From the sequence record PZ445431.1: 64,000 nt of DNA. One strand, written 5' to 3'. Origin of the DNA: a phage. The notes beneath the pieces were generated by a model. That model was not told where the DNA came from, ran no database searches, and saw only the letters and a program-made list of their open reading frames with translations. Positions within the stretch are counted from its first letter, which is position 1. The number at the start of each line of letters is the position of its first letter. The translations under genes were made by a program, and so were the position numbers. This document shows positions 1-64,000 of the stretch, piece after piece.

Positions 1-419
1 TGAGCGTGAATGATTTCATCACGAGGGATACCAGCACGTTCCAGAAGGTCATCAACGTTAGTAGTGAAGTTCTTCACGCTATCCGCACCATAACGCTGGA
101 ACCATTCTGCAATTCGCAGATGGGCAATGTTAGGCTCAACAGTCTGTAATTCCTGACGACGCATGTTGTAGAACTCATGAGTCTTGAGATACAGATCGTT
201 ACCATCTTTATCAATGCCAGGGAAACGAGCACTGAAGTAGTTAGGATCATCTTCACCACAGAAGCGACGGAAGCCAGCTTCAAAGTTAGGCAAGCTACAT
301 ACTTCCTCTAGATCGTACTCATCCCACAAGGATTTCCCACTAGCAGTATCAGTACGGAAAGCACGAACACCACTATCTACACTCAAACCTGCACCACTAA
401 CAACGATTAGTCTACGCAT
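1..419 (-). CDS. Sir2-like NAD-dependent deacetylase/ADP-ribosyltransferase family protein, partial (C-terminus beyond window start)
   Basis: Minus-strand frame from ATG at 419-417 translates MRRLIVVSGAGLSVDSGVRAFRTD..., i.e. the sirtuin N-terminal GAG[IL]S..SG..FR motif; stop of upstream gene overlaps the ATG (TAATG); not in ORF track because truncated. Confidence 0.55.
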   Translation of the reverse strand, partial: MRRLIVVSGAGLSVDSGVRAFRTDTASGKSLWDEYDLEEVCSLPNFEAGFRRFCGEDDPNYFSARFPGIDKDGNDLYLKTHEFYNMRRQELQTVEPNIAHLRIAEWFQRYGADSVKNFTTNVDDLLERAGIPRDEIIHA

Positions 420-613
420 TATACGATTCCTTGCTTGAATCCTTCGATGATATTTTGGAGCAGAATTGCTTCTTCTGGGCGAACCTTCTCTTGCTTAATA
501 AGCATATCCAAACCAGCAATACAGGTAGCTACTCCAGCATTATACCCAGCATTCCACTGCTCCATGAGCATATTTTCTAAATTACTTTTTAGATTCTGAT
601 TCAAGAAGTCCAT
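419..613 (-). CDS. hypothetical small protein (about 65 aa; ORF track lists longer 419..697 form)
   Basis: GGAGGA RBS immediately upstream of internal ATG at 613; region upstream of 613 better explained by the overlapping 582..785 ORF. Confidence 0.4.
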   Translation of the reverse strand: MDFLNQNLKSNLENMLMEQWNAGYNAGVATCIAGLDMLIKQEKVRPEEAILLQNIIEGFKQGIV

Positions 614-785
614 AAAGTTTTTCCTCCAATTCCATAATACGATTTTCGTAAGAAGCACGCAGCTTCTCGATGGACAAAGCACGAACTGTAACTTCATCTG
701 AATTGATCGCTAGCTGAGCTAGATCTTCTGTTTCCATACGTCCGTTGTAAATTAAGCGATATTTAAGATGTTTTACGTTTTTCAT
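582..785 (-). CDS. hypothetical protein (67 aa)
   Basis: ORF in minus-strand gene string; exact 3' end versus the 419..613 gene unresolved. Confidence 0.4.
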   Translation of the reverse strand: MKNVKHLKYRLIYNGRMETEDLAQLAINSDEVTVRALSIEKLRASYENRIMELEEKLYGLLESESKK

Positions 786-794
786 TCTTGTTCC

Positions 795-1076
795 TTAGTT
801 CTGTACTGTAAATTCATTCTTATCACAGTGAGCATAATAATACCCATACATACGATAAATTTTCACAGCCTTAGTAGACCCCTTCGATTCTTCATAATCA
901 ATCCAGAGCCACTTGTCTTTACCTACATAATGTACCCGAAACTTCTTAACTTTCTTATCATTCCATGTTGCAACAACACGACGATAATCAAATCCGCCCA
1001 ACCAATCTAGAGCCTTACGTTCTTCACTAGGCTCTCCAAGATGGGAAACATCTACTTTTGGAAGCAATTCGCTCAT
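795..1076 (-). CDS. hypothetical protein (93 aa)
   Basis: ORF with GAGGAGA RBS upstream of the ATG. Confidence 0.5.
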   Translation of the reverse strand: MSELLPKVDVSHLGEPSEERKALDWLGGFDYRRVVATWNDKKVKKFRVHYVGKDKWLWIDYEESKGSTKAVKIYRMYGYYYAHCDKNEFTVQN

Positions 1077-1174
1077 AGCTTTCTCCTCTCAAATTTATAA
1101 ATCAATTATACATAAGTTTTAGTTCGAAAGCAAATAAAATAAAAGCCAGGTCGACTAGCAACCTGGCTGATTCA

Positions 1175-3049
1175 TTATTTAGCGCGAATGTCTTGATGTT
1201 TCACTCGACCCATAACCTCATGTTGTTTACCTGGGTTAAACGGACGAGCACCTGGATTTCCAAGATATCCACAAACTCGACGAGTTACCTCAAGAGTCTC
1301 AGGATCATGGTTGCCACAAATAGGGCATTTGAAACCATCCTCAGAAGCTATAGTTTCACCCAAGAACCCACATTCCCCACAAGAGTCTACTGGAGTATTA
1401 ATACCGAAGTAATGAACTTTACTTGCAGCATAGTTAATAACCCATTCCAGTGCATCAGGGAATCGTTTCATATCCGGTAATTCCACATAGGAAATGCACC
1501 CACCAGAAGCAATAGGAGTAAAGTTAGACTCATAATCAAACTTCACATTTGGAGCAACCTTACGTTCTACATCAAGGTGATGGGAATTAGTGTAATATCC
1601 TTTAGCCAGAATATCTTCATGCTCTGGGAAATACTCACGGTCTAGGCGACAGAAGCGATCACATAGAGATTCAGATGGTGTAGCATACAGACTATACCCT
1701 AATTGAGTCTCTTCCTTCTTCTGATCAGCACGATCACGCATGTATTGTAGCACACGTTGAACGAACTTGATACAAGACTCAGACATTGTATCTACATCTT
1801 TACCAAACATGAGTTGCAACATTTCGTGGCAGCCAATATATCCTAGGGATACAGAAGCACGCTTGTAGAAATGATCAAACACATATTCATCTGGCCCCAG
1901 ACGTAATCCAAAGGCTCCTGACGTATAGAGGATGGGCGCAGCTTTAGCTTGAATGTATTTTAAGCGATCAACCCTCCACTCCAATGCTTTTAACGCGGTA
2001 TCCACACGCAGCTCAAGCAGATCGAAGAATAGATCAATATTTCCTTCCGCTTCGATAGCGATTCGAGGAAGGTTTACGGAAACAACGCCTAAGTTGTTAC
2101 GACCAGAAGTTTCACCATCTTCCGCAGCAGCCAGGAATGAACGACAGCCCATAGAGACTTTGTAGTCCCCCGTAACTTCTACAACCTTATCATAACTGAT
2201 GTAGTCAGGATACATACGTTCAGCAGTACATTTCATAGCTAACTTCTTGATATCATAGTTAACATCACCAGGTTTCATGTTTACGCCCTCACGCAAAACA
2301 AATACCAGTTTAGGGAAGATAGCTGTACGTTTATTGATACCCAAACCATCCATACGTACTTCTAGTATTGCTTTCTGTACAAGACGTGCTTCCCAAGAAG
2401 TTCCTAGACCAAAACCAAAGGTAATAAACGGACTTTGACCATTAGAGTTGAACATCGTATTGATTTCATACTCCAGGCCCTGACAGGCATCGTAAACTTC
2501 TTTCTCAGTCATTTCCGTAGCCATTACAGATGCTTTAGCTTCATCCTTAGTCCAACGCTTTGCAAACGCATGATTCTTATCATAAGACTTACGAACATAA
2601 GGAGCCAATACTTCATCTAATCGGTCTACAGAAGTACCCCCATATTGATGTGAACTAACCTGAGTGATAATCTGAGCTGTGATAGCAGCCGCAGTAGTAA
2701 TAGAGTTTGGTGTACTGATTTCAGCATTACCAACCTTCATACCATTCTTCAACATATCTTCCAAAGCAACCAGGCAACAGTTAGTCATACCTAACGCAGC
2801 GTAATCAGCATCATGGAAGTGAATATCACCAATCATGTGAGCATTTCGAATCTGGATTGGCATTTCTTCCAGAATCAGATATTTACTCAATTCCCCTGCA
2901 AGCATATCCCTTTGTGTAGGGAAACGTTCTGAGGGCTTATTGGCATTATTAAACAGCAGCTCTTCATCTGCTGAACCTTCGATAATTTCTTTGCAGTTTC
3001 GAATCAAGGACTGCATTCCTTTATACTTTAGTTCTTCATTGCGATTCAT
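1175..3049 (-). CDS. nrdD: anaerobic ribonucleoside-triphosphate reductase (class III RNR, glycyl-radical enzyme)
   Basis: 624 aa; C-terminal glycyl radical motif RVCGYLG preceded by Cys-rich zinc ribbon (CGECG...CPICG); length and layout typical of NrdD. Confidence 0.9.
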   Translation of the reverse strand: MNRNEELKYKGMQSLIRNCKEIIEGSADEELLFNNANKPSERFPTQRDMLAGELSKYLILEEMPIQIRNAHMIGDIHFHDADYAALGMTNCCLVALEDMLKNGMKVGNAEISTPNSITTAAAITAQIITQVSSHQYGGTSVDRLDEVLAPYVRKSYDKNHAFAKRWTKDEAKASVMATEMTEKEVYDACQGLEYEINTMFNSNGQSPFITFGFGLGTSWEARLVQKAILEVRMDGLGINKRTAIFPKLVFVLREGVNMKPGDVNYDIKKLAMKCTAERMYPDYISYDKVVEVTGDYKVSMGCRSFLAAAEDGETSGRNNLGVVSVNLPRIAIEAEGNIDLFFDLLELRVDTALKALEWRVDRLKYIQAKAAPILYTSGAFGLRLGPDEYVFDHFYKRASVSLGYIGCHEMLQLMFGKDVDTMSESCIKFVQRVLQYMRDRADQKKEETQLGYSLYATPSESLCDRFCRLDREYFPEHEDILAKGYYTNSHHLDVERKVAPNVKFDYESNFTPIASGGCISYVELPDMKRFPDALEWVINYAASKVHYFGINTPVDSCGECGFLGETIASEDGFKCPICGNHDPETLEVTRRVCGYLGNPGARPFNPGKQHEVMGRVKHQDIRAK

Positions 3050-3158
3050 TATACCCTCCTTCTCTAACTAAGACTACTATTATAACTCATTCGAAGGCGG
3101 ATGTCAACAATATTTTACTATAAAGTTCTGTAACATGATCTGAGTCAAAAAATTTTAT

Positions 3159-3187
3159 TTGCCAACCTCTACTAAAAATAGTATAAT
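3159..3187 (+). promoter_or_regulatory. sigma70-type promoter (TTGCCA-N17-TATAAT)
   Basis: -35 at 3159-3164, -10 at 3182-3187. Confidence 0.55.
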
Positions 3188-3299
3188 CACGCATCCGTGT
3201 ACGCGATATAAAATGATTATCTAGTACCATACATCTCCCAATAAAAGCAAGCAAATTTTTTATTTAAATGCAATATCATAGGCTTATTTAAAATTGTAG

Positions 3300-3328
3300 T
3301 TGCTTTCTCCCGTATATATTGGTATAAT
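3300..3328 (+). promoter_or_regulatory. T5-type early promoter (TTGCTT-N17-TATAAT) upstream of phoH
   Basis: -35 at 3300-3305, -10 at 3323-3328. Confidence 0.65.
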
Positions 3329-3401
3329 ATATTTGTAAGTTGATAAACAAGATCTTTTTGTTGATCCTCTGTTAGCGAAGTACACTATAGGAGTGTTATT
3401 T

Positions 3402-4154
3402 ATGGGAAAAGCACGTCAAAAAAGAGAGAACCGCAATGGTTCAAGAAAGCGTGGCAACAAGTATGAGAGTAACGTAATTCAAGCAGATTTCTCTGGTGAT
3501 TACGCCAATCCAGTTGCTAAATCCCTAGTTGGTAAAAACCGTGAGCAAAAATCATATATCAATATGATCAAGAACAACACAGTGACTGTGGGTATTGGTG
3601 AACCAGGTACTGGTAAAACCTTTATTCCGTCCGTTCTTGCAGCTCAGGAACTCGTAGACATTCACTCAGATATTGAGCAAGTGATCCTCGTGCGTCCGAA
3701 CGAACCTCTAGGTAAATCTCTTGGTATGCTCCCAGGTGATCTGGCAGAAAAGCTAGAGCCTTGGTTGGAACCAATAACCGATGGTATGAAATGGGCAATC
3801 GGTGATCACGCCTACAAAGGATATGTCGAACGTCAGAAAATTAAATTCCTGGCTATCGAACATGCCCGTGGCCGAACTTTCAACAACTCCTATGTAATTG
3901 TCGATGAAGCTCAGAATATCTCCGTTGAAGCAATGATCTGTCTCCTGACTCGTGTAGGACAAGATTGTCGTTTAATTATCTGTGGGGATATAGCTCAGAA
4001 AGACATCAAGGGTGATTCAGGTCTAGCACTTCTTATGGAAGTCTATGAGAAGTACGAAAACTCTCCTTTCTCTATGATCGAACTGATCGACAACGTTCGC
4101 TCACCAGAGTCTAAAGCATTCTACGATATCTTTAAGGATATGGGGAAGGTGTAA
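3402..4154 (+). CDS. phoH: PhoH-like ATPase
   Basis: Walker A GEPGTGKTF and VIVDEAQN motif; start moved to ATG 3402 (RBS TAGGAG 9 nt upstream) rather than track start 3393. Confidence 0.85.
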   Translation: MGKARQKRENRNGSRKRGNKYESNVIQADFSGDYANPVAKSLVGKNREQKSYINMIKNNTVTVGIGEPGTGKTFIPSVLAAQELVDIHSDIEQVILVRPNEPLGKSLGMLPGDLAEKLEPWLEPITDGMKWAIGDHAYKGYVERQKIKFLAIEHARGRTFNNSYVIVDEAQNISVEAMICLLTRVGQDCRLIICGDIAQKDIKGDSGLALLMEVYEKYENSPFSMIELIDNVRSPESKAFYDIFKDMGKV

Positions 4155-4155
4155 T

Positions 4156-4398
4156 ATGGGAAACGTCGTACATCTGCACCGCAAAACTAAGATCCACCGT
4201 ACTTCACTGAGCGCTGCTAATATGATTACACGTAAGGAAGGGGAAGAAAGTCCTAAGACTACCCTAGCGTGGAAAATTGTAGCCTCTAATCCAAATCGGC
4301 CTTTCAACTATAATGAACTGAGTACTTCTATAGACATTCTTATGGCTAAGGAAATACAACAGAAACTAACTGATATGACCGATAAACTTAAATGGTAA
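4156..4398 (+). CDS. hypothetical protein (80 aa)
   Basis: ORF tightly coupled to phoH stop; followed by hairpin terminator. Confidence 0.5.
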   Translation: MGNVVHLHRKTKIHRTSLSAANMITRKEGEESPKTTLAWKIVASNPNRPFNYNELSTSIDILMAKEIQQKLTDMTDKLKW

Positions 4399-4405
4399 GA
4401 CAGAC

Positions 4406-4439
4406 GAGCCTGGGTATGAAAATATCCGGGCTCTTTTTA
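4406..4439 (+). terminator. rho-independent terminator candidate
   Basis: GAGCCTGG ... CCGGGCTC stem followed by TTTTTA. Confidence 0.6.
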
Positions 4440-4454
4440 TCTGTAAAATTGTAC

Positions 4455-4483
4455 TTGCAAAATGACCCAAAACAAAGTAGAAT
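4455..4483 (+). promoter_or_regulatory. promoter upstream of nrdA (TTGCAA-N17-TAGAAT)
   Basis: -35 at 4455-4460, -10 at 4478-4483. Confidence 0.55.
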
Positions 4484-4521
4484 ATTTCCTAAATCCTGAT
4501 AACTACAAAAAGGAAAGCCAA

Positions 4522-6855
4522 ATGAGCCATCGTATCGAAAAAGTAATTAAACGTGACGGTACTGTTCAGGACTTTGCTCCTGAAAAACTCAATGATTGGG
4601 CTGCATGGGCATGTAAAGATACTGACGTAAGTTGGTCTGCCGTAGTTATGGCTGCCCTGAAAAATCTACCCAAAGGTGTTGTAGACTCCGATACACTCCA
4701 AGATGTGTTAATTAAAGCCGCTGAAGGTCTTATCAAAGACAACCCAGCATATGATACTGTAGCAAAGGAATTACGTCTTGCGCAGATGCGTAAACGCCTA
4801 TATGATTCTTTTGAACCTCCTTCTCTGCGTTTCTTCCACGATCATATGGTTCGTGTCGGCGCTTGGGAAGACATGAGTGCATGGATTAGCGATGATCAGT
4901 TTGAAGCTCTGAACCAAGTTATTGATCATGATCGTGATCGTTTATTCACCAGTGGTGGACTGAAACAGTTCTTCGACAAGTATTCCCGTCGTAATATTGC
5001 AACTGGTGAAATTTATGAAACCCCGCAGTTTGCCTACATGGGTATGGCAATGGCGATGTTATCTCAACCTAACTGGACAATTCTCGATGCAATCGACCTC
5101 TACAACGCAATGTCACTCCATAAAATCAACGTGCCGACTCCACCTCTCGTGGGTCTTAGGAGCAGCGACCGCGGTTTTGCTTCTTGTTGTCTTGTTGATA
5201 GTACTGATACCCTCGATTCAATCGACACAGCCGAGCACATCGTCTTCAAAATGGTCGCAGCCAGAGCGGGAATCGGGTATCATCTTGAAAGCCGATCAAT
5301 TGCTGATCCGGTGCGAAATGGGGCATTCCCGCATTCCGGAAAACTGCCATATTATCGACACATTGACCGATCAGTAAAAGCTAACACTCAGCAAACCCGT
5401 GGTGGTTCTGCTACTGTGTCTTACCCATACTTCGATCCTGAAATCATTCAGTTGATGCAGGTTAAGCAGCAACGTGCTACAGACGAGAATAAAATCGATA
5501 AGATGGATTACTCTCTGAGCTTTAACAACCTTCTGTTAAAACGTTACCTGAAAAATGAAGATATTACGCTAATGTCCTACTTCTACGCACCAGAAGTTCA
5601 TGAAGCGTTTTATGGCGAAGATGAGGCTAAGTTTGAAGAAATCTACGTGGCAGCGGAGAAACGTGTGGCATCTCTTACAAAGATCGACCACGAAGGAAAA
5701 ACAATTCCAGCAGCTCCTAGAATCTCTGCAAAAGAAATCCTAGATACTTGGTTACGTATCCGTATGGAAACAGGGCGTATGTATGCTCATCACATTGGTG
5801 AATCTAACCGTCATGGTAACTTCCTTGACCCGATTCGTATGACCAACCTTTGTGTTGAAATTACTCAGCCAACCCGTCCATTCCATCACATTACGGAGCT
5901 GTATAAGACCCAAGATCAGTTAGACGATATGCGTCCAGAGGACATTGGTGAAGTATCTCTGTGTAACTTAGGTGGTGTTGTACTAGGTCGCATGGAATCT
6001 CTGGCTGAATGGGAGAAAACTTGCTACATCCTTCTGAAATTCGTTGATACAATCATCGAGATTCAGGATTATCCATTCCCAACCATGGAATACACGGCTA
6101 AGAAACGTCGTAACGTTGGTATTGGTCTGATGAACGCAGCAGGTGCAATGGCAGCAGAAGGTTTGGCTTACGAAGGTGTTGAAGCACGTAACTGGATTCA
6201 CCGTGAAGCTGAAAAGCTGTCCTACTTCCTGCACAAAGCCTCTGTACGTCTGGCCAAAGAACAGGGTGCATGTGACTGGTTTAATCGTACTAAGCCTTCA
6301 CAAGGAACTCTGGTAATCGACACGTATAAGAAAACTGTTGATGAACTGGTAACTGTAGGTCTAGAAATGGATTGGGAATCTCTACGTGCAGATATCCTGA
6401 AATATGGTATGCGTAACTCCGTTCTGACTGCTCAGATGCCGGGTGAAAGTTCCTCTGTACTGCTAGGTGTTACTAACTCTATTGAACCGCCTCGTAAGAT
6501 TGTATCTATCAAGGGTAGTGCAGTGAATAAAGTAATTGCAATTGCTCCAGGTGCAACTGATTGGGATACATTAATGAGCTATAAACTGGCTTATGATGTA
6601 GATCGTATCGAGTGGATCAAATGGGTAGCAACCATGCAGAAATTCTTCAGTCAGTCTATAAGTACGAATATGTACTATGACTACACCAAGTTTGAGAATG
6701 AAATTATTCCTGGCCCAGTAGTAGTTCGTGACTTCATGACTGCTGTTAAGTACGGTTGGAAAACTTTCTACTATGCAAACTTTAACACCGAGAATGGTGG
6801 TGGTGCAGGGGAAGAAACTGCTGCTGGATGCGCATCAGGTGGTTGTAACCTGTAA
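4522..6855 (+). CDS. nrdA: ribonucleoside-diphosphate reductase large subunit (class Ia)
   Basis: ATP-cone N-terminus (VIKRDGTVQDF), about 778 aa from ATG 4522 with AAGGAAAG RBS; track start 4462 lies inside the promoter. Confidence 0.9.
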   Translation: MSHRIEKVIKRDGTVQDFAPEKLNDWAAWACKDTDVSWSAVVMAALKNLPKGVVDSDTLQDVLIKAAEGLIKDNPAYDTVAKELRLAQMRKRLYDSFEPPSLRFFHDHMVRVGAWEDMSAWISDDQFEALNQVIDHDRDRLFTSGGLKQFFDKYSRRNIATGEIYETPQFAYMGMAMAMLSQPNWTILDAIDLYNAMSLHKINVPTPPLVGLRSSDRGFASCCLVDSTDTLDSIDTAEHIVFKMVAARAGIGYHLESRSIADPVRNGAFPHSGKLPYYRHIDRSVKANTQQTRGGSATVSYPYFDPEIIQLMQVKQQRATDENKIDKMDYSLSFNNLLLKRYLKNEDITLMSYFYAPEVHEAFYGEDEAKFEEIYVAAEKRVASLTKIDHEGKTIPAAPRISAKEILDTWLRIRMETGRMYAHHIGESNRHGNFLDPIRMTNLCVEITQPTRPFHHITELYKTQDQLDDMRPEDIGEVSLCNLGGVVLGRMESLAEWEKTCYILLKFVDTIIEIQDYPFPTMEYTAKKRRNVGIGLMNAAGAMAAEGLAYEGVEARNWIHREAEKLSYFLHKASVRLAKEQGACDWFNRTKPSQGTLVIDTYKKTVDELVTVGLEMDWESLRADILKYGMRNSVLTAQMPGESSSVLLGVTNSIEPPRKIVSIKGSAVNKVIAIAPGATDWDTLMSYKLAYDVDRIEWIKWVATMQKFFSQSISTNMYYDYTKFENEIIPGPVVVRDFMTAVKYGWKTFYYANFNTENGGGAGEETAAGCASGGCNL

Positions 6856-6864
6856 TAAAAACAA

Positions 6865-6890
6865 GGAGATCTTCGGGTCTCCTTTTTCTT
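6865..6890 (+). terminator. rho-independent terminator candidate
   Basis: GGAGAT-CTTCGG-GTCTCC hairpin followed by TTTTTCTTT. Confidence 0.6.
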
Positions 6891-6901
6891 TGAAATTTTA
6901 C

Positions 6902-6930
6902 TTGCTAATCGCTACCAGATTTGCTATAAT
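6902..6930 (+). promoter_or_regulatory. promoter (TTGCTA-N17-TATAAT) upstream of HNH/nrdB
   Basis: -35 at 6902-6907, -10 at 6925-6930. Confidence 0.65.
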
Positions 6931-6956
6931 ATCTCCATTAGTTAAGGAGATTAGTT

Positions 6957-7472
6957 TTGATAACACAAGATGAATTAAAAAGGATTCTGGAGTATAATCC
7001 AGATGAAGGAACATTTACTTGGTTAAATAACCAAGAAGTACACAATAAAGTAAGAGGACTACCTGCTGGTTGTTTAAAACCCCACTCAGTAGATCCTAAC
7101 CGAAAAGACTTAGTAATACAAATCAATGGTAAGAAATATCCTGCACAAAATATTGCTTTCCTGTACATGACAGGAAACTTACCTAAAGTTATGGTTGATC
7201 ATATAGATGGAGATTCACTAAACTATAAGTGGACTAATCTAAGAGAAGCAGACTGGCAGTTAAATAGTCAAAATAGAAAAACCAGTAAAAACAATATATT
7301 GGGTACTAAGAATATTCGGAAGAAAGGGTCTGGATTTCAAGTTAGAAAATCCATTAACGGAAAAGAATACGTGAAAACTCTTCCAACTCTCGAAGAGGCG
7401 ATAGAGTATCGAGATTCTTTAATCCTCTCTATAACCAAAGACCCAACACTACTTAGAAACACAGATAAATAG
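6957..7472 (+). CDS. HNH homing endonuclease with AP2-type DNA-binding domain (free-standing, between nrdA and nrdB)
   Basis: N-terminal ELK..LEYNPDEG.F.W motif, DHIDGD...N...NLR HNH core, AP2-like SGFQVRK..NGKEY; TTG start after AAGGAG; paralogous to 28254, 39420, 41576. Confidence 0.8.
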   Translation: MITQDELKRILEYNPDEGTFTWLNNQEVHNKVRGLPAGCLKPHSVDPNRKDLVIQINGKKYPAQNIAFLYMTGNLPKVMVDHIDGDSLNYKWTNLREADWQLNSQNRKTSKNNILGTKNIRKKGSGFQVRKSINGKEYVKTLPTLEEAIEYRDSLILSITKDPTLLRNTDK

Positions 7473-7480
7473 GAGAACTA

Positions 7481-8626
7481 ATGACAACTTTACTTAACTT
7501 AAACTGGGATCATACCAATAAAGATCTATTTCTCGGTGATTCTCTTGGTATTGCAGATTATGTACGAGTAGCTCATCCAGAGCTAGAAAGGCTGGCGTTA
7601 TTAGCTCGCTCTCAATTCTGGACTGAAACTGAAATCAGTCTGGAAGCTGATAAGAAACAATGGCCAAACCTTCCGCGTGATATTCAGGAAATTACTCTCC
7701 TGAACTTAGCATGGCAGACCCAAACAGATTCTTTCATTAGCCGTGCTCCTGAAGCAGCTATTATGCCGCTTGTAAGCCGTCCTGAATTGGAGGGTATGCT
7801 CAAGCAGTGGAGCTACTTCGAAGATCTGCATAGCCGTGCATATAGTAACATTATTCGTAACGTTCTGACTGATCCAGCAGAATTTATTGATTCTGTAACT
7901 AAAAACCAAGAAGCATTTGCACGTATCGCAGATTCTGTTGAACTGTTTGATGAATTGTATCTGTTAGGTCAGTATTTCCTTGCAGTACGTGATCATCGTG
8001 GTGATAATACTTATCCAGAAACTGAGTTCCCTGAAGTTAAACGTGAAACTCAGGCTAAGCTGTTAGATGCTTACTTTGCAATCTACGGTCTGGAAGCAAT
8101 GCAGTTCTACGCATCCTTTGCATGTACCTTTGCTCTAGCAGAGAACGATATTCTGCAAGGTATTGCCAAGAACCTGCAACTAATCGCTAAAGATGAAGCT
8201 CTACATACTCAAATGTCTAAAGCTATCATCCAGATTATGTTCCAGCAGTTTGATAAAGATCTGGTAGACGAAGCATTAGCTAAAGCACCAGCACAACTCC
8301 TAAAAACTCTGAAAACTGAGATTGAATGGGGCCACTTTATCTTTAAAGGCCGCAGTCTGATTGGTTTGAACGCAGAATTGCTTGAAGAATACCTTTACTT
8401 TGTAGGACGTAACGCATTTATGCACATTGGTGTAGAATGGCCAAGCCACTTACCTGTAATTACTAAGAACCCTATTCCGTGGATTATGAACTGGCTGGAT
8501 ACTACTTCCTTACAGCCTGCCCCACAAGAAATCCAGATTGGTGCAGCATATCGTGTGGGTCAGGTAACTGAAACTTCTGCTGATACCCTGAAAGATCTGG
8601 GTAACGAATTTGAGGGCATGTTCTAA
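7481..8626 (+). CDS. nrdB: ribonucleoside-diphosphate reductase small subunit (class Ia)
   Basis: 381 aa, di-iron RNR small-subunit layout, directly downstream of nrdA. Confidence 0.85.
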   Translation: MTTLLNLNWDHTNKDLFLGDSLGIADYVRVAHPELERLALLARSQFWTETEISLEADKKQWPNLPRDIQEITLLNLAWQTQTDSFISRAPEAAIMPLVSRPELEGMLKQWSYFEDLHSRAYSNIIRNVLTDPAEFIDSVTKNQEAFARIADSVELFDELYLLGQYFLAVRDHRGDNTYPETEFPEVKRETQAKLLDAYFAIYGLEAMQFYASFACTFALAENDILQGIAKNLQLIAKDEALHTQMSKAIIQIMFQQFDKDLVDEALAKAPAQLLKTLKTEIEWGHFIFKGRSLIGLNAELLEEYLYFVGRNAFMHIGVEWPSHLPVITKNPIPWIMNWLDTTSLQPAPQEIQIGAAYRVGQVTETSADTLKDLGNEFEGMF

Positions 8627-9156
8627 TGATAGCAGCAATCTATGCAACTGGGCCGAATGGGGAGTTCGGCCTCAATGGTAAGCTCCCCTGGGGTTCTTTC
8701 AAAGAAGAACTAGATATCTTCTATACTACTTTGGATTCTCTAGCACCTGATAATATTATTGTAGGTGCAGGAACTTGGTTAGCCTTCCCTGAGACTCTGC
8801 AAAAAAGAATACTAGGAGATTCTGACCTATTTATTTATGCAAATAGATCACTACCTAACTCTGTAGGATCAGCTACACGCATAAGCAACATTGGATACCG
8901 TCTGCCTGATTTTCTCAAGGAAGAGGTAACTGTAGTATTAGGGGGAGCAACTCTGCTTCTTGAAATGTATGTCAAAAATCATCTAGATATGGCGTATATC
9001 TCTACTATTACTTCAGCCACACCATTATCTGCTGATGTACATCTGCATCATCATATTACTTTAACTAATTCAATGGCAACTAGAATGGACTATGTGGCAG
9101 GACAGAATGCAGATAAAACGCTTTCATTCTTACAAGAATTGGTGATATTTAAATGA
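8626..9156 (+). CDS. frd: dihydrofolate reductase
   Basis: N-terminus [22 protein letters not shown] matches the DHFR signature; sits between nrdB and thymidylate synthase. Confidence 0.75.
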
Positions 9157-10007
9157 AGCAATATATTGAAACTGGAAAACGTATTCTTGAAGAGGGTGTA
9201 TGGGTAACGAATCCTAGAACAGGGGTTCGTTGCCTAACCATTATTGATGCAGACTTTACCTTTAACGTAGGAGCAGGAGAACTGCCGCTAGTAACTACTC
9301 GTAAAGCATTTGCTAAACAAGCAATAATGGAAATGATCGGATATCTCCGTGGGTACGACTCAGCAGCACAATTCCGCGCTATTGGTGTTAATACATGGAA
9401 TGCTAATGCAAATGAAAATATTGCCTGGCTAGGTAATCCATTCCGTAAAGGCGAGGATGATATGGGACGAGTCTATGGTGTTCAAGGACGTCATTGGACT
9501 AATTCTGATGGTATGGTATTTGATCAGTTAGCCAAAGTCTATCATAATTTGAAAAGAGGGATTGACGATCGTGGAGAAATTTTAACTTTTTGGAACCCTG
9601 GGGAATTTCGTAAAGGATGCCTACGTCCGTGTATGCATACCCATCAATTCTCTATTTTAGGTGATACACTATACCTAAACTCTTTCCAGAGGTCTAATGA
9701 TTTCTTGCTGGGCCAAGTATTTAATATGGTGCAATGCTATGCACTTCTAGCTATTATGGCACAGATTACAGGTCTTAAGCCAGGTATTGCTCGTCAAAAG
9801 ATTATTAATCTTCATATCTATGAAGATCAGTATAATGTTCTGATGGAGCACAAGCAATTCGATCGTGAACCTTTTGCACCTCCTACTTTAGAAATCAATC
9901 CAAATATTAGAACTTTGGATGATGTATTAACGTGGGTAAGTAAGGATGATTTTACTGTTCGTGGCTATGAACACCATCCTGCTATTGCATATCCATTTAC
10001 GGTGTAA
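9153..10007 (+). CDS. thyA: thymidylate synthase
   Basis: MKQY start, [14 protein letters not shown] (active-site Cys region), [24 protein letters not shown]; collinear with E. coli ThyA. Confidence 0.9.
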
Positions 10008-10055
10008 CATATATTAATTATACTATTATTTGTCATATTCTTTCTAAAACATTTT

Positions 10056-10364
10056 ATGGCCGATTATCCACTCCAAACACCATATATGCTAAAAAAGACG
10101 CATAAAATAGGGTGGAAACTTCCATTATTAACCCATTCGCTAGTACATGCTGGATTAACATTTGCAATTCTAATCCTATTCACATCACCAGGAATGTCTA
10201 TAGCTTTAGCTATTATGGAATTAATTCTACACTTTATTATAGATTATTGGAAAGCACAACGCTGTAAATACGCTATAAGCGATGCTAAGTTTTGGATAGC
10301 TTTAGGATTTGATCAGTTACTGCATTATCTGACATACGCCCTAATAATCTTGATTATAATCTAA
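10056..10364 (+). CDS. hypothetical membrane protein
   Basis: Highly hydrophobic 102 aa ORF; start may be the internal ATG near 10086. Confidence 0.5.
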   Translation: MADYPLQTPYMLKKTHKIGWKLPLLTHSLVHAGLTFAILILFTSPGMSIALAIMELILHFIIDYWKAQRCKYAISDAKFWIALGFDQLLHYLTYALIILIII

Positions 10365-10368
10365 TTCA

Positions 10369-10394
10369 AATAGCCCTTCGGGGCTATTATATTT
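10369..10394 (+). terminator. rho-independent terminator
   Basis: TAGCCC-TTCG-GGGCTA hairpin followed by T-rich tract. Confidence 0.7.
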
Positions 10395-10403
10395 AAATTT
10401 CAT

Positions 10404-10432
10404 TTGCTTACTGAGTGAAATTCAAATATAAT
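10404..10432 (+). promoter_or_regulatory. T5-type early promoter
   Basis: TTGCTT 10404-10409, TATAAT 10427-10432. Confidence 0.65.
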
Positions 10433-10462
10433 ATACTTCTAATTTGACAGAAGGATTTAATA

Positions 10463-11041
10463 ATGACAGCCATAGTAGCATTTAAATATAAAGATAAAGT
10501 ATACTTAGCCGGTGATCGTATGGGTTCTAATGGCTATACGAAACTGCTGGTTAAAAATCCGAAAGTATTCAAAATCTCTGATGATTTGTGCTTCGGATAC
10601 ACTAGTTCCTTCTACATGGGACAATTACTAGAGCATAGCTTTACTGTACCACCACGTTTAGCAGATATTTCTGATGATAAATATTTATATACGGAAATAG
10701 TACCTAAATTACGTGATATGTTTAACCAGAAAGATTTTGGCGAAAAGAAAAATGAAAAATATGCTGAACCTAATCTGGGACAATTTATTATGCTCTACAA
10801 AGGAAGAATCTTTATTTTCCAATCTAATGCTTCTATTCTAGAAGTTGAATATGCCGGTGTAGGCTGTGGAGGAGAAGATGTACTTTCCAGTATTCGTACA
10901 GGTTTAGCTATTGCGGATTGTCGAGCCACAGATTTAGATGTAGATGATATATTTGAAATCATTGATCTGGCTTTTACGCATTGTGCAGATTATATGTGTG
11001 GTGTATCTTCTCAACATGATATTTTAGTAATTGGAGAATAA
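10463..11041 (+). CDS. putative Ntn-hydrolase, HslV/proteasome-beta-like peptidase
   Basis: N-terminal MTAIVAFKYKDKVYLAGD (Thr2 after Met, as in HslV TTIVSVRR..V.IAGDGQ) and later YAGVGCGGEDV resembling the HslV GSGG motif; similarity judged by eye. Confidence 0.4.
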   Translation: MTAIVAFKYKDKVYLAGDRMGSNGYTKLLVKNPKVFKISDDLCFGYTSSFYMGQLLEHSFTVPPRLADISDDKYLYTEIVPKLRDMFNQKDFGEKKNEKYAEPNLGQFIMLYKGRIFIFQSNASILEVEYAGVGCGGEDVLSSIRTGLAIADCRATDLDVDDIFEIIDLAFTHCADYMCGVSSQHDILVIGE

Positions 11042-11043
11042 AT

Positions 11044-11313
11044 ATGTCTATTCTTTTATCTGCTTTAGAAGCAAAACAAAATACTATTGCTAGCATTAAA
11101 AAGGAAGTAATTGACCTAGAATCACTTATTGCCGTAGAGATTGACAAAGCTATTAAAGATAAAGAATTTAATTGTCACATCCAGGGATTAACTGAATACT
11201 CAGAAAACGCTAGAAATAGCGTCATGCAAAAACTTAGCAAACTAGGTTATGTTGTAGAAGCTAAGTATGAACAGCGTGAAGGTTTTTGGCTTGAAATTGA
11301 TTGGAGCAAATAA
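11044..11313 (+). CDS. hypothetical protein (89 aa)
   Basis: ORF coupled to upstream gene. Confidence 0.5.
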   Translation: MSILLSALEAKQNTIASIKKEVIDLESLIAVEIDKAIKDKEFNCHIQGLTEYSENARNSVMQKLSKLGYVVEAKYEQREGFWLEIDWSK

Positions 11314-11789
11314 TGTCGGTTTTCCACATATATACAGATGGTGCATGTAAAGGCAATCCTGGTTTAGGTGCGTGGGGATTCGTTGTCTATAATGATAATG
11401 ATGATCGTATTGGCTCTAAATCTGGCTTCAGCCCTAAAACTACTAATAACGAAATGGAACTTACTGCAATTGTAGAAGTTCTTCGTTGGTCTACTAAGAA
11501 AGATAATCGTCCAGTAATTATCTACACTGATTCTGCTTACTGCAAAAATGGTATGGAAAGCTGGATGTGGTCTTGGCAGAAGAAAGGCTGGAAGAAGGGA
11601 GATGGTGAAACCCCTCTTAATCTAGAACTCTGGCAAGAAGCATTTAAACTAACCCAACAGTACATTAACTTCCATGATACCAATCCAACCTTTGTTAAGG
11701 TTAAAGGTCACTCAGGTATTCGTGGTAATGAAGAAGTTGATGCTCTATGCAATACTGTAATTACTGAGCAAGAACTTGCTGAGATGTAA
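11301..11789 (+). CDS. rnh: ribonuclease H
   Basis: RNase HI motif HIYTDGACKGNPGLGAWG and downstream catalytic acidic residues; true start probably ATG near 11313. Confidence 0.85.
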   Translation: MEQIMSVFHIYTDGACKGNPGLGAWGFVVYNDNDDRIGSKSGFSPKTTNNEMELTAIVEVLRWSTKKDNRPVIIYTDSAYCKNGMESWMWSWQKKGWKKGDGETPLNLELWQEAFKLTQQYINFHDTNPTFVKVKGHSGIRGNEEVDALCNTVITEQELAEM

Positions 11790-11809
11790 TAAATAAATTA
11801 AAAATTCAC

Positions 11810-11838
11810 TTGCTTAAAGCCCTCGAATTTAGTATAAT
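11810..11838 (+). promoter_or_regulatory. T5-type early promoter
   Basis: AAAATTCACTTGCTTAAAGCC...TAGTATAAT; -35 at 11810, -10 at 11833. Confidence 0.7.
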
Positions 11839-11865
11839 ATTCGTATTGAAAGTGAGGAGGGCTTT

Positions 11866-12144
11866 ATGCGAATTTACAACTCAAATTCATTAGGATTTAA
11901 ACCTTTGAGAAAACGCGCACAATCTCCGCGTCAGATCAGAAAGGCAAATATTGGTGAGCCAGAAACTAGGCTTCCACCACCTCCGGAGCAACGTCTAGTT
12001 TACCTAGATGAAGAGTTAGCCGAAAGGGAACGCAAAGCTCAAGAAGAAATTGAGCGTAAGAAACTGTGTACTGCTCCTGCGTATAACAAGGGTGGTTATC
12101 AATACGTTTCCAGTGAGGAACAAGCTAAGATGATCGGCAGATAA
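11866..12144 (+). CDS. hypothetical protein (92 aa)
   Basis: ORF directly after a consensus early promoter with GAGGAGG RBS. Confidence 0.55.
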   Translation: MRIYNSNSLGFKPLRKRAQSPRQIRKANIGEPETRLPPPPEQRLVYLDEELAERERKAQEEIERKKLCTAPAYNKGGYQYVSSEEQAKMIGR

Positions 12145-12160
12145 TTTTTAAAAAATTCAT

Positions 12161-12189
12161 TTGCTAAACGCTTCAAAATTTAGTATAAT
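12161..12189 (+). promoter_or_regulatory. T5-type early promoter
   Basis: TTGCTA 12161-12166, TATAAT 12184-12189. Confidence 0.7.
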
Positions 12190-12227
12190 ATATCTCATAA
12201 ATTGATCAACAAAAAGGAAAACAAATA

Positions 12228-12743
12228 ATGGCTAAGCAGAAAAACGCAAAAACTCAGGCAGCTCCGGCAGTTAAAACTTTCGCTCAGACCGAAGCCAATC
12301 GTAAGGCTCGTCTGGAACGTCATCTGCGTAAGCATCCTAGCGATGCTCAGGCTCAGACTGCTCTGAAGTCTCCGGTTCCGATTCGTCAGAAGCCGAAGGC
12401 TAAGAACTCCACTCGCGCAACTGCTAAGCAGGTTGTGTTCATCAAGGGTGAAGGTCATAAGTCTGTACCGGTAACTCTGAGCTTTAACGGAGGTGCTGAG
12501 ATGTTCGCCCGCAACGGTATGGCTCTGAAAGATTACGAAAAAGCAGTCAATCAGAAGCGTAAGCCAATGGCTGACGTAATGCGTGAATCCCGTGGACAGT
12601 TTGGCTCCGTTAAACCGAATATCTTCGGGGTAGAGTATAGCCGTGACAACGTTCGCGCTCTGTGCTATGGTATCGGTATTAAGTTTACTGGTGCTTCTGA
12701 TCGTAAATCCACTAAACCTGCTCGTAAGCGTAAAGCGAAGTAA
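12228..12743 (+). CDS. hypothetical basic protein (171 aa), probable highly expressed early protein
   Basis: Lys/Arg-rich; codon choice dominated by CTG/CGT/AAA; consensus promoter upstream and GNRA-loop hairpin terminator downstream. Confidence 0.6.
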   Translation: MAKQKNAKTQAAPAVKTFAQTEANRKARLERHLRKHPSDAQAQTALKSPVPIRQKPKAKNSTRATAKQVVFIKGEGHKSVPVTLSFNGGAEMFARNGMALKDYEKAVNQKRKPMADVMRESRGQFGSVKPNIFGVEYSRDNVRALCYGIGIKFTGASDRKSTKPARKRKAK

Positions 12744-12749
12744 TGATTG

Positions 12750-12767
12750 ATGGGGCGAAAGCCCCAT
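12750..12767 (+). terminator. hairpin terminator with GAAA tetraloop
   Basis: ATGGGGC-GAAA-GCCCCAT perfect 7 bp stem. Confidence 0.6.
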
Positions 12768-12804
12768 ATACTAACTCTTTCTCTGACTAATTAAGGATAT
12801 TTTT

Positions 12805-13020
12805 ATGTTCTCTAAGAAACCACGTTCCGTTACTGAAATCGTTGCTTCCTTTACCACTATTACTGATGAACTTCAAGCTCGTATTGAAGCTGACCAGAAA
12901 ACTGCTGCTGATATTCAGAAACAGCAGGAAGAACTCGCTCTGAAACTGGCTGAAACCAATAAGAGTGAAAAATCTGCTCAAACTATTAAGGAAAATATCC
13001 TTAAACTGCTGGGCAAGTAA
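12805..13020 (+). CDS. hypothetical protein (71 aa)
   Basis: ORF with AAGGA RBS between two GAAA-tetraloop hairpins. Confidence 0.55.
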   Translation: MFSKKPRSVTEIVASFTTITDELQARIEADQKTAADIQKQQEELALKLAETNKSEKSAQTIKENILKLLGK

Positions 13021-13027
13021 TTTAAAT

Positions 13028-13052
13028 CAGGGGGCGAAAGCCCCTCTTATTT
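13028..13052 (+). terminator. hairpin terminator with GAAA tetraloop
   Basis: GGGGGC-GAAA-GCCCC followed by TCTTATTT. Confidence 0.6.
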
Positions 13053-13061
13053 GGAGAAACT

Positions 13062-13274
13062 ATGCGTAACTTCGTTGCAAAGAATGATTTTAACCGTGCT
13101 AGCACTCACAAGTCTGCTAGAGACTACACTCGTCTTTCTAAACATGAGCTTCTAGAAGAAATCATGGAAGAAAACTGGGATGTTAGTGAAAATGGAACAG
13201 ACCTGTTTGAAGAAGGGGAACTTCCTCTGAAAGACCCCAAACAGTGGGAGTCTATTAAAGAGACAGCTCTTTAA
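13062..13274 (+). CDS. hypothetical protein (70 aa)
   Basis: ORF with GGAGAAA RBS. Confidence 0.5.
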   Translation: MRNFVAKNDFNRASTHKSARDYTRLSKHELLEEIMEENWDVSENGTDLFEEGELPLKDPKQWESIKETAL

Positions 13275-13304
13275 TAGTTTTCTACAACAATAAAGGACAT
13301 AATT

Positions 13305-14006
13305 ATGAAATTCAAGCCCTTTGGTATGCTGGACATTGAATCTCTAGGTACTCCAGGAAATTGCGGTACTACTCATATTGCAATGCCTTCTTTCGCTTTT
13401 GTAGCGATGCACGGAATTGATAAAGATCCTGATCTGGTATTCGTTACTCTAGACGTTCAAGATCAGCTTAATGCGGGTGCTAAGGTAACTGCCTCTACTA
13501 TTGCATTCTGGATGGATCAAGCTAAAAACAGTCCATCTGCGCTCCATATTATGGAGGCTCTAAATGGTCGTAATCCTAAACTGATTGCCTTCCGTGATGG
13601 TAAGCATCACTGCACTAATGACGTAGGCTCTAATTATGCTGCCTTCTCTATGGCTCAGAACATTATGGAATTGTCTCTAGGAGATAATGCTCTGTATTAC
13701 GGCAATGGCCCAGAGTTTGATATGACTATCTACTCTGCAAATACGTTCCATGCCGGAACCCATGAAGAAGTAGTTCCGTGGAAATTCTGGAACTTAGGTA
13801 ATGTTCGATCTTTCCGTAATCAATGGATGCAAGCTGGTTATAGTTATAAAGATCTAGAAGCCGAAGGTGCTAGCTGGGCAAAAGCTAAAATGGAAAAGAT
13901 GGATACCATTCGTTATGGAATCTATCCAGTTAAACATGATCCAGCATTCGATGCTTTAGTTGAAAGTTATTGTGTAGCCATCATGATCGAAAAAATCAAA
14001 ATTTGA
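13305..14006 (+). CDS. putative DEDDh-type 3'-5' exonuclease-like protein
   Basis: Exo I-like MLDIESLG near N-terminus and C-terminal H-x4-D (KHDPAFD); weak, motif-only. Confidence 0.35.
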   Translation: MKFKPFGMLDIESLGTPGNCGTTHIAMPSFAFVAMHGIDKDPDLVFVTLDVQDQLNAGAKVTASTIAFWMDQAKNSPSALHIMEALNGRNPKLIAFRDGKHHCTNDVGSNYAAFSMAQNIMELSLGDNALYYGNGPEFDMTIYSANTFHAGTHEEVVPWKFWNLGNVRSFRNQWMQAGYSYKDLEAEGASWAKAKMEKMDTIRYGIYPVKHDPAFDALVESYCVAIMIEKIKI

Positions 14007-14007
14007 T

Positions 14008-14036
14008 TTGCTTTCAGCTCCAAAATTCTGTATAAT
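14008..14036 (+). promoter_or_regulatory. T5-type early promoter
   Basis: TTGCTT 14008-14013, TATAAT 14031-14036, then leader CATAAATTTGAGAGAACAA. Confidence 0.7.
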
Positions 14037-14076
14037 ATATTCATAAATTTGAGAGAACAACAAAAGGAAAATAATT

Positions 14077-14259
14077 ATGCCAGTATCTAAAAACGTCCGT
14101 AAAAATGGTAAAGTAGCAAAACGTAACCTGGGTCTGCGTCGTATGGCTGAGCGTCAGTCCGGCATCCAGAAAATCTTTAATGTACTGAATCGCACCAACC
14201 CGAATATTGATAACAGTTCTGATACTGTTCTGCGCACTCTGCTCGCAATCGGTCTGTAA
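14077..14259 (+). CDS. hypothetical small basic protein (60 aa)
   Basis: ORF downstream of consensus promoter with AAAGGAAA RBS. Confidence 0.5.
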   Translation: MPVSKNVRKNGKVAKRNLGLRRMAERQSGIQKIFNVLNRTNPNIDNSSDTVLRTLLAIGL

Positions 14260-14313
14260 TAGACCGTTTTTAAAACAAGTTCAAATCTCAAACTTCATAT
14301 AAGGAAGCAAATA

Positions 14314-14952
14314 ATGACTACTCGTATCTCTAAAACTCGTGCTCTGGCAACTATCAAGTCTCTGGAAGCTAAAATCCGTAAAGCTACTGAACAACAGCTT
14401 TTGATTGCTGTTGGTGAAGGTAAAGACAAGAATCAAGTTGTCGTTGGTGCTGCAATCGAAGTAGATGCTCTGTCTACTCGTATTAAAACTGATTTCCAGT
14501 CTCTGCTGGATATGATGACCCAGCGTGATCATCTGAAAGCAGCGCTGATCAAGAGCAATGCTGAAACTGTTGTAGAGATCGGTTCCCGCTCTATGACTGT
14601 TGCGGAAGCAATCGAAGCTAAGCGTTCTATGGAACTCAAAGCTCAGTTGCTGGCTAACATGCGTAAGCAGTTCCATGCTGCTACTGTTAAGTTTAACACT
14701 CAAAAGGCTCAGTTTGATGCCAAGTATGAGCGTTTGCAGGATACCATGGCTACCCGTGACAAGAAGACTTCCGAGGATGAAGTTAAGATGCAGCTTAACC
14801 TGCTGGAACTCAAGAACACTCCGTTCCTGATCGATCCGCTGGAGCTGGAAAAGCTGATCAAGCAACACGACGAAGAGTACCAGGACTTTGCAACCAACGT
14901 TGACTTTGTTCTGTCTGAGTCCAACGCCTCTACTTTTATCGAAGTAGAGTAA
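14314..14952 (+). CDS. hypothetical protein (212 aa), coiled-coil-rich, probable highly expressed
   Basis: AAGGAAG RBS, host-like high-expression codon usage; antisense ORF 14281..14868 judged spurious. Confidence 0.6.
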   Translation: MTTRISKTRALATIKSLEAKIRKATEQQLLIAVGEGKDKNQVVVGAAIEVDALSTRIKTDFQSLLDMMTQRDHLKAALIKSNAETVVEIGSRSMTVAEAIEAKRSMELKAQLLANMRKQFHAATVKFNTQKAQFDAKYERLQDTMATRDKKTSEDEVKMQLNLLELKNTPFLIDPLELEKLIKQHDEEYQDFATNVDFVLSESNASTFIEVE

Positions 14953-15336
14953 TAATTTAAAAGACTAGTAAATCGGTAGACGAAAGCCCAAGCATCTTAC
15001 CTCGCAGCAGCGGTTGAAATACGAGGTTAAATAAGACCGCTGACCATACTATAAAGTATAATCTATTGGAGATTATGTTTATTACATCAGACATTTAATC
15101 TGACACGTAAAAACAAAAGGTCGTTGGTAGTACCAACACAACTTCAAAGATCAACGCTCAAGTATGAAAGCTGAAAAGTTAAAAGCACTCAAACTTCTAA
15201 CCTTCTAAAGCTAAAAGATGCAAAGTATTCGTTGATGATTCAAACCCTAGATCAAAGGTACATGGCTCATAAGATATGGCCTGTGGCGCCTCTAGGCTGT
15301 TTATCGGTTTACTAGTCTCTCAATTTAAAAATGTAT

Positions 15337-15365
15337 TTGCTAATTAGTTTAGTTTTCTATATAAT
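15337..15365 (+). promoter_or_regulatory. T5-type early promoter
   Basis: TTGCTA 15337-15342, TATAAT 15360-15365. Confidence 0.65.
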
Positions 15366-15395
15366 ATATTTTTAAATTGATGAGACGAGGCTATT

Positions 15396-15713
15396 ATGAT
15401 TTTTCATATTCTGATTGATGATGTGCGTAACCTTCATGGAATGGACATTATCATTCGAACCCCCGAAGCCGCTGTTGAGTTTCTGAATAAAACCGATACC
15501 ACAGGTCATTTCGTTTATATGGATAACGATCTGGCTGTAGATGGTATGGAAGGTTATCAAATTCTTCGTTTACTCCTAGAATTTGGTCAGAGACCCAAGA
15601 AAGTGGTACTAGTAACCTCGAACCCAGTAGCTAAAGAGACCATGCGTAATGATCTCTTAGACGAAGGGTATCAAGAAAGCCCTAATCGTATTGAGTACGA
15701 TTGGCCGGAGTAA
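15396..15713 (+). CDS. putative stand-alone CheY-like receiver (REC) domain protein
   Basis: ILIDD near N-terminus, YMDNDLAVDGMEGYQIL (acidic pocket/phospho-acceptor region resembling CheY DWNMPNMDG), LVTSN and a following Lys; shorter than canonical REC. Confidence 0.35.
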   Translation: MIFHILIDDVRNLHGMDIIIRTPEAAVEFLNKTDTTGHFVYMDNDLAVDGMEGYQILRLLLEFGQRPKKVVLVTSNPVAKETMRNDLLDEGYQESPNRIEYDWPE

Positions 15714-16168
15714 ATAAAATGAAGGCAGCTTTGCTTTTAATAGCTGCCCTAACCTATAGCTTCAATAGTCATGCGACCTACGACTCAAAGCAGATTGATT
15801 GCATTGCAAAAAATATCTACTTCGAAGCACGAGGTGAGGGCACTAAAGGAATGATCGCAGTTGCACAGGTTACTAAAAACCGTGTTAACTCTGGTACTTT
15901 TCCTAATTCTTACTGTAAAGTAGTATATCAGTCTAACCAGTTCTCTTGGGTGGCCAAGAGACCAAAAGTTGATAAAACCGATGAGGCTTGGCAAGTTGCT
16001 AAGAATTTAGCTAGAGTGATATACTACGTTGATTTACCACAAGATCCAACACATGGAGCGTTATACTTCCATAGTGGTAAAGATAAACCGTACTGGACAA
16101 AGAAGTTTAAGAAAACAACGAAGATTCAAGGCCATACGTTCTACAAGCCTGTGGTTAAGAAAACTTAA
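15701..16168 (+). CDS. secreted SleB-like cell-wall hydrolase (Hydrolase_2 family)
   Basis: Signal peptide MKAALLLIAALTYSFNSHA and the NIYFEARGEG...AVAQVTKNR signature; start probably ATG near 15719. Confidence 0.7.
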   Translation: MAGVNKMKAALLLIAALTYSFNSHATYDSKQIDCIAKNIYFEARGEGTKGMIAVAQVTKNRVNSGTFPNSYCKVVYQSNQFSWVAKRPKVDKTDEAWQVAKNLARVIYYVDLPQDPTHGALYFHSGKDKPYWTKKFKKTTKIQGHTFYKPVVKKT

Positions 16169-16176
16169 AAATTCGA

Positions 16177-16205
16177 TTGCTTAAAGCCTTAAATTTCTGT
16201 ATAAT
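16177..16205 (+). promoter_or_regulatory. T5-type early promoter
   Basis: TTGCTT 16177-16182, TATAAT 16200-16205. Confidence 0.7.
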
Positions 16206-16236
16206 ACTTTCATAAATTAATGAGAGGAAGCGAAAT

Positions 16237-16407
16237 ATGAAATCAGTTGTAATTATTGGTGTTAATACTCGTGGTATCCGTACTACGAAAACAGTTAAAA
16301 CTACTAACGTTGCTGAAATTACTACAAACCCTAAGAAGTTTGATTTCGCTAAAGTCTCGGCAGTTATGACAGAACAATCTTTTAACCAAGCACTGGGAAT
16401 TAAATAA
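16237..16407 (+). CDS. hypothetical small protein (56 aa)
   Basis: Not in ORF track (<60 aa); sits exactly behind the conserved promoter/leader ...AATTAATGAGAGGAAGCGAAATATG and is coupled (TAATG) to the next gene. Confidence 0.5.
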   Translation: MKSVVIIGVNTRGIRTTKTVKTTNVAEITTNPKKFDFAKVSAVMTEQSFNQALGIK

Positions 16408-16850
16408 TGGAAGAGAATATTCTAGATGTTTTGCGTAGGGCTTTGCAGGAATCTAAGGTTGATGGTTCTGATAAAGAAGTAGCTAAAAGCTACCAGACCA
16501 TAATCGGAGATCTTCAGCGTGTTGATAAAGACTTCATTACTTCTGAACAGTTTGTATCTTATATAAAAGCTCAACTGAAAAGCATTAATCAGACGAAAGC
16601 TAAACTTCACGGTCAAGACCTTGATAATTATAGCTTGCAGTCTGCTCAGTATGAGTATATACTGAACAAATGGCTACAACAGTATCTGCCGCCTCAGTTA
16701 TCTGATTCTGAGATTCGCAAATACTTTGCAGAATTAGTTAAGTTGAACCCTGGGATTACAAAAGGTATGCTGATGAAAGCGATTAAGGAAGAGTTTCCTG
16801 GTCGTTACGACGGTGGCATTGCTGCTCAGGTTGCTGGCGAATTTAATTAA
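16407..16850 (+). CDS. GatB/YqeY-domain protein
   Basis: C-terminal GMLMKAIKEEFPGRYDGGIAAQVA resembles YqeY; 147 aa. Confidence 0.6.
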   Translation: MEENILDVLRRALQESKVDGSDKEVAKSYQTIIGDLQRVDKDFITSEQFVSYIKAQLKSINQTKAKLHGQDLDNYSLQSAQYEYILNKWLQQYLPPQLSDSEIRKYFAELVKLNPGITKGMLMKAIKEEFPGRYDGGIAAQVAGEFN

Positions 16851-16858
16851 AAATTGAT

Positions 16859-16887
16859 TTGCTAAACGCCTCAAAATTCTGTATAAT
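16859..16887 (+). promoter_or_regulatory. T5-type early promoter driving an ORF-free segment
   Basis: TTGCTA 16859-16864, TATAAT 16882-16887. Confidence 0.7.
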
Positions 16888-17770
16888 AGATTCATAAATT
16901 AGAGAACAGCGAGCCGATTACGCTGAGTGAGTTTAGTGATTCCTACTAGGATAGCTATTCCACTGAATAGAGTCGGTGAGTTTAGAATGATCACCTGTTA
17001 GAGTTCCGAGTCCAGTCCGGTATATCCGGCCAAGTGACTAGAGTAACGAATATAGGTTCGAGACTTCTTGTAAAACTCGGGAGCTGTCCCGAAATCTCGT
17101 AAACTCTTCTCTAGTTTATGTTAGTGGGGTGTCGAACTGACTTATGTGATAACACTGCCGTCCTAGTATAAACGGTAATATCAAACCGTAACTGGTGGAA
17201 GATGCAGGTTCGAATCCTGCGGTCGGAAAGAATCAGATAACTCGGGCTTATACCGGATAAGCATTCGCTGCTGGAGTACATACTATGACGGTTCAGGAGG
17301 TACGCCACCTGATCAGTATTAGGTTAGAATCGAAACAGCTAAACCACGAGGAAACCTGACGGCCTCAACCAAACTCGGAACTCGGGATCACTGCCTAGTG
17401 TGTGCCCCGTTTAACCTGAGACTAGGCATCCAGCTTCGCATCGAAAATCGGAGGTGCGATTCTAACAGACCGCGTGAATATGAGAGTGGGAAACGCTGAC
17501 ATGAGAGATGTCACTAATGGTGCCCAATAGTACAGGTAATTCGCGATAATTCCTGTTGAGCGGCAGCAGTAGGCTGGGAGTCATGACCTAAGCCTAACCG
17601 AGTTCTTCACATACGGAGAACATAACCACAAAGTCACCCTGACTTAAACTGGAAGATATTGTCTGACGGAAGGGCTGCAGAGCTTAATCTGAGGGGGCTG
17701 ACCCTACCTACCATCGGGTATCTTTAAGAGCTTTTTCGAGAGTTCTTAAAAATACCTAACAAAAGGAATC
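16888..17770 (+). ncRNA. candidate structured non-coding RNA region (no ORF >=60 aa on the sense strand)
   Basis: About 0.88 kb directly downstream of consensus promoter 16859-16887; contains tRNA-like T-arm GCAGGTTCGAATCCTGC (17204-17220) without a pairing acceptor stem and several short hairpins. Confidence 0.35.
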
Positions 17771-17773
17771 AAT

Positions 17774-18283
17774 ATGAATCTAGGAACAACTTGTATCTTT
17801 GATCATCAAGAAATGTGTTGCCCTCGTATTCTGCATATAGCACATTTCTCTGAACGATTGACACTTGATCAAGCTCGCGAGAAAATGAGTGAGATTACAG
17901 GATATAATTTTCGAGAAGGTGAATACTTTAGCGTAGCTTTGGATTACATCGACAATACTCGTCTTTATCACCTAGTTCAGCTTGGTGAAGAAACTGATGA
18001 AGTAAAAATGGCGAAAGATACATTACGTCGTTATCGCCCGCAGATTCTAGAGAGTACACTTCGCGGAGAGCCTAGTGATTACTTCTATATGCGCTGTTAT
18101 GACGCAGATGCACAAGAATACATGGCACATCAACGTTTCTACCACGATATTAAAGAGTTCGTTAATATCAAGTATGACAAGCTATTGATTGACTCTAAAG
18201 CACAACGTGCAGCTAAAAATGCTGAGAAATCTGCTAAAGAAGCTGTTGAAAGTCAAACTAAATTGAATAAAGTCATTAAATGA
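17774..18283 (+). CDS. hypothetical protein (169 aa)
   Basis: ORF with AAAAGGAA RBS. Confidence 0.55.
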   Translation: MNLGTTCIFDHQEMCCPRILHIAHFSERLTLDQAREKMSEITGYNFREGEYFSVALDYIDNTRLYHLVQLGEETDEVKMAKDTLRRYRPQILESTLRGEPSDYFYMRCYDADAQEYMAHQRFYHDIKEFVNIKYDKLLIDSKAQRAAKNAEKSAKEAVESQTKLNKVIK

Positions 18284-18291
18284 TTAACTTT

Positions 18292-18363
18292 CGGGGTGTA
18301 GTCTAAGGGATAGGCAGGAGTCTTCTAAATTCCTTTATGCAGGTTCGAATCCTGTCACCTCGG
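18292..18363 (+). tRNA. tRNA-Arg (anticodon UCU, read by eye)
   Basis: Acceptor CGGGGTG/CACCTCG (one G-U), anticodon arm GGAGT-CTTCTAA-ATTCC, T-arm GCAGG-TTCGAAT-CCTGT, encoded CCA. Confidence 0.55.
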
Positions 18364-18392
18364 CCAATTTTATTAACTGCTAGGAAAATAAA

Positions 18393-18593
18393 GTGAAAAC
18401 ACGATATATAGTAAAAGTAGTAGGTGAACATTCACAAGTAAATACCACCGATGTTACAGCGCTAGCATTTGAAGTAGTCTCCGGTATAGTCATATTTCAT
18501 AACGGAGATATCAAAGCTCCTGAATTTGCTGTGGATGCTAGCCTGTTTATTTCTGCAACTAAAGTAACTGTAGTAGCTAACTCTTCTAAATAA
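18393..18593 (+). CDS. hypothetical protein (66 aa)
   Basis: ORF track only. Confidence 0.4.
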   Translation: MKTRYIVKVVGEHSQVNTTDVTALAFEVVSGIVIFHNGDIKAPEFAVDASLFISATKVTVVANSSK

Positions 18594-18604
18594 TAAGGAA
18601 ATAT

Positions 18605-19549
18605 ATGTTTACTAAAAACACTAAAGAACTGACTTCCGATCAAAAAGTAATTCGTACTATTAAACGTTGGGGCGTTGGTGCTGTAGTTGGTCTTGGCGCT
18701 CTTATTCTGGCTCTCAATTCCTATACAGTTGTTCAGGACGGTACGGTTAAAACTCAGACTTTCCTGGGTAAAGTTAGTCCTAATCCTGTATTGCCGGGGT
18801 TCCATATTGTCAACCCATTCGCCTCTTTTGATACTTTTAGTACGAAAGATATTTCTATGAAACTGGATAAACTTCAGGTTCCTAGCCAGGATAAGTTTAA
18901 GTCCACTGTTGACATTACCGTTATGTTGCAGTTTGATGGTGCTAAAGCTCCTATGAACCGTGTTAACGCAGGTACTCAGGATCAAGCTCTGAACAAGTAC
19001 GTTGAAGAGAAGATGCTATCTACGATTCGTGAGTTTGGTAAGTCTGTACCAAAAGCACAAGATCTGTTCGACGCTAAGATTCAGGCTCAACTGCAAACTG
19101 CTATTCAGCAAGAAGTAGAAGAGTACGCGCGTCCTTATGGTTACACGGTTAAGCAAGTATTCCTTCAGGATATTACTCTGCCACCTGTAATCATGGAACA
19201 GGTACAAAACACAAAAGTTCGTGAAGAACAAGTTAACGCCGCTAAAGCTGAATTGGCTCGTGTTGAACAAGAAGCACAGCAGAAAGTTAAGCAAGCTGAA
19301 GCTGATCGTTCTGCTCGTGAAAACATGGCAGTAGCTAACGAACGTGACGCAGATGCTAAACTGTACGCAGCTAAGAAAGAAGCTGAAGCTAACGCCGCGC
19401 TGCAACGTACCATTACTCCTGAAATGATTCGTTGGAAGCAGCTGGAAGTTGAAATGCTTCGTGCTGAAAAATACCAAGGTGGTGTACCGCAGACTGTTGT
19501 TGGTACTGGCTACGATGGTCAAATGATCATGGATATGCGTAACAAGTAA
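18605..19549 (+). CDS. SPFH/band-7 (prohibitin/HflKC-like) membrane protein
   Basis: N-terminal TM helix, then VVQDGTVK...LPGFHIVNPF SPFH core and long Ala/Glu/Gln-rich coiled-coil tail. Confidence 0.7.
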   Translation: MFTKNTKELTSDQKVIRTIKRWGVGAVVGLGALILALNSYTVVQDGTVKTQTFLGKVSPNPVLPGFHIVNPFASFDTFSTKDISMKLDKLQVPSQDKFKSTVDITVMLQFDGAKAPMNRVNAGTQDQALNKYVEEKMLSTIREFGKSVPKAQDLFDAKIQAQLQTAIQQEVEEYARPYGYTVKQVFLQDITLPPVIMEQVQNTKVREEQVNAAKAELARVEQEAQQKVKQAEADRSARENMAVANERDADAKLYAAKKEAEANAALQRTITPEMIRWKQLEVEMLRAEKYQGGVPQTVVGTGYDGQMIMDMRNK

Positions 19550-19572
19550 TAGTTACACGTAATCTTCGAACC

Positions 19573-19612
19573 AAGCCCGCGTTTCCTCTGAGAGCGCGGG
19601 CTTTTCTGTATT
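19573..19612 (+). terminator. rho-independent terminator
   Basis: AAGCCCGCG ... CGCGGGCTT stem followed by TTCTGTATTT. Confidence 0.7.
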
Positions 19613-19752
19613 TAAGGCAAAAGAAAAGCCCATAAGTTATTCAACTAAGGTCTTTAGTATTTAATTCTTTAGAATCATATACTATTATTTCAGCAACAAC
19701 GTGCTGCCCTTAAGTGCCCTGCGATTTTCCTCTAAAAAGTTAAAAAATTCGA

Positions 19753-19781
19753 TTGCTTGAATGCTAAATTCTCTGTATAAT
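19753..19781 (+). promoter_or_regulatory. T5-type early promoter upstream of nadR-like gene
   Basis: TTGCTT 19753-19758, TATAAT 19776-19781. Confidence 0.7.
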
Positions 19782-19811
19782 ATATTTATAAATTTGAGAG
19801 AGGAATCAAAT

Positions 19812-20867
19812 ATGATTAAGACTGGTCTAGTAATTGGTAAGTTCGCACCATTAACACGTGGTCATATTAACCTAATAAACACAGCAGCAACTATGTGTGA
19901 ACGAGTTATAGTTGTAGTTAGTCATGATAATCGCTGGCTGGATAAACAAAACACACGTGATCAGGAAGTCTTACAGTTAAAGAACCGACTTCGTTGGTTA
20001 GAACAAACTTACGCGGATATTGAGCACATTTCGGTAGAGTACATTATTGAAGATGATATTCCTGAATATCCGAATGGTTGGCCGGAATATGCTAGAATAC
20101 TTAATGAAAATTATGGACATTTGCCTGAGATCACCATTTTCTCTAGCGAACTAGACTATGATGCAGAATATAAGAAATATCTGCCGAAGTTTGGTCATTA
20201 TATTGTAGATTCTGATCGGACTCGTGTTCCAATCTCAGCTACAATGATTCGTAATGATCTTATGAAGTATTGGGAGTTTCTTCCTAGCGTAGTTCGTAAA
20301 GATTACGTGCGTAAGGTTGTAATCATTGGGACTGAAAGCTCGGGAAAGACTACTTTAACAAAATACCTTGCGAAGCTATACAACACTTCGTGGGTAGAAG
20401 AATATGGTCGAACGTATTGTGAAGTTGATCTAGTTGGTAACGAAAATCTGCTTACCAGCGAAGATTATAGTAAAATTGCGTTCAGACACAAAGAGCTAGA
20501 GTTTGAAGCAGAACGTACTGCAAATAAGATCATGTTTGTGGATACAAATGCTTTTATTACTGAGTTCTACCACAGACTTTATGAACATAGTAAGAATCCT
20601 GTGGTTACAGCAATTGCAAAAGAAGAACATTATGATTTAGTAATTGTTCTAGCGCCTACTGTCAAGTGGGTAGATGATGGTTTACGTATTAACTCCGATC
20701 GTTCAATTACTTCTGAACTGTTCGAGCAGATGAAGAAAGAATTTCCAAATCAGTTCCCTGAAGGGCGTACTGTTTACATCGACTCTCCGGACTACAAAGT
20801 TCGTATGGACGAAGCAGTAAACGCAGTAGACTGGCTGATTCATCACTTTAACGTTGGAGAGTTTTAA
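19812..20867 (+). CDS. nadR: NadR-like bifunctional NMN adenylyltransferase / ribosylnicotinamide kinase (no HTH domain)
   Basis: GKFAPLTRGHINLI nucleotidyltransferase motif and VVIIGTESSGKTTLTKYLAKLYNTSWVEEYGR P-loop closely matching NadR; start ATG 19812 after conserved leader GAGAGAGGAATCAAAT. Confidence 0.8.
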   Translation: MIKTGLVIGKFAPLTRGHINLINTAATMCERVIVVVSHDNRWLDKQNTRDQEVLQLKNRLRWLEQTYADIEHISVEYIIEDDIPEYPNGWPEYARILNENYGHLPEITIFSSELDYDAEYKKYLPKFGHYIVDSDRTRVPISATMIRNDLMKYWEFLPSVVRKDYVRKVVIIGTESSGKTTLTKYLAKLYNTSWVEEYGRTYCEVDLVGNENLLTSEDYSKIAFRHKELEFEAERTANKIMFVDTNAFITEFYHRLYEHSKNPVVTAIAKEEHYDLVIVLAPTVKWVDDGLRINSDRSITSELFEQMKKEFPNQFPEGRTVYIDSPDYKVRMDEAVNAVDWLIHHFNVGEF

Positions 20868-20868
20868 T

Positions 20869-21546
20869 ATGACTAACTATCTCGTAAATGACTTTAAAAA
20901 CTGGAAACCTCTGGAATATCTGTGGCTGTTCATAGCGGTTGTCTTCATTAGTTTAGCAAACTATAATGGTACAGCTCTAGATTGGGCTACTGCAATAACC
21001 AATGTGGTTTGTGTTATTCTGGTTGCAAAAGGACGTGTTTCCAACTATATTTGGGGCTTAGTGGGTGTTCTTACATATGGTATTACAGCTTTAAACGCAG
21101 ATCTTTATGGTAACGCTGCACTAAACCTGCTATACTACGTTCCTATGCAGTTTTATGGAATGTACTTATGGCATAAAAATAAGCCAAGTAATCTGCCGGA
21201 TGTTCCAACTAAGGTTCTGACTAAAGCCCAAGCTCTGCTGACTCTAGGGATTCTAGCAGTAGCCACGTTAGGGTATGGTAGTTTCTTAGCTACTACGGCT
21301 GATCCATTTCCAATGTTGGATGCATTTACTGCGGTAGGTAGTGTGATCGCTATGTGGCTTATGGTTAAGCAGTATGCCGAGCAGTGGCTGATCTGGATTG
21401 CTATTAACATTGGTACTGTGTACATTTGGCTTGTAACTGCTCAATCTACAGGTGCATCTTATGCAATCCTAGCAATGTGGCTAGTATTCTTAGGTAACTC
21501 TATTATGGGAGCCTATAAAGGATACTTTGTACGCGTTAACAAATAA
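20869..21546 (+). CDS. pnuC: PnuC-family nicotinamide riboside transporter
   Basis: Multi-TM 226 aa protein with Trp-rich PnuC-like helices, immediately downstream of the nadR-like gene. Confidence 0.7.
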   Translation: MTNYLVNDFKNWKPLEYLWLFIAVVFISLANYNGTALDWATAITNVVCVILVAKGRVSNYIWGLVGVLTYGITALNADLYGNAALNLLYYVPMQFYGMYLWHKNKPSNLPDVPTKVLTKAQALLTLGILAVATLGYGSFLATTADPFPMLDAFTAVGSVIAMWLMVKQYAEQWLIWIAINIGTVYIWLVTAQSTGASYAILAMWLVFLGNSIMGAYKGYFVRVNK

Positions 21547-21553
21547 AGTAGTT

Positions 21554-21580
21554 ATAGCCCTCGCTTAGAGGGCTATTATA
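21554..21580 (+). terminator. rho-independent terminator
   Basis: TAGCCCTC-GCTTA-GAGGGCTA hairpin followed by TTATAC. Confidence 0.6.
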
Positions 21581-21593
21581 CAGAAATTTTCAC

Positions 21594-21622
21594 TTGCTTA
21601 ATATAGAAAATTTCTGTATAAT
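21594..21622 (+). promoter_or_regulatory. T5-type early promoter
   Basis: TTGCTT 21594-21599, TATAAT 21617-21622. Confidence 0.7.
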
Positions 21623-21652
21623 ATATTTATAAATTTGAGAGAGGAATCAAAT

Positions 21653-21949
21653 ATGAAACGCATTGTACTTGCATTGACTCTAGTATCTACTTCTGTATTT
21701 GCTGCTCCACAACAGGAACTTTGTCAAGTTCAAGTTTGTAATAAGCTAGAACGATTTACTCTAGACATTTGGTCACATATTAAAGATAATATGGGTGAAC
21801 AGTGTTTTGATATTGTTCTGCCAAAAGAACAAGCTGTTCCTGGTGCTGTTCTCAGTTCAGAATCACGTTGGTGGCAGGGTTCTTCTATCAATCCAACTAA
21901 GAAGTCAGTGACACGTATCAAACAAGTATATCAGTGCAATGTTCAGTAA
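21653..21949 (+). CDS. secreted small Cys-containing protein
   Basis: Signal peptide MKRIVLALTLVSTSVFA; four Cys; conserved promoter/leader upstream. Confidence 0.6.
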   Translation: MKRIVLALTLVSTSVFAAPQQELCQVQVCNKLERFTLDIWSHIKDNMGEQCFDIVLPKEQAVPGAVLSSESRWWQGSSINPTKKSVTRIKQVYQCNVQ

Positions 21950-21957
21950 AATTTCAC

Positions 21958-21986
21958 TTGCTTAATGCCGAAATTTTCTGTATAAT
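21958..21986 (+). promoter_or_regulatory. T5-type early promoter driving tRNA-Ser/tRNA-CAU
   Basis: TTGCTT 21958-21963, TATAAT 21981-21986; tRNA starts 15 nt downstream. Confidence 0.7.
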
Positions 21987-22000
21987 ATATTCATAATTTC

Positions 22001-22091
22001 GGAAGATTAACCCTAAAGGTAAGGGAGCTGTTTGCTAAACAGCTAGTAGCTGTGGAAACACGGTGTGCCAGTTCGAGTCTGGCATCTTCCT
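22001..22091 (+). tRNA. tRNA-Ser (anticodon GCU), type II
   Basis: Perfect acceptor GGAAGAT/ATCTTCC, anticodon arm GCTGT-TTGCTAA-ACAGC, long variable arm, T-arm GCCAG-TTCGAGT-CTGGC, encoded CCA. Confidence 0.75.
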
Positions 22092-22099
22092 CCAAATTT

Positions 22100-22174
22100 G
22101 GTTCTCAAGCTCATTTGGTATGAGCCGTCGCCTCATAAGCGAAAGGTAGGTAGGTTCGAATCCTCCGGGAGCCA
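22100..22174 (+). tRNA. tRNA with CAU anticodon (Met/fMet or Ile-lysidine)
   Basis: Acceptor GGTTCTC/GGGAGCC (two G-U), anticodon loop CTCATAA, T-loop TTCGAAT, encoded CCA. Confidence 0.6.
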
Positions 22175-22194
22175 CCAATTAACTAGGAGACGAT

Positions 22195-22380
22195 ATGTCT
22201 AAGTTTCAGGAATTGAAGCAGGAACTAGAAGAGTGTGCCTGCCCAAAATGCTTCGGAGCAGGTGAATGGAACGATGCTGAACCTGGTGATACATGGTATA
22301 ATACATACGTTTGTACACATTGTAATGGTTCTGGTATTAATCCTGAATGCGGTATTTCTCTAGGTATTGAGCGAGGCTAA
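22195..22380 (+). CDS. hypothetical Cys-rich (zinc-ribbon-like) small protein
   Basis: CxxC ... CxxC pairs in 61 aa; AGGAG RBS. Confidence 0.5.
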   Translation: MSKFQELKQELEECACPKCFGAGEWNDAEPGDTWYNTYVCTHCNGSGINPECGISLGIERG

Positions 22381-22381
22381 G

Positions 22382-22714
22382 ATGGATATTTACACTACAC
22401 CAGCAGTAAACCTGATTGGCTCTTGCCTTGTGCATTTCCGCTTCTTCCAAACGGATGATAGCAAAGAGGAGTATACCTATCCTCTGATGGATTTTCAGAT
22501 TGAGGACTTCTTCCGTGAAGTGCGTAATATCTCTGAGAACTTCTATTATGGCATGGATAAGGAAGACTTTGACATTGAGTTCCCTATAATCTCTCGTTAT
22601 TTCCTAGAGCAGTCCGACGCTCGGTTTGAGAAGATTGAACACATGGAAGTAGCCTGGGCTATCCAGTTCGAAATTACTGGCTTTGCTCGATACATTCAAG
22701 GTTACGAACTATGA
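22382..22714 (+). CDS. hypothetical protein (about 110 aa)
   Basis: ORF; start moved to internal ATG 22382 to avoid overlap. Confidence 0.5.
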   Translation: MDIYTTPAVNLIGSCLVHFRFFQTDDSKEEYTYPLMDFQIEDFFREVRNISENFYYGMDKEDFDIEFPIISRYFLEQSDARFEKIEHMEVAWAIQFEITGFARYIQGYEL

Positions 22715-22809
22715 AATTAAAAGATTATTATATTGGTTGGTTTGTAGGACTAATAGTAGGATTTTCACTGGGCTACAACTTGTATCAACTGATAAACTGA
22801 TTACATGGG
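22714..22809 (+). CDS. possible small hydrophobic peptide (31 aa)
   Basis: ATGA-coupled to upstream stop; single predicted TM; overlaps the 5' end of the following tRNA by 3 nt. Confidence 0.25.
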
Positions 22810-22880
22810 GGTGTAATCGAATTGGCATAGGTACTGGACTTAAAATTCAGGTTTTGTGGGTTCGAATCCCACCACCCCTA
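22807..22880 (+). tRNA. tRNA, anticodon UAA by eye (Leu-type anticodon on a short-variable-arm body)
   Basis: Acceptor GGGGGTG/CACCCCT, anticodon arm CTGGA-CTTAAAA-TTCAG, T-arm GTGGG-TTCGAAT-CCCAC, A73, encoded CCA. Confidence 0.55.
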
Positions 22881-22898
22881 CCAAATTAAGGAAATAAA

Positions 22899-23021
22899 AT
22901 GAAAGCTATTAAGAAAGCACTGCGTAAATTTATGTATTGTCGTTTTCATAGCATCAAGGCTTCAACTAATGGTACTACTTACGATCGCTATGATCCTAAG
23001 TTTGGCTTACATTCTAAATAA
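22899..23021 (+). CDS. possible small basic protein (40 aa)
   Basis: AAGGAA RBS then ATG; not in track (<60 aa). Confidence 0.3.
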   Translation: MKAIKKALRKFMYCRFHSIKASTNGTTYDRYDPKFGLHSK

Positions 23022-23035
23022 CTGGAGAAAACAAA

Positions 23036-23241
23036 TGGCTAATCCTGAAATTACGGCACAACGCTTTATGCTGAAAGGAATTATTGCTGAAGCAGGCATG
23101 ACAGAAGAAGTTGCAGATTTTCAAAAGCAATTCCTCAATATTCTCACTCAAGCCAAAGAGCTAGGAGAGAAAGAACATGGCGCGGCTATTATGGCAATCA
23201 CATTGGTTGGGCTTGATCTGGCTGAAGAATCAGGAGTTTAA
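23036..23241 (+). CDS. hypothetical protein (68 aa)
   Basis: ATG 23036 after GGAGAA RBS; track form 22969..23241 begins inside the preceding small ORF. Confidence 0.45.
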
Positions 23242-23271
23242 CTCCTCCAAGCAGAAATTTTAAAAATGTAC

Positions 23272-23301
23272 TTGCTTTTTACTTAAGATTTCTGCTATAA
23301 T
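23272..23301 (+). promoter_or_regulatory. T5-type early promoter (N18 spacing)
   Basis: TTGCTT 23272-23277, TATAAT 23296-23301. Confidence 0.6.
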
Positions 23302-23330
23302 AGTTATATAAGTTGATGAGAGGAATCAGA

Positions 23331-23597
23331 ATGTTAAAACGTTTTGCAGCAACTGGTATTGAAAGCTCAGTATGTAAATCCTGGGGTGGTTGGGAAGGTG
23401 AGATCGAGTGGCTTTATTTCTACAATGTAGAACTTCTTCCAGAGATCAAAGCTCAATGTATTGAGGCTGGTATGGCTCCTGATGCTACGGCTGATGTTGA
23501 AATCAGCATGAATAAGCTAGAGGGTCGAGTAGTCACTGTTACTGATGAAGGTGAAGAGGTATTCGAACTTCCATTCACTTTGAAAGTCACTCCTTAA
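23331..23597 (+). CDS. hypothetical protein (88 aa)
   Basis: ATG directly after conserved leader TTGATGAGAGGAATCAGA. Confidence 0.55.
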   Translation: MLKRFAATGIESSVCKSWGGWEGEIEWLYFYNVELLPEIKAQCIEAGMAPDATADVEISMNKLEGRVVTVTDEGEEVFELPFTLKVTP

Positions 23598-23642
23598 TTT
23601 GATTAACTGATACAGCACTGAGCAAGTTCTTTAAAATTTGAC

Positions 23643-23671
23643 TTGCTCAGTCCTTCAAAACTTGATATAAT
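23643..23671 (+). promoter_or_regulatory. T5-type early promoter driving tRNA-Tyr/Glu cluster
   Basis: TTGCTC 23643-23648, TATAAT 23666-23671. Confidence 0.65.
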
Positions 23672-23735
23672 AGTTATCTAATTTGGAAAACATATTTAAA
23701 AGTGTTTAAACTAGTATTTGAATATTTCTAAATAT

Positions 23736-23823
23736 GTTGGATTAGTATCGTAGAGGTAGCGAAGCAGACTGTAAATCTGCCGACTCGGAAGGGTCTCGGG
23801 TGGTTCGACTCCATCATCCAACA
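23736..23823 (+). tRNA. tRNA-Tyr (anticodon GUA), type II
   Basis: Perfect acceptor GTTGGAT/ATCCAAC, anticodon arm GCAGA-CTGTAAA-TCTGC, long variable arm, encoded CCA. Confidence 0.75.
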
Positions 23824-23833
23824 CCAAATTTAA

Positions 23834-23907
23834 GTCCTGTTAGACAAACTGGTAAAGTCACTACCCTTTCAAGGTAGGATTTGCGGGTTCGATCCCCGCA
23901 CAGGACG
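23834..23907 (+). tRNA. tRNA-Glu (anticodon UUC)
   Basis: Perfect acceptor GTCCTGT/ACAGGAC, anticodon arm CTACC-CTTTCAA-GGTAG, T-arm GCGGG-TTCGATC-CCCGC, encoded CCA. Confidence 0.75.
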
Positions 23908-23917
23908 CCAATTTCTG

Positions 23918-23995
23918 CATTCCTAGAGTGTTACTGGACAGCATGTCGGTCTCCAAAACCGTACGGTCTAGGTTCGAGTCCTAGTAGGTTTGCCA
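23918..23995 (+). tRNA. tRNA-like gene, possibly Trp (CCA anticodon arm CGGT-CTCCAAA-ACCG); acceptor stem not resolved
   Basis: Anticodon arm and T-arm CTAGG-TTCGAGT-CCTAG resemble tRNA-Trp but I could not pair a 5' acceptor strand by eye. Confidence 0.35.
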
Positions 23996-24001
23996 ATATT
24001 T

Positions 24002-24073
24002 GCACCTTTAGCTGAGATGGATTAGCGCTTGCCTGAAGAGCTTGAGAGGTTCGTTCGATACGAACAGGGTGCA
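24002..24073 (+). tRNA. tRNA, anticodon not resolved by eye (possibly CCU)
   Basis: Acceptor GCACCTT/AGGGTGC, T-arm GTTCG-TTCGATA-CGAAC, encoded CCA; anticodon stem has a mismatch. Confidence 0.5.
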
Positions 24074-24087
24074 CCAATTTGAAGGAG

Positions 24088-24366
24088 ATGCTGATGCATC
24101 CTGAAAACTTCTTTATTTACTGTGCGGATAAGTCACTGAAACGCAGAATTAACAAAGTCTATCATTATCGTGCTAGTCAACAGCCTTATGTTTATGCTTT
24201 TGATGGAGATTACATCCCACTAGAACAGTTGGCCTGTGATTACATGGTTTTGAAGAACTTTGACGAGACAAAGATCTCAAGCGTTCATAATCGACAGAAC
24301 CCGTTAACGTGGAAATATAAGAAGAAAAAGAAAGGCATCAAATTCTTAAAAAATGTAGTTGCTTAA
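24088..24366 (+). CDS. hypothetical protein (about 92 aa)
   Basis: GAAGGAG RBS then ATG; 3' end overlaps the next promoter. Confidence 0.5.
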   Translation: MLMHPENFFIYCADKSLKRRINKVYHYRASQQPYVYAFDGDYIPLEQLACDYMVLKNFDETKISSVHNRQNPLTWKYKKKKKGIKFLKNVVA

Positions 24367-24387
24367 CCGCTTAAAGTTCTGTATAAT
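24359..24387 (+). promoter_or_regulatory. T5-type early promoter embedded in the 3' end of a CDS
   Basis: TTGCTT 24359-24364, TATAAT 24382-24387. Confidence 0.65.
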
Positions 24388-24416
24388 TATTACATAAATT
24401 GAACTGGAGAAGCAAC

Positions 24417-24641
24417 ATGACAGAACAAGAATTGAAAGAACGTAAGCTGGTAATGCTTCGCTTACTAAACATTTTCTCTGGTATGGATGGTGGTATTGAC
24501 TTCATTCAACTACGCACTTTTGTAGAAGAAGCAGAAGGCGAGGCTATCACTAGGATTCTTAAACATATGGGTTTGTTACTAGATGCTGCTAATGTGGCTA
24601 CTCAATATAAACTCGAAGATTTACCGGAGCGTGTTAAATGA
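24417..24641 (+). CDS. hypothetical protein (74 aa)
   Basis: ATG after conserved leader; track start 24399 lies inside the leader. Confidence 0.55.
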   Translation: MTEQELKERKLVMLRLLNIFSGMDGGIDFIQLRTFVEEAEGEAITRILKHMGLLLDAANVATQYKLEDLPERVK

Positions 24642-24829
24642 AAATGTTAGTTAAATTTAAGTGTTGTGGTTCTGAACATATTTTCACTCGTTATAGAGAG
24701 TTTAAGATGTGTGAGTGCGGTAAATCAGGCTACGATGCTGGAGATGGCTATTATGCTAGATCTATAGGACATTCTAAAGATCTAGAGTTTACTAATCTCG
24801 AAAAGCAAGATAAATCGACCGTTGGCTGA
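24638..24829 (+). CDS. hypothetical Cys-rich small protein (63 aa)
   Basis: CC...CxC cluster; overlapping ATGA coupling. Confidence 0.5.
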   Translation: MKMLVKFKCCGSEHIFTRYREFKMCECGKSGYDAGDGYYARSIGHSKDLEFTNLEKQDKSTVG

Positions 24830-24888
24830 ATGGCTTAGGCGGAGGCCTGCAAAACCTCCTTATGTGAGTTCGAATCTCATGCGGTCGT
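24816..24888 (+). tRNA. tRNA-Cys (anticodon GCA)
   Basis: Acceptor CGACCGT/GCGGTCG, anticodon arm GAGGC-CTGCAAA-ACCTC with a C-A closing mismatch, T-arm GTGAG-TTCGAAT-CTCAT, encoded CCA. Confidence 0.55.
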
Positions 24889-24898
24889 CCAAATTTTA

Positions 24899-24978
24899 GG
24901 GTCGTTAGCCAAGCGGTTTGGCGGTGGACTGTTAATCCATGTCGAAAGACAACGTAGGTTCGAATCCTACACGGCCCG
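24899..24978 (+). tRNA. tRNA-Asn (anticodon GUU) with unusually long variable region
   Basis: Acceptor GGGTCGT/ACGGCCC, anticodon arm GTGGA-CTGTTAA-TCCAT (close to E. coli tRNA-Asn), extra hairpin GTCGAAAGAC before the T-arm, encoded CCA. Confidence 0.55.
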
Positions 24979-25084
24979 CCATATTCTGTGTAGAGTTAAG
25001 TAAACCGGTAGCCAACCAGCTATCATTGCTGATATCGAATTCAGTCACAGATACCATTTTTCATTAACAACTGAGGAAATAGAT

Positions 25085-25270
25085 ATGACAACTCGTGCAA
25101 TTGCTCGACTAGAAGCTGATCGTGATAATCTGATTAATAATATTAAGGTTCGTGGTAATATTATTAAGGCTCTGAAAGCTGAACTTCTTGAAGAACTTCA
25201 AGGTCAAGTAGAGCGTCGTGAAGCTCTAAAAGAGGTTGAGGAAGCTATCGAAAAACTCAAAACTGAGTAA
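25085..25270 (+). CDS. hypothetical coiled-coil protein (61 aa)
   Basis: GAGGAAA RBS. Confidence 0.5.
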   Translation: MTTRAIARLEADRDNLINNIKVRGNIIKALKAELLEELQGQVERREALKEVEEAIEKLKTE

Positions 25271-25273
25271 ATT

Positions 25274-25855
25274 ATGCACGGAATATCCTTACCCATTCCA
25301 GGGTTTGAGGAGTACTTAGTAAGTTTGGATGGGTTAGTATTTAGTATCAAATCAAACAAAATACTAACCCAAATAACCAGTAATTACGGATACTTATCTA
25401 TACGTCTCCATAAAAATGGTCAACAGAGAAATACCGGTGTACATAGGATTTTAGCATGTGCATTTAAGAAATTACCAAGTCTAGACTCTGAACTAGAAGT
25501 TGACCATATTAACACAGACATTACTTATTGGGGTCTTAATAACTTACAAGTGCTCACAAAAGAGCAGCATCTAGAAAAGACTTTAAAAGATAAAGGATTT
25601 AGTAAACTAAACCATGATAATTGTTGTAAGGATTGTGGTAAAGCTATTTCTTTAAAAGCTGAAAAATGTCAGGAGTGCTCTTCACATAAACCAAAAGATA
25701 TCTCTATAACTAAAGAAATAATCGAGGTTACAGTAAGAGAGCTAGGCTGGTCAGGTGCAGGGAGAAAGTTAAGTTATTCAGATAATGGGTTGCGTAAAAG
25801 ATACACTTCTTTAGGAGGCAATCCTAAAGAACTTAAAAAGTTAAAGGTACTATAG
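25274..25855 (+). CDS. HNH homing endonuclease (NUMOD-type N-terminus)
   Basis: IPGFEEYLVSLDGLVFS N-terminal motif and VDHINTD...NNLQVL HNH core; stop codon lies inside the acceptor stem of the next tRNA. Confidence 0.75.
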   Translation: MHGISLPIPGFEEYLVSLDGLVFSIKSNKILTQITSNYGYLSIRLHKNGQQRNTGVHRILACAFKKLPSLDSELEVDHINTDITYWGLNNLQVLTKEQHLEKTLKDKGFSKLNHDNCCKDCGKAISLKAEKCQECSSHKPKDISITKEIIEVTVRELGWSGAGRKLSYSDNGLRKRYTSLGGNPKELKKLKVL

Positions 25856-25917
25856 TCTAACGGTTAGGATACTCCCCTGTCACGGGAGAGGTAGGGTTTC
25901 GATTACCCTTAGTACCG
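25846..25917 (+). tRNA. tRNA-Asp (anticodon GUC)
   Basis: Perfect acceptor GGTACTA/TAGTACC, anticodon arm CTCCC-CTGTCAC-GGGAG, T-arm AGGGT-TTCGATT-ACCCT, encoded CCA; 5' end overlaps the HNH gene stop. Confidence 0.75.
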
Positions 25918-25926
25918 CCAAATTAT

Positions 25927-26000
25927 ACATCCATAGCTCAATTGGTTAGAGCTACCGCCTCTTAAGCGGTAGGTTCTAGGTTCAAGTCCTTCATTGGAGA
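25927..26000 (+). tRNA. tRNA-Lys-like (anticodon CUU); acceptor/T stems imperfect
   Basis: Canonical D-arm GCTCAATTGGTTAGAGC and anticodon arm ACCGC-CTCTTAA-GCGGT; acceptor pairing poor by eye. Confidence 0.4.
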
Positions 26001-26010
26001 CCAAACAATT

Positions 26011-26084
26011 GCGGGTTAGATCTTTGGTAGAGATCGCTAGTCTCATAAGCTAGAAAGAGGTAGGTTCGATTCCTGCACCCGCTT
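26011..26084 (+). tRNA. tRNA with CAU anticodon (second copy)
   Basis: Acceptor GCGGGTT/CACCCGC region, anticodon arm CTAGT-CTCATAA-GCTAG, T-arm GTAGG-TTCGATT-CCTGC, encoded CCA. Confidence 0.6.
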
Positions 26085-26108
26085 CCAATTTAATAGAAGG
26101 ATTTCGAA

Positions 26109-26273
26109 ATGAAATTATTTCGTTTAAAAGTAAGTGATTTACGTTCTAGCAAAGATCGTAAGAAGTATCCACTAGCCCATTACGGTAAAGATGAAAACGA
26201 AGTGATGGCGGAATTTGGTATTAATCACCCTTACTTAAAAGTTTATTCTATTAAGGAAGTCTATGCTAATTAA
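26109..26273 (+). CDS. hypothetical small protein (54 aa)
   Basis: AAGGA RBS then ATG; not in track (<60 aa). Confidence 0.4.
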   Translation: MKLFRLKVSDLRSSKDRKKYPLAHYGKDENEVMAEFGINHPYLKVYSIKEVYAN

Positions 26274-26736
26274 TAAAGTTTTAGCTGCCTTAAACCTTCC
26301 TGATAACTTCATTATAGATGATAAGCTCATAAGAGCTTATATGAGCAAATATAACGAAATTTCAGGTAAAGAAGGTAAGTTAAAAACTTCAGAGTTTAGA
26401 TTCTGTTATCGAATGGCAGCCTTAAATCTCTTAAAATATAAAAGGGAGCATAAAATACCTATAACGGAAGGTTTTGTATATGTAATTGGTAATCCAGCAT
26501 GGCCAGGCATGTATAAAATAGGTATGACTATAGATGTGAATGAGAGGTTAACAAGTTATCAAACTTATTCACCTAATAGAGACTACAAGCTATACCATTT
26601 CAGATTTTCGTCGGATAAAAGACGTACAGAGAAAGAATTACATAATCTTCTTAAAGATTATAGAGTATCTGGAGAATGGTTTGAAGTACCTGTACTAGAT
26701 GCTTTTAAATTATTAGTAGAAAAATTGGATTGCTAG
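26263..26736 (+). CDS. T5orf172-domain (GIY-YIG-like) protein, putative homing endonuclease
   Basis: GFVYVIGNPAWPGMYKIGMTIDVNERL matches the T5orf172/GIY-YIG-like core; 3' end overlaps the next tRNA acceptor stem. Confidence 0.6.
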   Translation: MLINKVLAALNLPDNFIIDDKLIRAYMSKYNEISGKEGKLKTSEFRFCYRMAALNLLKYKREHKIPITEGFVYVIGNPAWPGMYKIGMTIDVNERLTSYQTYSPNRDYKLYHFRFSSDKRRTEKELHNLLKDYRVSGEWFEVPVLDAFKLLVEKLDC

Positions 26737-26801
26737 CTCAACTGGATAAGAGTAGCGGACCTTTAATCCGTCAGTTCTGGGTTCGAATCCCAGGCAATCC
26801 A
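26727..26801 (+). tRNA. tRNA, anticodon UUU by eye (Lys) with C at position 33
   Basis: Perfect acceptor GGATTGC/GCAATCC, T-arm CTGGG-TTCGAAT-CCCAG, encoded CCA. Confidence 0.55.
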
Positions 26802-26808
26802 CCAAATT

Positions 26809-26879
26809 GCTCGGTTAGTTTAATGGGAGAACCCCGTCTTTACACGGCGGTTGCGATAGTTCGATTCTATCACCGAGTA
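26809..26879 (+). tRNA. tRNA-like gene with apparent 6-nt anticodon loop (anticodon unresolved)
   Basis: Acceptor GCTCGGT/ACCGAGT, perfect T-arm GATAG-TTCGATT-CTATC, encoded CCA; only CCGT/ACGG pairs around loop CTTTAC. Confidence 0.45.
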
Positions 26880-26906
26880 CCACTCAACTAAAATAAGGAA
26901 TTGCAA

Positions 26907-27143
26907 ATGCAATTATCATCTAAAGTTCAAGGTTTCTTCGCACATGCAACAGCAGAATTTGCTATTAGCAAGGGTTGGGATTTTGAGCAAGAACTTTCTG
27001 AGTTCTATAAAGATATAGATATGAATACGCCATACATGGGACTCTCCACTGGTCAAGAGATCACAGAAGGCGATGTGTTCAAGGCAAGTCAAGGTGAGGT
27101 AACACCTAGTTTTGCCGCTTTTTTGGAGTGGCTTCACAATTAA
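26907..27143 (+). CDS. hypothetical protein (78 aa)
   Basis: AAGGAA RBS; second in-frame ATG chosen for spacing. Confidence 0.5.
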   Translation: MQLSSKVQGFFAHATAEFAISKGWDFEQELSEFYKDIDMNTPYMGLSTGQEITEGDVFKASQGEVTPSFAAFLEWLHN

Positions 27144-27252
27144 AGAAGAAGCTCCAGATGATGATGTATTTATGCAAAGCATGCACTCTGGGAGTTCTGA
27201 TATGTTATTTGTTAAAGATGTACGACATATCCAAGAAGTGGTAAAAACGCAG

Positions 27253-27281
27253 TTGCTTAATGCTTAATTTCTTGTTATAAT
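27253..27281 (+). promoter_or_regulatory. T5-type early promoter driving ORF-free/tRNA-like segment
   Basis: TTGCTT 27253-27258, TATAAT 27276-27281. Confidence 0.7.
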
Positions 27282-27284
27282 ATT

Positions 27285-27615
27285 TATATAAATTGATGCG
27301 AAAATAGCTGCCTAGATACCAGGTGTATGACGTCTACACTAGCAGAGCTACCGAAAAAGAGATCCTCAGGATAAACGTCGTAGCAAAATTAGTCTGGTAT
27401 CCATTAATTTAGTTCACTAAGGTATTAGCTCGACCTAGGACTGGCTGCCAAAAAGCACGATCCCTACGATTTGGGAGAAGTTCTAGATTAGTCCACTAGA
27501 TTCAGCGGCAACTGAATAGTGTATCGGGTTTGTGAAGAGCAGCTATTCTCTACTGGCTAATGTCTGAGGTTAGTACGCACACCGAGCTAATAGCCTTAGT
27601 AAACTTAAAGAATTT
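27285..27615 (+). ncRNA. candidate non-coding RNA (ORF-free segment downstream of consensus promoter)
   Basis: About 330 nt with no ORF >=60 aa after promoter 27253-27281; long-range complement GATACCAG (27308) / CTGGTATC (27394) and hairpin ATTCAG-CGGCAA-CTGAAT. Confidence 0.35.
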
Positions 27616-27688
27616 GGGCGAATAGTGTCAGCGGGAGCACACCAGACTTGCAAGTCTGGTAGGGAGGGTTCGAGTCTCTCTTTGTCCA
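27616..27688 (+). tRNA. tRNA-like gene with non-canonical anticodon loop (6 or 8 nt around TTGCAA)
   Basis: Acceptor GGGCGAA/TTTGTCC (two G-U), D-stem GTGT/ACAC, stem CCAGAC/GTCTGG, T-arm GAGGG-TTCGAGT-CTCTC, encoded CCA. Confidence 0.45.
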
Positions 27689-27706
27689 CCAAATTAAAAA
27701 GAATGC

Positions 27707-27780
27707 GCGCGATTGACGGAATAGGTATACGTGTCAGCCTTAGAAGTTGAATTTTGAGGGTTCGAATCCCTTGTCGCGCA
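27707..27780 (+). tRNA. tRNA, anticodon UAG by eye (Leu-type anticodon on a short-variable-arm body)
   Basis: Perfect acceptor GCGCGAT/GTCGCGC, anticodon arm TCAGC-CTTAGAA-GTTGA, T-arm GAGGG-TTCGAAT-CCCTT, A73, encoded CCA. Confidence 0.55.
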
Positions 27781-27908
27781 CCAAATTTGATGGTCAGAGT
27801 AAATTAAACCTACTATCTCGGTTGAGCTGTTTTAATGGATTCGAATCCCAGCGAGGCGTAACTGCCTGGCGTGATAGAGGCATCATTCCACTAACATTGG
27901 AAAAACTA

Positions 27909-28139
27909 ATGAAACGAAAATTAAAAAAGTCTTATATAATTAAGATAAATAAGCTACGAAGTAGGGCAAAAGGATGGCCACTTCGAATATTAATTGCGGA
28001 TAACCATATTAGATACCATGCGGAACAACATCATTACAAACAGTGGGAGTCATACTGTCGCTCAAAAGCAGGTCGTTTAGATGGATCTTATGAGCTTCTA
28101 TTTGGTAAGAAGCCTACTAGATTAGCTTTAGGTAAGTAA
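27909..28139 (+). CDS. hypothetical basic protein (76 aa)
   Basis: Internal ATG of track ORF 27747..28139; the upstream part of that ORF overlaps tRNA-like sequence. Confidence 0.35.
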   Translation: MKRKLKKSYIIKINKLRSRAKGWPLRILIADNHIRYHAEQHHYKQWESYCRSKAGRLDGSYELLFGKKPTRLALGK

Positions 28140-28144
28140 TACTT

Positions 28145-28235
28145 GGAAAAGCAAATAGACTGGCGACTAAACCCGATTGGAAATCGGTTGAGTAATAGCA
28201 ATATTGCCTTATGGGTTCAACTCCCATCTTTTCCG
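28145..28235 (+). tRNA. tRNA-Ser (anticodon GGA), type II
   Basis: Perfect acceptor GGAAAAG/CTTTTCC, anticodon arm CCCGA-TTGGAAA-TCGGT, long variable arm, T-arm ATGGG-TTCAACT-CCCAT, encoded CCA. Confidence 0.7.
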
Positions 28236-28253
28236 CCAAATATTGGAGTATAG

Positions 28254-28769
28254 ATGCTAACACAACAAGAATTAAAATCCGTGTTGTTATATAAACCAGA
28301 TACTGGAGAGTTTTTCTGGAAATATAGATCTGATTTAGATAGTCAATGGAATAGTAAATATGCTGGAACTAGGGCAGGATTTATTAATGAACTAGGCTAT
28401 TGGAAGATAACTCTAGGAAATACTAGCTGGTTAGCACATCGTCTAGCATTCTTATACATGACTGGGGAAATACCAGATCTAATTGACCACAAGGATCAAG
28501 ATAAGTCCAATACTAAATGGGATAACTTACGAATAGCCACTGTATCACAGAATCAGGCTAATGCTAAATTAAGGGTAGATAATACCTCTGGGTACAAAAA
28601 TGTAACTTGGCATAAGCAAAGAAATAAGTGGAAAGTAGAAGTACGTAAAGATGGCAAACTCCATTATGGTGGACTTTTTACAGAACTAGATAAAGCTGTA
28701 AATAAAGCTAATAATCTTAGACGTGAGTTATTCGGGGAATTTGCAGTATATGAAGAGTTTATGGGGTAG
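28254..28769 (+). CDS. HNH homing endonuclease with AP2-type DNA-binding domain
   Basis: Same architecture as 6957..7472 (ELK..LYKPDTG.F.W, IDHKDQDKSNTKWDNLR, AP2-like SGYKNVTWHK); stop lies inside the next tRNA acceptor stem. Confidence 0.8.
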   Translation: MLTQQELKSVLLYKPDTGEFFWKYRSDLDSQWNSKYAGTRAGFINELGYWKITLGNTSWLAHRLAFLYMTGEIPDLIDHKDQDKSNTKWDNLRIATVSQNQANAKLRVDNTSGYKNVTWHKQRNKWKVEVRKDGKLHYGGLFTELDKAVNKANNLRRELFGEFAVYEEFMG

Positions 28770-28856
28770 GTCAATCCAACGGCTGGCGCTGGACTCCGAC
28801 TTGAAATCGGTTGATCGTAGTGATACGGTGTAAGGGTTCGATCCCCTTACCTACCT
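28765..28856 (+). tRNA. tRNA-Ser (anticodon UGA), type II
   Basis: Perfect acceptor GGTAGGT/ACCTACC, anticodon loop CTTGAAA, long variable arm, T-arm AAGGG-TTCGATC-CCCTT, encoded CCA. Confidence 0.7.
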
Positions 28857-28879
28857 CCAATTAACTATAAGGAATCCTT

Positions 28880-29053
28880 ATGAGCAAAACAGCTACTGTA
28901 ACAATGAAGGATGGTACAAAATTTAAAGCATGTCTTCATGAAACAGATAATGGATGGAAGGCTTATTTGCCACACCTAGATTCCACTGGGTATGGAATGA
29001 CCCAACGTGAAGCTATTGTTGATGCTTTAAATGAGGCTTCCGCTGGTTTATAA
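28880..29053 (+). CDS. hypothetical small protein (57 aa)
   Basis: TAAGGAA RBS then ATG; not in track (<60 aa). Confidence 0.4.
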   Translation: MSKTATVTMKDGTKFKACLHETDNGWKAYLPHLDSTGYGMTQREAIVDALNEASAGL

Positions 29054-29060
29054 AAATTCT

Positions 29061-29191
29061 TGGAATATGCCGGAATTGGTAGACGGGACTGCCGAATAGG
29101 TTTACTAGGAACATCCACTCCTAGAAATATACCTTAAAAGCGGTTGAGTTAAATGGTATAACTCATGAAGGTTCAAGTCCTTCTATTCCTT
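29061..29191 (+). tRNA. tRNA-like element of abnormal length (about 131 nt, or 85 nt from alternative 5' end); possible insertion-containing or degenerate tRNA
   Basis: Leu-like D-arm TGCCGGAATTGGTAGACGGG near 5' end, perfect T-arm GAAGG-TTCAAGT-CCTTC at 3' end, acceptor candidates pair 6/7, no encoded CCA. Confidence 0.3.
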
Positions 29192-29312
29192 GATACATCA
29201 ATGGCTCAAAGTGTAACGGTGCTATTTGATGCTCTTGGCAAGACTTCCCCGACATGCGTTCGGGAGTAAGCTGCTAAGACTAGAGTAGAAGAGTTTCAAC
29301 AAGACAACGATA

Positions 29313-29384
29313 GCTCTTAAAGCATTGCTGGCGATGCAGTTGCCTTGTAAGCATCTGAACCGGGTTCGATTCCTAGTGGGAGCA
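29313..29384 (+). tRNA. tRNA-Thr (anticodon UGU)
   Basis: Acceptor GCTCTTA/TGGGAGC (two G-U), D-arm GCAT...ATGC, anticodon arm GTTGC-CTTGTAA-GCATC, T-loop TTCGATT, encoded CCA. Confidence 0.55.
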
Positions 29385-29403
29385 CCAAAATTAAAAAATT
29401 CAT

Positions 29404-29432
29404 TTGCCTTCTCTCTTATTTCTTGTTATTAT
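29404..29432 (+). promoter_or_regulatory. early promoter variant (TTGCCT-N17-TATTAT)
   Basis: -35 at 29404-29409, -10 at 29427-29432. Confidence 0.55.
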
Positions 29433-29462
29433 ATTTATATAAATTAATGAGAGGGAAACCAA

Positions 29463-29756
29463 ATGAAACGTTATCTTTCTGTTATGTTCCAAACTGGTGG
29501 TCAACGCTATACTTATGAATTTCCATCTTCTTGGAAGATCAAAGAAGGTGATCAAGTAGTAGTGTTAACACCGCGTGATGGTTTCAAGGTAGTAACGGTT
29601 AAGCAAGTATTTCCAAAAGATCACGAACCATCTAAGGCTATTCAGTACAAGATGATTCATGGTCTGGTACGAAAAGTACCTAGAACAGAAGTCGAAGTAG
29701 ATAAAACTGGGGAAGCTAAATACCAGTATACCTCTTACTTAGACGAGTTGTTATAA
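29463..29756 (+). CDS. hypothetical protein (97 aa)
   Basis: ATG directly after conserved leader AATTAATGAGAGGGAAACCAA. Confidence 0.55.
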   Translation: MKRYLSVMFQTGGQRYTYEFPSSWKIKEGDQVVVLTPRDGFKVVTVKQVFPKDHEPSKAIQYKMIHGLVRKVPRTEVEVDKTGEAKYQYTSYLDELL

Positions 29757-29962
29757 TGGGAATTACTTTCACAGAAAAGATTATGGGCAATGGTGTTATG
29801 ATCATTACCGCATGGGATGGTAATCAGTGGTGTAGTGTTTCAGGTATTAAGCCTGAAGAACAAACACTAGAAAATATCTCAAAGATTAAGCGAAGAATGG
29901 CAGAACGTGCACGACTTCCAGGTGCGCCTAGAAATGGTAAACGTTCTGCAATTAAATGTTAA
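29756..29962 (+). CDS. hypothetical protein (68 aa)
   Basis: ATAATG-coupled ORF. Confidence 0.5.
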   Translation: MGITFTEKIMGNGVMIITAWDGNQWCSVSGIKPEEQTLENISKIKRRMAERARLPGAPRNGKRSAIKC

Positions 29963-29963
29963 T

Positions 29964-30037
29964 GCTTCGGTAGCTTAGCGATCTAAAGCACTCGGCTGAT
30001 AACCGAGAGATCGGGGGTTTAAATCCCTCCCGGAGTA
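29964..30037 (+). tRNA. tRNA-Ile (anticodon GAU)
   Basis: Acceptor GCTTCGG/CCGGAGT (two G-U), anticodon arm CTCGG-CTGATAA-CCGAG, T-arm GGGGG-TTTAAAT-CCCTC, encoded CCA. Confidence 0.65.
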
Positions 30038-30058
30038 CCAAATTTAGGAAGTAAGACT

Positions 30059-30133
30059 ATGCGTCCAGGAAAGTTTAAAAAAAAAAAAAAGCTAATTGGT
30101 CTAAAGAGTATAAAGAATATTTACTTAGTCTAG
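30059..30133 (+). CDS. possible mini-ORF (24 aa) containing an A14 homopolymer
   Basis: ATG after TAGGAAG; translation MRPGKFKKKKKLIGLKSIKNIYLV; coding status doubtful. Confidence 0.2.
   Translation: MRPGKFKKKKKLIGLKSIKNIYLV
30077..30090. repeat. A14 homopolymeric tract
   Basis: 14 consecutive A between tRNA-Ile and the third CAU tRNA. Confidence 0.95.
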
Positions 30134-30144
30134 TAAAACATAAT

Positions 30145-30217
30145 AGTTAGTTGGCAGAGTGGTTATGCACCTCCTTCATACGGAGCGACTACAGTGGTTC
30201 AAATCCACTACTAACTA
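30145..30217 (+). tRNA. tRNA with CAU anticodon (third copy)
   Basis: Perfect acceptor AGTTAGT/ACTAACT, anticodon loop TTCATAC, T-arm AGTGG-TTCAAAT-CCACT, encoded CCA. Confidence 0.6.
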
Positions 30218-30258
30218 CCATAAAAAAGAGCTAGAGATAGCTAAATATAGGAGCAAGT

Positions 30259-30453
30259 GTGTTAACTGTTAAAATAATGTCTGCAAATGGTGGTGAAGAA
30301 ATTCATGATGGTAATAGCGTAGGATTTAATCCTAAAAATAAGAGTATTCATGTCTCGGGATTAGATCAAGCCATATTCCTAAAAGAGGATGAAGTCGCCT
30401 ACGTTATGAATCAGAACGGTAAAACAGTTTCTGTTTACTACGGTAAGCTGTAA
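30259..30453 (+). CDS. hypothetical protein (64 aa)
   Basis: GTG/ATG start after TAGGAGC. Confidence 0.45.
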   Translation: MLTVKIMSANGGEEIHDGNSVGFNPKNKSIHVSGLDQAIFLKEDEVAYVMNQNGKTVSVYYGKL

Positions 30454-30820
30454 AGAACAGAGGATCAGGTCATTGTACCAGATCCTGCTGAGAAGAGAGT
30501 CCACATTCTATAAATGGCCGGGCGTGACAGCAGGAAGTAGACTGCAACTCCATGCTATCCAGGAGTATAAATGTAGAAGCTAAGACTTTAGATAGCCATT
30601 GTCTTAGCGTGAGCAATCACGTAGTTGCAACAGACCTGGAAGATCGCAACGTTAAAATCAAAGCTCCTGTGCTTATTAAACTGAATGGGACTATCAATCC
30701 ACAAGCCGGACTACGAGCGATTATCGGGTATTCACTTAATAAGCAAGCCTGCCTTCCAGTTTTTATCTTGCTTCTGGGTTAACAAAAAGCTGAGCCAAAT
30801 TCTAACATCAGGGAGATCTA

Positions 30821-31189
30821 ATGAAAGCATATCAAAGTCTTAAGTCTGGCGTAATTAACATTGTTCATAACAATCAGATCATTCAACTATATTCTAAAGA
30901 TGGTGAACTTAAACAGAAAGTTCTAGTCGAAGATCTAGAAGGTATCACACCTCACTTTGACCCTGAGGCCTTTCGCATTGTAGATGTGGAAGTGGTTCCT
31001 CAAGTCGAGGGTGGTCAGCACCTAAATGTCAATGTGTTAAGCCGTGATCAGCTTTTGGATGCACAGAAACATCCTGAAAAATATCCTCAGTTGACCATCC
31101 GTGTCTCTGGCTATGCTGTTCGATTTAACGCATTGACGCGTGAACAACAGAACGACGTTATTAGTCGTACATTTACTCAGGCGATATAA
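30821..31189 (+). CDS. grcA: GrcA/YfiD-like autonomous glycyl-radical cofactor (pyruvate formate-lyase C-terminal domain homologue)
   Basis: C-terminal [60 protein letters not shown] is near-identical to the glycyl-radical domain of E. coli GrcA/PflB (RVSGYAV motif); host-like codon usage. Confidence 0.85.
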
Positions 31190-31270
31190 TGGGGTTTGGA
31201 TACGATTTCTCCCAGCTACGCAAGGTAGTCGAGCAAACTCCATTTATCTCCCAAGTTTTAGGAGAAATGT

Positions 31271-31570
31271 GTGGATCGAGCATTAAGACGCCATCACCGG
31301 CAACGTGTGAAAAACAATCGCAAAAAGTATTGGACAGTCTTCCCACATGAAGAAAGTCCTAAGCGGTTAGGCATTATCACTACCACTCCTTGCATCTGTT
31401 CTTGTTGGATGTGTGGGAATCCTCGCAAATACTATAAGAATAGTAAAGCAGGCATGAAAATCTCGGAGATTAAAAAGATGGATGCAATGATTATGGGCAT
31501 CACCTTTACAGGTGGTATCTCTGATGAATTCGACGGTTTTGTAACTCAGGATATTGTCGAAATTATCTAA
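31271..31570 (+). CDS. hypothetical Cys-rich protein (99 aa)
   Basis: GTG start 8 nt after TAGGAG; CxCxC...C cluster. Confidence 0.45.
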   Translation: MDRALRRHHRQRVKNNRKKYWTVFPHEESPKRLGIITTTPCICSCWMCGNPRKYYKNSKAGMKISEIKKMDAMIMGITFTGGISDEFDGFVTQDIVEII

Positions 31571-31579
31571 TTAATAATA

Positions 31580-31617
31580 AACCCCAGCTATTGAATAGGT
31601 AGTCTGGGGTTTTCTTG
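31580..31617 (+). terminator. rho-independent terminator
   Basis: ACCCCAG ... CTGGGGT stem followed by TTTCTTG. Confidence 0.65.
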
Positions 31618-31634
31618 TATGTAGGATTTTCGAA

Positions 31635-31820
31635 ATGAAAATTTTTAAAGTGAACTATAGCGGCCTGTGGTTAGGTGGTACAGCTATTGTCGTTGCAGAA
31701 ACTGCAGAAGAAGCAATCGAACTGACTAGAAACCATAGAAGTTCTATAGAATTCGAGGATGTGACAGTAGAAGAACTCCCGAGCAGTGGGGTAGTATACA
31801 ACAACAACGGAGATTACTGA
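31635..31820 (+). CDS. hypothetical protein (61 aa)
   Basis: ORF with weak RBS. Confidence 0.4.
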   Translation: MKIFKVNYSGLWLGGTAIVVAETAEEAIELTRNHRSSIEFEDVTVEELPSSGVVYNNNGDY

Positions 31821-31878
31821 TGTTATATTTTGAAGTTCGCCCACATTAAGTTAATTTAAAAGACTTAATGGAGGTAAT

Positions 31879-32274
31879 ATGAGCCGTACATATCGTAAAC
31901 AATCTGGTGATCGTCACTGGCGTGATGCACATCGTTCTACTTATAATTTTCATAGCACTAATATCCGTATTCCGTATACCTACACGGATAGGGATGGTAA
32001 GCAGTGGAAGTATTATCAAGTTCGATCCAATGAAGCATGGGCTAAAACTTGGGATGAAATTGAGAAGGAGATTCAGGAAAATATCATCCGTAACGAGAAG
32101 AAAGATGGGCACTGGTGGGATTCTGTTAGTAGGAATGTTAAGTGGCATTCTAACAAAATGGTTCGTCAGGGAAACCGTCGCGAACTTCATCGTGTGATGA
32201 AAGATCCAGAAAATTACGACTATAATCGCGATCATGATCTGCGTAAGCGTGGGTTATGGTGGTGCTACGACTAA
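31879..32274 (+). CDS. hypothetical basic Trp/His-rich protein (131 aa)
   Basis: GGAGG RBS; antisense ORF 31846..32235 judged spurious. Confidence 0.5.
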   Translation: MSRTYRKQSGDRHWRDAHRSTYNFHSTNIRIPYTYTDRDGKQWKYYQVRSNEAWAKTWDEIEKEIQENIIRNEKKDGHWWDSVSRNVKWHSNKMVRQGNRRELHRVMKDPENYDYNRDHDLRKRGLWWCYD

Positions 32275-32291
32275 TTTCGTAAATAATTCAT

Positions 32292-32320
32292 TTGCTAAAA
32301 CCCTCTCCTTTTGATATAAT
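32292..32320 (+). promoter_or_regulatory. T5-type early promoter
   Basis: TTGCTA 32292-32297, TATAAT 32315-32320. Confidence 0.7.
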
Positions 32321-32350
32321 ATTTATATAAATTGATGAGAGGGCTTTGAA

Positions 32351-32623
32351 ATGAAAGAAGCAGAAATTAATGAAATGGCTAGAATATTCATCGTTTCCTA
32401 TATGCAAGGCAGTTGCAATAGTTTATTCGAGTCTGCTATAGTATTTCAGGAAATGTTAGCCGAGAAAGGCGTACATATGGAAGATACTGAAATTGAAGAT
32501 CTTCTAATGGAAACTTGTAGTAGTGCTGAAGTCTTCCAGTGTGGTAACTGTAATTGGTGGTGTCCAGAGCATGATCGTTCTGAAGAAGGTTCCTACTGTT
32601 CCGATTGTGAAGGAGAAGAATAA
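32351..32623 (+). CDS. hypothetical acidic protein with C-terminal CxxC...CxxC zinc ribbon
   Basis: ATG after conserved leader; QCGNCNWWC...YCSDCEGEE. Confidence 0.55.
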   Translation: MKEAEINEMARIFIVSYMQGSCNSLFESAIVFQEMLAEKGVHMEDTEIEDLLMETCSSAEVFQCGNCNWWCPEHDRSEEGSYCSDCEGEE

Positions 32624-32922
32624 TGAATAAGTTTATTATTGCTCTAGTAATTTCAGCAGTTAGTTTCGGTTCTCTGGCATCTACCAAAGTTTCTATGAAA
32701 AATGGTAATGTTAAAGTTCAGCAGAATGGCATTACCACCGAATATGGTAAAGTACGTGATGTAAAAGAACGTAATGGCAAAGTAGAAATATATACTAATA
32801 AAAACTTCTCTACTCCGGCTGTTACTGTTAGTAAACGTGGTGAAATCACTACTCAACGTACTAATAGTTCTGATTCTTTTACTTGCCGTTATGACTGCGG
32901 CTTTGAAGGTGAAGATGAGTAA
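32623..32922 (+). CDS. secreted protein (signal peptide)
   Basis: MNKFIIALVISAVSFGSLAS signal peptide; ATAATG coupling. Confidence 0.55.
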   Translation: MNKFIIALVISAVSFGSLASTKVSMKNGNVKVQQNGITTEYGKVRDVKERNGKVEIYTNKNFSTPAVTVSKRGEITTQRTNSSDSFTCRYDCGFEGEDE

Positions 32923-33334
32923 TTTAGACCCTAGAATTAAACATGCAGTCGAAGAAATCCAAGATCAGATAGATGAGGACTTCACTGTTTGGTCAAGATT
33001 TGGCAATGGTGAAGGCTGTCAGCTTTATAGCATGAAAATGGGCATCTCGATTGAACTTAGTATCAATCCAGAGGGCAACGTAGAAGCCCAACCCATGTTC
33101 AGTGTTCCAGGCTTCTCTGGATTTGTTATGGGCATGAAACTATGTCTACCAAATAAACATCTTTACCGTGTTATCTGTCAGCTAGAAACAATTAAACATT
33201 TCTTGCCAGAAGATAACATTAATGACTACTATCATGAAGTTGTAGCAGCTTACATGATGAAAGAACGCAAACGTCGGAGAGAAGAACGTGAAAGAGCTAA
33301 ATCTCAACAGTCTAGTACAGATTCCAGCAACTGA
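32915..33334 (+). CDS. hypothetical protein (about 139 aa)
   Basis: Internal ATG 32915 overlapping upstream stop (ATGAGTAA); track start 32837 would overlap 85 nt. Confidence 0.5.
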   Translation: MSNLDPRIKHAVEEIQDQIDEDFTVWSRFGNGEGCQLYSMKMGISIELSINPEGNVEAQPMFSVPGFSGFVMGMKLCLPNKHLYRVICQLETIKHFLPEDNINDYYHEVVAAYMMKERKRRREERERAKSQQSSTDSSN

Positions 33335-33581
33335 TGCTGTACTAGAATATCTTAGAAAGGATCATGTTAAATTCTGGACTGATTATAGCTACGAGCATAA
33401 CTCAGATTTAGCTACTGATTTTGCAAATAAACGAATAGCTGAGTATACAGATCCTAGAGTTAAGAATGGTGTGATTACTTTACCACTTTGGGATGTGATG
33501 GAAAAGTTTGGTAAAGATTTGTGCCCAGGTTGTGTACCATTGTTTGTTACTATTCTAATTGATGAAAAGGATCTTAAATGA
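33288..33581 (+). CDS. hypothetical protein (97 aa)
   Basis: ORF overlapping upstream gene by 47 nt. Confidence 0.45.
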   Translation: MKELNLNSLVQIPATDAVLEYLRKDHVKFWTDYSYEHNSDLATDFANKRIAEYTDPRVKNGVITLPLWDVMEKFGKDLCPGCVPLFVTILIDEKDLK

Positions 33582-33862
33582 TTATCTCTCCATTTGCTTT
33601 GTGGTTTGTTATTGGTGCAGTTGTCGCGATTTACAGCCTGATTGATGATCTGTATATCTCTAAAAATAAAGATGTTATTCTTTATGTTATAAACAAATAT
33701 CGTCCACCAGAATTAGCAGAATTTGACAATGAAAAGATGTTCAAATTCATTATGTCAGGTATGCTTATCATGGACACCTTGTTCGGGCCAGTAGCTACTT
33801 ACTTCTTCTTCCGTAAAACTCGTAAGATGAAAAAGTTTCGCGCTGAAATGCAGAGCAAGTAA
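33578..33862 (+). CDS. hypothetical membrane protein (94 aa)
   Basis: Two hydrophobic helices; ATGA coupling. Confidence 0.5.
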   Translation: MIISPFALWFVIGAVVAIYSLIDDLYISKNKDVILYVINKYRPPELAEFDNEKMFKFIMSGMLIMDTLFGPVATYFFFRKTRKMKKFRAEMQSK

Positions 33863-33979
33863 AGAACTCGCGTAGGACCGAGTTGCGTCACCTGCAACTG
33901 TTACGGATAAGGGAGTCGTGCCCCTTTAGTGCGGTAAGTGGTGAGTTGGTCGCTGACCTCAACTTTAACTGGAGATATC

Positions 33980-34327
33980 ATGAGCTTTATTTTATTCAGT
34001 GTAGCAGCATGGTTTATTATTGGTTTAGGCTATGCTATTGCAGTTATTCGTCATCTGGATGAATATTCTGCTGAATGGTTTATTAAGTACCTACGTTTAG
34101 ACGATCGAGAACACGAGTTCGACAGTGCTGAGGAAAGACAGGCTGTCCAGTCAATGACTCCCAAAGAATGCTTGCTTTACATGCGTGTAATTGGTTTCTT
34201 TGGACTGTTGGTAGTGGGGCCGCTAGGTCTTACTATTGCTCCCTACAAAGAAGTTGTTGACGACATTAAACTATGGAGAACCGCTGGATCGCTACGTCGT
34301 GCTAGAGAATTAAGTAAACAAGAGTGA
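33980..34327 (+). CDS. hypothetical membrane protein (about 115 aa)
   Basis: Start at ATG 33980 after CTGGAGA; two predicted TM segments. Confidence 0.5.
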   Translation: MSFILFSVAAWFIIGLGYAIAVIRHLDEYSAEWFIKYLRLDDREHEFDSAEERQAVQSMTPKECLLYMRVIGFFGLLVVGPLGLTIAPYKEVVDDIKLWRTAGSLRRARELSKQE

Positions 34328-34361
34328 TGATAATCACCTCCTAGCAAGAATAATAATGACA

Positions 34362-34396
34362 AAGCCCAGCCTGCAATTTTGCGACTGGGCTATTTT
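34362..34396 (+). terminator. rho-independent terminator
   Basis: AGCCCAG ... CTGGGCT stem followed by ATTTTTG. Confidence 0.65.
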
Positions 34397-34412
34397 TGTA
34401 ATAAAATTTCAG

Positions 34413-34441
34413 TTGCTCAGATGCCACAAGTATTGTATAAT
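34413..34441 (+). promoter_or_regulatory. T5-type early promoter
   Basis: TTGCTC 34413-34418, TATAAT 34436-34441. Confidence 0.65.
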
Positions 34442-34472
34442 ATGTTTATAGATTGAGGCAAAAGGATAATTT

Positions 34473-35171
34473 ATGAGAATCATTTCAAAGTTCAATGATG
34501 TATACGATTTGCAGAATAGTTTATTTGATCCAGATCGTGTCTGGGAGCGTAAAACTGAAGAGCTGCGAGTAAAAGTAACTGACGATGTAGAAAAGAATAT
34601 CGTTCATAATCGTCAGGTGTTTCGTGAGGGTTCCTTATCCTTCCGTGGTGACTTCGAATACTCAGTAAATCCACTGTTTATTGCAGGCGAAGTTTACTGG
34701 TTACATGAACTGTCCTGCTGGCATCCAGCATTCAGTTTCAAAACGTTCAACATCGATGCTGTGTTCGATAAAATGGAAGAAATGGGATTACATGCCCGTT
34801 CTTACTTACTAGATAAGAATCGTGGTGATGTTCGTGAAACCATGCGAGATATGTTGGTTGAAGCAAAACCTAAAGCAGAACGTATCTTATCTGAACTGCG
34901 CGTACCAATTGCATATGTGAAAGGTATTAAGAAGAACGATAACGATGATGTTCGTAACTTCGTAATTCAGACAAACATTCGTTTCCATCAGTCAGGTATT
35001 CCGTGGCAGGAAATTGAAAGTAACTTATACCGTTTACACCAAGTTCTCGAACAGTATATCTTCGGTGTACTAGGAACTGGTGAGCCTGATATGATTACCG
35101 TATCAGATAAAGACAGGTTAGCAGCACATGGATTTGATACAAAAACTTCTTTCAGGAATATGGCAAGGTAA
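34473..35171 (+). CDS. hypothetical protein (232 aa)
   Basis: ATG after AAAAGGATAA and consensus promoter; no motif recognised. Confidence 0.6.
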   Translation: MRIISKFNDVYDLQNSLFDPDRVWERKTEELRVKVTDDVEKNIVHNRQVFREGSLSFRGDFEYSVNPLFIAGEVYWLHELSCWHPAFSFKTFNIDAVFDKMEEMGLHARSYLLDKNRGDVRETMRDMLVEAKPKAERILSELRVPIAYVKGIKKNDNDDVRNFVIQTNIRFHQSGIPWQEIESNLYRLHQVLEQYIFGVLGTGEPDMITVSDKDRLAAHGFDTKTSFRNMAR

Positions 35172-35577
35172 GTGGTATATCCTGGGAGCTGGTCTTGCGA
35201 TAGGTATCGGATTCGGTGCTTATCACTTAGTTAATAAGGTTGAGACTCTAGCAGGTGATCTTGCAGTTGCGACTAAAAAGATCTCCACTCTAGAGACTTC
35301 TCTTAATAAAGTGAAAACTGAGAGTGAACTTCGTGAGACTCGAATGAACCAGTATTTCACAATGAATAATATTTCGCAAGCAGATCTAGACAAAAAGATT
35401 AAGCAGTTAGATAAAGCTCTTAGTCGTCAAGATGTTATCGCTGCAAAGCCTGGATTGGTAACATTAATTGCTAAAAAGCAGAATAAAGAGTTCGAGGAAA
35501 GATTAGCGTGTTTAACTGGAAACTTGGAGTACTGCTCGCAGCCGCAATCACAATCACAGGCTGTGCAGAAGAAATAA
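35128..35577 (+). CDS. membrane-anchored coiled-coil protein, i-spanin-like
   Basis: N-terminal TM helix (WYILGAGLAIGIGFGAYHLV) then coiled coil; 3' end overlapped by a lipoprotein gene in another frame. Confidence 0.4.
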   Translation: MDLIQKLLSGIWQGKWYILGAGLAIGIGFGAYHLVNKVETLAGDLAVATKKISTLETSLNKVKTESELRETRMNQYFTMNNISQADLDKKIKQLDKALSRQDVIAAKPGLVTLIAKKQNKEFEERLACLTGNLEYCSQPQSQSQAVQKK

Positions 35578-35861
35578 AACCGGAGCCATCCCATGAGTTA
35601 AAGCAAGCTCATATAGATTGGCCTAAAGGACTTCAGCCGTGTAGCTTTGATTTCAAATTCGAAAAGAAATTAGCTACAAATGGTGAAGATGGCGTAGTAG
35701 TTGTTGTACCTTACAAAGATTGGAATGCAAAAGCAAAATGCGAGGAAGCAGTTTACTCTTACATTTCACGACTGACCGGTATGGTTTGCTTCTATCGTCA
35801 AGATTTACAAGAAAAACGTTGCTTAGTTTATTATCCACCCATTACAAATAGGAAAGATTAA
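35508..35861 (+). CDS. lipoprotein, o-spanin-like (embedded/overlapping arrangement)
   Basis: Signal peptide with lipobox LAAAITITGC; overlaps 3' end of preceding membrane protein. Confidence 0.4.
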   Translation: MFNWKLGVLLAAAITITGCAEEIKPEPSHELKQAHIDWPKGLQPCSFDFKFEKKLATNGEDGVVVVVPYKDWNAKAKCEEAVYSYISRLTGMVCFYRQDLQEKRCLVYYPPITNRKD

Positions 35862-36613
35862 TGTCAGTATTAGTCGGTTTACACGGTGAGGCTGGTGCGG
35901 GAAAAGATACCGTTGCAGAATTAATGATTGACTGGTGTAATGACACGTTCCCAACGTGTTTATCCCGTCGTTACAGTTTTGCTAAACCCGTTTACGAACT
36001 TGCATCCGTAATCCTCGGGGTAACTCCAGAGTTTCTGGGAGAGCGCAGGGGGAAAGAGATTGACCAATGGTTTACAGTCACACAATCTCAATTGGAGCGA
36101 GCTAGAGACATATGGTTTAAGTATGGTATCGATAAGTTTGAGGACTTCTCGTACGTTTGGCCTATTTTTGAAGGAAAATACCTTGATCCTCAGCAGTTAA
36201 TTGGGCAAGCTGATGATGCGCTGTATAGCGTGTTTATCTCCCCAAGAAAAATGCTACAGCTTGTAGGTACTGAGTTAGGAAGGCAGCTGGTGCATGAACG
36301 CATTTGGCTCATAATTCTGGAGCAATCCATCGATAAAGACGACCCAGACGTCGCAATCGTTACCGATGTGCGTTTTCCCAATGAGGGAGAGCTAATCATG
36401 GAAACCAATACTCTAGATATGGATTCCATACTTATTAAGGTTGAATCTGGTATTACTAATAAGTATCGCATCGAGACAGATCATCCGTCTGAAAGCGGTA
36501 TTCCTGAAAAATACATTTCTCATAAATTTGAGAATACCTTCAACGGACTTGATGCACTTCGTACCGATGTGTACCACTTCTGTGACTTAGAGCTAGAACC
36601 ACTAGTTGGATAA
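35861..36613 (+). CDS. dnk: deoxynucleoside monophosphate kinase
   Basis: P-loop GLHGEAGAGKDT at N-terminus, 250 aa, matching T5 dNMP kinase size and layout. Confidence 0.7.
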   Translation: MSVLVGLHGEAGAGKDTVAELMIDWCNDTFPTCLSRRYSFAKPVYELASVILGVTPEFLGERRGKEIDQWFTVTQSQLERARDIWFKYGIDKFEDFSYVWPIFEGKYLDPQQLIGQADDALYSVFISPRKMLQLVGTELGRQLVHERIWLIILEQSIDKDDPDVAIVTDVRFPNEGELIMETNTLDMDSILIKVESGITNKYRIETDHPSESGIPEKYISHKFENTFNGLDALRTDVYHFCDLELEPLVG

Positions 36614-36625
36614 TTAAGGATCACT

Positions 36626-37225
36626 ATGACTAACAAGAAAGAAGAAAAGACTAACCTGTTTCACACTGTTCGCCAATCTAATGAGTATACCTTTTTCTTT
36701 GACGAAGAGTTAGGCTCACCGGATGAGTATCGTGATCTATCAATGATACTGATGCAGGCTGGTGAAGATGATGAAATTAATCTGATGATTAATGGGCCTG
36801 GTGGTTACGTTGATACTGCTGCACAGCTATCTAACCTAATAGCTAACTGTCGTGGAACGGTTATTGGGCACCTGCTCGGTCCTAGTGCTTCTGCTTACTG
36901 CACAATCTTCCTATCTTGCCACGGTTGGGTTGTACATCCACATGCTACGCTTATGGGACATACGTTCTCTGGCGGATTCTGCGAGAAAGGTCAAGAAATC
37001 AAGAAAGCCTATGAATCCTACAACCAGTTTGTAGAAGATATGATGCTAGATATTTACTTTCCGTTCTTCTCTGTCGACGAAATCGAGGACATGGTAAAAG
37101 AGAATAAGAATATCTATCTCAACAGCAAAGAAATCAATAAGCGTATTGAAATTTTGGCGAATTATCGTAAAGAGCAGTGTAGTAAAGCTCAAGCCCCACA
37201 TCCAGAAGAACATGGAGAAGTGTAA
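36626..37225 (+). CDS. ClpP-like serine peptidase (S14 family-like)
   Basis: INLMINGPGGYVDTA (ClpP INSPGGVITAG), GPSASAYCTIFL (GQAASMG) and LMGHTFSGG (MIHQPLGG) blocks collinear with ClpP. Confidence 0.55.
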   Translation: MTNKKEEKTNLFHTVRQSNEYTFFFDEELGSPDEYRDLSMILMQAGEDDEINLMINGPGGYVDTAAQLSNLIANCRGTVIGHLLGPSASAYCTIFLSCHGWVVHPHATLMGHTFSGGFCEKGQEIKKAYESYNQFVEDMMLDIYFPFFSVDEIEDMVKENKNIYLNSKEINKRIEILANYRKEQCSKAQAPHPEEHGEV

Positions 37226-37233
37226 GTAGTTTT

Positions 37234-37267
37234 AAGCCAGAGTTTAACGACTCTGGCTTTTCTTTTG
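37234..37267 (+). terminator. rho-independent terminator
   Basis: AAGCCAGAG ... CTCTGGCTT stem followed by TTCTTTTG. Confidence 0.7.
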
Positions 37268-37327
37268 CCTAAAATTCTTCTTGACAACGACAAAAAATTG
37301 TGCTCCAGAAGTGATCTTAAAAAACAC

Positions 37328-37357
37328 ATTGTAATTTTACTCTAGAATTAGTATAAT
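37328..37357 (+). promoter_or_regulatory. candidate promoter upstream of holin (TTGTAA-N18-TATAAT)
   Basis: -10 TATAAT at 37352-37357. Confidence 0.4.
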
Positions 37358-37381
37358 GGTAGTGGTTAGAGGAGGTTACAA

Positions 37382-38038
37382 GTGGAAAAGTTTATACAAC
37401 TATTAACGATACTGCTACAAGAAGCGAAAGATCCAGCTTCACTACTAAAACGTCTGCTAACTATCTTAGTTGCTGTCATTATTTTCTTGTTTGTAAGTAA
37501 CACTAGCGAGGTGATGTCATTTTTAAAGACTTTCTCCACGTCTTCGGTTTTACAGGATGTTCAAACCCAAAGGATAGATAACTTTCCTAATGTAGCACGA
37601 GAAAAGAGTATGGTTCTTTTCTCCCAGACTGGTGCGGATGCCGTTTTTGTAGTAAAGTATAAACCAGATGCTATAAATGATTATTCAAACATTATTGCAT
37701 GGGAAAGCAATGCGCAATTGGATAGGGCTGACTTGGCCGATAAAGCAGTAAATAAGACGTCTGAACTTTATAGACGTCACCTGGAAGGCTTTAACTACGC
37801 TGCGGATTTAAGTGTAAAAGTAAATAAATATACGGGGTCAAATATACCAGCGTTTAAGAACATTACTTTTAATTACGTCTACACTTGTCCATATTTCAAC
37901 CTAAATAATATCTATGCTGGATACATAGGTATTGCATGGAAGGATAAACCCGTAGATACAGCTGATTCGGAACAATTTAATGAGTACTTAGCAAAGCTCT
38001 GTTCCCCACAACGGAGATCATTAGGTAGATCTATATGA
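37382..38038 (+). CDS. holin (T5-type, large)
   Basis: GTG start after AGAGGAGG; N-terminal TM helix; immediately upstream of and overlapping the endolysin gene. Confidence 0.6.
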   Translation: MEKFIQLLTILLQEAKDPASLLKRLLTILVAVIIFLFVSNTSEVMSFLKTFSTSSVLQDVQTQRIDNFPNVAREKSMVLFSQTGADAVFVVKYKPDAINDYSNIIAWESNAQLDRADLADKAVNKTSELYRRHLEGFNYAADLSVKVNKYTGSNIPAFKNITFNYVYTCPYFNLNNIYAGYIGIAWKDKPVDTADSEQFNEYLAKLCSPQRRSLGRSI

Positions 38039-38448
38039 GTTTTAAATTTGGTAAAAATAGCGAAAAACAATTAGCAACTGTTAAGCCCGAGCTACAGAAG
38101 GTAGCTCGTAGGGCTTTAGAATTATCTCCATATGATTTCATAATCGTACAGGGTATTCGTACAGTAGCACAAAGTGCCCAAAACATTGCTAATGGTACTT
38201 CATTTTTGAAAGACCCTAGCAAGAGTAAGCATGTAACTGGAGACGCTATCGATTTTGCACCATATATTAATGGAAAGATTGATTGGAAAGATCTGGAAGC
38301 ATTTTGGGCTGTTAAGAAGGCTTTTGAACAAGCCGGTAAGGAACTTGGTGTCAAACTTCGTTTTGGTGCCGACTGGAATAGTTCTGGTGATTATCATGAT
38401 GAGATCGATCGTGGTACTTACGACGGTGGTCACGTAGAATTAGTCTGA
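38035..38448 (+). CDS. lys: endolysin, L-alanyl-D-glutamate peptidase (M15 family)
   Basis: 137 aa with SKHVTGDAIDF and DGGHVEL zinc-binding motifs; size and motifs match T5 endolysin. Confidence 0.85.
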   Translation: MSFKFGKNSEKQLATVKPELQKVARRALELSPYDFIIVQGIRTVAQSAQNIANGTSFLKDPSKSKHVTGDAIDFAPYINGKIDWKDLEAFWAVKKAFEQAGKELGVKLRFGADWNSSGDYHDEIDRGTYDGGHVELV

Positions 38449-38458
38449 TAATAAATCA

Positions 38459-38482
38459 AGGCGGGGTAATTCCCGCCTTTTA
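38459..38482 (+). terminator. rho-independent terminator
   Basis: GGCGGG-GTAATT-CCCGCC followed by TTTT. Confidence 0.7.
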
Positions 38483-38523
38483 AAGCAAAGGGGGCTTTAA
38501 AAACTTAATGATAGGAGAAAGCC

Positions 38524-38940
38524 ATGTTTGCAGAACTATTCACCATGATATTACTAGGAATATGGAAAATAAGCCTAGTAATTTTCATCTTAATGATAAT
38601 TCTCACTGTTGTCGCACTAGTTACCCAAAATGATACATTAAAGAAAGTCGTTCATGGGCTAGAGTATATAATTATGGGCACATTCGGCGTTTGCAAATGC
38701 AACTGTCAGAGGAATACGAAATATTGTTGGCTTTGGATGGAGTTAGAGAACTGCATCACAGTAGCCCTGGCTGTCTCATTCGGTATGATTCTTATGGCCC
38801 TAACTCTAGCATTGATACCACTAATGTTAGCTGGGGGAGTCACGGCTTATTTCACCCTTTTCTCCCCTATACTTATGTATTCAATATATCCAATAACTAT
38901 GTACTTAGTTAGGAAGAGATTCCCACATCAAGCACACTAA
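38524..38940 (+). CDS. hypothetical polytopic membrane protein (138 aa)
   Basis: Several hydrophobic helices and a CKCNC cluster. Confidence 0.5.
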   Translation: MFAELFTMILLGIWKISLVIFILMIILTVVALVTQNDTLKKVVHGLEYIIMGTFGVCKCNCQRNTKYCWLWMELENCITVALAVSFGMILMALTLALIPLMLAGGVTAYFTLFSPILMYSIYPITMYLVRKRFPHQAH

Positions 38941-38953
38941 TATAAAAAAGTAG

Positions 38954-38982
38954 TTGACTTTCCGCTGAAATTTTTATATAAT
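38954..38982 (+). promoter_or_regulatory. early promoter (TTGACT-N17-TATAAT)
   Basis: -35 at 38954-38959, -10 at 38977-38982. Confidence 0.7.
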
Positions 38983-39015
38983 ATTTGTATAAATTGAATC
39001 AGAGGAGTTTCACAA

Positions 39016-39423
39016 ATGTCAGATCGTTACTATACTCAGATGGCTAACCATTACAATATGGCTCCGTATGAATTGAACATCGCATTACGTGACCTCGATT
39101 CACCAGAGCGTGCAAAACTTGAGAAAAAGGCGGGAATTCGTATGTCTAGCAAGGGCAAGAAACTTACTCGTATTGACTTAAATACCATGTTAATGGAAGA
39201 GCTTGGCGTGAATATTGAAGGTCAGAAGTTGCCTCTCAATGTTCTTGAAACGATGCTGGATAAAGTCAAAAAGAAAACCTATAAGAAAGTACAAGTACCG
39301 GAAGGCAGGCTAAAAGCCCCTTATCAGGCTGCTGTATCTGAGTGCTTAGGTGCTACCTTAGATCTTAGCACTGCAACTGTTAAAGTGATGCGTGCGTTTT
39401 TAGAGGCAGTTAATAAATTGTGA
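39016..39423 (+). CDS. hypothetical protein (135 aa)
   Basis: ATG after conserved leader. Confidence 0.55.
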   Translation: MSDRYYTQMANHYNMAPYELNIALRDLDSPERAKLEKKAGIRMSSKGKKLTRIDLNTMLMEELGVNIEGQKLPLNVLETMLDKVKKKTYKKVQVPEGRLKAPYQAAVSECLGATLDLSTATVKVMRAFLEAVNKL

Positions 39424-39947
39424 TTACCCAAGAAAGATTGAAGGAGCTTCTAGAGTACAATCCAGATACAGGGATATTTATATGGAAGAGCCGAAAGATA
39501 GATAGAAGTGGTTTTAACAAGCAATTCGCAGGAAAAGTTGCTGGCAATCCTCAAAATAACGGTTATATCAATATTACTGTTGATTCCGAAGTTCATGGGG
39601 CACATAGATTAGCTTTTCTTTACATGGAAGGCTATATGCCTGCAAGGGTAGACCACGAAAACATGGTTAGGTCTGATAACAAATGGCTTAACCTACGAGA
39701 AGCTACAGTCTCTCAAAATGGTGCTAATGCGTTAAAGTATTCTAACAATAGTTCTGGATATAAGAACGTATACTGGACAAAGAAAACGTGTAAATGGCAA
39801 GTACAGGTTATGAAAGATGGTAAATCCTACTCGGGAGGATACTTCACAAACCTCAAAGATGCTGTAGAAACTGCCAATGAGTTAAGATTTGAATTATTTG
39901 GGGAATTTGCCCTATATGAACCATTTAAAGGAGATAAACATGAGTAA
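39420..39947 (+). CDS. HNH homing endonuclease with AP2-type DNA-binding domain
   Basis: GTG start; ERLKELLEYNPDTGIFIW, VDHENMVRSDNKWLNLR, AP2-like SGYKNVYWTKK; paralogue of 6957, 28254, 41576. Confidence 0.8.
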   Translation: MITQERLKELLEYNPDTGIFIWKSRKIDRSGFNKQFAGKVAGNPQNNGYINITVDSEVHGAHRLAFLYMEGYMPARVDHENMVRSDNKWLNLREATVSQNGANALKYSNNSSGYKNVYWTKKTCKWQVQVMKDGKSYSGGYFTNLKDAVETANELRFELFGEFALYEPFKGDKHE

Positions 39948-40230
39948 ATTAGTATATCTATTAAAGGGATCTACCTGCAATCCGTGCAAAATGTTCGAGC
40001 CTGTATTCGATAAAGTAGTACAGGACTACAGTCTAGAAGTTCATAAAGAGACTGATAACACAGAACTTATGCAGAAATTTGGCGTTCGTCAGGTTCCTGT
40101 AGTAGTTCTAGCAGATCGTCTCCCTAATGGTCGTGTGGAAGCCAACCACATTCTGATTGGTCGTCAGCTTCGTAAAGAAACTATGCACGATGCAATCAAA
40201 AACTTCCTGGAAGATAATCCAGAAGATTAA
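39940..40230 (+). CDS. thioredoxin/glutaredoxin-like protein
   Basis: CNPC redox motif near N-terminus and thioredoxin-fold-like length (96 aa); start ATG 39940 after AAAGGAGA. Confidence 0.5.
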   Translation: MSKLVYLLKGSTCNPCKMFEPVFDKVVQDYSLEVHKETDNTELMQKFGVRQVPVVVLADRLPNGRVEANHILIGRQLRKETMHDAIKNFLEDNPED

Positions 40231-40238
40231 TAAATCCA

Positions 40239-40268
40239 ACCCAGATCTTAGCTGATCTGGGTTTTTTA
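40239..40268 (+). terminator. rho-independent terminator
   Basis: ACCCAGATC-TTAGCT-GATCTGGGT followed by TTTTTATT. Confidence 0.75.
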
Positions 40269-40272
40269 TTAC

Positions 40273-40301
40273 TTGCTTTCTGCTAAAAATTTTGATATAA
40301 T
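40273..40301 (+). promoter_or_regulatory. T5-type early promoter
   Basis: TTGCTT 40273-40278, TATAAT 40296-40301. Confidence 0.7.
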
Positions 40302-40332
40302 ATATTTATAAATTGATGAGAGGAGTATCACA

Positions 40333-40713
40333 TTGAATTACGCATATCTTATAATACATAACAACGTGGTCTGTGGTACTCGTGCTGTAGAAATGGGAAT
40401 CACAGAAGAAAAATATAAGTCACTACCTGAAAAAGAGCAAGAATATTACGTTGAGCAAGCTGCTTGGGAATATGCTGAAGTTTATCCCGAAGAACGTGAA
40501 GGTCGTGTTACTATTGTTGTTGCTCTGGGGCTGGTGGGCTGTGATACCGAAGTTGATACAGATCTAGAAACACTTGAAGAATGGGAAGAGCTGGATATTG
40601 CAGAGCAAAATGCTATTATCCGTGAATCTTTCTGGGAAGCAGTAGACTGTCACGTTGTCTTTGAGCCAAACGATACAGAAGCTGAAAAACATACTAATTG
40701 GATGACTCGATAA
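40333..40713 (+). CDS. hypothetical acidic protein (126 aa)
   Basis: TTG start after conserved leader GAGAGGAGTATCACA; alternative ATG at about 40393. Confidence 0.45.
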   Translation: MNYAYLIIHNNVVCGTRAVEMGITEEKYKSLPEKEQEYYVEQAAWEYAEVYPEEREGRVTIVVALGLVGCDTEVDTDLETLEEWEELDIAEQNAIIRESFWEAVDCHVVFEPNDTEAEKHTNWMTR

Positions 40714-41576
40714 TGAAAAAAGAATTTAACCTGCATGAAATGTTAGTAGTACCAGACGATGTTAACCTGTTCTTCGTAGGAGATATTCACGGCTGTAATG
40801 ATATGCTGGAAGATGCTCTTAAACTAGCAGGATATAAAGAAAAGCGTGACTATGTTGTCTGTGTTGGCGACTTAATTGACCGTGGCCCGCAGAACTTACA
40901 GGTTCTAGCCAAATTCTTATATAACCCACGTTTCCGTAGCGTTCGTGGCAACCATGATCAGTTTATGATTGCCGGGGATTATGCCAACTGGATGTATAAT
41001 GGTGGAATGTGGGCAATGAATGATCTGGATACCGATACAATTAAAGGTATCGCAGAAGATATGGCAGTTAAAATGCCAGTATTCATGACTGTACTCCATC
41101 GTGGCAAGAAATACGGTATTGTTCATGGTGGAATACCATTCCAGTATAAAGATGCGGGATTCGATGTACATACACCTAATTGGGACGATATTATTGATCA
41201 TATCGCTGCAAGTGAAAATGATCCTAATGATCATCCTAGTTATTACATTGAGCCATATCTATGGGATCGTGATGTAATTCAGGAAATTGGGTTCATCCTA
41301 GCACGTGGAGGAGCTACTCATGAGTACTTCAATCGTTATGCTAGCTTTAAGAATCAGTTAGTAGTTGAAGTACCTCCAGTTAAAGGTGTGGACTATGTAT
41401 TCCATGGGCACACAGGTGTACCATACCCAATCCTGTACCAGAACCGCGTATACCTAGATACTGGCGGTGTGTTCAACGGGAAGTTGACGGTTGCGCAAGT
41501 TAATGATGAAGCCGGTAAGATTATGACATTTACCACAGATAAAAATGATAGCTGTGGTGTACAGAGGATTCTGTAA
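40713..41576 (+). CDS. serine/threonine protein phosphatase (calcineurin-like metallophosphoesterase, lambda-PPase type)
   Basis: GDIHGC, GDLIDRG, GNHD motifs. Confidence 0.8.
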   Translation: MKKEFNLHEMLVVPDDVNLFFVGDIHGCNDMLEDALKLAGYKEKRDYVVCVGDLIDRGPQNLQVLAKFLYNPRFRSVRGNHDQFMIAGDYANWMYNGGMWAMNDLDTDTIKGIAEDMAVKMPVFMTVLHRGKKYGIVHGGIPFQYKDAGFDVHTPNWDDIIDHIAASENDPNDHPSYYIEPYLWDRDVIQEIGFILARGGATHEYFNRYASFKNQLVVEVPPVKGVDYVFHGHTGVPYPILYQNRVYLDTGGVFNGKLTVAQVNDEAGKIMTFTTDKNDSCGVQRIL

Positions 41577-42088
41577 TGGCCGGTATTTCTCAGGAATACC
41601 TGAAGAGTAGACTAACCTATAATCCTGAAACATGGGAGTTTCGGTGGAAGCCTAACCCAAATGCTAGTAAAACATGGAATACTAGGTTTGCTGGTAAAGA
41701 AGCAGGTACTCTAAATAAAACTACCGGATATATCAATTTAACAATTGATGGGGTTAAGCATGGTGCACATAGAATGGCTTTCTTATACATGGAGGGCTAT
41801 TTACCTACTAAAGTGGATCACAAAGATACAATAAGAACAAATAATGCTTGGAGTAACCTTAGGGCTGCTGATAATGCTCAGAATACTTGGAATGCTGGTA
41901 TGAAAAGCTCCAATACTTCAGGATTTAAAGGTGTTTACTTAGATAAGCGTATAAATAAATATGTAGGTAGAGTTCGCTTTAGAGACAAAAGGTTCTCTAC
42001 TAAATATTATGAAAATGCTGAGGATGCAGCTAAAGAGTTGGAAATCCTTAGAGAACAGTTACATAAAGAATTTGCGAGGAATGAATAA
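41576..42088 (+). CDS. HNH homing endonuclease with AP2-type DNA-binding domain
   Basis: Same family as 6957, 28254, 39420; KVDHKDTIRTNNAWSNLR HNH core and AP2-like SGFKGVYLDK. Confidence 0.8.
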   Translation: MAGISQEYLKSRLTYNPETWEFRWKPNPNASKTWNTRFAGKEAGTLNKTTGYINLTIDGVKHGAHRMAFLYMEGYLPTKVDHKDTIRTNNAWSNLRAADNAQNTWNAGMKSSNTSGFKGVYLDKRINKYVGRVRFRDKRFSTKYYENAEDAAKELEILREQLHKEFARNE

Positions 42089-42686
42089 TGCGTGTTAAAT
42101 TCTGGTCGGATTTGCACTTAGACCACCCTGGAACTCTTCGCTTCCGTCCGTGGTTTAAGAATATGAAAGAACATGATGAATATATCCTAGATACTTTGTC
42201 CAAGCACATTGGCAAGCGTACTAAGCTCGTCTTGCTAGGGGATATTGCCGTGGGGCGTGAAGGGTTGGCTAAATTAAAGTCGGTTATCCACAATGTGCCT
42301 AACCAGTTAATCATGGGCAACCACGATGCTGAACGTCAGGGTCTGCATATTAAAGATCTTGTAGACGTTTATGATGATATTCAGGCTCTAGGTAAGCAAA
42401 CAGGTGGTGGCAAGAAGTTTTGGCTGTCACACTGTCACACTGTCCATTGCACGAAGCAGAACTTCGTGGTAAGCTAAACATTCACGGACATGTGCACACC
42501 AATTCTGTGCGCGACCCACGTTATATCAACATCTCTTTTGAGATGAGTAAGACTCCTATTCCTCTAGAAGATATTGTATCTGGCAAGTTCACAAGCTATG
42601 ATAGAGTAGTTAACTGCACTACTGGTGAAGTACTCCAAATCGATGAAGATGTGGCAGCAGTATTGAGGGGAGATATCAATGTTTGA
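42088..42686 (+). pseudogene. calcineurin-like metallophosphoesterase interrupted by a frameshift (8 bp tandem duplication)
   Basis: ORFs 42088..42477 (DLHLDH, GDIAVG, GNHD) and 42420..42686 (HGHVH) are two halves of one phosphoesterase; frames switch at CTGTCACA CTGTCACA (42424-42439); removing one copy restores ...FWLSHCPLHEAELRG... Confidence 0.65.
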
Positions 42687-42780
42687 TTTTGATGGTATGG
42701 CTCGTGAGATATTTATAGCAATAGGGGTAGTAGTTCTTATCTCTTTCTTTACGGGCCTAGGCTTAGGCCTTTTATTTTAA
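42679..42780 (+). CDS. possible small hydrophobic peptide (33 aa)
   Basis: ATG overlapping upstream stop (ATGTTTGA); single TM. Confidence 0.3.
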   Translation: MFDFDGMAREIFIAIGVVVLISFFTGLGLGLLF

Positions 42781-42788
42781 AACTTCAT

Positions 42789-42817
42789 TTGCTAAAATGC
42801 TTAGTTTTCTGTATAAT
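42789..42817 (+). promoter_or_regulatory. T5-type early promoter
   Basis: TTGCTA 42789-42794, TATAAT 42812-42817. Confidence 0.7.
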
Positions 42818-42847
42818 TACTTTATAAATTGATGAGAAGGAATCAAA

Positions 42848-43279
42848 ATGCAAAAGATTGATAAAGCACTTTTAATCGCAACAGCAGATAAGTTTGAGCA
42901 AGTTAAAGCTACTTTTAAGGCAGTCTTTCAGTCCTATGTTCAAGACAAATCGAACCCGATTTCTGAGCGTTTGATGATGTGGGAATGTTTTGCTTGCAAT
43001 GCTCTGCTAATTTCCGATTATAAGGGAGAAGTATCTGAGGAATTGCATGAGATCTTTATTAATGAGGATACTCCACGCTATCAGTTAGTGAACTTCCAAG
43101 ATCTAGCTGAGCAAGTTATTCCTGATGATCTTTGGGACAAGTATTACGGTGATCCTGAAGAAGATGGTATGGAACCTGAGAAGTGCATTGAACTGATCTG
43201 TAAAGATCATCCTGAAATTGCTGAGAAATTTGAGTTGGTATTTGCTTCGGAGTTCTCAGGTTTCGTTAACGATTGGTAA
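42848..43279 (+). CDS. hypothetical acidic protein (143 aa)
   Basis: ATG after conserved leader. Confidence 0.55.
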   Translation: MQKIDKALLIATADKFEQVKATFKAVFQSYVQDKSNPISERLMMWECFACNALLISDYKGEVSEELHEIFINEDTPRYQLVNFQDLAEQVIPDDLWDKYYGDPEEDGMEPEKCIELICKDHPEIAEKFELVFASEFSGFVNDW

Positions 43280-43292
43280 ATAAATAATTTAC

Positions 43293-43321
43293 TTGCTAAA
43301 TGTCCAGAAATCTTATATAAT
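43293..43321 (+). promoter_or_regulatory. T5-type early promoter
   Basis: TTGCTA 43293-43298, TATAAT 43316-43321. Confidence 0.7.
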
Positions 43322-43353
43322 ATATTTATAAATTAATGAGAGAGGAAGTTCAA

Positions 43354-43605
43354 ATGGAAAACATGACTAAAACTGAAATGGCAAACGTATTGGCTATCCT
43401 GCTGGACATGCAAGGGTTTGAAGGTCAGCTCATGAAGATGTCTATTCCGGCAATGAAAAAGATGTACGATTCTCTGAACAAGAATGCTATGGCATTCAAC
43501 CTCGCAAAACAGGAAGCACGTTTTGCGAAAGAGCATCAAGCAACTGCCGAACGTCGTGCAGCATCTTTTGAGCGTGAAGTTAAGCAACTAAAAGGTAAGA
43601 AATAA
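43354..43605 (+). CDS. hypothetical protein (83 aa)
   Basis: ATG after conserved leader; track start 43336 lies in the leader. Confidence 0.55.
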   Translation: MENMTKTEMANVLAILLDMQGFEGQLMKMSIPAMKKMYDSLNKNAMAFNLAKQEARFAKEHQATAERRAASFEREVKQLKGKK

Positions 43606-43979
43606 TGACTAACGGAAAATTCTTACTTGTACTAGGGCTGAATGCCCTAGTTTCCCTGGCTATCACGCTTGGTGTTACCGATTTCACGCTCAACCAGCGT
43701 GAGAAGATGGAGGACTTACCTTTATCCTTCTCAGCGGTTGAATATACTAACCAAGAAGCAGATGTTATACGTTACCAAGCTAACCTAGACGAGGGTCTTT
43801 CGAAGTATTCTGGTGTGGAAGTTTTTGATGCGTATAAACTGAATGATATCGCTGAAGCTAAGCTTCAGATTGAAGAAGGTAAACTCTTCTGTAAAGCAAG
43901 TAACTCATCCCTAGTAAAAATTAAGTTTTATGAAACTATAAGCCCCTACATTAAATGTAGTAATGGAGTAACGGATTAA
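43605..43979 (+). CDS. hypothetical exported/membrane-anchored protein (124 aa)
   Basis: N-terminal hydrophobic signal-like segment; ATAATG coupling. Confidence 0.5.
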   Translation: MTNGKFLLVLGLNALVSLAITLGVTDFTLNQREKMEDLPLSFSAVEYTNQEADVIRYQANLDEGLSKYSGVEVFDAYKLNDIAEAKLQIEEGKLFCKASNSSLVKIKFYETISPYIKCSNGVTD

Positions 43980-44260
43980 TGATTACAGAAATTTTAATTG
44001 GATTGCTGGTTCTCACGACTTTAGCAGCAATTGGCGGAATCATTGGCATTATTAATGCTAATAAAAATATGGATAGGATGCGCCTCACTAATGATGGGCT
44101 AGTTAAACGTCTCGTTGAACAGGAAGAAGATATCGAATTAGCACAAAGACGCTCAGATCTTCTTAAAGAAAAGCTAACGAATATTGAAACTCTTGTTGGT
44201 AACACTAAACTTCCTATTAAAGTCCTGCGCGCTCAGGTAATCACGGAGATTAAGAAATGA
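43979..44260 (+). CDS. hypothetical membrane protein (93 aa)
   Basis: N-terminal TM helix, coupled start. Confidence 0.5.
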   Translation: MITEILIGLLVLTTLAAIGGIIGIINANKNMDRMRLTNDGLVKRLVEQEEDIELAQRRSDLLKEKLTNIETLVGNTKLPIKVLRAQVITEIKK

Positions 44261-44502
44261 TGTTAATTATCTTAGCTTTTTATCTGGTTATTGTTGGTGT
44301 TCTGGTTACTAAGTATCATACCTGGATCCCGAAGAACGTTGCTAAAGTAGCACTGTTTGTTCTGCCAGTTCCTATCATCATCGTTGCAATGCTGTTCACG
44401 ATGTTGGCTGGTAAAGTGACAAAAACCGACGTTAAACGCATTGTAGATGAACTACAGCAATCTTCTGACCTGATCGAGGATATTCTGAAAGATGAAGCTT
44501 AA
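44257..44502 (+). CDS. hypothetical membrane protein (81 aa)
   Basis: Two hydrophobic helices, ATGA coupling. Confidence 0.5.
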   Translation: MMLIILAFYLVIVGVLVTKYHTWIPKNVAKVALFVLPVPIIIVAMLFTMLAGKVTKTDVKRIVDELQQSSDLIEDILKDEA

Positions 44503-44824
44503 TTTTAGTGAATTAACCCTGCTGGACGAGTTTCTAGGTTTTGTTACTGAACGTGGGTTTATTAATGTAGATCCTCAGACACTAGAAGTTCTGCAATCTA
44601 TCCAGAATAAAACTAGAACAGATCTAGAAGACTTATGGCGACCGCTTTCTGAGCTAACTCCTCTTAACATGAAAGTGATTGTTAAAAATATTGAAACTGG
44701 TGAAGAACGCGAAATGGTTCGTAAAGAACTGGCTAATAGTTATTCTCCAGAGTCCTTAGTAATGCATCATGACGATGAACCAGAAACACTTTGGACAGCC
44801 CATTACGTTTGGCGTCTGCCTTGA
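44492..44824 (+). CDS. hypothetical protein (110 aa)
   Basis: Coupled ORF. Confidence 0.5.
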   Translation: MKLNFSELTLLDEFLGFVTERGFINVDPQTLEVLQSIQNKTRTDLEDLWRPLSELTPLNMKVIVKNIETGEEREMVRKELANSYSPESLVMHHDDEPETLWTAHYVWRLP

Positions 44825-44924
44825 TTGATTTAACAACTGTTACGGCAATCCTAGTCTTCGGTTTAGTGGTTGCCGTTTTCATAATAGTTGAGCAGGCCAA
44901 AGTAATACGGAGACTTAAAAATAG

Positions 44925-45125
44925 ATGATTAATTTTTATAACCCTAAATTGCAGAAAGCAACGTGGGATTACTTTATAATTCTACCAGCTTTTATGTTAA
45001 GTTGTGCAATCATTAACATTATGTATCAAGAAGCTGGTTGGACAGTCCAAGATTTCCACATTTCACAAGTTCTTCCTTTCATGTATGAAGGCGTTATCGC
45101 AGCAATAAATGGAGTTTGTAAATGA
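44925..45125 (+). CDS. hypothetical membrane protein (66 aa)
   Basis: Hydrophobic ORF. Confidence 0.45.
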   Translation: MINFYNPKLQKATWDYFIILPAFMLSCAIINIMYQEAGWTVQDFHISQVLPFMYEGVIAAINGVCK

Positions 45126-45589
45126 CAGCACTGCAAAGATTACAGAATTACTGGTTTGATGGCCAATTTAATGATTTATTCATCCAGTTGTTTGTCGAAA
45201 CGAACGGACGTTTTAATTACCGCTTCTTTAATACTTTCCATGAAACGAAGTTCTCGCATACAGAGATTAACGCAGCGATTCAAGATCTCACTGGTTCTAA
45301 GGTAATTCCTTATCGTGATGTAGATTTTGCACCTGACTGTTTTGGTTTTGAACTGTTTAAGAAAGCATATAAGTTCGGTAAGTTCGAAGATGCACGACAT
45401 TGGGTTCATGACTTCTGGTATAATACCGATATCGTCCCTAGCCGTGTACTGATCCTCAACTGGATTGCTAAACAACATCCGCCGAAGGCACAATCGGCAT
45501 TCCTTCCAACTGATACAGGAAATCTTTACCATGACACAAAAGAAAAATCCAGTGCTAGAGCAGATGAAGCAGTTGGAGAAGCAGATTGA
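45122..45589 (+). CDS. hypothetical protein (155 aa)
   Basis: Coupled ORF. Confidence 0.5.
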   Translation: MTALQRLQNYWFDGQFNDLFIQLFVETNGRFNYRFFNTFHETKFSHTEINAAIQDLTGSKVIPYRDVDFAPDCFGFELFKKAYKFGKFEDARHWVHDFWYNTDIVPSRVLILNWIAKQHPPKAQSAFLPTDTGNLYHDTKEKSSARADEAVGEAD

Positions 45590-45914
45590 GGAAGGAAGCG
45601 TTGATGGACAGTCAATTGTCAATCATGCTTTTGATCTTACAGTAGGATGTGCTAATCCGCTGGTGGCAGGTGAAACAGCAGATATTCTTGGGCTTTTAAT
45701 GGCAGTTGGCCAGTTAATCGAGATTACCCAAGAAGAGCTAGACAATGATGAAGAAGTAATTGTTCATGATGTTCTTGGTGCTCTAGATCTGATTGTTAAT
45801 GCTTATGCCTATAAACGCCGCCACTCAATTGATGAATATCGAGTTTCTCGTGAGATTACCGAATCTATTCTGGAAACTGCTGATATGGCCTTAAACGGCA
45901 AGCAACTTCACTAA
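45531..45914 (+). CDS. hypothetical acidic protein (about 127 aa)
   Basis: Internal ATG 45531 of track ORF 45465..45914. Confidence 0.45.
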   Translation: MTQKKNPVLEQMKQLEKQIEEGSVDGQSIVNHAFDLTVGCANPLVAGETADILGLLMAVGQLIEITQEELDNDEEVIVHDVLGALDLIVNAYAYKRRHSIDEYRVSREITESILETADMALNGKQLH

Positions 45915-45968
45915 TCCTAGAGGCCAGGACTTAATTGTTCTGGCCTTTCGTGTATCAAGGAATATAAT

Positions 45969-46166
45969 ATGAAATCACTAGATAATTACTTAAAAGCTAA
46001 ATACAGTCCTATAGAAGATCAATCCGCTGTAACTTGTGAAATAAGTCAAAATAATACATTACGATTAGCTCAAAAAGGTGGAGGAGCATCCGCCAGCATT
46101 ATTTGGCTATCCGAAGAACAAGCAAAAGACTTGTACCATAAGCTAGACAAGTTATTTAATAAGTAA
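45969..46166 (+). CDS. hypothetical protein (65 aa)
   Basis: ORF with AAGGAA RBS. Confidence 0.45.
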   Translation: MKSLDNYLKAKYSPIEDQSAVTCEISQNNTLRLAQKGGGASASIIWLSEEQAKDLYHKLDKLFNK

Positions 46167-46167
46167 T

Positions 46168-46686
46168 ATGAGAGATAAAATAAACGAATTACTTTATGAG
46201 GAAGCATTACAATTCCCCATAAATAGATTCACTAAATCAGATGGATCTATTAATAGAACTAAGCTCAAACAACTTCATCCAGATTTCCAGCAAGATGCAC
46301 TTAATCTAATCTTTATTAGAAGAGCTGTAGAAGCACATGGTAAGTTCTTTGGGTATGAAAGAGTTAAGTATAGAACTATGCAACAGCAAGTTGAGATCTA
46401 TTGTCCAGATCATGATGGTTACTTCTTGCAAACTGCACGGTCTCACTTAGAAGGACATGGTTGCCGATTATGTGCACATAAAGTTGTGACACGCTTAACA
46501 GAATATGGAGTGTACACCGTACCAGCACCTTTCCACAAATTTATAGTTGACGGTGAGCACATAATTTGGTATAATAAAGATCAAAAGTTAAAACAGGAGT
46601 TAAAGAAAGATGGAGTACGTAGTCTGGTCAAACCCCTTAGCTCTACTCTCCCACAAACTGTTCAAGACGACGTGGGGAAAGAATGA
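46168..46686 (+). CDS. putative endonuclease-like protein with His/Cys zinc-binding module (paralogue of 48708..49436)
   Basis: Shares HPDFQQDALNLIFI...YGYERV...QTARSHLEGHGC..CA block with 48708..49436. Confidence 0.5.
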   Translation: MRDKINELLYEEALQFPINRFTKSDGSINRTKLKQLHPDFQQDALNLIFIRRAVEAHGKFFGYERVKYRTMQQQVEIYCPDHDGYFLQTARSHLEGHGCRLCAHKVVTRLTEYGVYTVPAPFHKFIVDGEHIIWYNKDQKLKQELKKDGVRSLVKPLSSTLPQTVQDDVGKE

Positions 46687-46894
46687 GATAATTGTTAACG
46701 AGAGTCCTCTTAATCATCAACATCCTTTAGTCCCAGCTCTCTACAAGATTATTATAAATGGTACAGAATACCTAGTAGATGATTTCGGTAAAGAGTTTGT
46801 ACAAGAAGCCATAGACAACAATAACATTTCTATGGGCGAATTAATTAATAGAGCATCTAATTTTGATAAGAGTTGGATGCTAATCTGGGGTTGA
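46610..46894 (+). CDS. hypothetical protein (94 aa); start uncertain
   Basis: Track ORF overlapping previous gene by 77 nt. Confidence 0.3.
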   Translation: MEYVVWSNPLALLSHKLFKTTWGKNEIIVNESPLNHQHPLVPALYKIIINGTEYLVDDFGKEFVQEAIDNNNISMGELINRASNFDKSWMLIWG

Positions 46895-46895
46895 T

Positions 46896-47060
46896 ATGGA
46901 AACATTACTTCTTGTACTACTAGGCGGTTCACTCTTAACCATTCTAGGCTTGATAATTATATGTAGTCGCCTCAATGTTAAGAATCTAGAATTAGATAGT
47001 GAGAATCAGATTCTTAACCGAGAAATTAAACAACATAATACACAGCTCGTAAGCTGTTAG
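46896..47060 (+). CDS. possible small membrane-anchored protein (54 aa)
   Basis: ATG then hydrophobic N-terminus; not in track. Confidence 0.3.
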   Translation: METLLLVLLGGSLLTILGLIIICSRLNVKNLELDSENQILNREIKQHNTQLVSC

Positions 47061-47079
47061 ATAAACTGGAGAATAGATA

Positions 47080-47685
47080 ATGTTTACACAACAAACCATT
47101 AAAGTAGTTGCAGATCATGAACTCGACACATGGGATTACAGCTTTAAAGATCTGACTGCTACAGTACAGTTTAAATCTATGCAACTGTCGTTTTTGCACA
47201 TTGATCTTCAGGCTTGCAAAGAGTTTCAGGCTAAGCTCATGAATGCTCGTAAGATCTTTGGCACAGCTCGCATCCCGGCTGATAATCTGATTAATGCACT
47301 GATCGATGCAGGATACAAACTCGTGAAGACTGAAGTGAACCGCCCGAGTACTACAACTATTCCTCGTAATGACCCTTGGCATATTACTGCACTAACTAAT
47401 TCTGATAAAAGATTAATGTCGGATATGCACAATGTTCCGTGTGGTGGCGTGGTAAGCAATACGCAATCATATAAATTTGGGGAAACATCTAGCGTAGACG
47501 AGTGGAATAAAGCTGGCGTTGCAATGATGGGCTTTGCAAAAGATCGCGGAGCACAAGAAGACTCCGGAGTTTCTAGGAACTCATATACTATCCGTTTGAG
47601 CAATCCTAGAAAAGAGGGAGAGCTTGAAGAAATGTTAACGAAAGTATTCGAAGCTATTGATGCAGATAAAGCTAGAGGTCGTTAA
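47080..47685 (+). CDS. hypothetical protein (201 aa)
   Basis: ORF track; antisense ORFs judged spurious. Confidence 0.55.
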   Translation: MFTQQTIKVVADHELDTWDYSFKDLTATVQFKSMQLSFLHIDLQACKEFQAKLMNARKIFGTARIPADNLINALIDAGYKLVKTEVNRPSTTTIPRNDPWHITALTNSDKRLMSDMHNVPCGGVVSNTQSYKFGETSSVDEWNKAGVAMMGFAKDRGAQEDSGVSRNSYTIRLSNPRKEGELEEMLTKVFEAIDADKARGR

Positions 47686-47993
47686 TGGATATAATTACTC
47701 AGTTTACTGTAGGCCGCTGTAAGGTGGCCACACTCAATAAACATACAGTCGGAGTTAGTACATTATCTGAAAACGAATATGAACAAAAAGAAGATATGCA
47801 GTATATTCTCTTCATTGGTTCAGATGATATGAAGTTACTTAAAGACCTAGTATTTAAGTTACCTCCAAATATAAAAATAACACCTAGAAATATATCTCAC
47901 TTATCTAAGCAGCTAGGGTTTACGTGGATTAAGTTAGATCCTTCAGTGAAATCAGTAACAAAAACTAAACCAAAACCGGATGATTATATATGA
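47685..47993 (+). CDS. hypothetical protein (102 aa)
   Basis: Coupled ORF. Confidence 0.5.
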   Translation: MDIITQFTVGRCKVATLNKHTVGVSTLSENEYEQKEDMQYILFIGSDDMKLLKDLVFKLPPNIKITPRNISHLSKQLGFTWIKLDPSVKSVTKTKPKPDDYI

Positions 47994-48715
47994 GTATAAA
48001 AAAGAATTTAGCAGAGATTATTAAGTTAGCTAGAGCTTGTAATGGAAAGAATGTTTCCGAACTTAATGAGTTAGAAGCTCATGCAGTAGCATTTTGTGCA
48101 GAGTTTTATCCAGCATATATTAATGCTAGTGGGCAACCTAAATATAATAAAGATGCAGAAGAAGTCACATTAGCCCCTTCATACATTAGCTTACGTCGTC
48201 TAATTCAAACTATTGATCCGACTATTAAAGGATTCTCAGCGGATTCATTCCATGTGTTTGCAGATGTAGAACTTCCACATTTTAAGGAAGCAAATGCAAA
48301 GTCAGCATTAGAATGTTATCCAAATATTTTAATGGTTCCACAAAAGCAATGTAAATACGATCATCTTCCTAGACTTATTAAAAAGGTAGAACCTCCTTAT
48401 TCTTCCTTATCTGAATTAAAGCTAGGGATTGTATCTACTCTTACGCAAGTTCATCTAAGTTTAGTTGATGACAATGTTACTTCTAATCCTATTCTAGATG
48501 CCGCACATTATGAAATTCTACGTGACCCTGAGCAAGCTAGAAAAGTTGCAAAGTCAGTTAAGTTTGATATCTCAACAATTCTTGACATTGAACAAGAAAC
48601 GAGACCTAGAGGAAGTGTGGATTATTCTGCGCTTAATTCTGAAGCATCTTATTTAGCGACATTCCTTTTTATGGCATCGAAAGGAGTTATTCTAAAGGTT
48701 AACAAAGATGGATGA
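47990..48715 (+). CDS. hypothetical protein (241 aa)
   Basis: Coupled ORF. Confidence 0.55.
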   Translation: MSIKKNLAEIIKLARACNGKNVSELNELEAHAVAFCAEFYPAYINASGQPKYNKDAEEVTLAPSYISLRRLIQTIDPTIKGFSADSFHVFADVELPHFKEANAKSALECYPNILMVPQKQCKYDHLPRLIKKVEPPYSSLSELKLGIVSTLTQVHLSLVDDNVTSNPILDAAHYEILRDPEQARKVAKSVKFDISTILDIEQETRPRGSVDYSALNSEASYLATFLFMASKGVILKVNKDG

Positions 48716-49436
48716 TTTACGTAGTGAAATTAATAAAAACCTAAGAGAGGAAGCCAGGAGGTTTCCTCTCAAAAACTTTTTAAAGTCAAACGGTTCTACT
48801 AATATTACAAAGATTAGGCAGCTTCATCCAGACTTCCAACAAGAGGCATTAAATCTTATCTTTATTAAGAAAGCATTGAAAGTCCAAAAGGAAGAGTATG
48901 GGTATGAAAGAGTTAACTATAAAACAGCTACTCAATTAGTAGAGATTTGGTGTTACAAACATCAAGGCTATTTTATGCAAACAGCTAGATCCCATCTAGA
49001 AGGGCACGGTTGTTTACAATGTGCTAGAGAAAGCAATCTCAATACACCTATCGAGAAACCGGAAATAGATGAGGATGTTCAGTTTCCCACCTATCTCTAT
49101 ATCTTCTCTAATAAGGATCAGTCTAGGAAGAAATTAAAGACGAAGATTGGAGTTTCTAGAGAGCCACATCAAAGGTTTAAGAATCTAGAATATGATAAAC
49201 TGCGTGTGCCGGGTTTCGAAGATATGGAAGTATTTGGTATATATCAGTATAAGAAAGGATCTAAAGAACTTGCTTATAAAATGGAACATCAAGCACATAA
49301 ATTTTTCGAGAGCAGATTTGCTAATCATTATAAATTCGATGGAGCAAAAGAGATATTCAACGTTAAGGCTGTGGAGGCAGAAGAATATTTATTAAGTCAA
49401 GGATGCATAAAAATTTACCCAACTCCAAACTCATGA
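48708..49436 (+). CDS. putative GIY-YIG/T5orf172-like endonuclease with His/Cys zinc-binding module (paralogue of 46168..46686)
   Basis: N-terminal block shared with 46168 (HPDFQQEALNLIFI, QTARSHLEGHGCLQCA) plus C-terminal YLYIFSNKDQSRKKLKTKIGVSREPHQRFKNL GIY-YIG-like segment. Confidence 0.5.
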   Translation: MDDLRSEINKNLREEARRFPLKNFLKSNGSTNITKIRQLHPDFQQEALNLIFIKKALKVQKEEYGYERVNYKTATQLVEIWCYKHQGYFMQTARSHLEGHGCLQCARESNLNTPIEKPEIDEDVQFPTYLYIFSNKDQSRKKLKTKIGVSREPHQRFKNLEYDKLRVPGFEDMEVFGIYQYKKGSKELAYKMEHQAHKFFESRFANHYKFDGAKEIFNVKAVEAEEYLLSQGCIKIYPTPNS

Positions 49437-49463
49437 TAAAAATTTAAAAGTAACGAAATCTGC

Positions 49464-49493
49464 TTGACATTCGTGAGAATAATGTGTTATAAT
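49464..49493 (+). promoter_or_regulatory. near-consensus sigma70 promoter (TTGACA-N17/18-TATAAT) with no ORF downstream
   Basis: TTGACA at 49464-49469, TTATAAT at 49487-49493; differs from the TTGCTT early promoter class. Confidence 0.5.
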
Positions 49494-49779
49494 AATCTCA
49501 TAGATTAAAAACATCAACTTGTTTTTACCTCTAGGCCGTAGATTTACATCATTCCTCGTAGGAAAACACTTGATGACGGTTCTGCTTGCAGGTTCTCGTC
49601 AATTGTTCTTCCTCCCCGAGACTCAGGAGGATGTATCAAATCGCGCGCGCCTAGAGGGGCTAACTCTCATGAAATGGGGGTATATTAACTTTTAAATAAC
49701 TAAAAATATTTAAAGGCAATATTTATGTTCAAGATGATACACCTGTTGCCGCTCATCTGCTAGGATGGCACAACACTTT

Positions 49780-49960
49780 CTTCTAGGCTCCTAAGTTTCT
49801 AGGAATAGTTAAGCACTAACTCTAGAGTTTACACTAAACTTTAAATCTGTTTCTCACACATTCTAGGGCAGTTTCTCTCCAACGTTACATATCCTAGGGC
49901 GGTTTCCTATACAGGGCGGTTATAGGGAGGGCGGTTATTTCTAGGAGACATTTTTTGAAA
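49780..49960. repeat. short direct repeats (TTTCTAGG x4-5, GGGCGGTT x3)
   Basis: CTTCTAGG, TTTCTAGG, CTAGGGCGGTT, CAGGGCGGTT, GGGAGGGCGGTT read directly. Confidence 0.8.
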
Positions 49961-49979
49961 ACACATTTCTGGAAATTAC

Positions 49980-50580
49980 TGTCGGATTTGCACATTACAT
50001 TTCTAGAAATTTATGGTCGGATTTGCACATTGATAGGAGTCTCCAAAGTTTTTAGGAACACTGAAAATAGCAGCATTATTTCGGGCCGAAGGCCCATATT
50101 TGCCTGAGTTTTTAGAGCCACAGGAATTTTCACTTGTCAAGCGATTTTGCCCCATTTTGCTAATAAAATTTCGCTTTATCTCCCCTAATCTCAATTCTAG
50201 CCAAAACATCCCGCATTATCCTCAAAAATGCAGCAAACCGGTGCTAAAGCACCATCACCGCTGCTCCTTCCGTAGTTCCTCCCAAAATCTCATCGGATTC
50301 GCACTTCTCCCCAAACTCACACAATCACACACCCTCTCATCGAAGTCACAAAAATCTTGTCGGATTTGCACACCTTAACACTTGTCGGATTTGCACATAC
50401 TCTAGTAAACCCAGCTGGATTGCATCGCAGTTGCGGATTGCTGGAGTTTTTAGGAAAATTCATTGTCGGATTTGCACACTATAAAAATTTTTCGGGTAGG
50501 ATTTGCACATTACCAAAAATTGTCGGATTCGCACATACACGCCAGCACGTAACCCATGGAGCAAATGTCGGATTTGCACA
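49980..50580. repeat. iteron array: about 9 direct copies of TGTCGGATTTGCACA (minor variants)
   Basis: Copies at about 49980, 50016, 50291, 50359, 50383, 50464, 50496, 50521, 50566, all same orientation, irregular spacing. Confidence 0.9.
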
Positions 50581-50599
50581 AAAGCGCAGGGCAATTTGC

Positions 50600-50755
50600 C
50601 CTGCCTGCCGAAATGCGAATGATAATGAGAATGATTCGCATTTGAGAAGTTGAATGCGAATGAGAACAGTTATCATTTGACTACCGGAATACGAATGAGA
50701 ATGATTTGCATTTAGGAAGGGAAACGCTAATAATAATGAGAATGACTCGCATTTA
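50600..50755. repeat. second iteron family AATGAGAATGA(T/C)T(C/T)GCATTT (3 full copies plus partial), each embedding short AATGCGAAT/ATTCGCATT inverted motifs
   Basis: Copies at about 50621, 50693, 50733 plus GCGAATGAGAACAG at 50664. Confidence 0.85.
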
Positions 50756-50786
50756 CAAAGCGAAGTGAGAAACACTGTTATTTAAG

Positions 50787-50856
50787 TTATCCACAGGTTT
50801 ATTAACAGCACGATCTGACTTGACAAAATCCTAGTGATTTTGAGGCGTTATCCACA
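50787..50856 (+). promoter_or_regulatory. two perfect DnaA boxes (TTATCCACA) in direct orientation
   Basis: TTATCCACA at 50787-50795 and 50848-50856. Confidence 0.8.
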
Positions 50857-50894
50857 GACTTATCAACAGGTTATTCTACTGTATATTTATACAG
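50848..50894. repeat. left arm of about 47 bp inverted repeat (partner 54593-54639)
   Basis: TTATCCACAGACTTATCAACAGGTTATTCTACTGTATATTTATACAG versus reverse complement of 54593-54639, about 90% identical. Confidence 0.8.
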
Positions 50895-50926
50895 TATTCC
50901 TGCGTAGTGAATAACTCTAATATAGC

Positions 50927-50957
50927 TCTAAAACGCTCTCAAACGCGTTCTAACGCG
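50927..50957. repeat. direct repeat copy 1 (TCTAAAACGCTCTCAAACGCGTTCTAACGCG); partner at 55019-55050
   Basis: Same orientation, about 27/31 matches to 55019-55050. Confidence 0.8.
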
Positions 50958-51041
50958 TTTATTTTTGGGGGAGGTATTTTAATAAGGGGAAATTTGAGGA
51001 AGGCCAGAAAAGACGGGGCCGATAGTTGCGCCCCGTTATTA

Positions 51042-51236
51042 TTAGTCTGGTAGTCGATGTGTGATCTTTTCGCTTTCGCCGTAGGAGTCTACCAAATGTT
51101 GATAGTAACCATCGTTATCATAAATCACTTTATCATAATCGCCACGCTCCACCGCTTGCCGATTTTCCAGCGTATCAGGCACAAAGAAAGTATCAACGGT
51201 AACAGTAGTTTTAGTTACAACAATTTTATCACTCAT
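51042..51236 (-). CDS. hypothetical protein (64 aa), pre-early-region leftward operon
   Basis: ORF in leftward gene string. Confidence 0.45.
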   Translation of the reverse strand: MSDKIVVTKTTVTVDTFFVPDTLENRQAVERGDYDKVIYDNDGYYQHLVDSYGESEKITHRLPD

Positions 51237-51366
51237 AACGCCATTGCTCCTAGAATGAGAATGATTATCAATATCATTGTGAAGCCATTACCAAATCGTA
51301 AACGCTGGGAATGTTTCCCAGCGGTATTATTAGATTTATGGCTTTGTGTTTTTCGCCACCAGCTAT

Positions 51367-51579
51367 TCACGGTTTTAAATTCTCTATAGTTAATTTTGCG
51401 CGAATAGTGATTCCATATAATTCGCCTCCCTTGTTTCTTACATCAGGTAGCCAGTCCCACAATTCATGGTATCCGCTTAAAATTCCTAGCGATGCAAGAT
51501 TAGCAATAAAACCGGCTATAGTAACCGCTTCCAGTGAAATAGTTACACGATTATTAATAACTAAAGTAAACTTTTTCAT
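51367..51579 (-). CDS. hypothetical protein (70 aa)
   Basis: ATGA-coupled to upstream gene. Confidence 0.5.
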   Translation of the reverse strand: MKKFTLVINNRVTISLEAVTIAGFIANLASLGILSGYHELWDWLPDVRNKGGELYGITIRAKLTIENLKP

Positions 51580-51920
51580 TGCGCCACCTTTCGAAACGCT
51601 GTTTCGATACTTTCAGCGGTTGATTGAATATACGCGCCTTTCATAATTAGACGCTCCGTACATACTTTGCGGAAAATGAAAATGAATTCATTTTCATTTT
51701 CCGCTATTAACGCTTCCCCCATAACCTGAACGTCACAAGACCCAAAAGTTAAAAATTGAAACGCTAGTTCACGGGCGACAACGGCAGAAATTTTATAATG
51801 TGCTTTGCCCTCATAGATATTAACCACGCCTTTATAAACAGGGGAAAGCTGATTTAAATAGTTTGCTAATAATGCCGGACGGCAATTAGTTACAAAGCGA
51901 TTGCCCTCATAAATAACCAT
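51576..51920 (-). CDS. hypothetical protein (114 aa)
   Basis: ORF in leftward gene string. Confidence 0.55.
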   Translation of the reverse strand: MVIYEGNRFVTNCRPALLANYLNQLSPVYKGVVNIYEGKAHYKISAVVARELAFQFLTFGSCDVQVMGEALIAENENEFIFIFRKVCTERLIMKGAYIQSTAESIETAFRKVAQ

Positions 51921-52026
51921 TAAATGATCCTCGCATCACGGATAACCATAATCACTAGCGTGATCAACATTGCAGCACTAGACACGCCACAAACAAAAGT
52001 TAGCATTTTAACAATTGCCCCTTCCA

Positions 52027-52239
52027 TTATAACACCCCACGAAAAGCAGCGTAAAAAGTAGCAAAGTGTTTAACCGTTTCGGCTATCAAATTGCCGCGCT
52101 TGTCAAATTTCTTTTCTGTAACACGGAAAGCGTTTTTGTTGCGTGCTACATATTCTATTTTACAATCTGGACGCTCGAAGGTGTTAACATCCACCAGCTT
52201 AAAACCTTTAGAACGGGCAAGGGAAACATTTTTTAACAT
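52027..52239 (-). CDS. hypothetical basic protein (70 aa)
   Basis: ORF in leftward gene string. Confidence 0.5.
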   Translation of the reverse strand: MLKNVSLARSKGFKLVDVNTFERPDCKIEYVARNKNAFRVTEKKFDKRGNLIAETVKHFATFYAAFRGVL

Positions 52240-52245
52240 TTTTAT

Positions 52246-52395
52246 TCCCCTTTACCAGTCATACAGCCCAACAAGTAAGAAAACCCCGCGATACCTGCTC
52301 CAATAATAACCACGTGAACGCCGAAAGCTATTACAAACAGCGATAAAATAGCGCCCAAGATACTAGCCAGAATAGATCGAAAAATAACCATTTTA
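52246..52395 (-). CDS. possible small membrane protein (49 aa)
   Basis: Minus-strand ATG at 52395 followed by two hydrophobic segments; not in track. Confidence 0.35.
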
Positions 52396-52437
52396 TTAGC
52401 TCCTAGAAATTAGGGGATAATATATCCCCTTTAATAA

Positions 52438-52665
52438 TTACATTAAAACAATTTTTACCGCTTGCTTTTTGGTGCAGTGGTTAGTTTTCAATTCATCCAA
52501 CAAAAAGCCCGCCGTTTGCTGGTCAATCTTGTCATTGTCATAAAGTTCCTGAATGGTAACATAAGTTTTACCTATGCCGAACTCAGAAACCATAACGCTG
52601 ACAATAGCGGGAACGGATACCCATTCCATACCGTTAAAAATTGCAGAAGATGATGAATGTACCAT
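52438..52665 (-). CDS. hypothetical protein (75 aa)
   Basis: ORF in leftward gene string. Confidence 0.5.
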   Translation of the reverse strand: MVHSSSSAIFNGMEWVSVPAIVSVMVSEFGIGKTYVTIQELYDNDKIDQQTAGFLLDELKTNHCTKKQAVKIVLM

Positions 52666-52772
52666 TTTAACGCCTCCTAGAAATCAGGGAAAATTTTCAA
52701 TCCACCGTTTCGGTGTAAAGGCATTATAACAAAAAAGGCCACCATAATAGGCGACCTTTACAAAACTTTACA

Positions 52773-53294
52773 TTAGACTATTTCTAATGCTTCCACACCG
52801 AAACAGCGTTTTAGTTCTTTCTGTAAAACTGCATATTCATCCCAACGGGAATTATCAGGAATATAAACAAGCTGTTTTAATCGATTTGCATATAATAACG
52901 CCTTGTTACCAATTATTTCCGCGCCACCGTGTTTAATAATTAGTTTCATAACGGTATTAATAGGATCGCCGCCATTTACATAAGTACCGGACTTACTCAA
53001 TTGATAATGATAAATACTCGCATATACATTATCATTTTCAATCCATTCCCCTGTTTCTTCATCTTCTTCCCCATCGCTACCGAAACGAGAAGCATTATCA
53101 TATGCGTGTTCGTTTGCGAAAGCGTCCAGATCACAGCCAGCGGGAACAAAATGTTCCTCCGTCCAGCCCTCCCCGCAATAGCCAGTATGACAATCAACTA
53201 AAACGATCATATCGTGCTTAGCTTCATTCACACTTTCTAGTGAAAATCCATACTTGCAAACACTATCACGCTCAATAATTAATTTACTAAACAT
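52773..53294 (-). CDS. hypothetical acidic protein (173 aa)
   Basis: Cys/His cluster (CHTGYCGEGW...GC) followed by strongly acidic tract GSDGEEDEETGEWIEND. Confidence 0.6.
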   Translation of the reverse strand: MFSKLIIERDSVCKYGFSLESVNEAKHDMIVLVDCHTGYCGEGWTEEHFVPAGCDLDAFANEHAYDNASRFGSDGEEDEETGEWIENDNVYASIYHYQLSKSGTYVNGGDPINTVMKLIIKHGGAEIIGNKALLYANRLKQLVYIPDNSRWDEYAVLQKELKRCFGVEALEIV

Positions 53295-53347
53295 AATTAG
53301 TCTCCTAACTAAAAGGGAAAGCGGGGATTATTCCCCACTAGTAATTA

Positions 53348-54343
53348 TTATTCACTTTCGGTGTTAGTGGTAAAGGTAGAAATGTCAATACCTTTTACCA
53401 TTTCGTCGATCATTTCAGCAATATTGAAACTCTGTACCATTTCCAACATTGCCGCTTCCATTGCCGCGCCTGCTACCGCTTTCGCTTTCTGATTAGTCGG
53501 GGCGTACTGGTCAACTGCTACGCTTAACAGGTTAGCGATCACTATACGACCAATCGGCGTATCGATATAACCTTTAATCATAAACGGCGCTTTTTTCGCC
53601 GCTACTTTCGTGATTTGAGTTAATGCAATTTTACCCGCTTCCAGTTTTGCAGCATTTACAACAGCGGATTTATTAGCAGCAACGATAGAAGATACTTTAG
53701 TCATGATATTTCCTTTATTTTCAGTAGTTTGCGCATTTGCGCTTGAAGTTTGAGAGTTTACAGCCTGTTTTGCTACGTTGTCAACTGGTTTTAGTGTAAA
53801 TCCAGCGTTTGCAACGTTTGATTCATTCCCATACTCTAAATAATCGTTAGGGATCAACATGTTACCGCTAGCGCGTTCAAAACACAATACGCCAGTTGTT
53901 TCGATTGCGTCACTATCCGCACGTTTAATGGCGCTTGTCAATTCGCCCCAAATGCTAGACAGTAAATCTTCTACATCTCTGGAATTAATACCATTTACGC
54001 GAGTAGCGAAAACCATTTCTTTTTCTTGTACATTGTAACCACGGGCAATATAGCTTTTTTCGTCGTGACCTACAATGATAAAATCAATATCGCTTCCCCG
54101 CTGATTTCGTATGATGTGATAGTCACGGTTGTAAAGCACTAGAACGCGGCTAGGGTCTAGTAATAGCGTGAAATCATCGACTGAATAATGAGTATCATTA
54201 TTATCTAAAATATCATCGTGAATCTTTTCAACCATTGCCACCGTATGTTGTAGGCTTGCTGGACTTGATCCGTCTAGCAGGTTGCGCAAAATACCCTTAA
54301 TAATAGTGGCGTTTGCTGGTACTGCAATTCTTACAGTAGACAT
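53348..54343 (-). CDS. hypothetical protein (331 aa), first gene of leftward pre-early operon
   Basis: Longest ORF of the block; GGAGAC RBS; Ala/Lys-rich C-terminal half. Confidence 0.6.
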   Translation of the reverse strand: MSTVRIAVPANATIIKGILRNLLDGSSPASLQHTVAMVEKIHDDILDNNDTHYSVDDFTLLLDPSRVLVLYNRDYHIIRNQRGSDIDFIIVGHDEKSYIARGYNVQEKEMVFATRVNGINSRDVEDLLSSIWGELTSAIKRADSDAIETTGVLCFERASGNMLIPNDYLEYGNESNVANAGFTLKPVDNVAKQAVNSQTSSANAQTTENKGNIMTKVSSIVAANKSAVVNAAKLEAGKIALTQITKVAAKKAPFMIKGYIDTPIGRIVIANLLSVAVDQYAPTNQKAKAVAGAAMEAAMLEMVQSFNIAEMIDEMVKGIDISTFTTNTESE

Positions 54344-54592
54344 TTCTTTGTCTCCCTCGTTAATCGGTGAGTGAATGATATAGATAATTGTTCGCTATGG
54401 GCAAGAAAAAAGAAAAGGTTTTTTATTCCTTGCCTAACGCTTGTTTTTATGATACCCGCGTGTTTTCTATTTCTAGCTCTCTGTAAGCGTACACAAGGCT
54501 TTATTATAATAAGGGTAGCAGTGAGAAAACGCCGTGTAGCGTGTTCTAGACCTCTTAAATTTGATTGCGGTTGTTACTGCTACCATTCTACC

Positions 54593-54639
54593 CTGTATAT
54601 TTATACAGTAGGATAACCTGTATATAAGTCTGTGGATAA
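54593..54639. repeat. right arm of about 47 bp inverted repeat (partner 50848-50894), containing a DnaA box
   Basis: CTGTATATTTATACAGTAGGATAACCTGTATATAAGTCTGTGGATAA. Confidence 0.8.
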
Positions 54640-54688
54640 GTCGCCAAATCGTCGCCTATTACGTCAAGTTATTTTGTGCTGTGGATAA
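54631..54688 (-). promoter_or_regulatory. two perfect DnaA boxes (TGTGGATAA on + strand = TTATCCACA on - strand)
   Basis: TGTGGATAA at 54631-54639 and 54680-54688; partial boxes at about 54611 and 54965. Confidence 0.8.
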
Positions 54689-55018
54689 CTTTGGGGATAA
54701 GTTAAATGATAGTGGTTCTCACTTAGCCCGATAGTTTCTCATAGTTATTATTTCTCTTTAATTTATAAGTATATTATATAATATGAAATAGTTAGTTGGC
54801 TAATAGGTTTTTAGAGTATTAATAGTCTGCTAATAATAACGCATGTTACAATCCACCAGCGTGATTATCATCCTAGCGACTATTAGCGTGCTAATGACCT
54901 GATACACGTCCAGACTTATTTGTCAATGAAAAATAATAGCAGAAAATACTTTTTTGAAAAATCAAGTGGATAACTCATTAAATTTCATTTTTGCTTTTTG
55001 TATAAGTTATTAACAGGG

Positions 55019-55050
55019 TCTAAAACGCTCTGTAACGCATTCTAAGCGCC
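55019..55050. repeat. direct repeat copy 2 (TCTAAAACGCTCTGTAACGCATTCTAAGCGCC)
   Basis: Matches 50927-50957 in the same orientation. Confidence 0.8.
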
Positions 55051-55351
55051 TCAAAGGAAAAGATAGGCAATCATAAGGAGTACACCGAGAAAACCTCACC
55101 ACTAGCGAAATAAGTTTTGTCAAGTACCCCAAAGCAGATATAAATGAAAAAATTACTTGCTAAAATGGTTGTTTTGATGTTATTCGCGCGCCCGTTTCAT
55201 TTAATTTTAGGCAGTCGCTGGACGTGGTGCGGTGGCGTTTGTCCTTACGTTTCTTTACAAAAATAAGGTTGCGCCCTTCTCGGTATTCTCCTATTATTTA
55301 TCACGTAGGGCGGCAATGACGAACTACACGGCGGAGAAGTTTACCACCGCG

Positions 55352-55388
55352 CTCTTTAAAAACTAGGGAACATCTTAAAGCCTATCGG
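55352..55388. repeat. left arm of 37 bp near-perfect inverted repeat
   Basis: CTCTTTAAAAACTAGGGAACATCTTAAAGCCTATCGG; reverse complement matches 55795-55831 at 36/37. Confidence 0.9.
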
Positions 55389-55421
55389 CGGTAAACTTAT
55401 ATAATATAAGGAATCGACGAT

Positions 55422-55580
55422 ATGACAACAATATTTAACGATCATCCAGCTACCCACGACACGATCGAAAAAATCGAACAATGGGTAAAGACTGCAAATG
55501 AATACTATGCTAATCATTCGGAAGCGGTAATAATCTGCAATGATGGGAATGGTTTATATGCTTTGGAGGATCTCAAATGA
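55422..55580 (+). CDS. hypothetical small protein (52 aa) inside the IR-flanked cassette
   Basis: ATG after TATATAATATAAGGAATCGACGAT; ATGA-coupled to the next ORF; not in track. Confidence 0.45.
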   Translation: MTTIFNDHPATHDTIEKIEQWVKTANEYYANHSEAVIICNDGNGLYALEDLK

Positions 55581-55786
55581 AACAAACGCTTTTGATCACT
55601 GGCAAGCCTATCAAGTCACTTGATAGCAGAACAAAAAATTTGTTGATAGTAGCGCAAAAATCGGTAAAATACCGATTCAAGCAGTACAAGAAAGGAAGGC
55701 AGCAAGGTCTGGAAATGGTGTGGCGTAATATAATGATTGATTTATATAACTCCCATCAAATCGAAAAAAGTTTAAAAAACGCTTGA
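55577..55786 (+). CDS. hypothetical basic protein (69 aa) inside the IR-flanked cassette
   Basis: ORF track; Lys/Arg-rich. Confidence 0.5.
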   Translation: MKQTLLITGKPIKSLDSRTKNLLIVAQKSVKYRFKQYKKGRQQGLEMVWRNIMIDLYNSHQIEKSLKNA

Positions 55787-55794
55787 TACGCTAG

Positions 55795-55831
55795 CCGATA
55801 GGTTTTAAGATGTTCCCTAGTTTTTAAAGAG
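55795..55831. repeat. right arm of 37 bp near-perfect inverted repeat
   Basis: CCGATAGGTTTTAAGATGTTCCCTAGTTTTTAAAGAG. Confidence 0.9.
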
Positions 55832-56017
55832 CGATAACTTGATAAAATTTGACGGTCGGCACTTACCATAATGTGCCCCGCCCCCTAACTGGGATATAGC
55901 GGCCCGCGTGGAGTTCTTTAAATTTATTATACTGGCGAGCGGATTATAATCTAATAGCGTTTCAACGTATCGAGGCGCTATTGTGGAATAATCCCCCAAT
56001 AAACCGGAGTATTAAAA

Positions 56018-56269
56018 ATGCAAAACGTTATTACCGCGCCGAAAGTAGGTCAATCTGTTTTCATTCCTTTTGTAACTAAAACGGATGAATTAACCGGAAA
56101 AGCCGAACGTATTAAAGGTGTGGCGCTTGATCCTTTCGATAAAATCGAAGCGGTATACGCGGAAACGGAACGGAGTAACAACGGCAAGCCAATTTATAAC
56201 GTTCGCGTTAAATCCGGCGACGTTGTAAAGATCATTCAGAAAGATGATAAATGGCAAGCTATTAGCTAA
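56018..56269 (+). CDS. hypothetical protein (83 aa)
   Basis: ORF with GGAG RBS. Confidence 0.55.
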   Translation: MQNVITAPKVGQSVFIPFVTKTDELTGKAERIKGVALDPFDKIEAVYAETERSNNGKPIYNVRVKSGDVVKIIQKDDKWQAIS

Positions 56270-56368
56270 TTAGTGCTAACTTTATATTCCCCTGAAATAT
56301 GGGGAATATATGGATTAACATTAGTTAATCATAATCCCTTAATTAATAATTGAATGGAGTATTAAATT

Positions 56369-56785
56369 ATGTCTAACGTTAAAACCGAAAAAGCCGCAAA
56401 ATTCGCATGGAATGAAGAAAACACTGAAAAAGCCGTTTCTATGTATTCTGAAATGGTCGCTAAAAGCGGAATTGAATTTGCTAACACTGACGGCTTAAAA
56501 GAAATCGCCGCCGCCGTTGGCGCGGCTTCTCCCGTGTCTGTTCGCTCAAAATTGACCAGCGCAAAAGCCTACCAGAAAAGCGATAAACCTCGCAAAGTTG
56601 GCGGTGGTAGCTCAATCCGTAAAGCTCACTATGTGCGCGTCATTGCTAAACATGCCATTGATAGCGGCATTGTAAAAGACGCCGACGATCTGGCAAGTCT
56701 GGAAAGCGCAAAATTGGAAACGCTGGACGCCGTAGCGCAATTGTTAGGCGTAGCGGAGGAAGTAAAACAGGCCGCAGGCGAATAA
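56369..56785 (+). CDS. hypothetical protein (138 aa)
   Basis: ORF with GGAG RBS. Confidence 0.55.
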   Translation: MSNVKTEKAAKFAWNEENTEKAVSMYSEMVAKSGIEFANTDGLKEIAAAVGAASPVSVRSKLTSAKAYQKSDKPRKVGGGSSIRKAHYVRVIAKHAIDSGIVKDADDLASLESAKLETLDAVAQLLGVAEEVKQAAGE

Positions 56786-56834
56786 ATTTAATCAGTGGGG
56801 AATAATCCCCACTATCCCTTAAAGGAGAATAATT

Positions 56835-57059
56835 TTGATCTTTTATCCTAGCGAAGCGTTTATTTTGGGCTTATTTATAGTTGCCGCCGCTTTTATTCTG
56901 AATTATACGCGGTCAATTCTGGCAATAATCGGAATTAATAACGTTTACGCCGCAAATAATTTCCGCAAAAACGCGAATATTCAAAAATATATGTCAATCA
57001 TCTTTCTTACAATTGGCATTGTATTTGGCTTTTGTTCTAGTTTAACGCCGATTAATTAA
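56835..57059 (+). CDS. hypothetical membrane protein (74 aa)
   Basis: Two hydrophobic helices; AAGGAGAA RBS. Confidence 0.5.
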   Translation: MIFYPSEAFILGLFIVAAAFILNYTRSILAIIGINNVYAANNFRKNANIQKYMSIIFLTIGIVFGFCSSLTPIN

Positions 57060-57171
57060 ATGTTGCAAATTATAACGCCTTTAAAAGTCCTCACTTCAGG
57101 CAAGGCGTTATATTTGGCAATATTGCCAGCTTTAAAATGTTTTAAATCCCTTTAATGGAGTTACTTAACTT

Positions 57172-58836
57172 ATGAATATTTCCGCAGAAAAACAGTCTCA
57201 GATCAATAAACTTGCCGCCGACTTTAATTTCTACGGTAAGCGTTTACGCGCTACCAAACTTGAAGTTTGCGACGATATTTCAAAAGCTGTATATGATACG
57301 CCGAAACATTCAACGGCAATTTGTGACTGGTTGGAAGCAAATAAGCCAGCGAAACCGAAGGCAGCGAAAGCTGTAAAAGCCATTAAAAACGATGATCGCC
57401 CCGAAGCGGCGGGGATCGTTTCTAGCACGGTTGAGCAATGGGAAGTTAAATCCGGTCGCCGTTTTATTCTAACGTCGATTCAAAATAATACTTTCCCGCA
57501 CAAAAACTTTTTGAAAGCGCTTGAGCAATACGCTAGTTATTATGGCGCTGAATTGCTTGTTAGCAAATTCATTTACAACAAAAACGGATTTCAGAATGGG
57601 GAAGGCGGCGAAAAAATCAAATATGATCCCGCATTTGATAAATATATTTGTGAGAAAAACGTATTTTTAAATAATCGCCGCTTTGCTTTCATGGCTGAAA
57701 TTAACGTATTACCAACGGCAGATTATCCGCTTTCAGGATTCGCAGAAACTGCCACCGCTTTAAATATTGAAGGTCTGGCAATTGGTCACGCAAAAATTAC
57801 CGCTGAAAGTGTGCCAGCGTTAAAAGGTGAAGTAGTGCGCCGTATGTACTCCACCGGAACGGCTACGCTTAAAAACTACATTCAGCAGAAAGCAGGTCAA
57901 AAAGCTGAGGCGCTGCATAATTACGGCGCTTTGCTGGTAGAATTTGACGACGACGGCGAATTTTTTGTTCGCCAGCTTGAGACAATGGATGAAAGCGGGA
58001 TGTTTTATGATTTGAATATTTGCGCTATACCAACCGGATGTTTCAAAACATCTGATCATGTTTTAGGTTTGCAATATGGCGATATTCACGCCGAAAAATT
58101 AGATGATGATTGCGCTGTTGCATCATGGGTGGGCGAAAATAGCTTGCTTGATATTCTTAAACCAAAATATCAGTTTATCCATGATGTGCATGATTTTACA
58201 TCGCGTAACCATCATAATCGCGCCTCTGGTGTATTCCTAGCTAAACAGTACGCCGCCGGACGTGATAAAGTTATTGATGATCTTATCGATACTGGACGTG
58301 TATTAGAATCAATGGAGCGCGATTTTTCTCAAACAATCATCGTGGAATCCAATCATGATTTGGCGTTATCCCGTTGGCTTGACGATCGCAACGCTAATAT
58401 TAAAGACGATCCCGCAAACGCCGAACTGTATCACAGCCTAAACGCCGCTATTTATGCAGCTATTGCAAAACAAGATGATACCTTTAACGTATTGGATTAC
58501 GCGCTTAGAAACGTTGCAGGTTGCGAATTTAACGCTATTTTTCTGACTACTGACCAATCTTTCAAGATTGCAGGAATTGAATGCGGCGTACACGGTCACA
58601 ATGGCATTAACGGCAGTCGGGGCAATCCTAAGCAGTTTAAGAAACTTGGACGCCTCAACACTGGCCATACTCACACGGCGAGCATTTACGGTGGCGTGTA
58701 TACCGCTGGCGTTGCTGGTAGTCTCGATATGGGTTACAACGTGGGCGCGTCAAGCTGGACGCAAACGCATTTAATTACCTATGCAAACGGGCAACGTACT
58801 TTGATTGATTTCAAAAACGGTAAATTCTTTGCATAG
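57172..58836 (+). CDS. A1: A1-like pre-early protein (metallophosphoesterase-type)
   Basis: 554 aa with GDIHAE, ESNHD, GVHGHNG, NTGHTHT phosphoesterase-like motifs; size and position next to a dmp-like gene match T5 A1. Confidence 0.6.
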   Translation: MNISAEKQSQINKLAADFNFYGKRLRATKLEVCDDISKAVYDTPKHSTAICDWLEANKPAKPKAAKAVKAIKNDDRPEAAGIVSSTVEQWEVKSGRRFILTSIQNNTFPHKNFLKALEQYASYYGAELLVSKFIYNKNGFQNGEGGEKIKYDPAFDKYICEKNVFLNNRRFAFMAEINVLPTADYPLSGFAETATALNIEGLAIGHAKITAESVPALKGEVVRRMYSTGTATLKNYIQQKAGQKAEALHNYGALLVEFDDDGEFFVRQLETMDESGMFYDLNICAIPTGCFKTSDHVLGLQYGDIHAEKLDDDCAVASWVGENSLLDILKPKYQFIHDVHDFTSRNHHNRASGVFLAKQYAAGRDKVIDDLIDTGRVLESMERDFSQTIIVESNHDLALSRWLDDRNANIKDDPANAELYHSLNAAIYAAIAKQDDTFNVLDYALRNVAGCEFNAIFLTTDQSFKIAGIECGVHGHNGINGSRGNPKQFKKLGRLNTGHTHTASIYGGVYTAGVAGSLDMGYNVGASSWTQTHLITYANGQRTLIDFKNGKFFA

Positions 58837-58888
58837 TTAAATTTAATCGGCGGTTGAAATATACCGCCATTAATAAAAGGTTTATTAA

Positions 58889-59146
58889 ATGAATATTGTA
58901 TTACCTAAAACGCTGGATAAAAAGCAGTATATAACGCCGGATGATATGGAGTGCGGCAAGGTATACCAATTCGATTATATGTTGGCTAGTCCGACAAATA
59001 CAGGTTGTATTATTGCAGTTGATACCCGCGATAATGACGTATTAACGTTTAATGATTATTCTGACTTTATGGAATGGTTAGATGATCAAAGTATCACTAA
59101 TAATGGCGAATTAACGCCCTATCAATTAACGCTCACAATTAAATAG
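58889..59146 (+). CDS. hypothetical acidic protein (85 aa)
   Basis: ORF track. Confidence 0.5.
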   Translation: MNIVLPKTLDKKQYITPDDMECGKVYQFDYMLASPTNTGCIIAVDTRDNDVLTFNDYSDFMEWLDDQSITNNGELTPYQLTLTIK

Positions 59147-59184
59147 TTTAATCCCGTAAATATAAATAATCAGGAGTTATAAAC

Positions 59185-59577
59185 ATGAAACAACAAAATA
59201 TTCCTTTTGACGCTGCAAAATCTTCCATCGTTCTAGTTTATTCTAATGGTGAACGTTATCACGTCGAGGCGGGGCAAGTTAATTTTGATTTGCTGAATTA
59301 TAACGACGCTTTGCAGGTTACTACCTTTGCTTATGATACCGGCAAAGTGGCAAGCCATACGAAAGCAAAAGGCGTTTACGCTGATACTTTGACAGTGCAA
59401 ACAATTATTATTGATGCGCTTAAATCCGGTCTAGCGTTTGCAGTTGTTAAGCCGTGTCCGGTCTGCAATCCAGAAGCTAGCGCGATGGTTTACATTTGCG
59501 CGGGAATCCGTTCTAGTGTATCCGGTGAAGATCTTAGCTTTATTGGTGACGCGCTAGCGTACGGCCTCACTAATTAA
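59185..59577 (+). CDS. hypothetical pre-early protein (130 aa), possible A2 counterpart
   Basis: Position downstream of A1 and size; no motif-level support. Confidence 0.3.
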   Translation: MKQQNIPFDAAKSSIVLVYSNGERYHVEAGQVNFDLLNYNDALQVTTFAYDTGKVASHTKAKGVYADTLTVQTIIIDALKSGLAFAVVKPCPVCNPEASAMVYICAGIRSSVSGEDLSFIGDALAYGLTN

Positions 59578-59665
59578 TAGTTAATTGAACATTGCCAGCT
59601 AATCTAATATAATTAGCTGGCAAGATTGAATTAACCCTAAACCCCTTAAATGGAGAATGTAGCAA

Positions 59666-60400
59666 ATGAATCAAGTTAATATGAATATTACCCGCGCTTT
59701 CCCGCATATTTCCCGCGTTATGATTTGGGATTTAGACGGGACAATCATTAATTCAATGCACCGTGTAGCGCCTTGTTTTGATGATAACGGAAATTTAAAT
59801 TTAAATAAGTATTCCCGCGAAGCCTGCAAACATGATTTAATTATGCAGGATTCTTTATTGCCGTTGGTTGAATATATGCGCCAATGTATGAATGATGCAA
59901 ATACTTTAAATATTATTTGTACCGCGCGCCTTATGTCTAAAAGCGATTACTTTTATTTGCGTAAACAAGGCTTGCGAGGGCGCGGAAATAGCAATATCCG
60001 CGTATTCTCCCGCGATACATTACACAAATACTTTGAAGCGGATAAGGTTAGCGAAATATACCACAGCAAAGACGCTGTATACAAAAGCTATTACTTTGAA
60101 CTATTTAAACAGCTATATCCGAACGCTGATTTTACGATGATTGATGATCATAAAGGCGTATTATCGGCGGCGGCAAGTGCTGGATTTAAAACGTTGGATG
60201 CTCAAGCCGTTAACGATATCCTATCAATCGGCGTAACATTGATCGGTGAAACCTTTATTGATGAATCGCTTGATGATGATAACGATTATCAATTCCTAGC
60301 CGAACGTTTAAAAATGTGTTGGGAAGGTATGACCGAGGAAGAACGCGCGGAATATAGTACCACTCCGCAACAATTCATTGATAAATTAAAAGTTGCCTAA
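59666..60400 (+). CDS. dmp: 5'-deoxyribonucleotidase (HAD-superfamily phosphatase), Dmp-like
   Basis: 244 aa with HAD motif I MIWDLDGTIIN; size and position match T5 dmp. Confidence 0.65.
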   Translation: MNQVNMNITRAFPHISRVMIWDLDGTIINSMHRVAPCFDDNGNLNLNKYSREACKHDLIMQDSLLPLVEYMRQCMNDANTLNIICTARLMSKSDYFYLRKQGLRGRGNSNIRVFSRDTLHKYFEADKVSEIYHSKDAVYKSYYFELFKQLYPNADFTMIDDHKGVLSAAASAGFKTLDAQAVNDILSIGVTLIGETFIDESLDDDNDYQFLAERLKMCWEGMTEEERAEYSTTPQQFIDKLKVA

Positions 60401-60415
60401 CAATTAAAAATAAAA

Positions 60416-60450
60416 TAGTCACACTGTGTAATGATAACATGGTGTGACTA
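60416..60450 (+). other. strong hairpin (9 bp stem) immediately after the dmp-like gene
   Basis: TAGTCACAC ... GTGTGACTA with 17 nt loop; no T tract. Confidence 0.5.
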
Positions 60451-60563
60451 TTAGCTTGCTAAGTACCGGGGCGGTAATGAGACTCATTCTCATCTAGGGA
60501 ACCTCTGGGCACACCTTCATGTGTAATCTTATGAGATTTCGAGAATTGGTAATTAGCGCTAAC

Positions 60564-60809
60564 TTAGGAGGAACACCGGTCTACCGGCTTGTATCCTGAT
60601 TCTGACATACGAAATCTCCTCCGCGATGCCCGAGATCCATCCGACCACTCTCGCTCAAACTCCTCCCGTTTCTCCGCAAACTTCCGCTCCCTTTCCGAAA
60701 GCTCCCGCGATACTCCCGCAATATATTCACGATGCTTATTAATCGCCCCGAGTGTTCCGAAGATTCCCGCAAGCACCCCGATAATGAAGATAGCCACAAA
60801 ACTAAACAT
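60564..60809 (-). CDS. hypothetical membrane-anchored protein (81 aa)
   Basis: N-terminal TM helix then Arg/Glu-rich tail. Confidence 0.45.
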   Translation of the reverse strand: MFSFVAIFIIGVLAGIFGTLGAINKHREYIAGVSRELSERERKFAEKREEFEREWSDGSRASRRRFRMSESGYKPVDRCSS

Positions 60810-60912
60810 TACTTGTCTCCCCGCAGCTTACGTTCGATACGAGCTAAGTGGTTATCTAAGATGCACTGTCCGATAATTACCACAACTAGTAAAGCAATAA
60901 TTACTACTTCCA

Positions 60913-61098
60913 TTATAACCACCCCGCCATAGCTGCTAACCAAAAGAGTACAAAGATAAAGAATAACACAGTCCCGAATCCGAAACTATTTATCCAACTT
61001 TCGTACACTTCCCCGCGTCTGTTCTTTCTTCTGTTGTCGTCTGACATCTCTTTGCTTCTCCTGTAGTCTTGGTATTTGGAATACCCTAGCAATTGCAC
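60913..61098 (-). CDS. hypothetical tail-anchored membrane protein (61 aa)
   Basis: C-terminal TM helix; overlapping alternative ORF 60986..61177 not chosen. Confidence 0.35.
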   Translation of the reverse strand: MQLLGYSKYQDYRRSKEMSDDNRRKNRRGEVYESWINSFGFGTVLFFIFVLFWLAAMAGWL

Positions 61099-61376
61099 GA
61101 ACCATTATGACTGTCCCGATAAGATCCATTACTTCATCAAAGCCGGATTCTTCTAGTAAGAAGGATGTTCCCATCACGTCTTCTATTGTATCTTCTATGA
61201 CGTCTTGAATGATTTCATCAATTGCATCATGTATTGCTTTTTATTCCTGGGATTTATTTCAAAGTTAACAGGTTCCTGAAAGGACTTTTCTTCATCTTGC
61301 ATTGTGTTTGCTACCTGTACCTCATCCCAGAAATAAAAATTTTTGTTTACTTCGAGATCTTTTTACTTTATACTAA

Positions 61377-61643
61377 TTACAAGTGACCAGATTGTTCTAG
61401 TTTAAATTTGCAATCACCATATTTGAGATCAAACTGTGACAAATCCCACCACCCAAACTTAGTGCGTAACTGAGTTTTAGGGAATCGGTAGCCCACAGTA
61501 CGTGCTTCTCGAATATCTAAAGCGTAGTGTTCTTCACCAACATGACCATAAGACTTCACATATGCCTTACAAAATGGCTCGGGAGCTGGCACACAACCCG
61601 TCAACACTACTGCTGCAACTACGATGGCTAGTAACTTTTTCAT
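61377..61643 (-). CDS. llp: lipoprotein, lytic-conversion (Llp-like) candidate
   Basis: Signal peptide with lipobox MKKLLAIVVAAVVLTGC; divergently adjacent to the pb5-like gene, as llp/oad in T5. Confidence 0.65.
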   Translation of the reverse strand: MKKLLAIVVAAVVLTGCVPAPEPFCKAYVKSYGHVGEEHYALDIREARTVGYRFPKTQLRTKFGWWDLSQFDLKYGDCKFKLEQSGHL

Positions 61644-61726
61644 AATCGTTCCTCTGTTTAATTTATAAATATATTATAGCAAAATAGAGGGATCTAAGCA
61701 AATACATTTTTAAAGAAGGAGATTGT

Positions 61727-63508
61727 ATGAGTTTTTTCGCAGGAAAATTTAGTGATGGTAAAACTGTATTATCTCTAAACGCTGCTAATGGTGGTGATAT
61801 AAATCAGCACTACTCTCCAAATACTAATAGTATCTTCCACTCAGATATGCCATTTGTCCTAGTTGATGGGACTTATGAAGCAGCCCTAGGTAACGCAGGT
61901 AATGGATACTTTGTTACTCAGATGCCTTGGGATATTATAAATATTAAATCCAATGATCCGGGTAGAGTTATATTAACTGCTATTGAGATAAACGGTACTC
62001 ATCGTGGATTTCTGAATGGTACTCAATCTCAGGTTGGCCAGTTCTTATCATTCTTTGAAGACCCACCACGTGCTGGTGCTGAATTATCTGTAACATCTGC
62101 TTTTGCGATCGGTGATAGTTTAGCTCATGGTACTTATATCTATAATGGTGGTCTTGGTCATGAGGAATCTATTGCTAGGCAAGGTTCTGGAGGCAGTTTA
62201 CTACAGTCCTCTGGTTTCCAGATCTTTAGACCTGGTGGTGTTTCTGCTGGTGAAGCCATTGCCAGAGCCTGGAGTCTTATGGGTTTTCCAACTGGTGTCT
62301 CTACTGTTCCTTTAGATGGTGGTAACGCAGATTATTGGGAACCTAACTGGCAGGCGCCTATTGGTTCTGCTGGTAGAGGCCATGATTGGTTTTATGTTTG
62401 TAGTTCTAATATTCGTGGCTTCGCAGGTAAAAAAGGCGTACTACCAGATAACGTAAACGTTCTTTACCAATCTCCTGCATACCCAGAAAAAATATATGTT
62501 TGTAGAGGTTCTACTTCTAATATGGCTGCTCAGTCTGCTAGAAAGGTATATGTACAGGACTGGTATAACGTTACGCCAACTAAGGTTATTTGGTATGTGC
62601 TAAATCTGCGCTATTCTAATGGTAGTATGGGAGTTTCTGGTAATCCATTTACCGGTTCAGATATCCTAATATCTCCGTCTAATTTTACTATTAAAGGTGT
62701 TAGCCTACCAAATACAGGCTATAAATTTATTAACCAGAATGCTTTCGGAAACTTAGGCTATCGCCCTGATATGGAGTATGTTGGTAATAACGCTGCGTAT
62801 ACCGGAGTTTTTGGTGATAATACTGCACGATGTGAATTTATCGGCTCTAGTAATGGCGGGTTGTGGTCTCCTGTTAACTATGGGGGTGCAGCTTCTCAAA
62901 TTAGCTTATATAAATTTGGTATAGGTAAACAATGGTATGTAGATACTAATACCAACTCCATTGGTAATGAACATGGACCTGTGTGGAGTCCTAGTACTGT
63001 ACCCCTCAGGTTATTCCCAGGCAACGTTGCAAGTACTTATGTAGGGGACGATATAACTCCATCCTACCCTGGTGCTGGTGACTTCTACACACCTTTGGCC
63101 ACAGTTTGGTTGGGATTACCAAATGCTCACTCTACTGTTATATTAACTACTGAAGTTATTATGGGTAATCTTAATACTGCTGGAATGCCTGTGCGTACTT
63201 ACGGCGGTAGCGCTTGGCAGGTACAAGGTAGACGTCAACAAAGTTATACAGCTGGTGATGGTGTATTCCACCAGATTCTTACTCTGCCACCTGGATATCT
63301 AGTACCTTATCACAGTACAACTTCCTATAGTTATATACAGACTTGGGCTAGTAGGCCTGATGAGTTTGCTTTCCGTAGGAACGGATATATTTATACTATT
63401 AAAAACCTTGGTAATGGCAACGTTGAGTTGGGTGTTATCATTCACGCTGCAGAAGCGGCAGCTGTTTTCTTGCCAAGACTACGTGTAACAGTTCAACGCC
63501 TAACCTAA
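61727..63508 (+). CDS. oad: receptor-binding tail protein, pb5-like
   Basis: 593 aa; N-terminus [41 protein letters not shown] follows the T5 pb5 N-terminal pattern as I recall it; divergent from llp-like gene. Confidence 0.65.
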
Positions 63509-63518
63509 AGGAGGATAT

Positions 63519-64000
63519 ATGGCAAATGATGTATTAGTTCCCGATCTCATGTCTCCCGAAGGCATGGATGTTATTGAAGCCTATTTACAGTGCGGTAGTG
63601 ATGTTCCTGCCGCCGCTCGTAGTCTTGGAATGTCCGAGATTGCATTCCGTGATATAATGAATCGTGGGGAAGTTAAAAACTATCTCAACGATATCTTTAT
63701 GGAAAGTGGCTTCCGTAATCGTGACCGCTTATTCGGAGTTCTTGACGAAGTTATCAAGCGTAAGCTGGAAGAACTTGAAGAAACTGGCATGGGTTCTGAC
63801 CAGGATATCATGGATATTCTCTGGAAGGCGCACAAGATGAAGATGGAAGAAATGAAAATGATGGTAGAACTGGAGAAAGTGAAGGCAGCAGCCCGTACTC
63901 CGGCTAACCAGACTAATATTCAGAATAATATTATTGCTGGAAGTGGTGACGAAAACTATATGAATCTTATTACCGCTCTAGCAGGAGGAGGTAAGAGATA
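63519..64000 (+). CDS. putative terminase small subunit-like protein, partial (3' end beyond window)
   Basis: AGGAGGA RBS; N-terminal helix-turn-helix-like segment ([21 protein letters not shown]) and charged coiled-coil region. Confidence 0.4.

Follow-up and report, generated by a model that had tools for sequence, protein, structure and literature searches.

Two armless tRNA-Leu genes and a tRNA-Asn gene with a variable-region hairpin in a T5-like phage

The window analysed in the present study is a stretch of 64,000 nucleotides (PZ445431.1), which is 100% identical to MZ501109, the T5-like Escherichia phage TrudiRoth (Bas30). Three tRNA genes on the plus strand were called with ARAGORN and, as an independent method, with Infernal against the Rfam family RF00005, whose gathering score is 29 bits. 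All three belong to this family, with scores of 57.4 bits for tRNA-Leu(UAA), 59.0 bits for tRNA-Asn(GUU) and 55.6 bits for tRNA-Leu(UAG). In each of them the ARAGORN call ends 3 nt beyond the coordinates of an earlier note on this DNA, because the CCA is encoded. The earlier note had also wondered whether its anticodons were off by one position. The annotation deposited with MZ501109 (tRNA-Leu TTA, tRNA-Leu CTA and tRNA-Asn AAC) has the same isotypes as our calls, automated folding assigned no different anticodon to any of the three genes, and the concordance of ARAGORN, Infernal and GenBank excludes a misread anticodon. Elsewhere in the window, a Lys(CTT) gene at 25928-26003 is a chimera in which the acceptor strands are unpaired.

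The tRNA-Leu(UAA) gene occupies 22807-22883 (22807-22880 in Infernal), is 77 nt long and is of type I, that is, armless, with A73. Its anticodon, UAA at 22841-22843 in both ARAGORN and Rfam, reads UUA/UUG. A Leu-type D-loop motif, GAAUUGGCAUA, lies at 22819-22829 between the strands of a 3-bp D stem and comprises A14, A15, G18, G19 and A20a, and the Rfam alignment places a variable loop of 5 nt, GUUUU with U48 as its last base, at 22851-22855. The tRNA-Leu(UAG) gene, at 27707-27783 (27707-27780 in Infernal), is likewise a type I gene of 77 nt with A73, and it has A37. Its anticodon UAG at 27741-27743 (ARAGORN, Rfam) reads CUA/CUG, the Leu-type D-loop motif GAAUAGGUAUA is found at 27719-27729, and the 5-nt variable loop AUUUU, again ending in U48, at 27751-27755 (Rfam alignment). 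For both genes the two programs thus agree with the earlier note, which had read these anticodons together with A73 and no long arm. In TrudiRoth, UUA and CUA make up 25% and 18% of Leu codons.

Apart from the missing arm, the bodies of both genes are those of a tRNA-Leu. In both, a D stem of 3 bp carries an 11-nt D loop and the anticodon is one of those for Leu (NAG or YAA), but the variable loop is 5 nt long, where a class II tRNA-Leu has a stem-loop arm of at least 10 nt; the arms of E. coli leuZ and leuW are 15 and 13 nt. In the D arm, the length is the same as in leuZ/leuW and 9 of 11 loop bases match, and the Leu(UAG) gene of phage River4 has its 5' acceptor strand in common with leuW. 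The motif GAAYNGGYAKA was found in 19 of 82 unique viral Leu genes versus 1 of about 880 other tRNAs, this one being a mis-parsed Leu, so the motif is effectively Leu-specific. A73 was present in all 82 viral Leu genes, and U48 in 40 of 41 short and 40 of 41 long ones. When 20 short Leu genes from independent phages, pre-selected on ARAGORN's fold, were compared, double compensatory changes were seen in 18 of 20 pairs and the covariation score was 1.05, versus 0.27 after shuffling (0/500) and at most 0.21 in slid registers. In the same set U8, A14, G18, G19 and U48 were invariant. These results support the conclusion that the body of the short Leu genes is of Leu type except for the arm, and that its fold is under selection.

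The third gene, tRNA-Asn(GUU), is located at 24899-24981 (24899-24978 in Infernal), with a length of 83 nt, G73 and the anticodon GUU at 24931-24933 in both ARAGORN and Rfam. Its variable region of 13 nt (24941-24953) consists of a hairpin, GUC-GAAA-GAC, at 24941-24950, followed by unpaired AAC; Infernal aligns it with a 10-nt insertion. ARAGORN and Infernal therefore bear out the Asn-like gene with an extra variable-region hairpin that the earlier note had described. At 13 nt, the region is longer than the 4-5 nt loop of class I tRNAs, while the D arm, with a 4-bp stem and a 7-nt loop, is of class I type. The gene also differs from canonical class II tRNAs, which combine a long arm with a 3-bp D stem and a Ser, Leu, Tyr or Sec anticodon, and its arm of 3 bp compares with 5 bp in the phage's own Ser arms. 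Phage records covering at least 80% of the gene number 535, and among homologues the hairpin stem is swapped for GUCA/UGAC, AUCC/GGAU, GUUC/GAAC, GGGA/UCCC and others. In 29 unique long Asn variable regions, the mean best stem was 3.52 bp against 2.74 +/- 0.13 bp in shuffled sequences (0/1000), with a stem of at least 3 bp in 24 and a GNRA loop in 12 of the 29. The Asn arm is therefore supported as a conserved, covarying hairpin.

Comparison with the annotated sets of T5, BF23 and 'phage 5' (AJ604531, NC_005859; annotated with suppressor tests) showed the same gene order and flanking small ORFs as in the window. T5 itself, unlike TrudiRoth, has an 85-nt Leu(UAG), a short-loop Asn of 78 nt and no Leu(UAA). 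The Leu(UAA) and Asn(GUU) of the window are base-for-base identical to tRNAL2 and tRNAN of 'phage 5' (AJ604531, deposited 2004). The GenBank notes on these two genes record that the version of tRNAL2 with a CUA anticodon is an 'effective amber suppressor' and that of tRNAN an 'amber suppressor', and leave the inserted amino acid unnamed; suppressor activity in vivo is thus taken from database notes on identical genes. Among close relatives, the syntenic Leu(UAG) slot is occupied by an 85-nt (T5), 81-nt (Bas28) or 77-nt gene, and the Asn slot by a 78-nt (T5), 83-nt or 86-nt gene. The Leu(UAG) allele of TrudiRoth is nearly unique; that common in other T5-like phages is only about 83% identical, and the stem changes are compensatory.

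It could be argued that such genes are decaying pseudogenes or tRNA-like relics, whose odd variable regions are damage in a recombination-prone array rich in homing endonucleases. The array does contain damaged genes, such as the chimeric Lys(CTT), the Asn gene of Bas34 has a replaced 3' acceptor strand, and several tRNA-like stable RNAs have been annotated in T5. Against this, no stem of the three genes is broken (55-59 bits in Rfam), Leu(UAA) is at least 99% identical across 293 phage records, the stems covary, compensatory changes preserve the Asn arm, and suppressor activity is on record for identical sequences. The idea of relics is largely refuted and we give it almost no weight. The three are genuine, conserved genes, and hundreds of T5-like records already annotate them.

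How the short Leu tRNAs would be charged depends on what the host enzyme reads. In E. coli, leucine identity requires A73 and tertiary elements, the arm and the anticodon being dispensable (PMC9976931). Both short Leu genes have this identity set (A73, U8-A14, A15-U48, G18G19 and A20a). Host LeuRS would recognise A73, the D-loop/T-loop corner and the core (A14, A15-U48, G18G19, A20a) and ignore the anticodon and the long arm, and the short genes retain every such element, with the arm alone absent. Leu would thus be free to lose its arm, because the identity read by E. coli LeuRS is independent of it. Likewise, amber suppression by the CUA version of tRNAL2 is expected, since leucine identity is independent of the anticodon. 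A minimal E. coli tRNA-Leu that lacks the variable and anticodon arms remains active and is charged by LeuRS as long as it keeps A73 and the D/T-loop interactions (PMC9976931). The phage genes have the same configuration, but they are natural, abundant and under selection, and the minimal tRNAs are laboratory constructs.

Type I tRNA-Leu is also known from other systems. Bacterial tRNA-Leu is class II as a rule; a natural exception is the tRNA-Leu(CAA) of Streptomyces coelicolor, which, like the phage genes, has a 5-nt variable loop, and which coexists with type II isoacceptors (PMC6614811). ScoLeuRS has a specialised leucine-specific domain and makes no use of A73, whereas the phage Leu tRNAs retain A73, U48 and an E. 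coli-type D loop and would depend on unmodified host LeuRS. The same study stated that EcLeuRS charges type II tRNA-Leu only, its C-terminal domain contacting variable-arm nucleotides 47f-47i, and that it does not charge the Streptomyces type I tRNA-Leu(CAA) (PMC6614811). Because of this failure, charging of an armless tRNA-Leu by EcLeuRS is not to be assumed. Animal mitochondrial tRNA-Leu(UUR) is also of type I and armless, with identity resting on A73 and A14, but the cores of mitochondrial tRNAs are reduced and floppy and their LeuRS is a dedicated one, and the phage Leu tRNAs have canonical G18G19 and T-loop elements. Most likely, the short Leu tRNAs are charged by host LeuRS, for which the suppressor note on tRNAL2 is indirect evidence; the amino acid that they carry is inferred.

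For the Asn gene, the identity set of AsnRS, G34, U35 and U36 plus G73, is present, in line with Asn identity being the anticodon plus G73 (PMC9976931). The set formed by its acceptor and D stem (G1-C72, G2-C71, G3-C70, G73 and C11-G24) overlaps with those that specify Ser and Gln, and cross-charging is possible. Class II synthetases such as AsnRS approach the tRNA from the variable-loop side. Since AsnRS is of this class, the 13-nt arm must be accommodated. The best reading is that host AsnRS charges the Asn tRNA; the attached amino acid and the reason for the arm are inferred. Indirect evidence for charging with asparagine comes from the exchange of this gene for ordinary Asn alleles among close relatives, and from phage Bas33, which has a long-armed Asn and did not require added Asn tRNA under PARIS.

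A body mismatched to its anticodon could instead serve recoding or mischarging, so that UUA/CUA would be read as an amino acid other than Leu, or the long-armed tRNA would decode AAC/AAU as Ser, Leu or Gln. The nematode nev-tRNAs are a precedent, being class II bodies with Gly or Ile anticodons that are charged with Leu (PMC3333845). The likeness of the Asn acceptor/D-stem set to those of Ser and Gln points in this direction, and amber is suppressed by the CUA version of the long-armed Asn even though AsnRS requires the anticodon; another synthetase can therefore charge this body. However, amber suppressors are commonly mischarged, and the suppression therefore says little about the form with the wild-type anticodon. 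In the short Leu genes, A73 and U48 accompany a D-arm motif specific to Leu. As in the nev-tRNAs, the variable-arm class of the Asn gene is at odds with its anticodon, but the body of nev-tRNAs is of Leu type, and in the Asn gene G73 takes the place of A73; this gene also lacks the GAAYNGGYAKA motif, has a class I 4-bp D stem and an arm of 3 bp only, far short of the Ser arms of this phage, and swaps with ordinary Asn alleles. Short and long alleles exchange at one locus among close relatives, which necessarily have one genetic code. Recoding is thus very improbable.

We conclude that all three are most probably working phage tRNA genes in a T5-like array, charged by host LeuRS and AsnRS. The suggestion that they may be unusual phage isoacceptors thus gains ground from the Leu-type body minus its arm, conservation and covariation, one recorded functional test and the covarying Asn hairpin. 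Their role would be to provide decoding capacity during infection; T5-family tRNAs are known to replace host tRNAs that are destroyed by defence nucleases. The arm pattern reaches far beyond T5-like phages and is common in phages. In 120 viral loci the long arm was kept in 72/74 Ser and 32/33 Tyr genes but in only 47/91 Leu genes, and this pattern probably tracks the need of the synthetase, with phage Ser and Tyr tRNAs retaining the arm. Mini-arms with many compensatory stem variants occurred in 22 of 122 sampled viral Asn genes, and also on Thr, Cys, Ile, Trp, Glu and other viral tRNAs. Across 185,579 cellular genomes there are only 12 matches to the long-armed Asn, and this difference from the viral sample would favour a counter-defence role of the arm.

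Such a role, which would be an addition to charging by the host and not exclusive of it, is possible but unlikely. Arm loss in Leu and mini-arm gain in Asn and Thr would alter the shape met by immune effectors, with synthetase recognition kept; the candidates are the Toprim tRNases PARIS AriB and P2 OLD and the MenT/AbiE-type nucleotidyltransferases. AriB cuts three tRNAs of E. coli, namely Lys(UUU), Thr(UGU) and Asn(GUU), at the bond from nt 40 to nt 41, adjoining the variable region, and contacts U16-U17 of the D loop. In T5-like phages, the AriB site has G39 in the Asn and Thr alleles with a short loop, and long-armed ones retain the host-like UAAUC|C or UAAUC|A. The nuclease-resistant tRNAs of the T5 family, which replace host tRNAs, are of the same isotypes and phage family as those of the window; T5 variants escape by substitutions around nt 39-41, whereas the Asn of the window retains the host-like UAAUCC and differs by the extra arm and C16. 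Bas33, which has long-armed Thr and Asn, was rescued from PARIS by T5 tRNA-Lys alone and required no Asn supplement, and its plasmid-expressed Thr(UGU) gave strong rescue from OLD, the E. coli copy giving none. MenT3 requires the long variable arm to hold its tRNA, and a tRNA-Met became a substrate once an arm had been grafted onto it; AbiEii has an apparent preference for class II tRNAs.

On the other hand, the association of site and arm fails in the broader viral sample, where UAAUCA is found in 13/35 short and 2/7 long Thr(UGU) genes. The change from the E. coli U16 to the C16 of the long-armed Asn by itself impaired AriB on tRNA-Lys, and the arm is thus unnecessary to explain resistance. 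Mini-arms are also carried by Cys, Ile, Trp, Glu and other tRNAs that are not known AriB targets, the known defence systems of enterobacteria include none that uses the tRNA-Leu arm, and the logic of MenT3 predicts that arm gain is a liability. The wider proposal, that phages systematically remodel the variable arm so that immune effectors miss replacement tRNAs which the host can still charge, is less likely still. It would have the arm deleted from about half of phage tRNA-Leu genes and GNRA-capped mini-arms inserted into Asn, Thr, Cys, Ile and other tRNAs, so that AriB, OLD and MenT/AbiE-type enzymes would no longer bind or cleave them.

The genes themselves are known, and the general arm pattern of phages seems to be little discussed and under-described; the word 'variable' is absent from the publications on nuclease-resistant replacement tRNAs of the T5 family. 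If the remodelling proposal is true, E. coli LeuRS would have natural substrates in the type I tRNA-Leu of coliphages, which conflicts with its description as an enzyme that charges type II only.

By the textbook rule, a bacterial-type tRNA-Leu belongs to class II without exception, and a tRNA-Asn to class I. In the present study, ARAGORN found 21 tRNA genes on the + strand of the window, spanning 18292-30220, and three of these do not follow the rule: tRNA-Leu(UAA) at 22807-22883 (77 nt), tRNA-Asn(GUU) at 24899-24981 (83 nt) and tRNA-Leu(UAG) at 27707-27783 (77 nt), all on the + strand. The Rfam tRNA model, applied with Infernal at a threshold of 29 bits, scored them at 57.4, 59.0 and 55.6 bits, respectively, with coordinates exactly those of an earlier note (22807-22880, 24899-24978 and 27707-27780). 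In the Infernal alignments, both Leu genes have A73 and a 5-nt variable loop, and the Asn gene has G73 and a 10-nt insertion in its variable region, which forms the hairpin GUC-GAAA-GAC (24941-24950) followed by unpaired AAC. Both programs thus confirmed the earlier description of the UAA and UAG genes as tRNA-Leu with A73 and no long arm, and of the GUU gene as an Asn-type tRNA with an additional variable-region hairpin. The doubt that the anticodons had been read one position off was unfounded, as the automated calls were UAA, UAG and GUU, and the first interpretation offered, unusual phage isoacceptors, is judged right. The region matches Escherichia phage TrudiRoth (MZ501109; BASEL phage Bas30, Demerecviridae, Epseptimavirus, T5-like) with 100% identity apart from a 980-bp deletion in the window, and the deposited annotation of MZ501109 lists the same three isotypes. 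None of the three genes is new; they had been annotated before, and records of identical sequences with notes on function date from twenty years ago.

The leucine identity of E. coli consists of A73 and tertiary elements (A15-U48, G18G19, A20a and the D/T-loop contacts); the anticodon and the long arm have no part in it, and tRNA-Leu truncated to remove the arm stays active (PMC9976931). Because this identity is independent of the arm, viral tRNA-Leu is free to lose it. The counts in the viral sample fit the same synthetase-identity rule, since a long arm is present in 72 of 74 Ser genes and 32 of 33 Tyr genes and in 47 of 91 Leu genes (41 of 82 unique). Each region of the phage Leu genes was compared with its counterpart in leuZ and leuW of E. 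coli, and the short genes were found to have the same unusual D arm; its stem has 3 bp, and its 11-nt loop, GAAUYGGYAKA, contains A14, A15, G18, G19 and A20a. U48 and A73 are also kept, and Leu(UAG) of phage River4 has its 5' acceptor strand in common with leuW. The specificity of the D-loop motif, scored as GAAYNGGYAKA, was examined in 1120 tRNA genes from 120 viral loci. Among the 82 unique Leu genes, 11 short and 8 long ones carried it (19 in total), as did one of about 880 other tRNAs, namely a Leu(UAG) mis-parsed as Gly by ARAGORN. All 82 unique Leu genes have A73, and U48 is present in 40/41 of the short and 40/41 of the long ones. Twenty short Leu genes from independent phages, pre-selected on ARAGORN's fold, were aligned, and 18 of 20 base pairs showed double compensatory changes. 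The covariation score was 1.05, with shuffles scoring 0.27 and slid registers no more than 0.21. The Leu(UAG) slot of T5-like phages presents graded lengths, descending from 85 nt in T5 through 81 nt in Bas28 to 77 nt in others; in the gene of Bas28 IrmaTschudi (6567-6647 of its comparison locus), the variable loop UCUUCGGGU has 9 nt, position 37 is G and the D arm is host-like. The Tyr(GUA) gene of the same phage (1820-1900) is just 81 nt long, with a variable region of 10 nt, and is likewise of intermediate length.

The window Leu(UAA) and Asn genes are identical in sequence to tRNAL2 and tRNAN of 'bacteriophage 5' (AJ604531). The experimental notes of that record describe tRNAL2 with a CUA anticodon as an 'effective amber suppressor' and tRNAN with a CUA anticodon as an amber suppressor, the inserted amino acid being unstated in either note. 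Since the CUA version of tRNAL2 suppresses amber, the armless Leu body works in E. coli; by these notes on an identical gene, it is transcribed, processed, charged and active on the ribosome. Charging by LeuRS predicts an identity independent of the anticodon, and the suppression by tRNAL2 is what LeuRS predicts. E. coli LeuRS would be the likely charging enzyme of the phage armless tRNA-Leu, with the complication that it failed to charge a Streptomyces type I tRNA-Leu(CAA) and was called a type II-only enzyme (PMC6614811, 2019). The Streptomyces tRNA differs in having C48 and an A73-independent identity, whereas the short phage Leu genes have U48 and A73. Among the Leu codons in the long ORFs of the phage, UUA makes up 25% and CUA 18%; both are rare codons in E. 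coli, and this usage fits a supply role of the phage tRNA-Leu. Cleavage of tRNA-Leu by Retron-Kva2 was considered as a further clue and was uninformative because of its non-specific U|N cutting of many RNAs.

The short Leu(UAA) gene was found at ≥99% identity in 293 phage records, almost all Salmonella and Escherichia T5-likes, where it is annotated as tRNA-Leu. The Asn gene was at least 80% covered in 535 records, among them full-length matches at about 79-88% identity in T4-like phages of Klebsiella, Enterobacter, Cronobacter and Serratia. The TrudiRoth allele of Leu(UAG) is nearly unique, with relatives of 74-78 nt in other T5-likes (about 83%), Felixounavirus, rV5-like phages and one Vibrio phage. 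BLASTN against 5,426 complete E. coli genomes gave no significant chromosomal match to the Leu(UAA) or Asn gene (E ≥0.7); these are therefore old phage lineages, and recent capture of host genes is ruled out for both. Position 37 is A in each phage Leu(UAG) examined (27744 in the window; comparison loci L002-L007) except the 81-nt Bas28 allele, unlike E. coli leuW, whose G37 is the m1G37 position. A37 is present in about three quarters of the Leu genes of the viral sample, short and long alike.

The body of the Asn tRNA is class I, with a 4-bp D stem and a 7-nt D loop. Its anticodon arm matches that of E. coli asnT at four of five stem pairs and in the whole 7-nt loop, and the AsnRS identity set is complete. 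Homologues carry arms of differing sequence, namely GUCA-GAAA-UGAC, AUCC-GCAA-GGAU, GUUC-GAAA-GAAC, GGGA-GCAA-UCCC, GAGG-GAAA-CCUC, CCAUC-GAAA-GGUGG and others. The best stem averaged 3.52 bp over 29 unique long variable regions, against 2.74 ± 0.13 bp after shuffling, and none of 1000 shuffles reached the observed value; a stem of at least 3 bp was present in 24 of the 29 and a GNRA loop in 12. The Asn arm is real and under selection. A scan of IMG/VR for the Asn anticodon arm gave at least 22 long and at least 100 normal spacers among the matches listed. Among 185,579 species genomes of bacteria and archaea, the long form was matched in only 12 places, and so the arm is for the most part a trait of viruses. 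In the Asn slot of close relatives, alleles of 78 nt (T5), 83 nt and 86 nt replace one another, which disfavours any change in decoding. GNRA-capped mini-arms of 3-5 bp were also seen in unrelated viral contigs (L018-L137), on unique genes for Thr (7), Ile (8), Cys (7), Trp (3), Glu (2) and His, Asp and Pro (1 each), and several Ile(UAU) genes there have variable regions of 22-24 nt. A 42-aa hypothetical protein of MZ501109, bas30_0107 (window 24939-25067, +), starts within the tRNA-Asn gene and is probably an over-call. Homing-endonuclease ORFs run into the 5' ends of tRNA-Asp and tRNA-Lys(UUU) and end there.

The PARIS nuclease AriB cuts E. coli tRNA-Lys(UUU), Thr(UGU) and Asn(GUU) between nt 40/41, and the T5 copies evade it by substitutions around this site. 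By default, we regard the variable region as the one place that tolerates insertions and deletions, where inserted sequence must fold compactly; an adaptive anti-nuclease role for the extra arm seems unlikely. Such a role would suit the T5-likes, in which short-loop Asn and Thr alleles have G39 and the host site, UAAUC|C or UAAUC|A, is retained in long-armed ones, but among Thr(UGU) genes of the wider viral sample a host-like AriB site is present in 13 of 35 short and 2 of 7 long ones, so that the association is gone and a general link between arm and host-like site was rejected. For Bas33, with long-armed Thr and Asn, T5 tRNA-Lys alone sufficed for PARIS rescue, as the protective reading would expect. 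Plasmid-expressed Bas33 Thr likewise gave strong rescue from the OLD tRNase where the E. coli copy gave none. Against such a role, the long Asn tRNA also has C16, which alone impairs AriB on tRNA-Lys, and mini-arms are present on Cys, Ile, Trp and other tRNAs too. In the window tRNA-Thr(UGU) (29313-29387), a short allele, position 39 is G and the variable loop has 4 nt, whereas the allele of phage 5 and Bas33 measures 87 nt and has the arm GGA-GUAA-UCC and host-like UAAUC|A. The window tRNA-Lys(UUU) (26727-26804) has the AriB site UAAUC|C and C33 (loop CCUUUAA), where U33 is almost universal in tRNAs; this allele is shared with Bas28 and Bas32. An 87-nt 'tRNA-Lys' (UUU) of phage GAP31 (7177-7263 of its locus) was rejected as a third armed PARIS-target isotype, since its extra length is a D loop enlarged by about 11 nt, with no variable arm, and ARAGORN did not call it. 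Bas34 required T5 tRNA-Asn for PARIS rescue (PMC12409363) and has its own Asn gene, annotated as 77 nt (SelmaRatti, MZ501103; about 10598-10681 of the comparison locus). This gene is a long-armed allele uncalled by ARAGORN, with the 3' acceptor strand ACCCGCT in place of ACGGCCC and a T-stem mismatch. Bas34 was thus rejected as a counter-example, and the broken gene probably explains its need for T5 tRNA-Asn.

The missing 980 bp of MZ501109 include tRNA-Gly(GCC), and were lost by recombination across a 56-bp core common to two Lys(CTT)-like genes (junction within 25934-25990). The leftover Lys(CTT) gene (25928-26003) is a chimera whose 5' acceptor ACAUCCA (copy 1) and 3' AUUGGAG (copy 2) are unpaired; copy 2 in MZ501109 is itself a hybrid of a Lys(CUU) body and a Pro-like acceptor stem. 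The tRNA-Ala(UGC) at 27616-27691 has an 8-nt anticodon loop, CUUGCAAG, reported by ARAGORN as tRNA-??? with a 4-base anticodon, whereas its Bas34 homologue has the ordinary 7-nt loop CUUGCAA. The window version may be prone to frameshifting, may evade nucleases or may be defective. An Rfam tRNA-Sec-like match at 28765-28855 (38.3 bits), missed by ARAGORN, lies where MZ501109 has tRNA-Ser(TCA). Weak tRNA-like Rfam matches at 17157-17228 and 29123-29191 (29.3 and 23.9 bits) may be the 'tRNA-like stable RNAs' annotated in T5.

A full-text literature search, with older subscription-journal papers on T5 tRNAs outside its scope, found neither armless tRNA-Leu nor long-armed tRNA-Asn of phages described in any paper. 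Judged by the searchable literature, the pattern is under-described, and a prior description may exist. Such genes will be mishandled wherever an isotype predictor or a tRNA-seq pipeline takes class for granted from isotype. Within the window alone, the finding is ordinary, as it concerns T5-like phage tRNA genes that were already annotated; among phages, the structural pattern is general. The textbook class rule is broken, as about half of the tRNA-Leu genes in the viral-contig sample are armless, and these include coliphage genes with recorded suppressor activity, against the statement that EcLeuRS is 'type II only' (PMC6614811).

What the first reader, a model, noticed from the sequence alone, without database searches (positions are those of the whole stretch)
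25274..28856. Endonuclease genes inserted flush against tRNA genes (overlapping acceptor stems)
The HNH gene 25274-25855 ends inside the acceptor stem of tRNA-Asp; the T5orf172 gene 26263-26736 ends inside the next tRNA; HNH-AP2 28254-28769 starts 19 nt after tRNA-Ser(GGA) and its stop lies inside tRNA-Ser(UGA). Such exact abutment implies endonuclease targeting of conserved tRNA sequence and coupled processing of mRNA and tRNA from one transcript.
Basis: seen in the sequence. Interest (0 to 1): 0.5.

Follow-up and report, generated by a model that had tools for sequence, protein, structure and literature searches.

The report
Homing endonuclease genes overlapping phage tRNAs
Three selfish nuclease genes in the tRNA cluster of a T5-like coliphage sit in tiny gaps just upstream of tRNA genes and take their stop codons from inside those tRNAs. 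This layout is real and non-random, but it is already documented in phages T4 and T5.

Summary
The window is a near-copy of Escherichia phage TrudiRoth (T5-like, Epseptimavirus).

- CDS 25274-25855 (NUMOD4-HNH) stops at positions 8-10 (T8-A9-G10) of tRNA-Asp.
- CDS 26263-26736 (T5orf172, GIY-YIG clan) stops at positions 8-10 of tRNA-Lys(UUU).
- CDS 28254-28769 (HNH_3) starts 15 nt after tRNA-Ser(GGA) and stops at positions 3-5 of tRNA-Ser(UGA).

All three are present in some relatives and absent in others, with sharp junctions. Empty sites have spacers of only 2-14 nt. Where an empty copy of the same tRNA allele exists (sites 1 and 3), homology resumes 5-11 nt upstream of the tRNA. The last codons and the stop therefore come from the tRNA leader and the tRNA itself.

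Across T5-like phages, nuclease ORFs overlap the downstream tRNA in 9 of 10 junction types, against 3 of 15 for other ORFs. The gene-plus-tRNA cassette is far better conserved than the surrounding backbone.

T5 itself (hegC, hegD, T5.069), phage 5 (hegB) and T4 (segB) show the same layout. The SegB literature already proposes tRNA-gene targeting and processing-coupled control.

Verdict: new members of a known kind. Co-transcription is well supported. tRNA targeting and an RNase P throttle remain inferences.

The parts
24339..24413 (+). Homolog of T5 early promoter P14b. Probable start of the transcription unit holding tRNA-Cys/Asn, the HNH gene, tRNA-Asp/Lys/fMet, the T5orf172 gene and tRNA-Lys/Val.
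   Evidence: 89% identity over 75/75 nt to promoter P14b annotated in NC_005859. Inferred by homology only.
25085..25270 (+). DUF7337 gene. This conserved backbone gene forms the left border of insertion site 1.
   Evidence: Pfam DUF7337 4.9e-30. Homology with HEG-less relatives breaks at 25271-25277.
25274..25855 (+). Freestanding homing-endonuclease gene (NUMOD4 + HNH, I-HmuI-like). It is a paralog of T5 hegC/hegD and phage 5 hegB (F-TflIII). Its last codons and stop come from the tRNA-Asp leader and tRNA positions 1-10.
   Evidence: Pfam NUMOD4 3.5e-5 and HNH_3 1.5e-3. PHROG HNH 8.5e-22. 36-41% full-length identity to hegB/C/D. Family profile hits I-HmuI 1u3e at 5.7e-16. 58 records carry it, always followed by tRNA-Asp.
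25846..25920 (+). tRNA-Asp(GUC), 'allele A'. It overlaps the HNH CDS by 10 nt, and the stop is T8-A9-G10.
   Evidence: ARAGORN and Rfam 63.1 bits. Allele A shares only the anticodon arm with the allele B of HEG-less relatives.
25928..26003 (+). tRNA-Lys(CUU). It is a chimera of the two copies present in the TrudiRoth record: 5' end of copy 1 joined to 3' end of copy 2. The acceptor stem is mismatched.
   Evidence: Rfam score is only 37.2 bits. The same form occurs in phage beppo.
26109..26273 (+). orf54, a conserved backbone gene and the left border of insertion site 2. Its last 11 nt overlap the T5orf172 start.
   Evidence: In HEG-less relatives it ends 1-2 nt before tRNA-Lys(UUU) by ARAGORN coordinates.
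26263..26736 (+). Freestanding homing-endonuclease gene of the T5orf172/MUG113 (GIY-YIG clan) family. It is under strong purifying selection.
   Evidence: Pfam MUG113 3.4e-18 and T5orf172 6.5e-15. Conserved GxxY...KxG...R...E core in 5 paralogs. dN/dS 0.05 at dS about 1.07 against phage SB13. 86 records carry gene plus tRNA.
26727..26804 (+). tRNA-Lys(UUU), 'allele A'. It overlaps the T5orf172 CDS by 10 nt, and the stop is T8-A9-G10.
   Evidence: ARAGORN and Rfam 59.9 bits. It differs from the HEG-less allele in the acceptor and anticodon stems.
27243..27298 (+). Homolog of T5 promoter P13b. Probable start of the unit holding RNA2H, tRNA-Ala/Leu, tRNA-Ser(GGA), the HNH_3 gene and tRNA-Ser(UGA).
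   Evidence: 100% identity over 56 nt to P13b of NC_005859. Inferred by homology.
28145..28238 (+). tRNA-Ser(GGA), the left border of insertion site 3. It is identical to the T5 allele that lies downstream of hegC in T5.
   Evidence: ARAGORN. 100% identity to T5 tRNA-Ser2.
28254..28769 (+). Freestanding HNH_3 homing-endonuclease gene with a possible AP2-like C-terminal domain. It is inserted in what is a 14-nt tRNA-tRNA spacer in relatives. A GGAG Shine-Dalgarno sequence lies in the 15-nt leader.
   Evidence: Pfam HNH_3 3.8e-13 and AP2 E = 0.029. PHROG_99 HNH 1.2e-61. Only 7 records carry it. The empty site in phage SuperGirl is shown.
28765..28859 (+). tRNA-Ser(UGA). It overlaps the HNH_3 CDS by 5 nt, and the stop is at acceptor positions 3-5.
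   Evidence: Rfam tRNA-Sec model 38.3 bits. Cloverleaf minimum-free-energy fold. GenBank annotation. Identity bands imply roughly 126 HEG-less phages carry it at >=95% identity, and in the listed rows homology starts 7 nt upstream.

Best explanation
These are three unrelated freestanding homing-endonuclease genes (HEGs) that have colonised the tRNA cluster of a T5-like phage. Each sits in what is a 2-14-nt spacer in HEG-less relatives, directly 5' of a tRNA gene. None has a stop codon of its own. Each reads through the last few nucleotides of the tRNA leader into the tRNA and ends at a stop inside it: T8-A9-G10 in two cases, acceptor positions 3-5 in the third.

Shown here:
- The overlaps themselves.
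- The nuclease domains.
- Presence/absence among relatives with sharp junctions.
- Much higher conservation of the HEG-plus-tRNA cassette than of the backbone.
- The same layout at a dozen or so HEG-tRNA junctions in Demerecviridae, involving two nuclease folds.

Inferred:
1. The HEGs have no promoter of their own and are transcribed as part of tRNA precursors.
2. RNase P cleavage at the tRNA 5' end removes the stop codon. Full-length translation with normal termination is then possible only on unprocessed precursor, which keeps the level of a potentially toxic nuclease low.
3. The enzymes cut HEG-less alleles in or next to the neighbouring tRNA gene. Repair then copies the HEG together with the linked tRNA allele, as shown for T4 SegB.
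For: - Overlaps.
- Domains.
- Site 1 empty sites: rokbiter has the DUF7337 stop, a 9-10-nt spacer, then an unrelated tRNA-Asp allele. NR01 and PS3-1 have the same tRNA-Asp allele without the HEG, and homology resumes 11 nt and 5 nt upstream of the tRNA.
- Site 2 empty site: in beppo, orf54 ends 2-3 nt before a different tRNA-Lys allele.
- Site 3 empty site: SuperGirl has tRNA-Ser(GGA), 14 nt, then tRNA-Ser(UGA). In the listed HEG-less rows, homology starts 7 nt upstream of the tRNA.
- Cassette transfer: against locus L006, the DUF7337 gene is 75.8% identical but the HNH gene 97.4% and tRNA-Asp 100%. Against rokbiter, orf54 through tRNA-Val is 99-100% identical and the next stretch 81%. Mosaic breakpoints fall at 25271/2, 26263/4, 26728-34 and 28758 in several genomes.
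- Linkage: 86 records carry T5orf172 plus this tRNA-Lys allele. Every T5-like tRNA-only match listed was at about 78-81% identity.
- Function: dN/dS is 0.05, and the overlap is conserved at dS about 1.07.
- Generality: five T5orf172 paralogs lie 5' of tRNA-Lys, Glu, Asn, Leu(UAG) and Pro. HNH paralogs lie 5' of tRNA-Asp, Ser(UGA), Leu(UAG), Pro, Ser(GGA) and Gln. Fisher p = 0.001.
- Co-transcription: promoter homologs occur only at 24339-24413, 27243-27298 and 29383-29458.
- Precedent: SegB recognises the T-psi-C motif of tRNA genes. Its stop codon is separated from the ORF by tRNA-Arg processing, and the same was proposed for T5 F-Tfl (PMC2330249).
Against: - There are no biochemical, transcript-end or cross data for these three genes.
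- Overlap with a downstream tRNA also occurs for 3 of 15 non-nuclease ORFs.
- Other HEG paralogs in the window are equally tightly packed against protein genes. Compaction alone therefore explains 'flush'.
- The HEG-linked tRNA alleles also exist without the HEG. tRNA-Asp allele A occurs in about 12 records. tRNA-Ser(UGA) allele A is mostly HEG-less. The window's own tRNA-Ser(GGA) is the hegC-linked T5 allele without hegC.
- Many tRNAs never seen next to a HEG are also multi-allelic.
- The count of HEG-less tRNA-Lys allele A copies could not be fixed exactly.
- Promoter assignment is by homology to annotation. The generic consensus scan was uninformative.
Confidence: 0.7

Rival explanations
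1. Permissive-site or compaction explanation. The genes are homing endonucleases, but their targets have nothing to do with tRNA sequence. They accumulate directly 5' of tRNAs because such an insertion disturbs no ribosome-binding site or translational coupling, and RNase P still releases the tRNA whatever the leader. The cluster has almost no intergenic DNA, so any insertion ends flush. The ORF then simply runs to the first stop, which is quickly met in a tRNA. The overlap has no regulatory role.
For: - Empty spacers are only 2-14 nt.
- 11 of 22 tRNAs in the window carry TAG at positions 8-10, and most have early stops in at least two of the three frames.
- Non-nuclease ORFs also overlap tRNA-Cys, Val and Ser by 10-16 nt.
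- HNH_3 paralogs at 6957-7472 and 41576-42088 are packed 1-8 nt from neighbouring ORFs.
- HEG-linked tRNA alleles occur without the HEG.
Against: - The downstream neighbour is a tRNA for 11 of 12 HEGs, against about 45% for other CDSs. Upstream neighbours are mixed. A tolerance argument predicts this too, so the point is not decisive.
- The overlap rate is 9 of 10 against 3 of 15.
- Two nuclease families converge on the same layout.
- SegB does recognise tRNA-gene sequence.
- The T5orf172 paralogs next to different tRNAs share a similar N-terminal region. This fits a shared generic target.
Confidence: 0.25
2. Domesticated function. The small nuclease-like proteins, especially the strongly conserved T5orf172 protein, are not selfish elements. 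They act together with the adjacent tRNA, for instance in tRNA-related counter-defence or in regulating the tRNA operon. This would explain the tight linkage and the purifying selection.
For: dN/dS is 0.05 over dS about 1.07 with an invariant linked tRNA-Lys allele. 86 records carry the gene with the same tRNA allele.
Against: - The gene is sporadically present among very close relatives, and most T5-like phages lack it.
- The cassette transfers into divergent backbones.
- The catalytic GIY-YIG-type core is conserved.
- Active HEGs that keep spreading are also expected to be under purifying selection.
- No domain points to tRNA binding.
Confidence: 0.04
3. Annotation artefact. The tRNA 5' ends or the CDS ends are misplaced and there is no real overlap.
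For: ARAGORN did not call tRNA-Ser(UGA), and Rfam scores it below the gathering threshold.
Against: - Two independent programs agree on the 5' ends of tRNA-Asp and tRNA-Lys.
- The acceptor stems pair only with those starts.
- There is no in-frame stop upstream of the tRNAs.
- The same overlaps are annotated in curated T5 and phage 5 records.
Confidence: 0.01

Closest known systems
[quoted passage not shown]
   Same: It is a freestanding HEG inside a phage tRNA cluster and is transcribed within the tRNA precursor. Its stop codon is separated from the ORF by 5' processing of the downstream tRNA. Homing co-converts neighbouring tRNA genes (PMC2330249).
   Different: SegB is a canonical GIY-YIG enzyme in a T4-like myovirus. 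Here there are one T5orf172-subfamily enzyme and two HNH enzymes in a T5-like siphovirus. Sequence homology to SegB was not tested. SegB's target (the T-psi-C motif) and its homing are experimentally shown, whereas nothing is shown for these genes.
T5 hegC, hegD, T5.069 and phage 5 hegB (the F-Tfl HNH endonucleases and the 172-aa T5orf172-family ORF)
   Same: They occupy the same genomic region and have the same layout. hegD overlaps tRNA-Gln2 by 23 nt, hegC overlaps tRNA-Ser(GGA) by 14 nt, T5.069 overlaps tRNA-Asn by 24 nt, and hegB overlaps tRNA-Pro by 8 nt. The window's HNH 25274-25855 is a 36-41% full-length paralog. Its T5orf172 gene is a 45% paralog of the 172-aa ORF in locus L007 that occupies the same position as T5.069.
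   Different: The partner tRNAs differ: Asp, Lys(UUU) and Ser(UGA). The HNH_3 gene 28254-28769 belongs to another HNH lineage. phmmer against T5 hegA matched only the window's NUMOD4-HNH gene, not the HNH_3 gene. Phage 5 hegB has its own annotated promoter P13a, and no such homolog precedes the window's HEGs.
I-HmuI (SPO1 intron-encoded HNH nicking homing endonuclease, PDB 1u3e)
   Same: The N-terminal NUMOD4 + HNH module of the 25274-25855 family matches 1u3e residues 3-94 at E = 5.7e-16. The HNH_3 protein matches weakly.
   Different: I-HmuI is encoded in an intron within a DNA polymerase gene. These genes are freestanding and next to tRNAs. Their C-terminal zinc-ribbon and helical regions differ.
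Nuclease genes at boundaries of genetic exchange between phages (Barth, Dunham and Seed 2023, PMC10448857)
   Same: T5orf172 and HNH HEGs are enriched in T5-like phages and sit at mosaic breakpoints. Here the breakpoints coincide with HEG borders.
   Different: In the passages retrieved (keyword search only), that study does not address tRNA adjacency or stop codons inside tRNAs.

Membership tests
Freestanding homing endonuclease gene | Encodes a nuclease domain of a recognised homing-endonuclease family | tested here: met
   NUMOD4/HNH_3, T5orf172/MUG113 and HNH_3. PHROG HNH families. I-HmuI match at 5.7e-16. Conserved GIY-YIG-type core.
Freestanding homing endonuclease gene | Present or absent at the same locus among close relatives, with sharp junctions | tested here: met
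   58, 86 and 7 records carry the three genes, out of roughly 445 T5-like records with the region. Junctions were mapped.
Freestanding homing endonuclease gene | Element and immediate flanks more similar between genomes than the backbone (horizontal spread or co-conversion) | tested here: met
   HNH 97.4% and tRNA-Asp 100% identical, against 75.8% for the adjacent DUF7337 gene. orf54 through tRNA-Val is 99-100% identical, against 81% downstream.
Freestanding homing endonuclease gene | Site-specific cleavage of the HEG-less allele and super-Mendelian inheritance in crosses | not testable with these tools
   Needs enzyme assays and co-infection crosses.
SegB-type HEG of a phage tRNA cluster | GIY-YIG-superfamily nuclease gene lying between genes of a tRNA cluster | tested here: met
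   26263-26736 matches T5orf172/MUG113 and lies between orf54 and tRNA-Lys(UUU). Direct homology to SegB was not tested.
SegB-type HEG of a phage tRNA cluster | Stop codon at or inside the downstream tRNA, so that 5' processing separates it from the ORF | tested here: met
   Stops lie at tRNA positions 8-10, 8-10 and 3-5. The processing itself is inferred.
SegB-type HEG of a phage tRNA cluster | Recognition of a conserved tRNA-gene motif (T-psi-C stem-loop) as target | not testable with these tools
   Only indirect hints: tRNA-allele linkage and chimeric tRNAs at crossovers.
T5 F-Tfl / heg HNH family | Full-length homology to hegB/hegC/hegD (NUMOD4-HNH-zinc ribbon-C-terminal helices) | tested here: met
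   36-41% identity over the whole length, with conserved DH...N...H and CxxC...CxxC. Applies to 25274-25855 only.
T5 F-Tfl / heg HNH family | Demonstrated site-specific endonuclease activity | not testable with these tools
   Akulenko et al. 2004 could not be read. It is cited only through PMC2330249 and PMC10644984.
HNH-AP2 endonuclease | HNH_3 catalytic domain | tested here: met
   HNH_3 at 3.8e-13, 49.3 bits.
HNH-AP2 endonuclease | AP2 DNA-binding domain | tested here: inconclusive
   Pfam AP2 E = 0.029, 15.1 bits against a 33.3-bit cut-off, residues 113-159.
tRNA gene (for 28765-28859, Ser-UGA) | Cloverleaf with 7-bp acceptor stem, anticodon loop, long variable arm and T arm | tested here: met
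   The minimum-free-energy fold is a clean cloverleaf at -29.3 kcal/mol. Identity bands imply roughly 126 records carry it at >=95% identity. It is annotated in GenBank.
tRNA gene (for 28765-28859, Ser-UGA) | Detected by standard tRNA finders above threshold | tested here: inconclusive
   ARAGORN made no call. Rfam matched only the tRNA-Sec model at 38.3 bits, below the 47-bit gathering score. The accepted tRNA-Ser(GGA) behaves the same in Rfam (39 bits).

The most novel reading that the evidence does not exclude
The HEG-tRNA overlap is an evolved and general device rather than a packing accident. In Demerecviridae, HEGs of two nuclease folds systematically give up their own stop codons. RNase P maturation of the downstream tRNA then turns their mRNAs into non-stop messages, which acts as a built-in throttle on a toxic enzyme. 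The same HEGs would drive repeated replacement of the adjacent tRNA genes by linked, cleavage-resistant alleles. This would make HEGs a main cause of the striking multi-allelic diversity of phage tRNA genes, some of which are targets of host anticodon nucleases.
Probability: 0.25. Interest if true: 0.55.

Novelty: new member of a known kind. Interest (0 to 1): 0.33.

Why it matters
If the inferences hold, tRNA maturation would double as a post-transcriptional brake on selfish nucleases. Homing endonucleases would also be a main driver of allele turnover in phage tRNA clusters. That matters because phage tRNAs are now known to counter host tRNA-cleaving defences, as noted in PMC10644984.

In practice, the three sites give ready-made experimental pairs within the BASEL collection. 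TrudiRoth (HEG-plus) can be paired with SuperGirl (HEG-less at site 3) to test homing and RNase-P-coupled expression.

As it stands, this is an ordinary and already annotated feature of T5-like genomes.

Tried and rejected
- IMG/VR scan with orf54 gave only 5 related loci. The comparison therefore rests on about 15 loci plus BLAST counts over the phage collection.
- The generic sigma-70 and terminator scan was uninformative: 28 promoter-like sites against 26.8 expected. I replaced it with homology to promoters annotated in T5.
- AlphaFold on the T5orf172 protein without an alignment gave pLDDT 47.5. No fold search was run on it.
- A profile of the T5orf172 paralogs found no solved-structure relative by sequence.
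- Akulenko et al. 2004, which holds the F-Tfl cleavage data, is not in the library. What those enzymes cut could not be checked.
- I tried to count HEG-less copies of the HEG-linked tRNA-Lys allele exactly. Short partial hits in mycobacteriophages blur the identity bands, so I claim only that no such copy was seen among listed rows.
- I checked whether ORF 27747-28139 is a hegC remnant. It has no Pfam domain, and I saw no similarity by eye.
- The annotation-artefact reading was rejected.

Full report
**What the window is.** Bases 25000-29000 match Escherichia phage TrudiRoth (Bas30, MZ501109; Demerecviridae, Epseptimavirus) at 100% identity in two pieces. The region is the T5-type tRNA cluster. 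ARAGORN finds 21 tRNAs, and Rfam adds tRNA-Ser(UGA) at 28765-28855.

**Check of the observation.**
- CDS 25274-25855 ends with TAG at 25853-25855, and tRNA-Asp starts at 25846. The two programs agree on this start.
- CDS 26263-26736 ends with TAG at 26734-26736, and tRNA-Lys(UUU) starts at 26727.
- In both cases the stop codon is tRNA positions 8-10 (T8-A9-G10), immediately after the 5' acceptor strand. 'Inside the acceptor stem' is therefore slightly off, but the 10-nt overlap is real.
- CDS 28254-28769 starts 15 nt after the CCA end of tRNA-Ser(GGA) at 28238. That is 19 nt after the Rfam end at 28234.
- It stops at 28767-28769, which is acceptor positions 3-5 of tRNA-Ser(UGA) (28765-28859).
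- ARAGORN misses this tRNA and Rfam scores it below threshold. However, it folds into a clean long-arm cloverleaf. GenBank annotates it, and the identity bands imply roughly 126 phage genomes carry it nearly unchanged.
- There is no in-frame stop upstream of any of the three tRNAs.

**What the genes are.**
- 25274-25855 has NUMOD4 and a weak HNH_3 hit. It is a 36-41% full-length paralog of T5 hegD, T5 hegC and phage 5 hegB (F-TflIII). The family profile matches the homing endonuclease I-HmuI at 5.7e-16.
- 26263-26736 is a T5orf172/MUG113 protein. The GIY-YIG-type core is conserved in five paralogs.
- 28254-28769 has a strong HNH_3 domain. Its AP2 hit is only sub-threshold, at E = 0.029.

**They are insertions into tiny spacers.**
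- *Site 1.* In phage rokbiter and several IMG/VR relatives, the DUF7337 gene is followed after 9-10 nt by a tRNA-Asp that shares only the anticodon arm with the window's tRNA-Asp. Homology with the window breaks at the HNH start codon. In NR01 and PS3-1 the window's tRNA-Asp allele is present without the HNH gene. Homology resumes 11 nt and 5 nt upstream of the tRNA (AAAAGTTAAAG|GGTACTATAG).
- *Site 2.* In phage beppo, orf54 ends 2-3 nt before a tRNA-Lys(UUU) that differs from the window's in the acceptor and anticodon stems. In the window, the T5orf172 start codon lies inside the last 11 nt of orf54.
- *Site 3.* In phage SuperGirl, tRNA-Ser(GGA) and tRNA-Ser(UGA) are separated by 14 nt. In the listed HEG-less rows, homology with the window starts 7 nt before tRNA-Ser(UGA).
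- At sites 1 and 3, where an empty copy of the same tRNA allele exists, the last two to five codons and the stop are supplied by the pre-existing tRNA leader and the tRNA. At site 2 no HEG-less copy of this tRNA-Lys allele was found, and homology with beppo resumes only inside the tRNA.
- In line with this, the hegB/C/D paralogs align up to '...PKELKK' and then have unrelated tails.

**Evidence of mobility.**
- The three genes occur in 58, 86 and 7 records respectively, out of roughly 445 T5-like records that share the region.
- Against locus L006, the DUF7337 gene is 75.8% identical, but the HNH gene 97.4% and tRNA-Asp 100%.
- Against rokbiter, orf54 through tRNA-Val is 99-100% identical and the next 400 nt about 81%.
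- Mosaic breakpoints in seven relatives fall at the gene borders.
- The T5orf172 gene is under strong purifying selection: dN/dS 0.05 at dS about 1.07 against phage SB13. The overlap and the tRNA-Lys allele are unchanged between the two.
- Phage smaug carries a tRNA-Asp that is allele B in its 5' half and allele A in its 3' half, with the crossover in the shared anticodon arm.
- The window's own tRNA-Lys(CUU) is a similar chimera.

**Is the link with tRNAs more than packing?**
- The whole cluster is compact. Three non-nuclease ORFs also run 10-16 nt into tRNAs. HNH_3 paralogs elsewhere in the window are 1-8 nt from neighbouring protein ORFs. 'Flush' alone therefore means little.
- Even so, nuclease ORFs overlap the downstream tRNA in 9 of 10 junction types, against 3 of 15 for other ORFs (Fisher p = 0.001).
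- The downstream neighbour of a nuclease gene is a tRNA in 11 of 12 cases, against about 45% for other CDSs. Upstream neighbours are mixed.
- Five T5orf172 paralogs precede tRNA-Lys, Glu, Asn, Leu(UAG) and Pro. HNH genes precede tRNA-Asp, Ser(UGA), Leu(UAG), Pro, Ser(GGA) and Gln.
- tRNA species that are HEG-adjacent in some genome are all multi-allelic: mean identity 0.79 against 0.89, p = 0.018. This rests on 9 genomes, and many non-adjacent tRNAs are multi-allelic too.

**Transcription.**
- Homologs of the promoters annotated in the T5 record occur at 24339-24413 (P14b), 27243-27298 (P13b, 100% identical) and 29383-29458 (P11). None lies directly in front of a HEG.
- No convincing terminator lies between the HEGs and the tRNAs.
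- The HEG messages are thus most likely parts of tRNA precursors. RNase P would then cut them 7, 7 and 2 nt before their stop codons.
- This step is an inference from established RNase P function. It matches what was proposed for segB and the F-Tfl genes (PMC2330249).

**Comparison with what is known.**
- The curated T5 record shows hegD overlapping tRNA-Gln2 by 23 nt, hegC overlapping tRNA-Ser(GGA) by 14 nt, and the 172-aa T5orf172-family ORF T5.069 overlapping tRNA-Asn by 24 nt.
- Phage 5 hegB overlaps tRNA-Pro by 8 nt.
- T4 SegB sits between two tRNA genes, recognises the T-psi-C motif of tRNA genes, and co-converts the tRNA cluster in crosses. Its stop codon is cut off by tRNA-Arg processing.
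- HEGs at mosaic boundaries of T5-like phages were described by Barth et al. 2023.
- The finding is therefore three uncharacterised members of a known arrangement.
- I have not seen three points stated elsewhere: the stop codon and C-terminal tail supplied by the tRNA leader and tRNA, the one-sided bias for the 5' side of tRNAs, and the linkage to particular tRNA alleles.

**Verdict.** The main rival is that sites 5' of tRNAs are simply tolerant of insertion in a genome without spare intergenic DNA.

Noticed in passing
window 25928-26003 (compare L001 4928-5004 and 5907-5983): The window lacks 979 bp present in the TrudiRoth GenBank record: tRNA-Gly, three small CDSs and one tRNA-Lys(CUU) copy. 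The remaining tRNA-Lys(CUU) is a chimera, with the 5' end of copy 1 joined to the 3' end of copy 2 across their shared core (62 of 77 positions identical). This leaves a mismatched acceptor stem. Phage beppo has the same form. It could be a natural deletion or an assembly collapse. My own coordinate arithmetic also suggests the window runs past the record's length, so it is not simply that record.
   Followed up: partly
L011 (Salmonella phage smaug) about 1482-1560: A chimeric, unannotated tRNA-Asp: the 5' half is the HEG-less allele B and the 3' half is the HEG-linked allele A. The crossover lies in the 20-nt anticodon arm that the two alleles share, and the acceptor strands do not pair.
   Followed up: partly
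window 27423-27535, 29059-29202, 29203-29297, 24984-25056: Homologs of the T5 'stable RNAs of unknown function': RNA2H (98%), RNA1 (94%), RNA I (91%) and the tRNA-like RNA3 (97%). Rfam gives only a weak tRNA hit at 29123-29191 (23.9 bits). The RNA3 homolog overlaps the annotated CDS bas30_0107.
   Followed up: partly
window 27616-27691: ARAGORN reports this tRNA as 'tRNA-???' with a four-base anticodon (tgca). GenBank calls it tRNA-Ala(UGC). The anticodon arm reads CCAGA-CTTGCAAG-TCTGG, which is either an 8-nt loop or a 6-bp stem with a 6-nt loop.
   Followed up: no
window 16157-16229, 19733-19807, 21589-21648, 23253-23327, 23625-23695, 24339-24413, 27234-27301, 29383-29458, 32282-32343: A family of 55-75-nt repeats homologous to the early promoters annotated in T5 (P11, P13a/b, P14a/b, P15a-c), with TTGCTT...TATAAT-type boxes. 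They divide the tRNA cluster into short transcription units.
   Followed up: partly
window 6957-7472, 39420-39947, 41576-42088: Three further paralogs of the HNH_3 endonuclease lie outside the tRNA cluster (phmmer 3e-19 to 2e-53). The first lies between a 797-aa and a 381-aa ORF. The third shares single-nucleotide overlaps with both neighbouring ORFs.
   Followed up: partly
L015 (phage T5) 2345-2420 and 2398-2979, minus strand: In T5 the tRNA-Gln2(CUG) gene overlapped by hegD (23 nt) is flagged as a pseudogene in the RefSeq record. This may be a case where the nuclease gene coexists with a damaged tRNA.
   Followed up: no
window 28145-28238: The window's tRNA-Ser(GGA) is 100% identical to the T5 allele that lies downstream of hegC in T5. 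Here it is preceded by a small non-nuclease ORF ending 5 nt upstream. Phage UTK0010 has the same HNH_3 gene next to a different tRNA-Ser(GGA) allele.
   Followed up: partly
window 17157-17228: A weak Rfam tRNA match (29.3 bits, right at the gathering score) that ARAGORN does not call.
   Followed up: no
window 24638-24829: A 63-aa ORF with a CxxC...CxC pattern and no nuclease domain runs 14 nt into tRNA-Cys. This overlap is conserved in most relatives. It shows that overlap with a tRNA is not limited to nuclease genes.
   Followed up: partly
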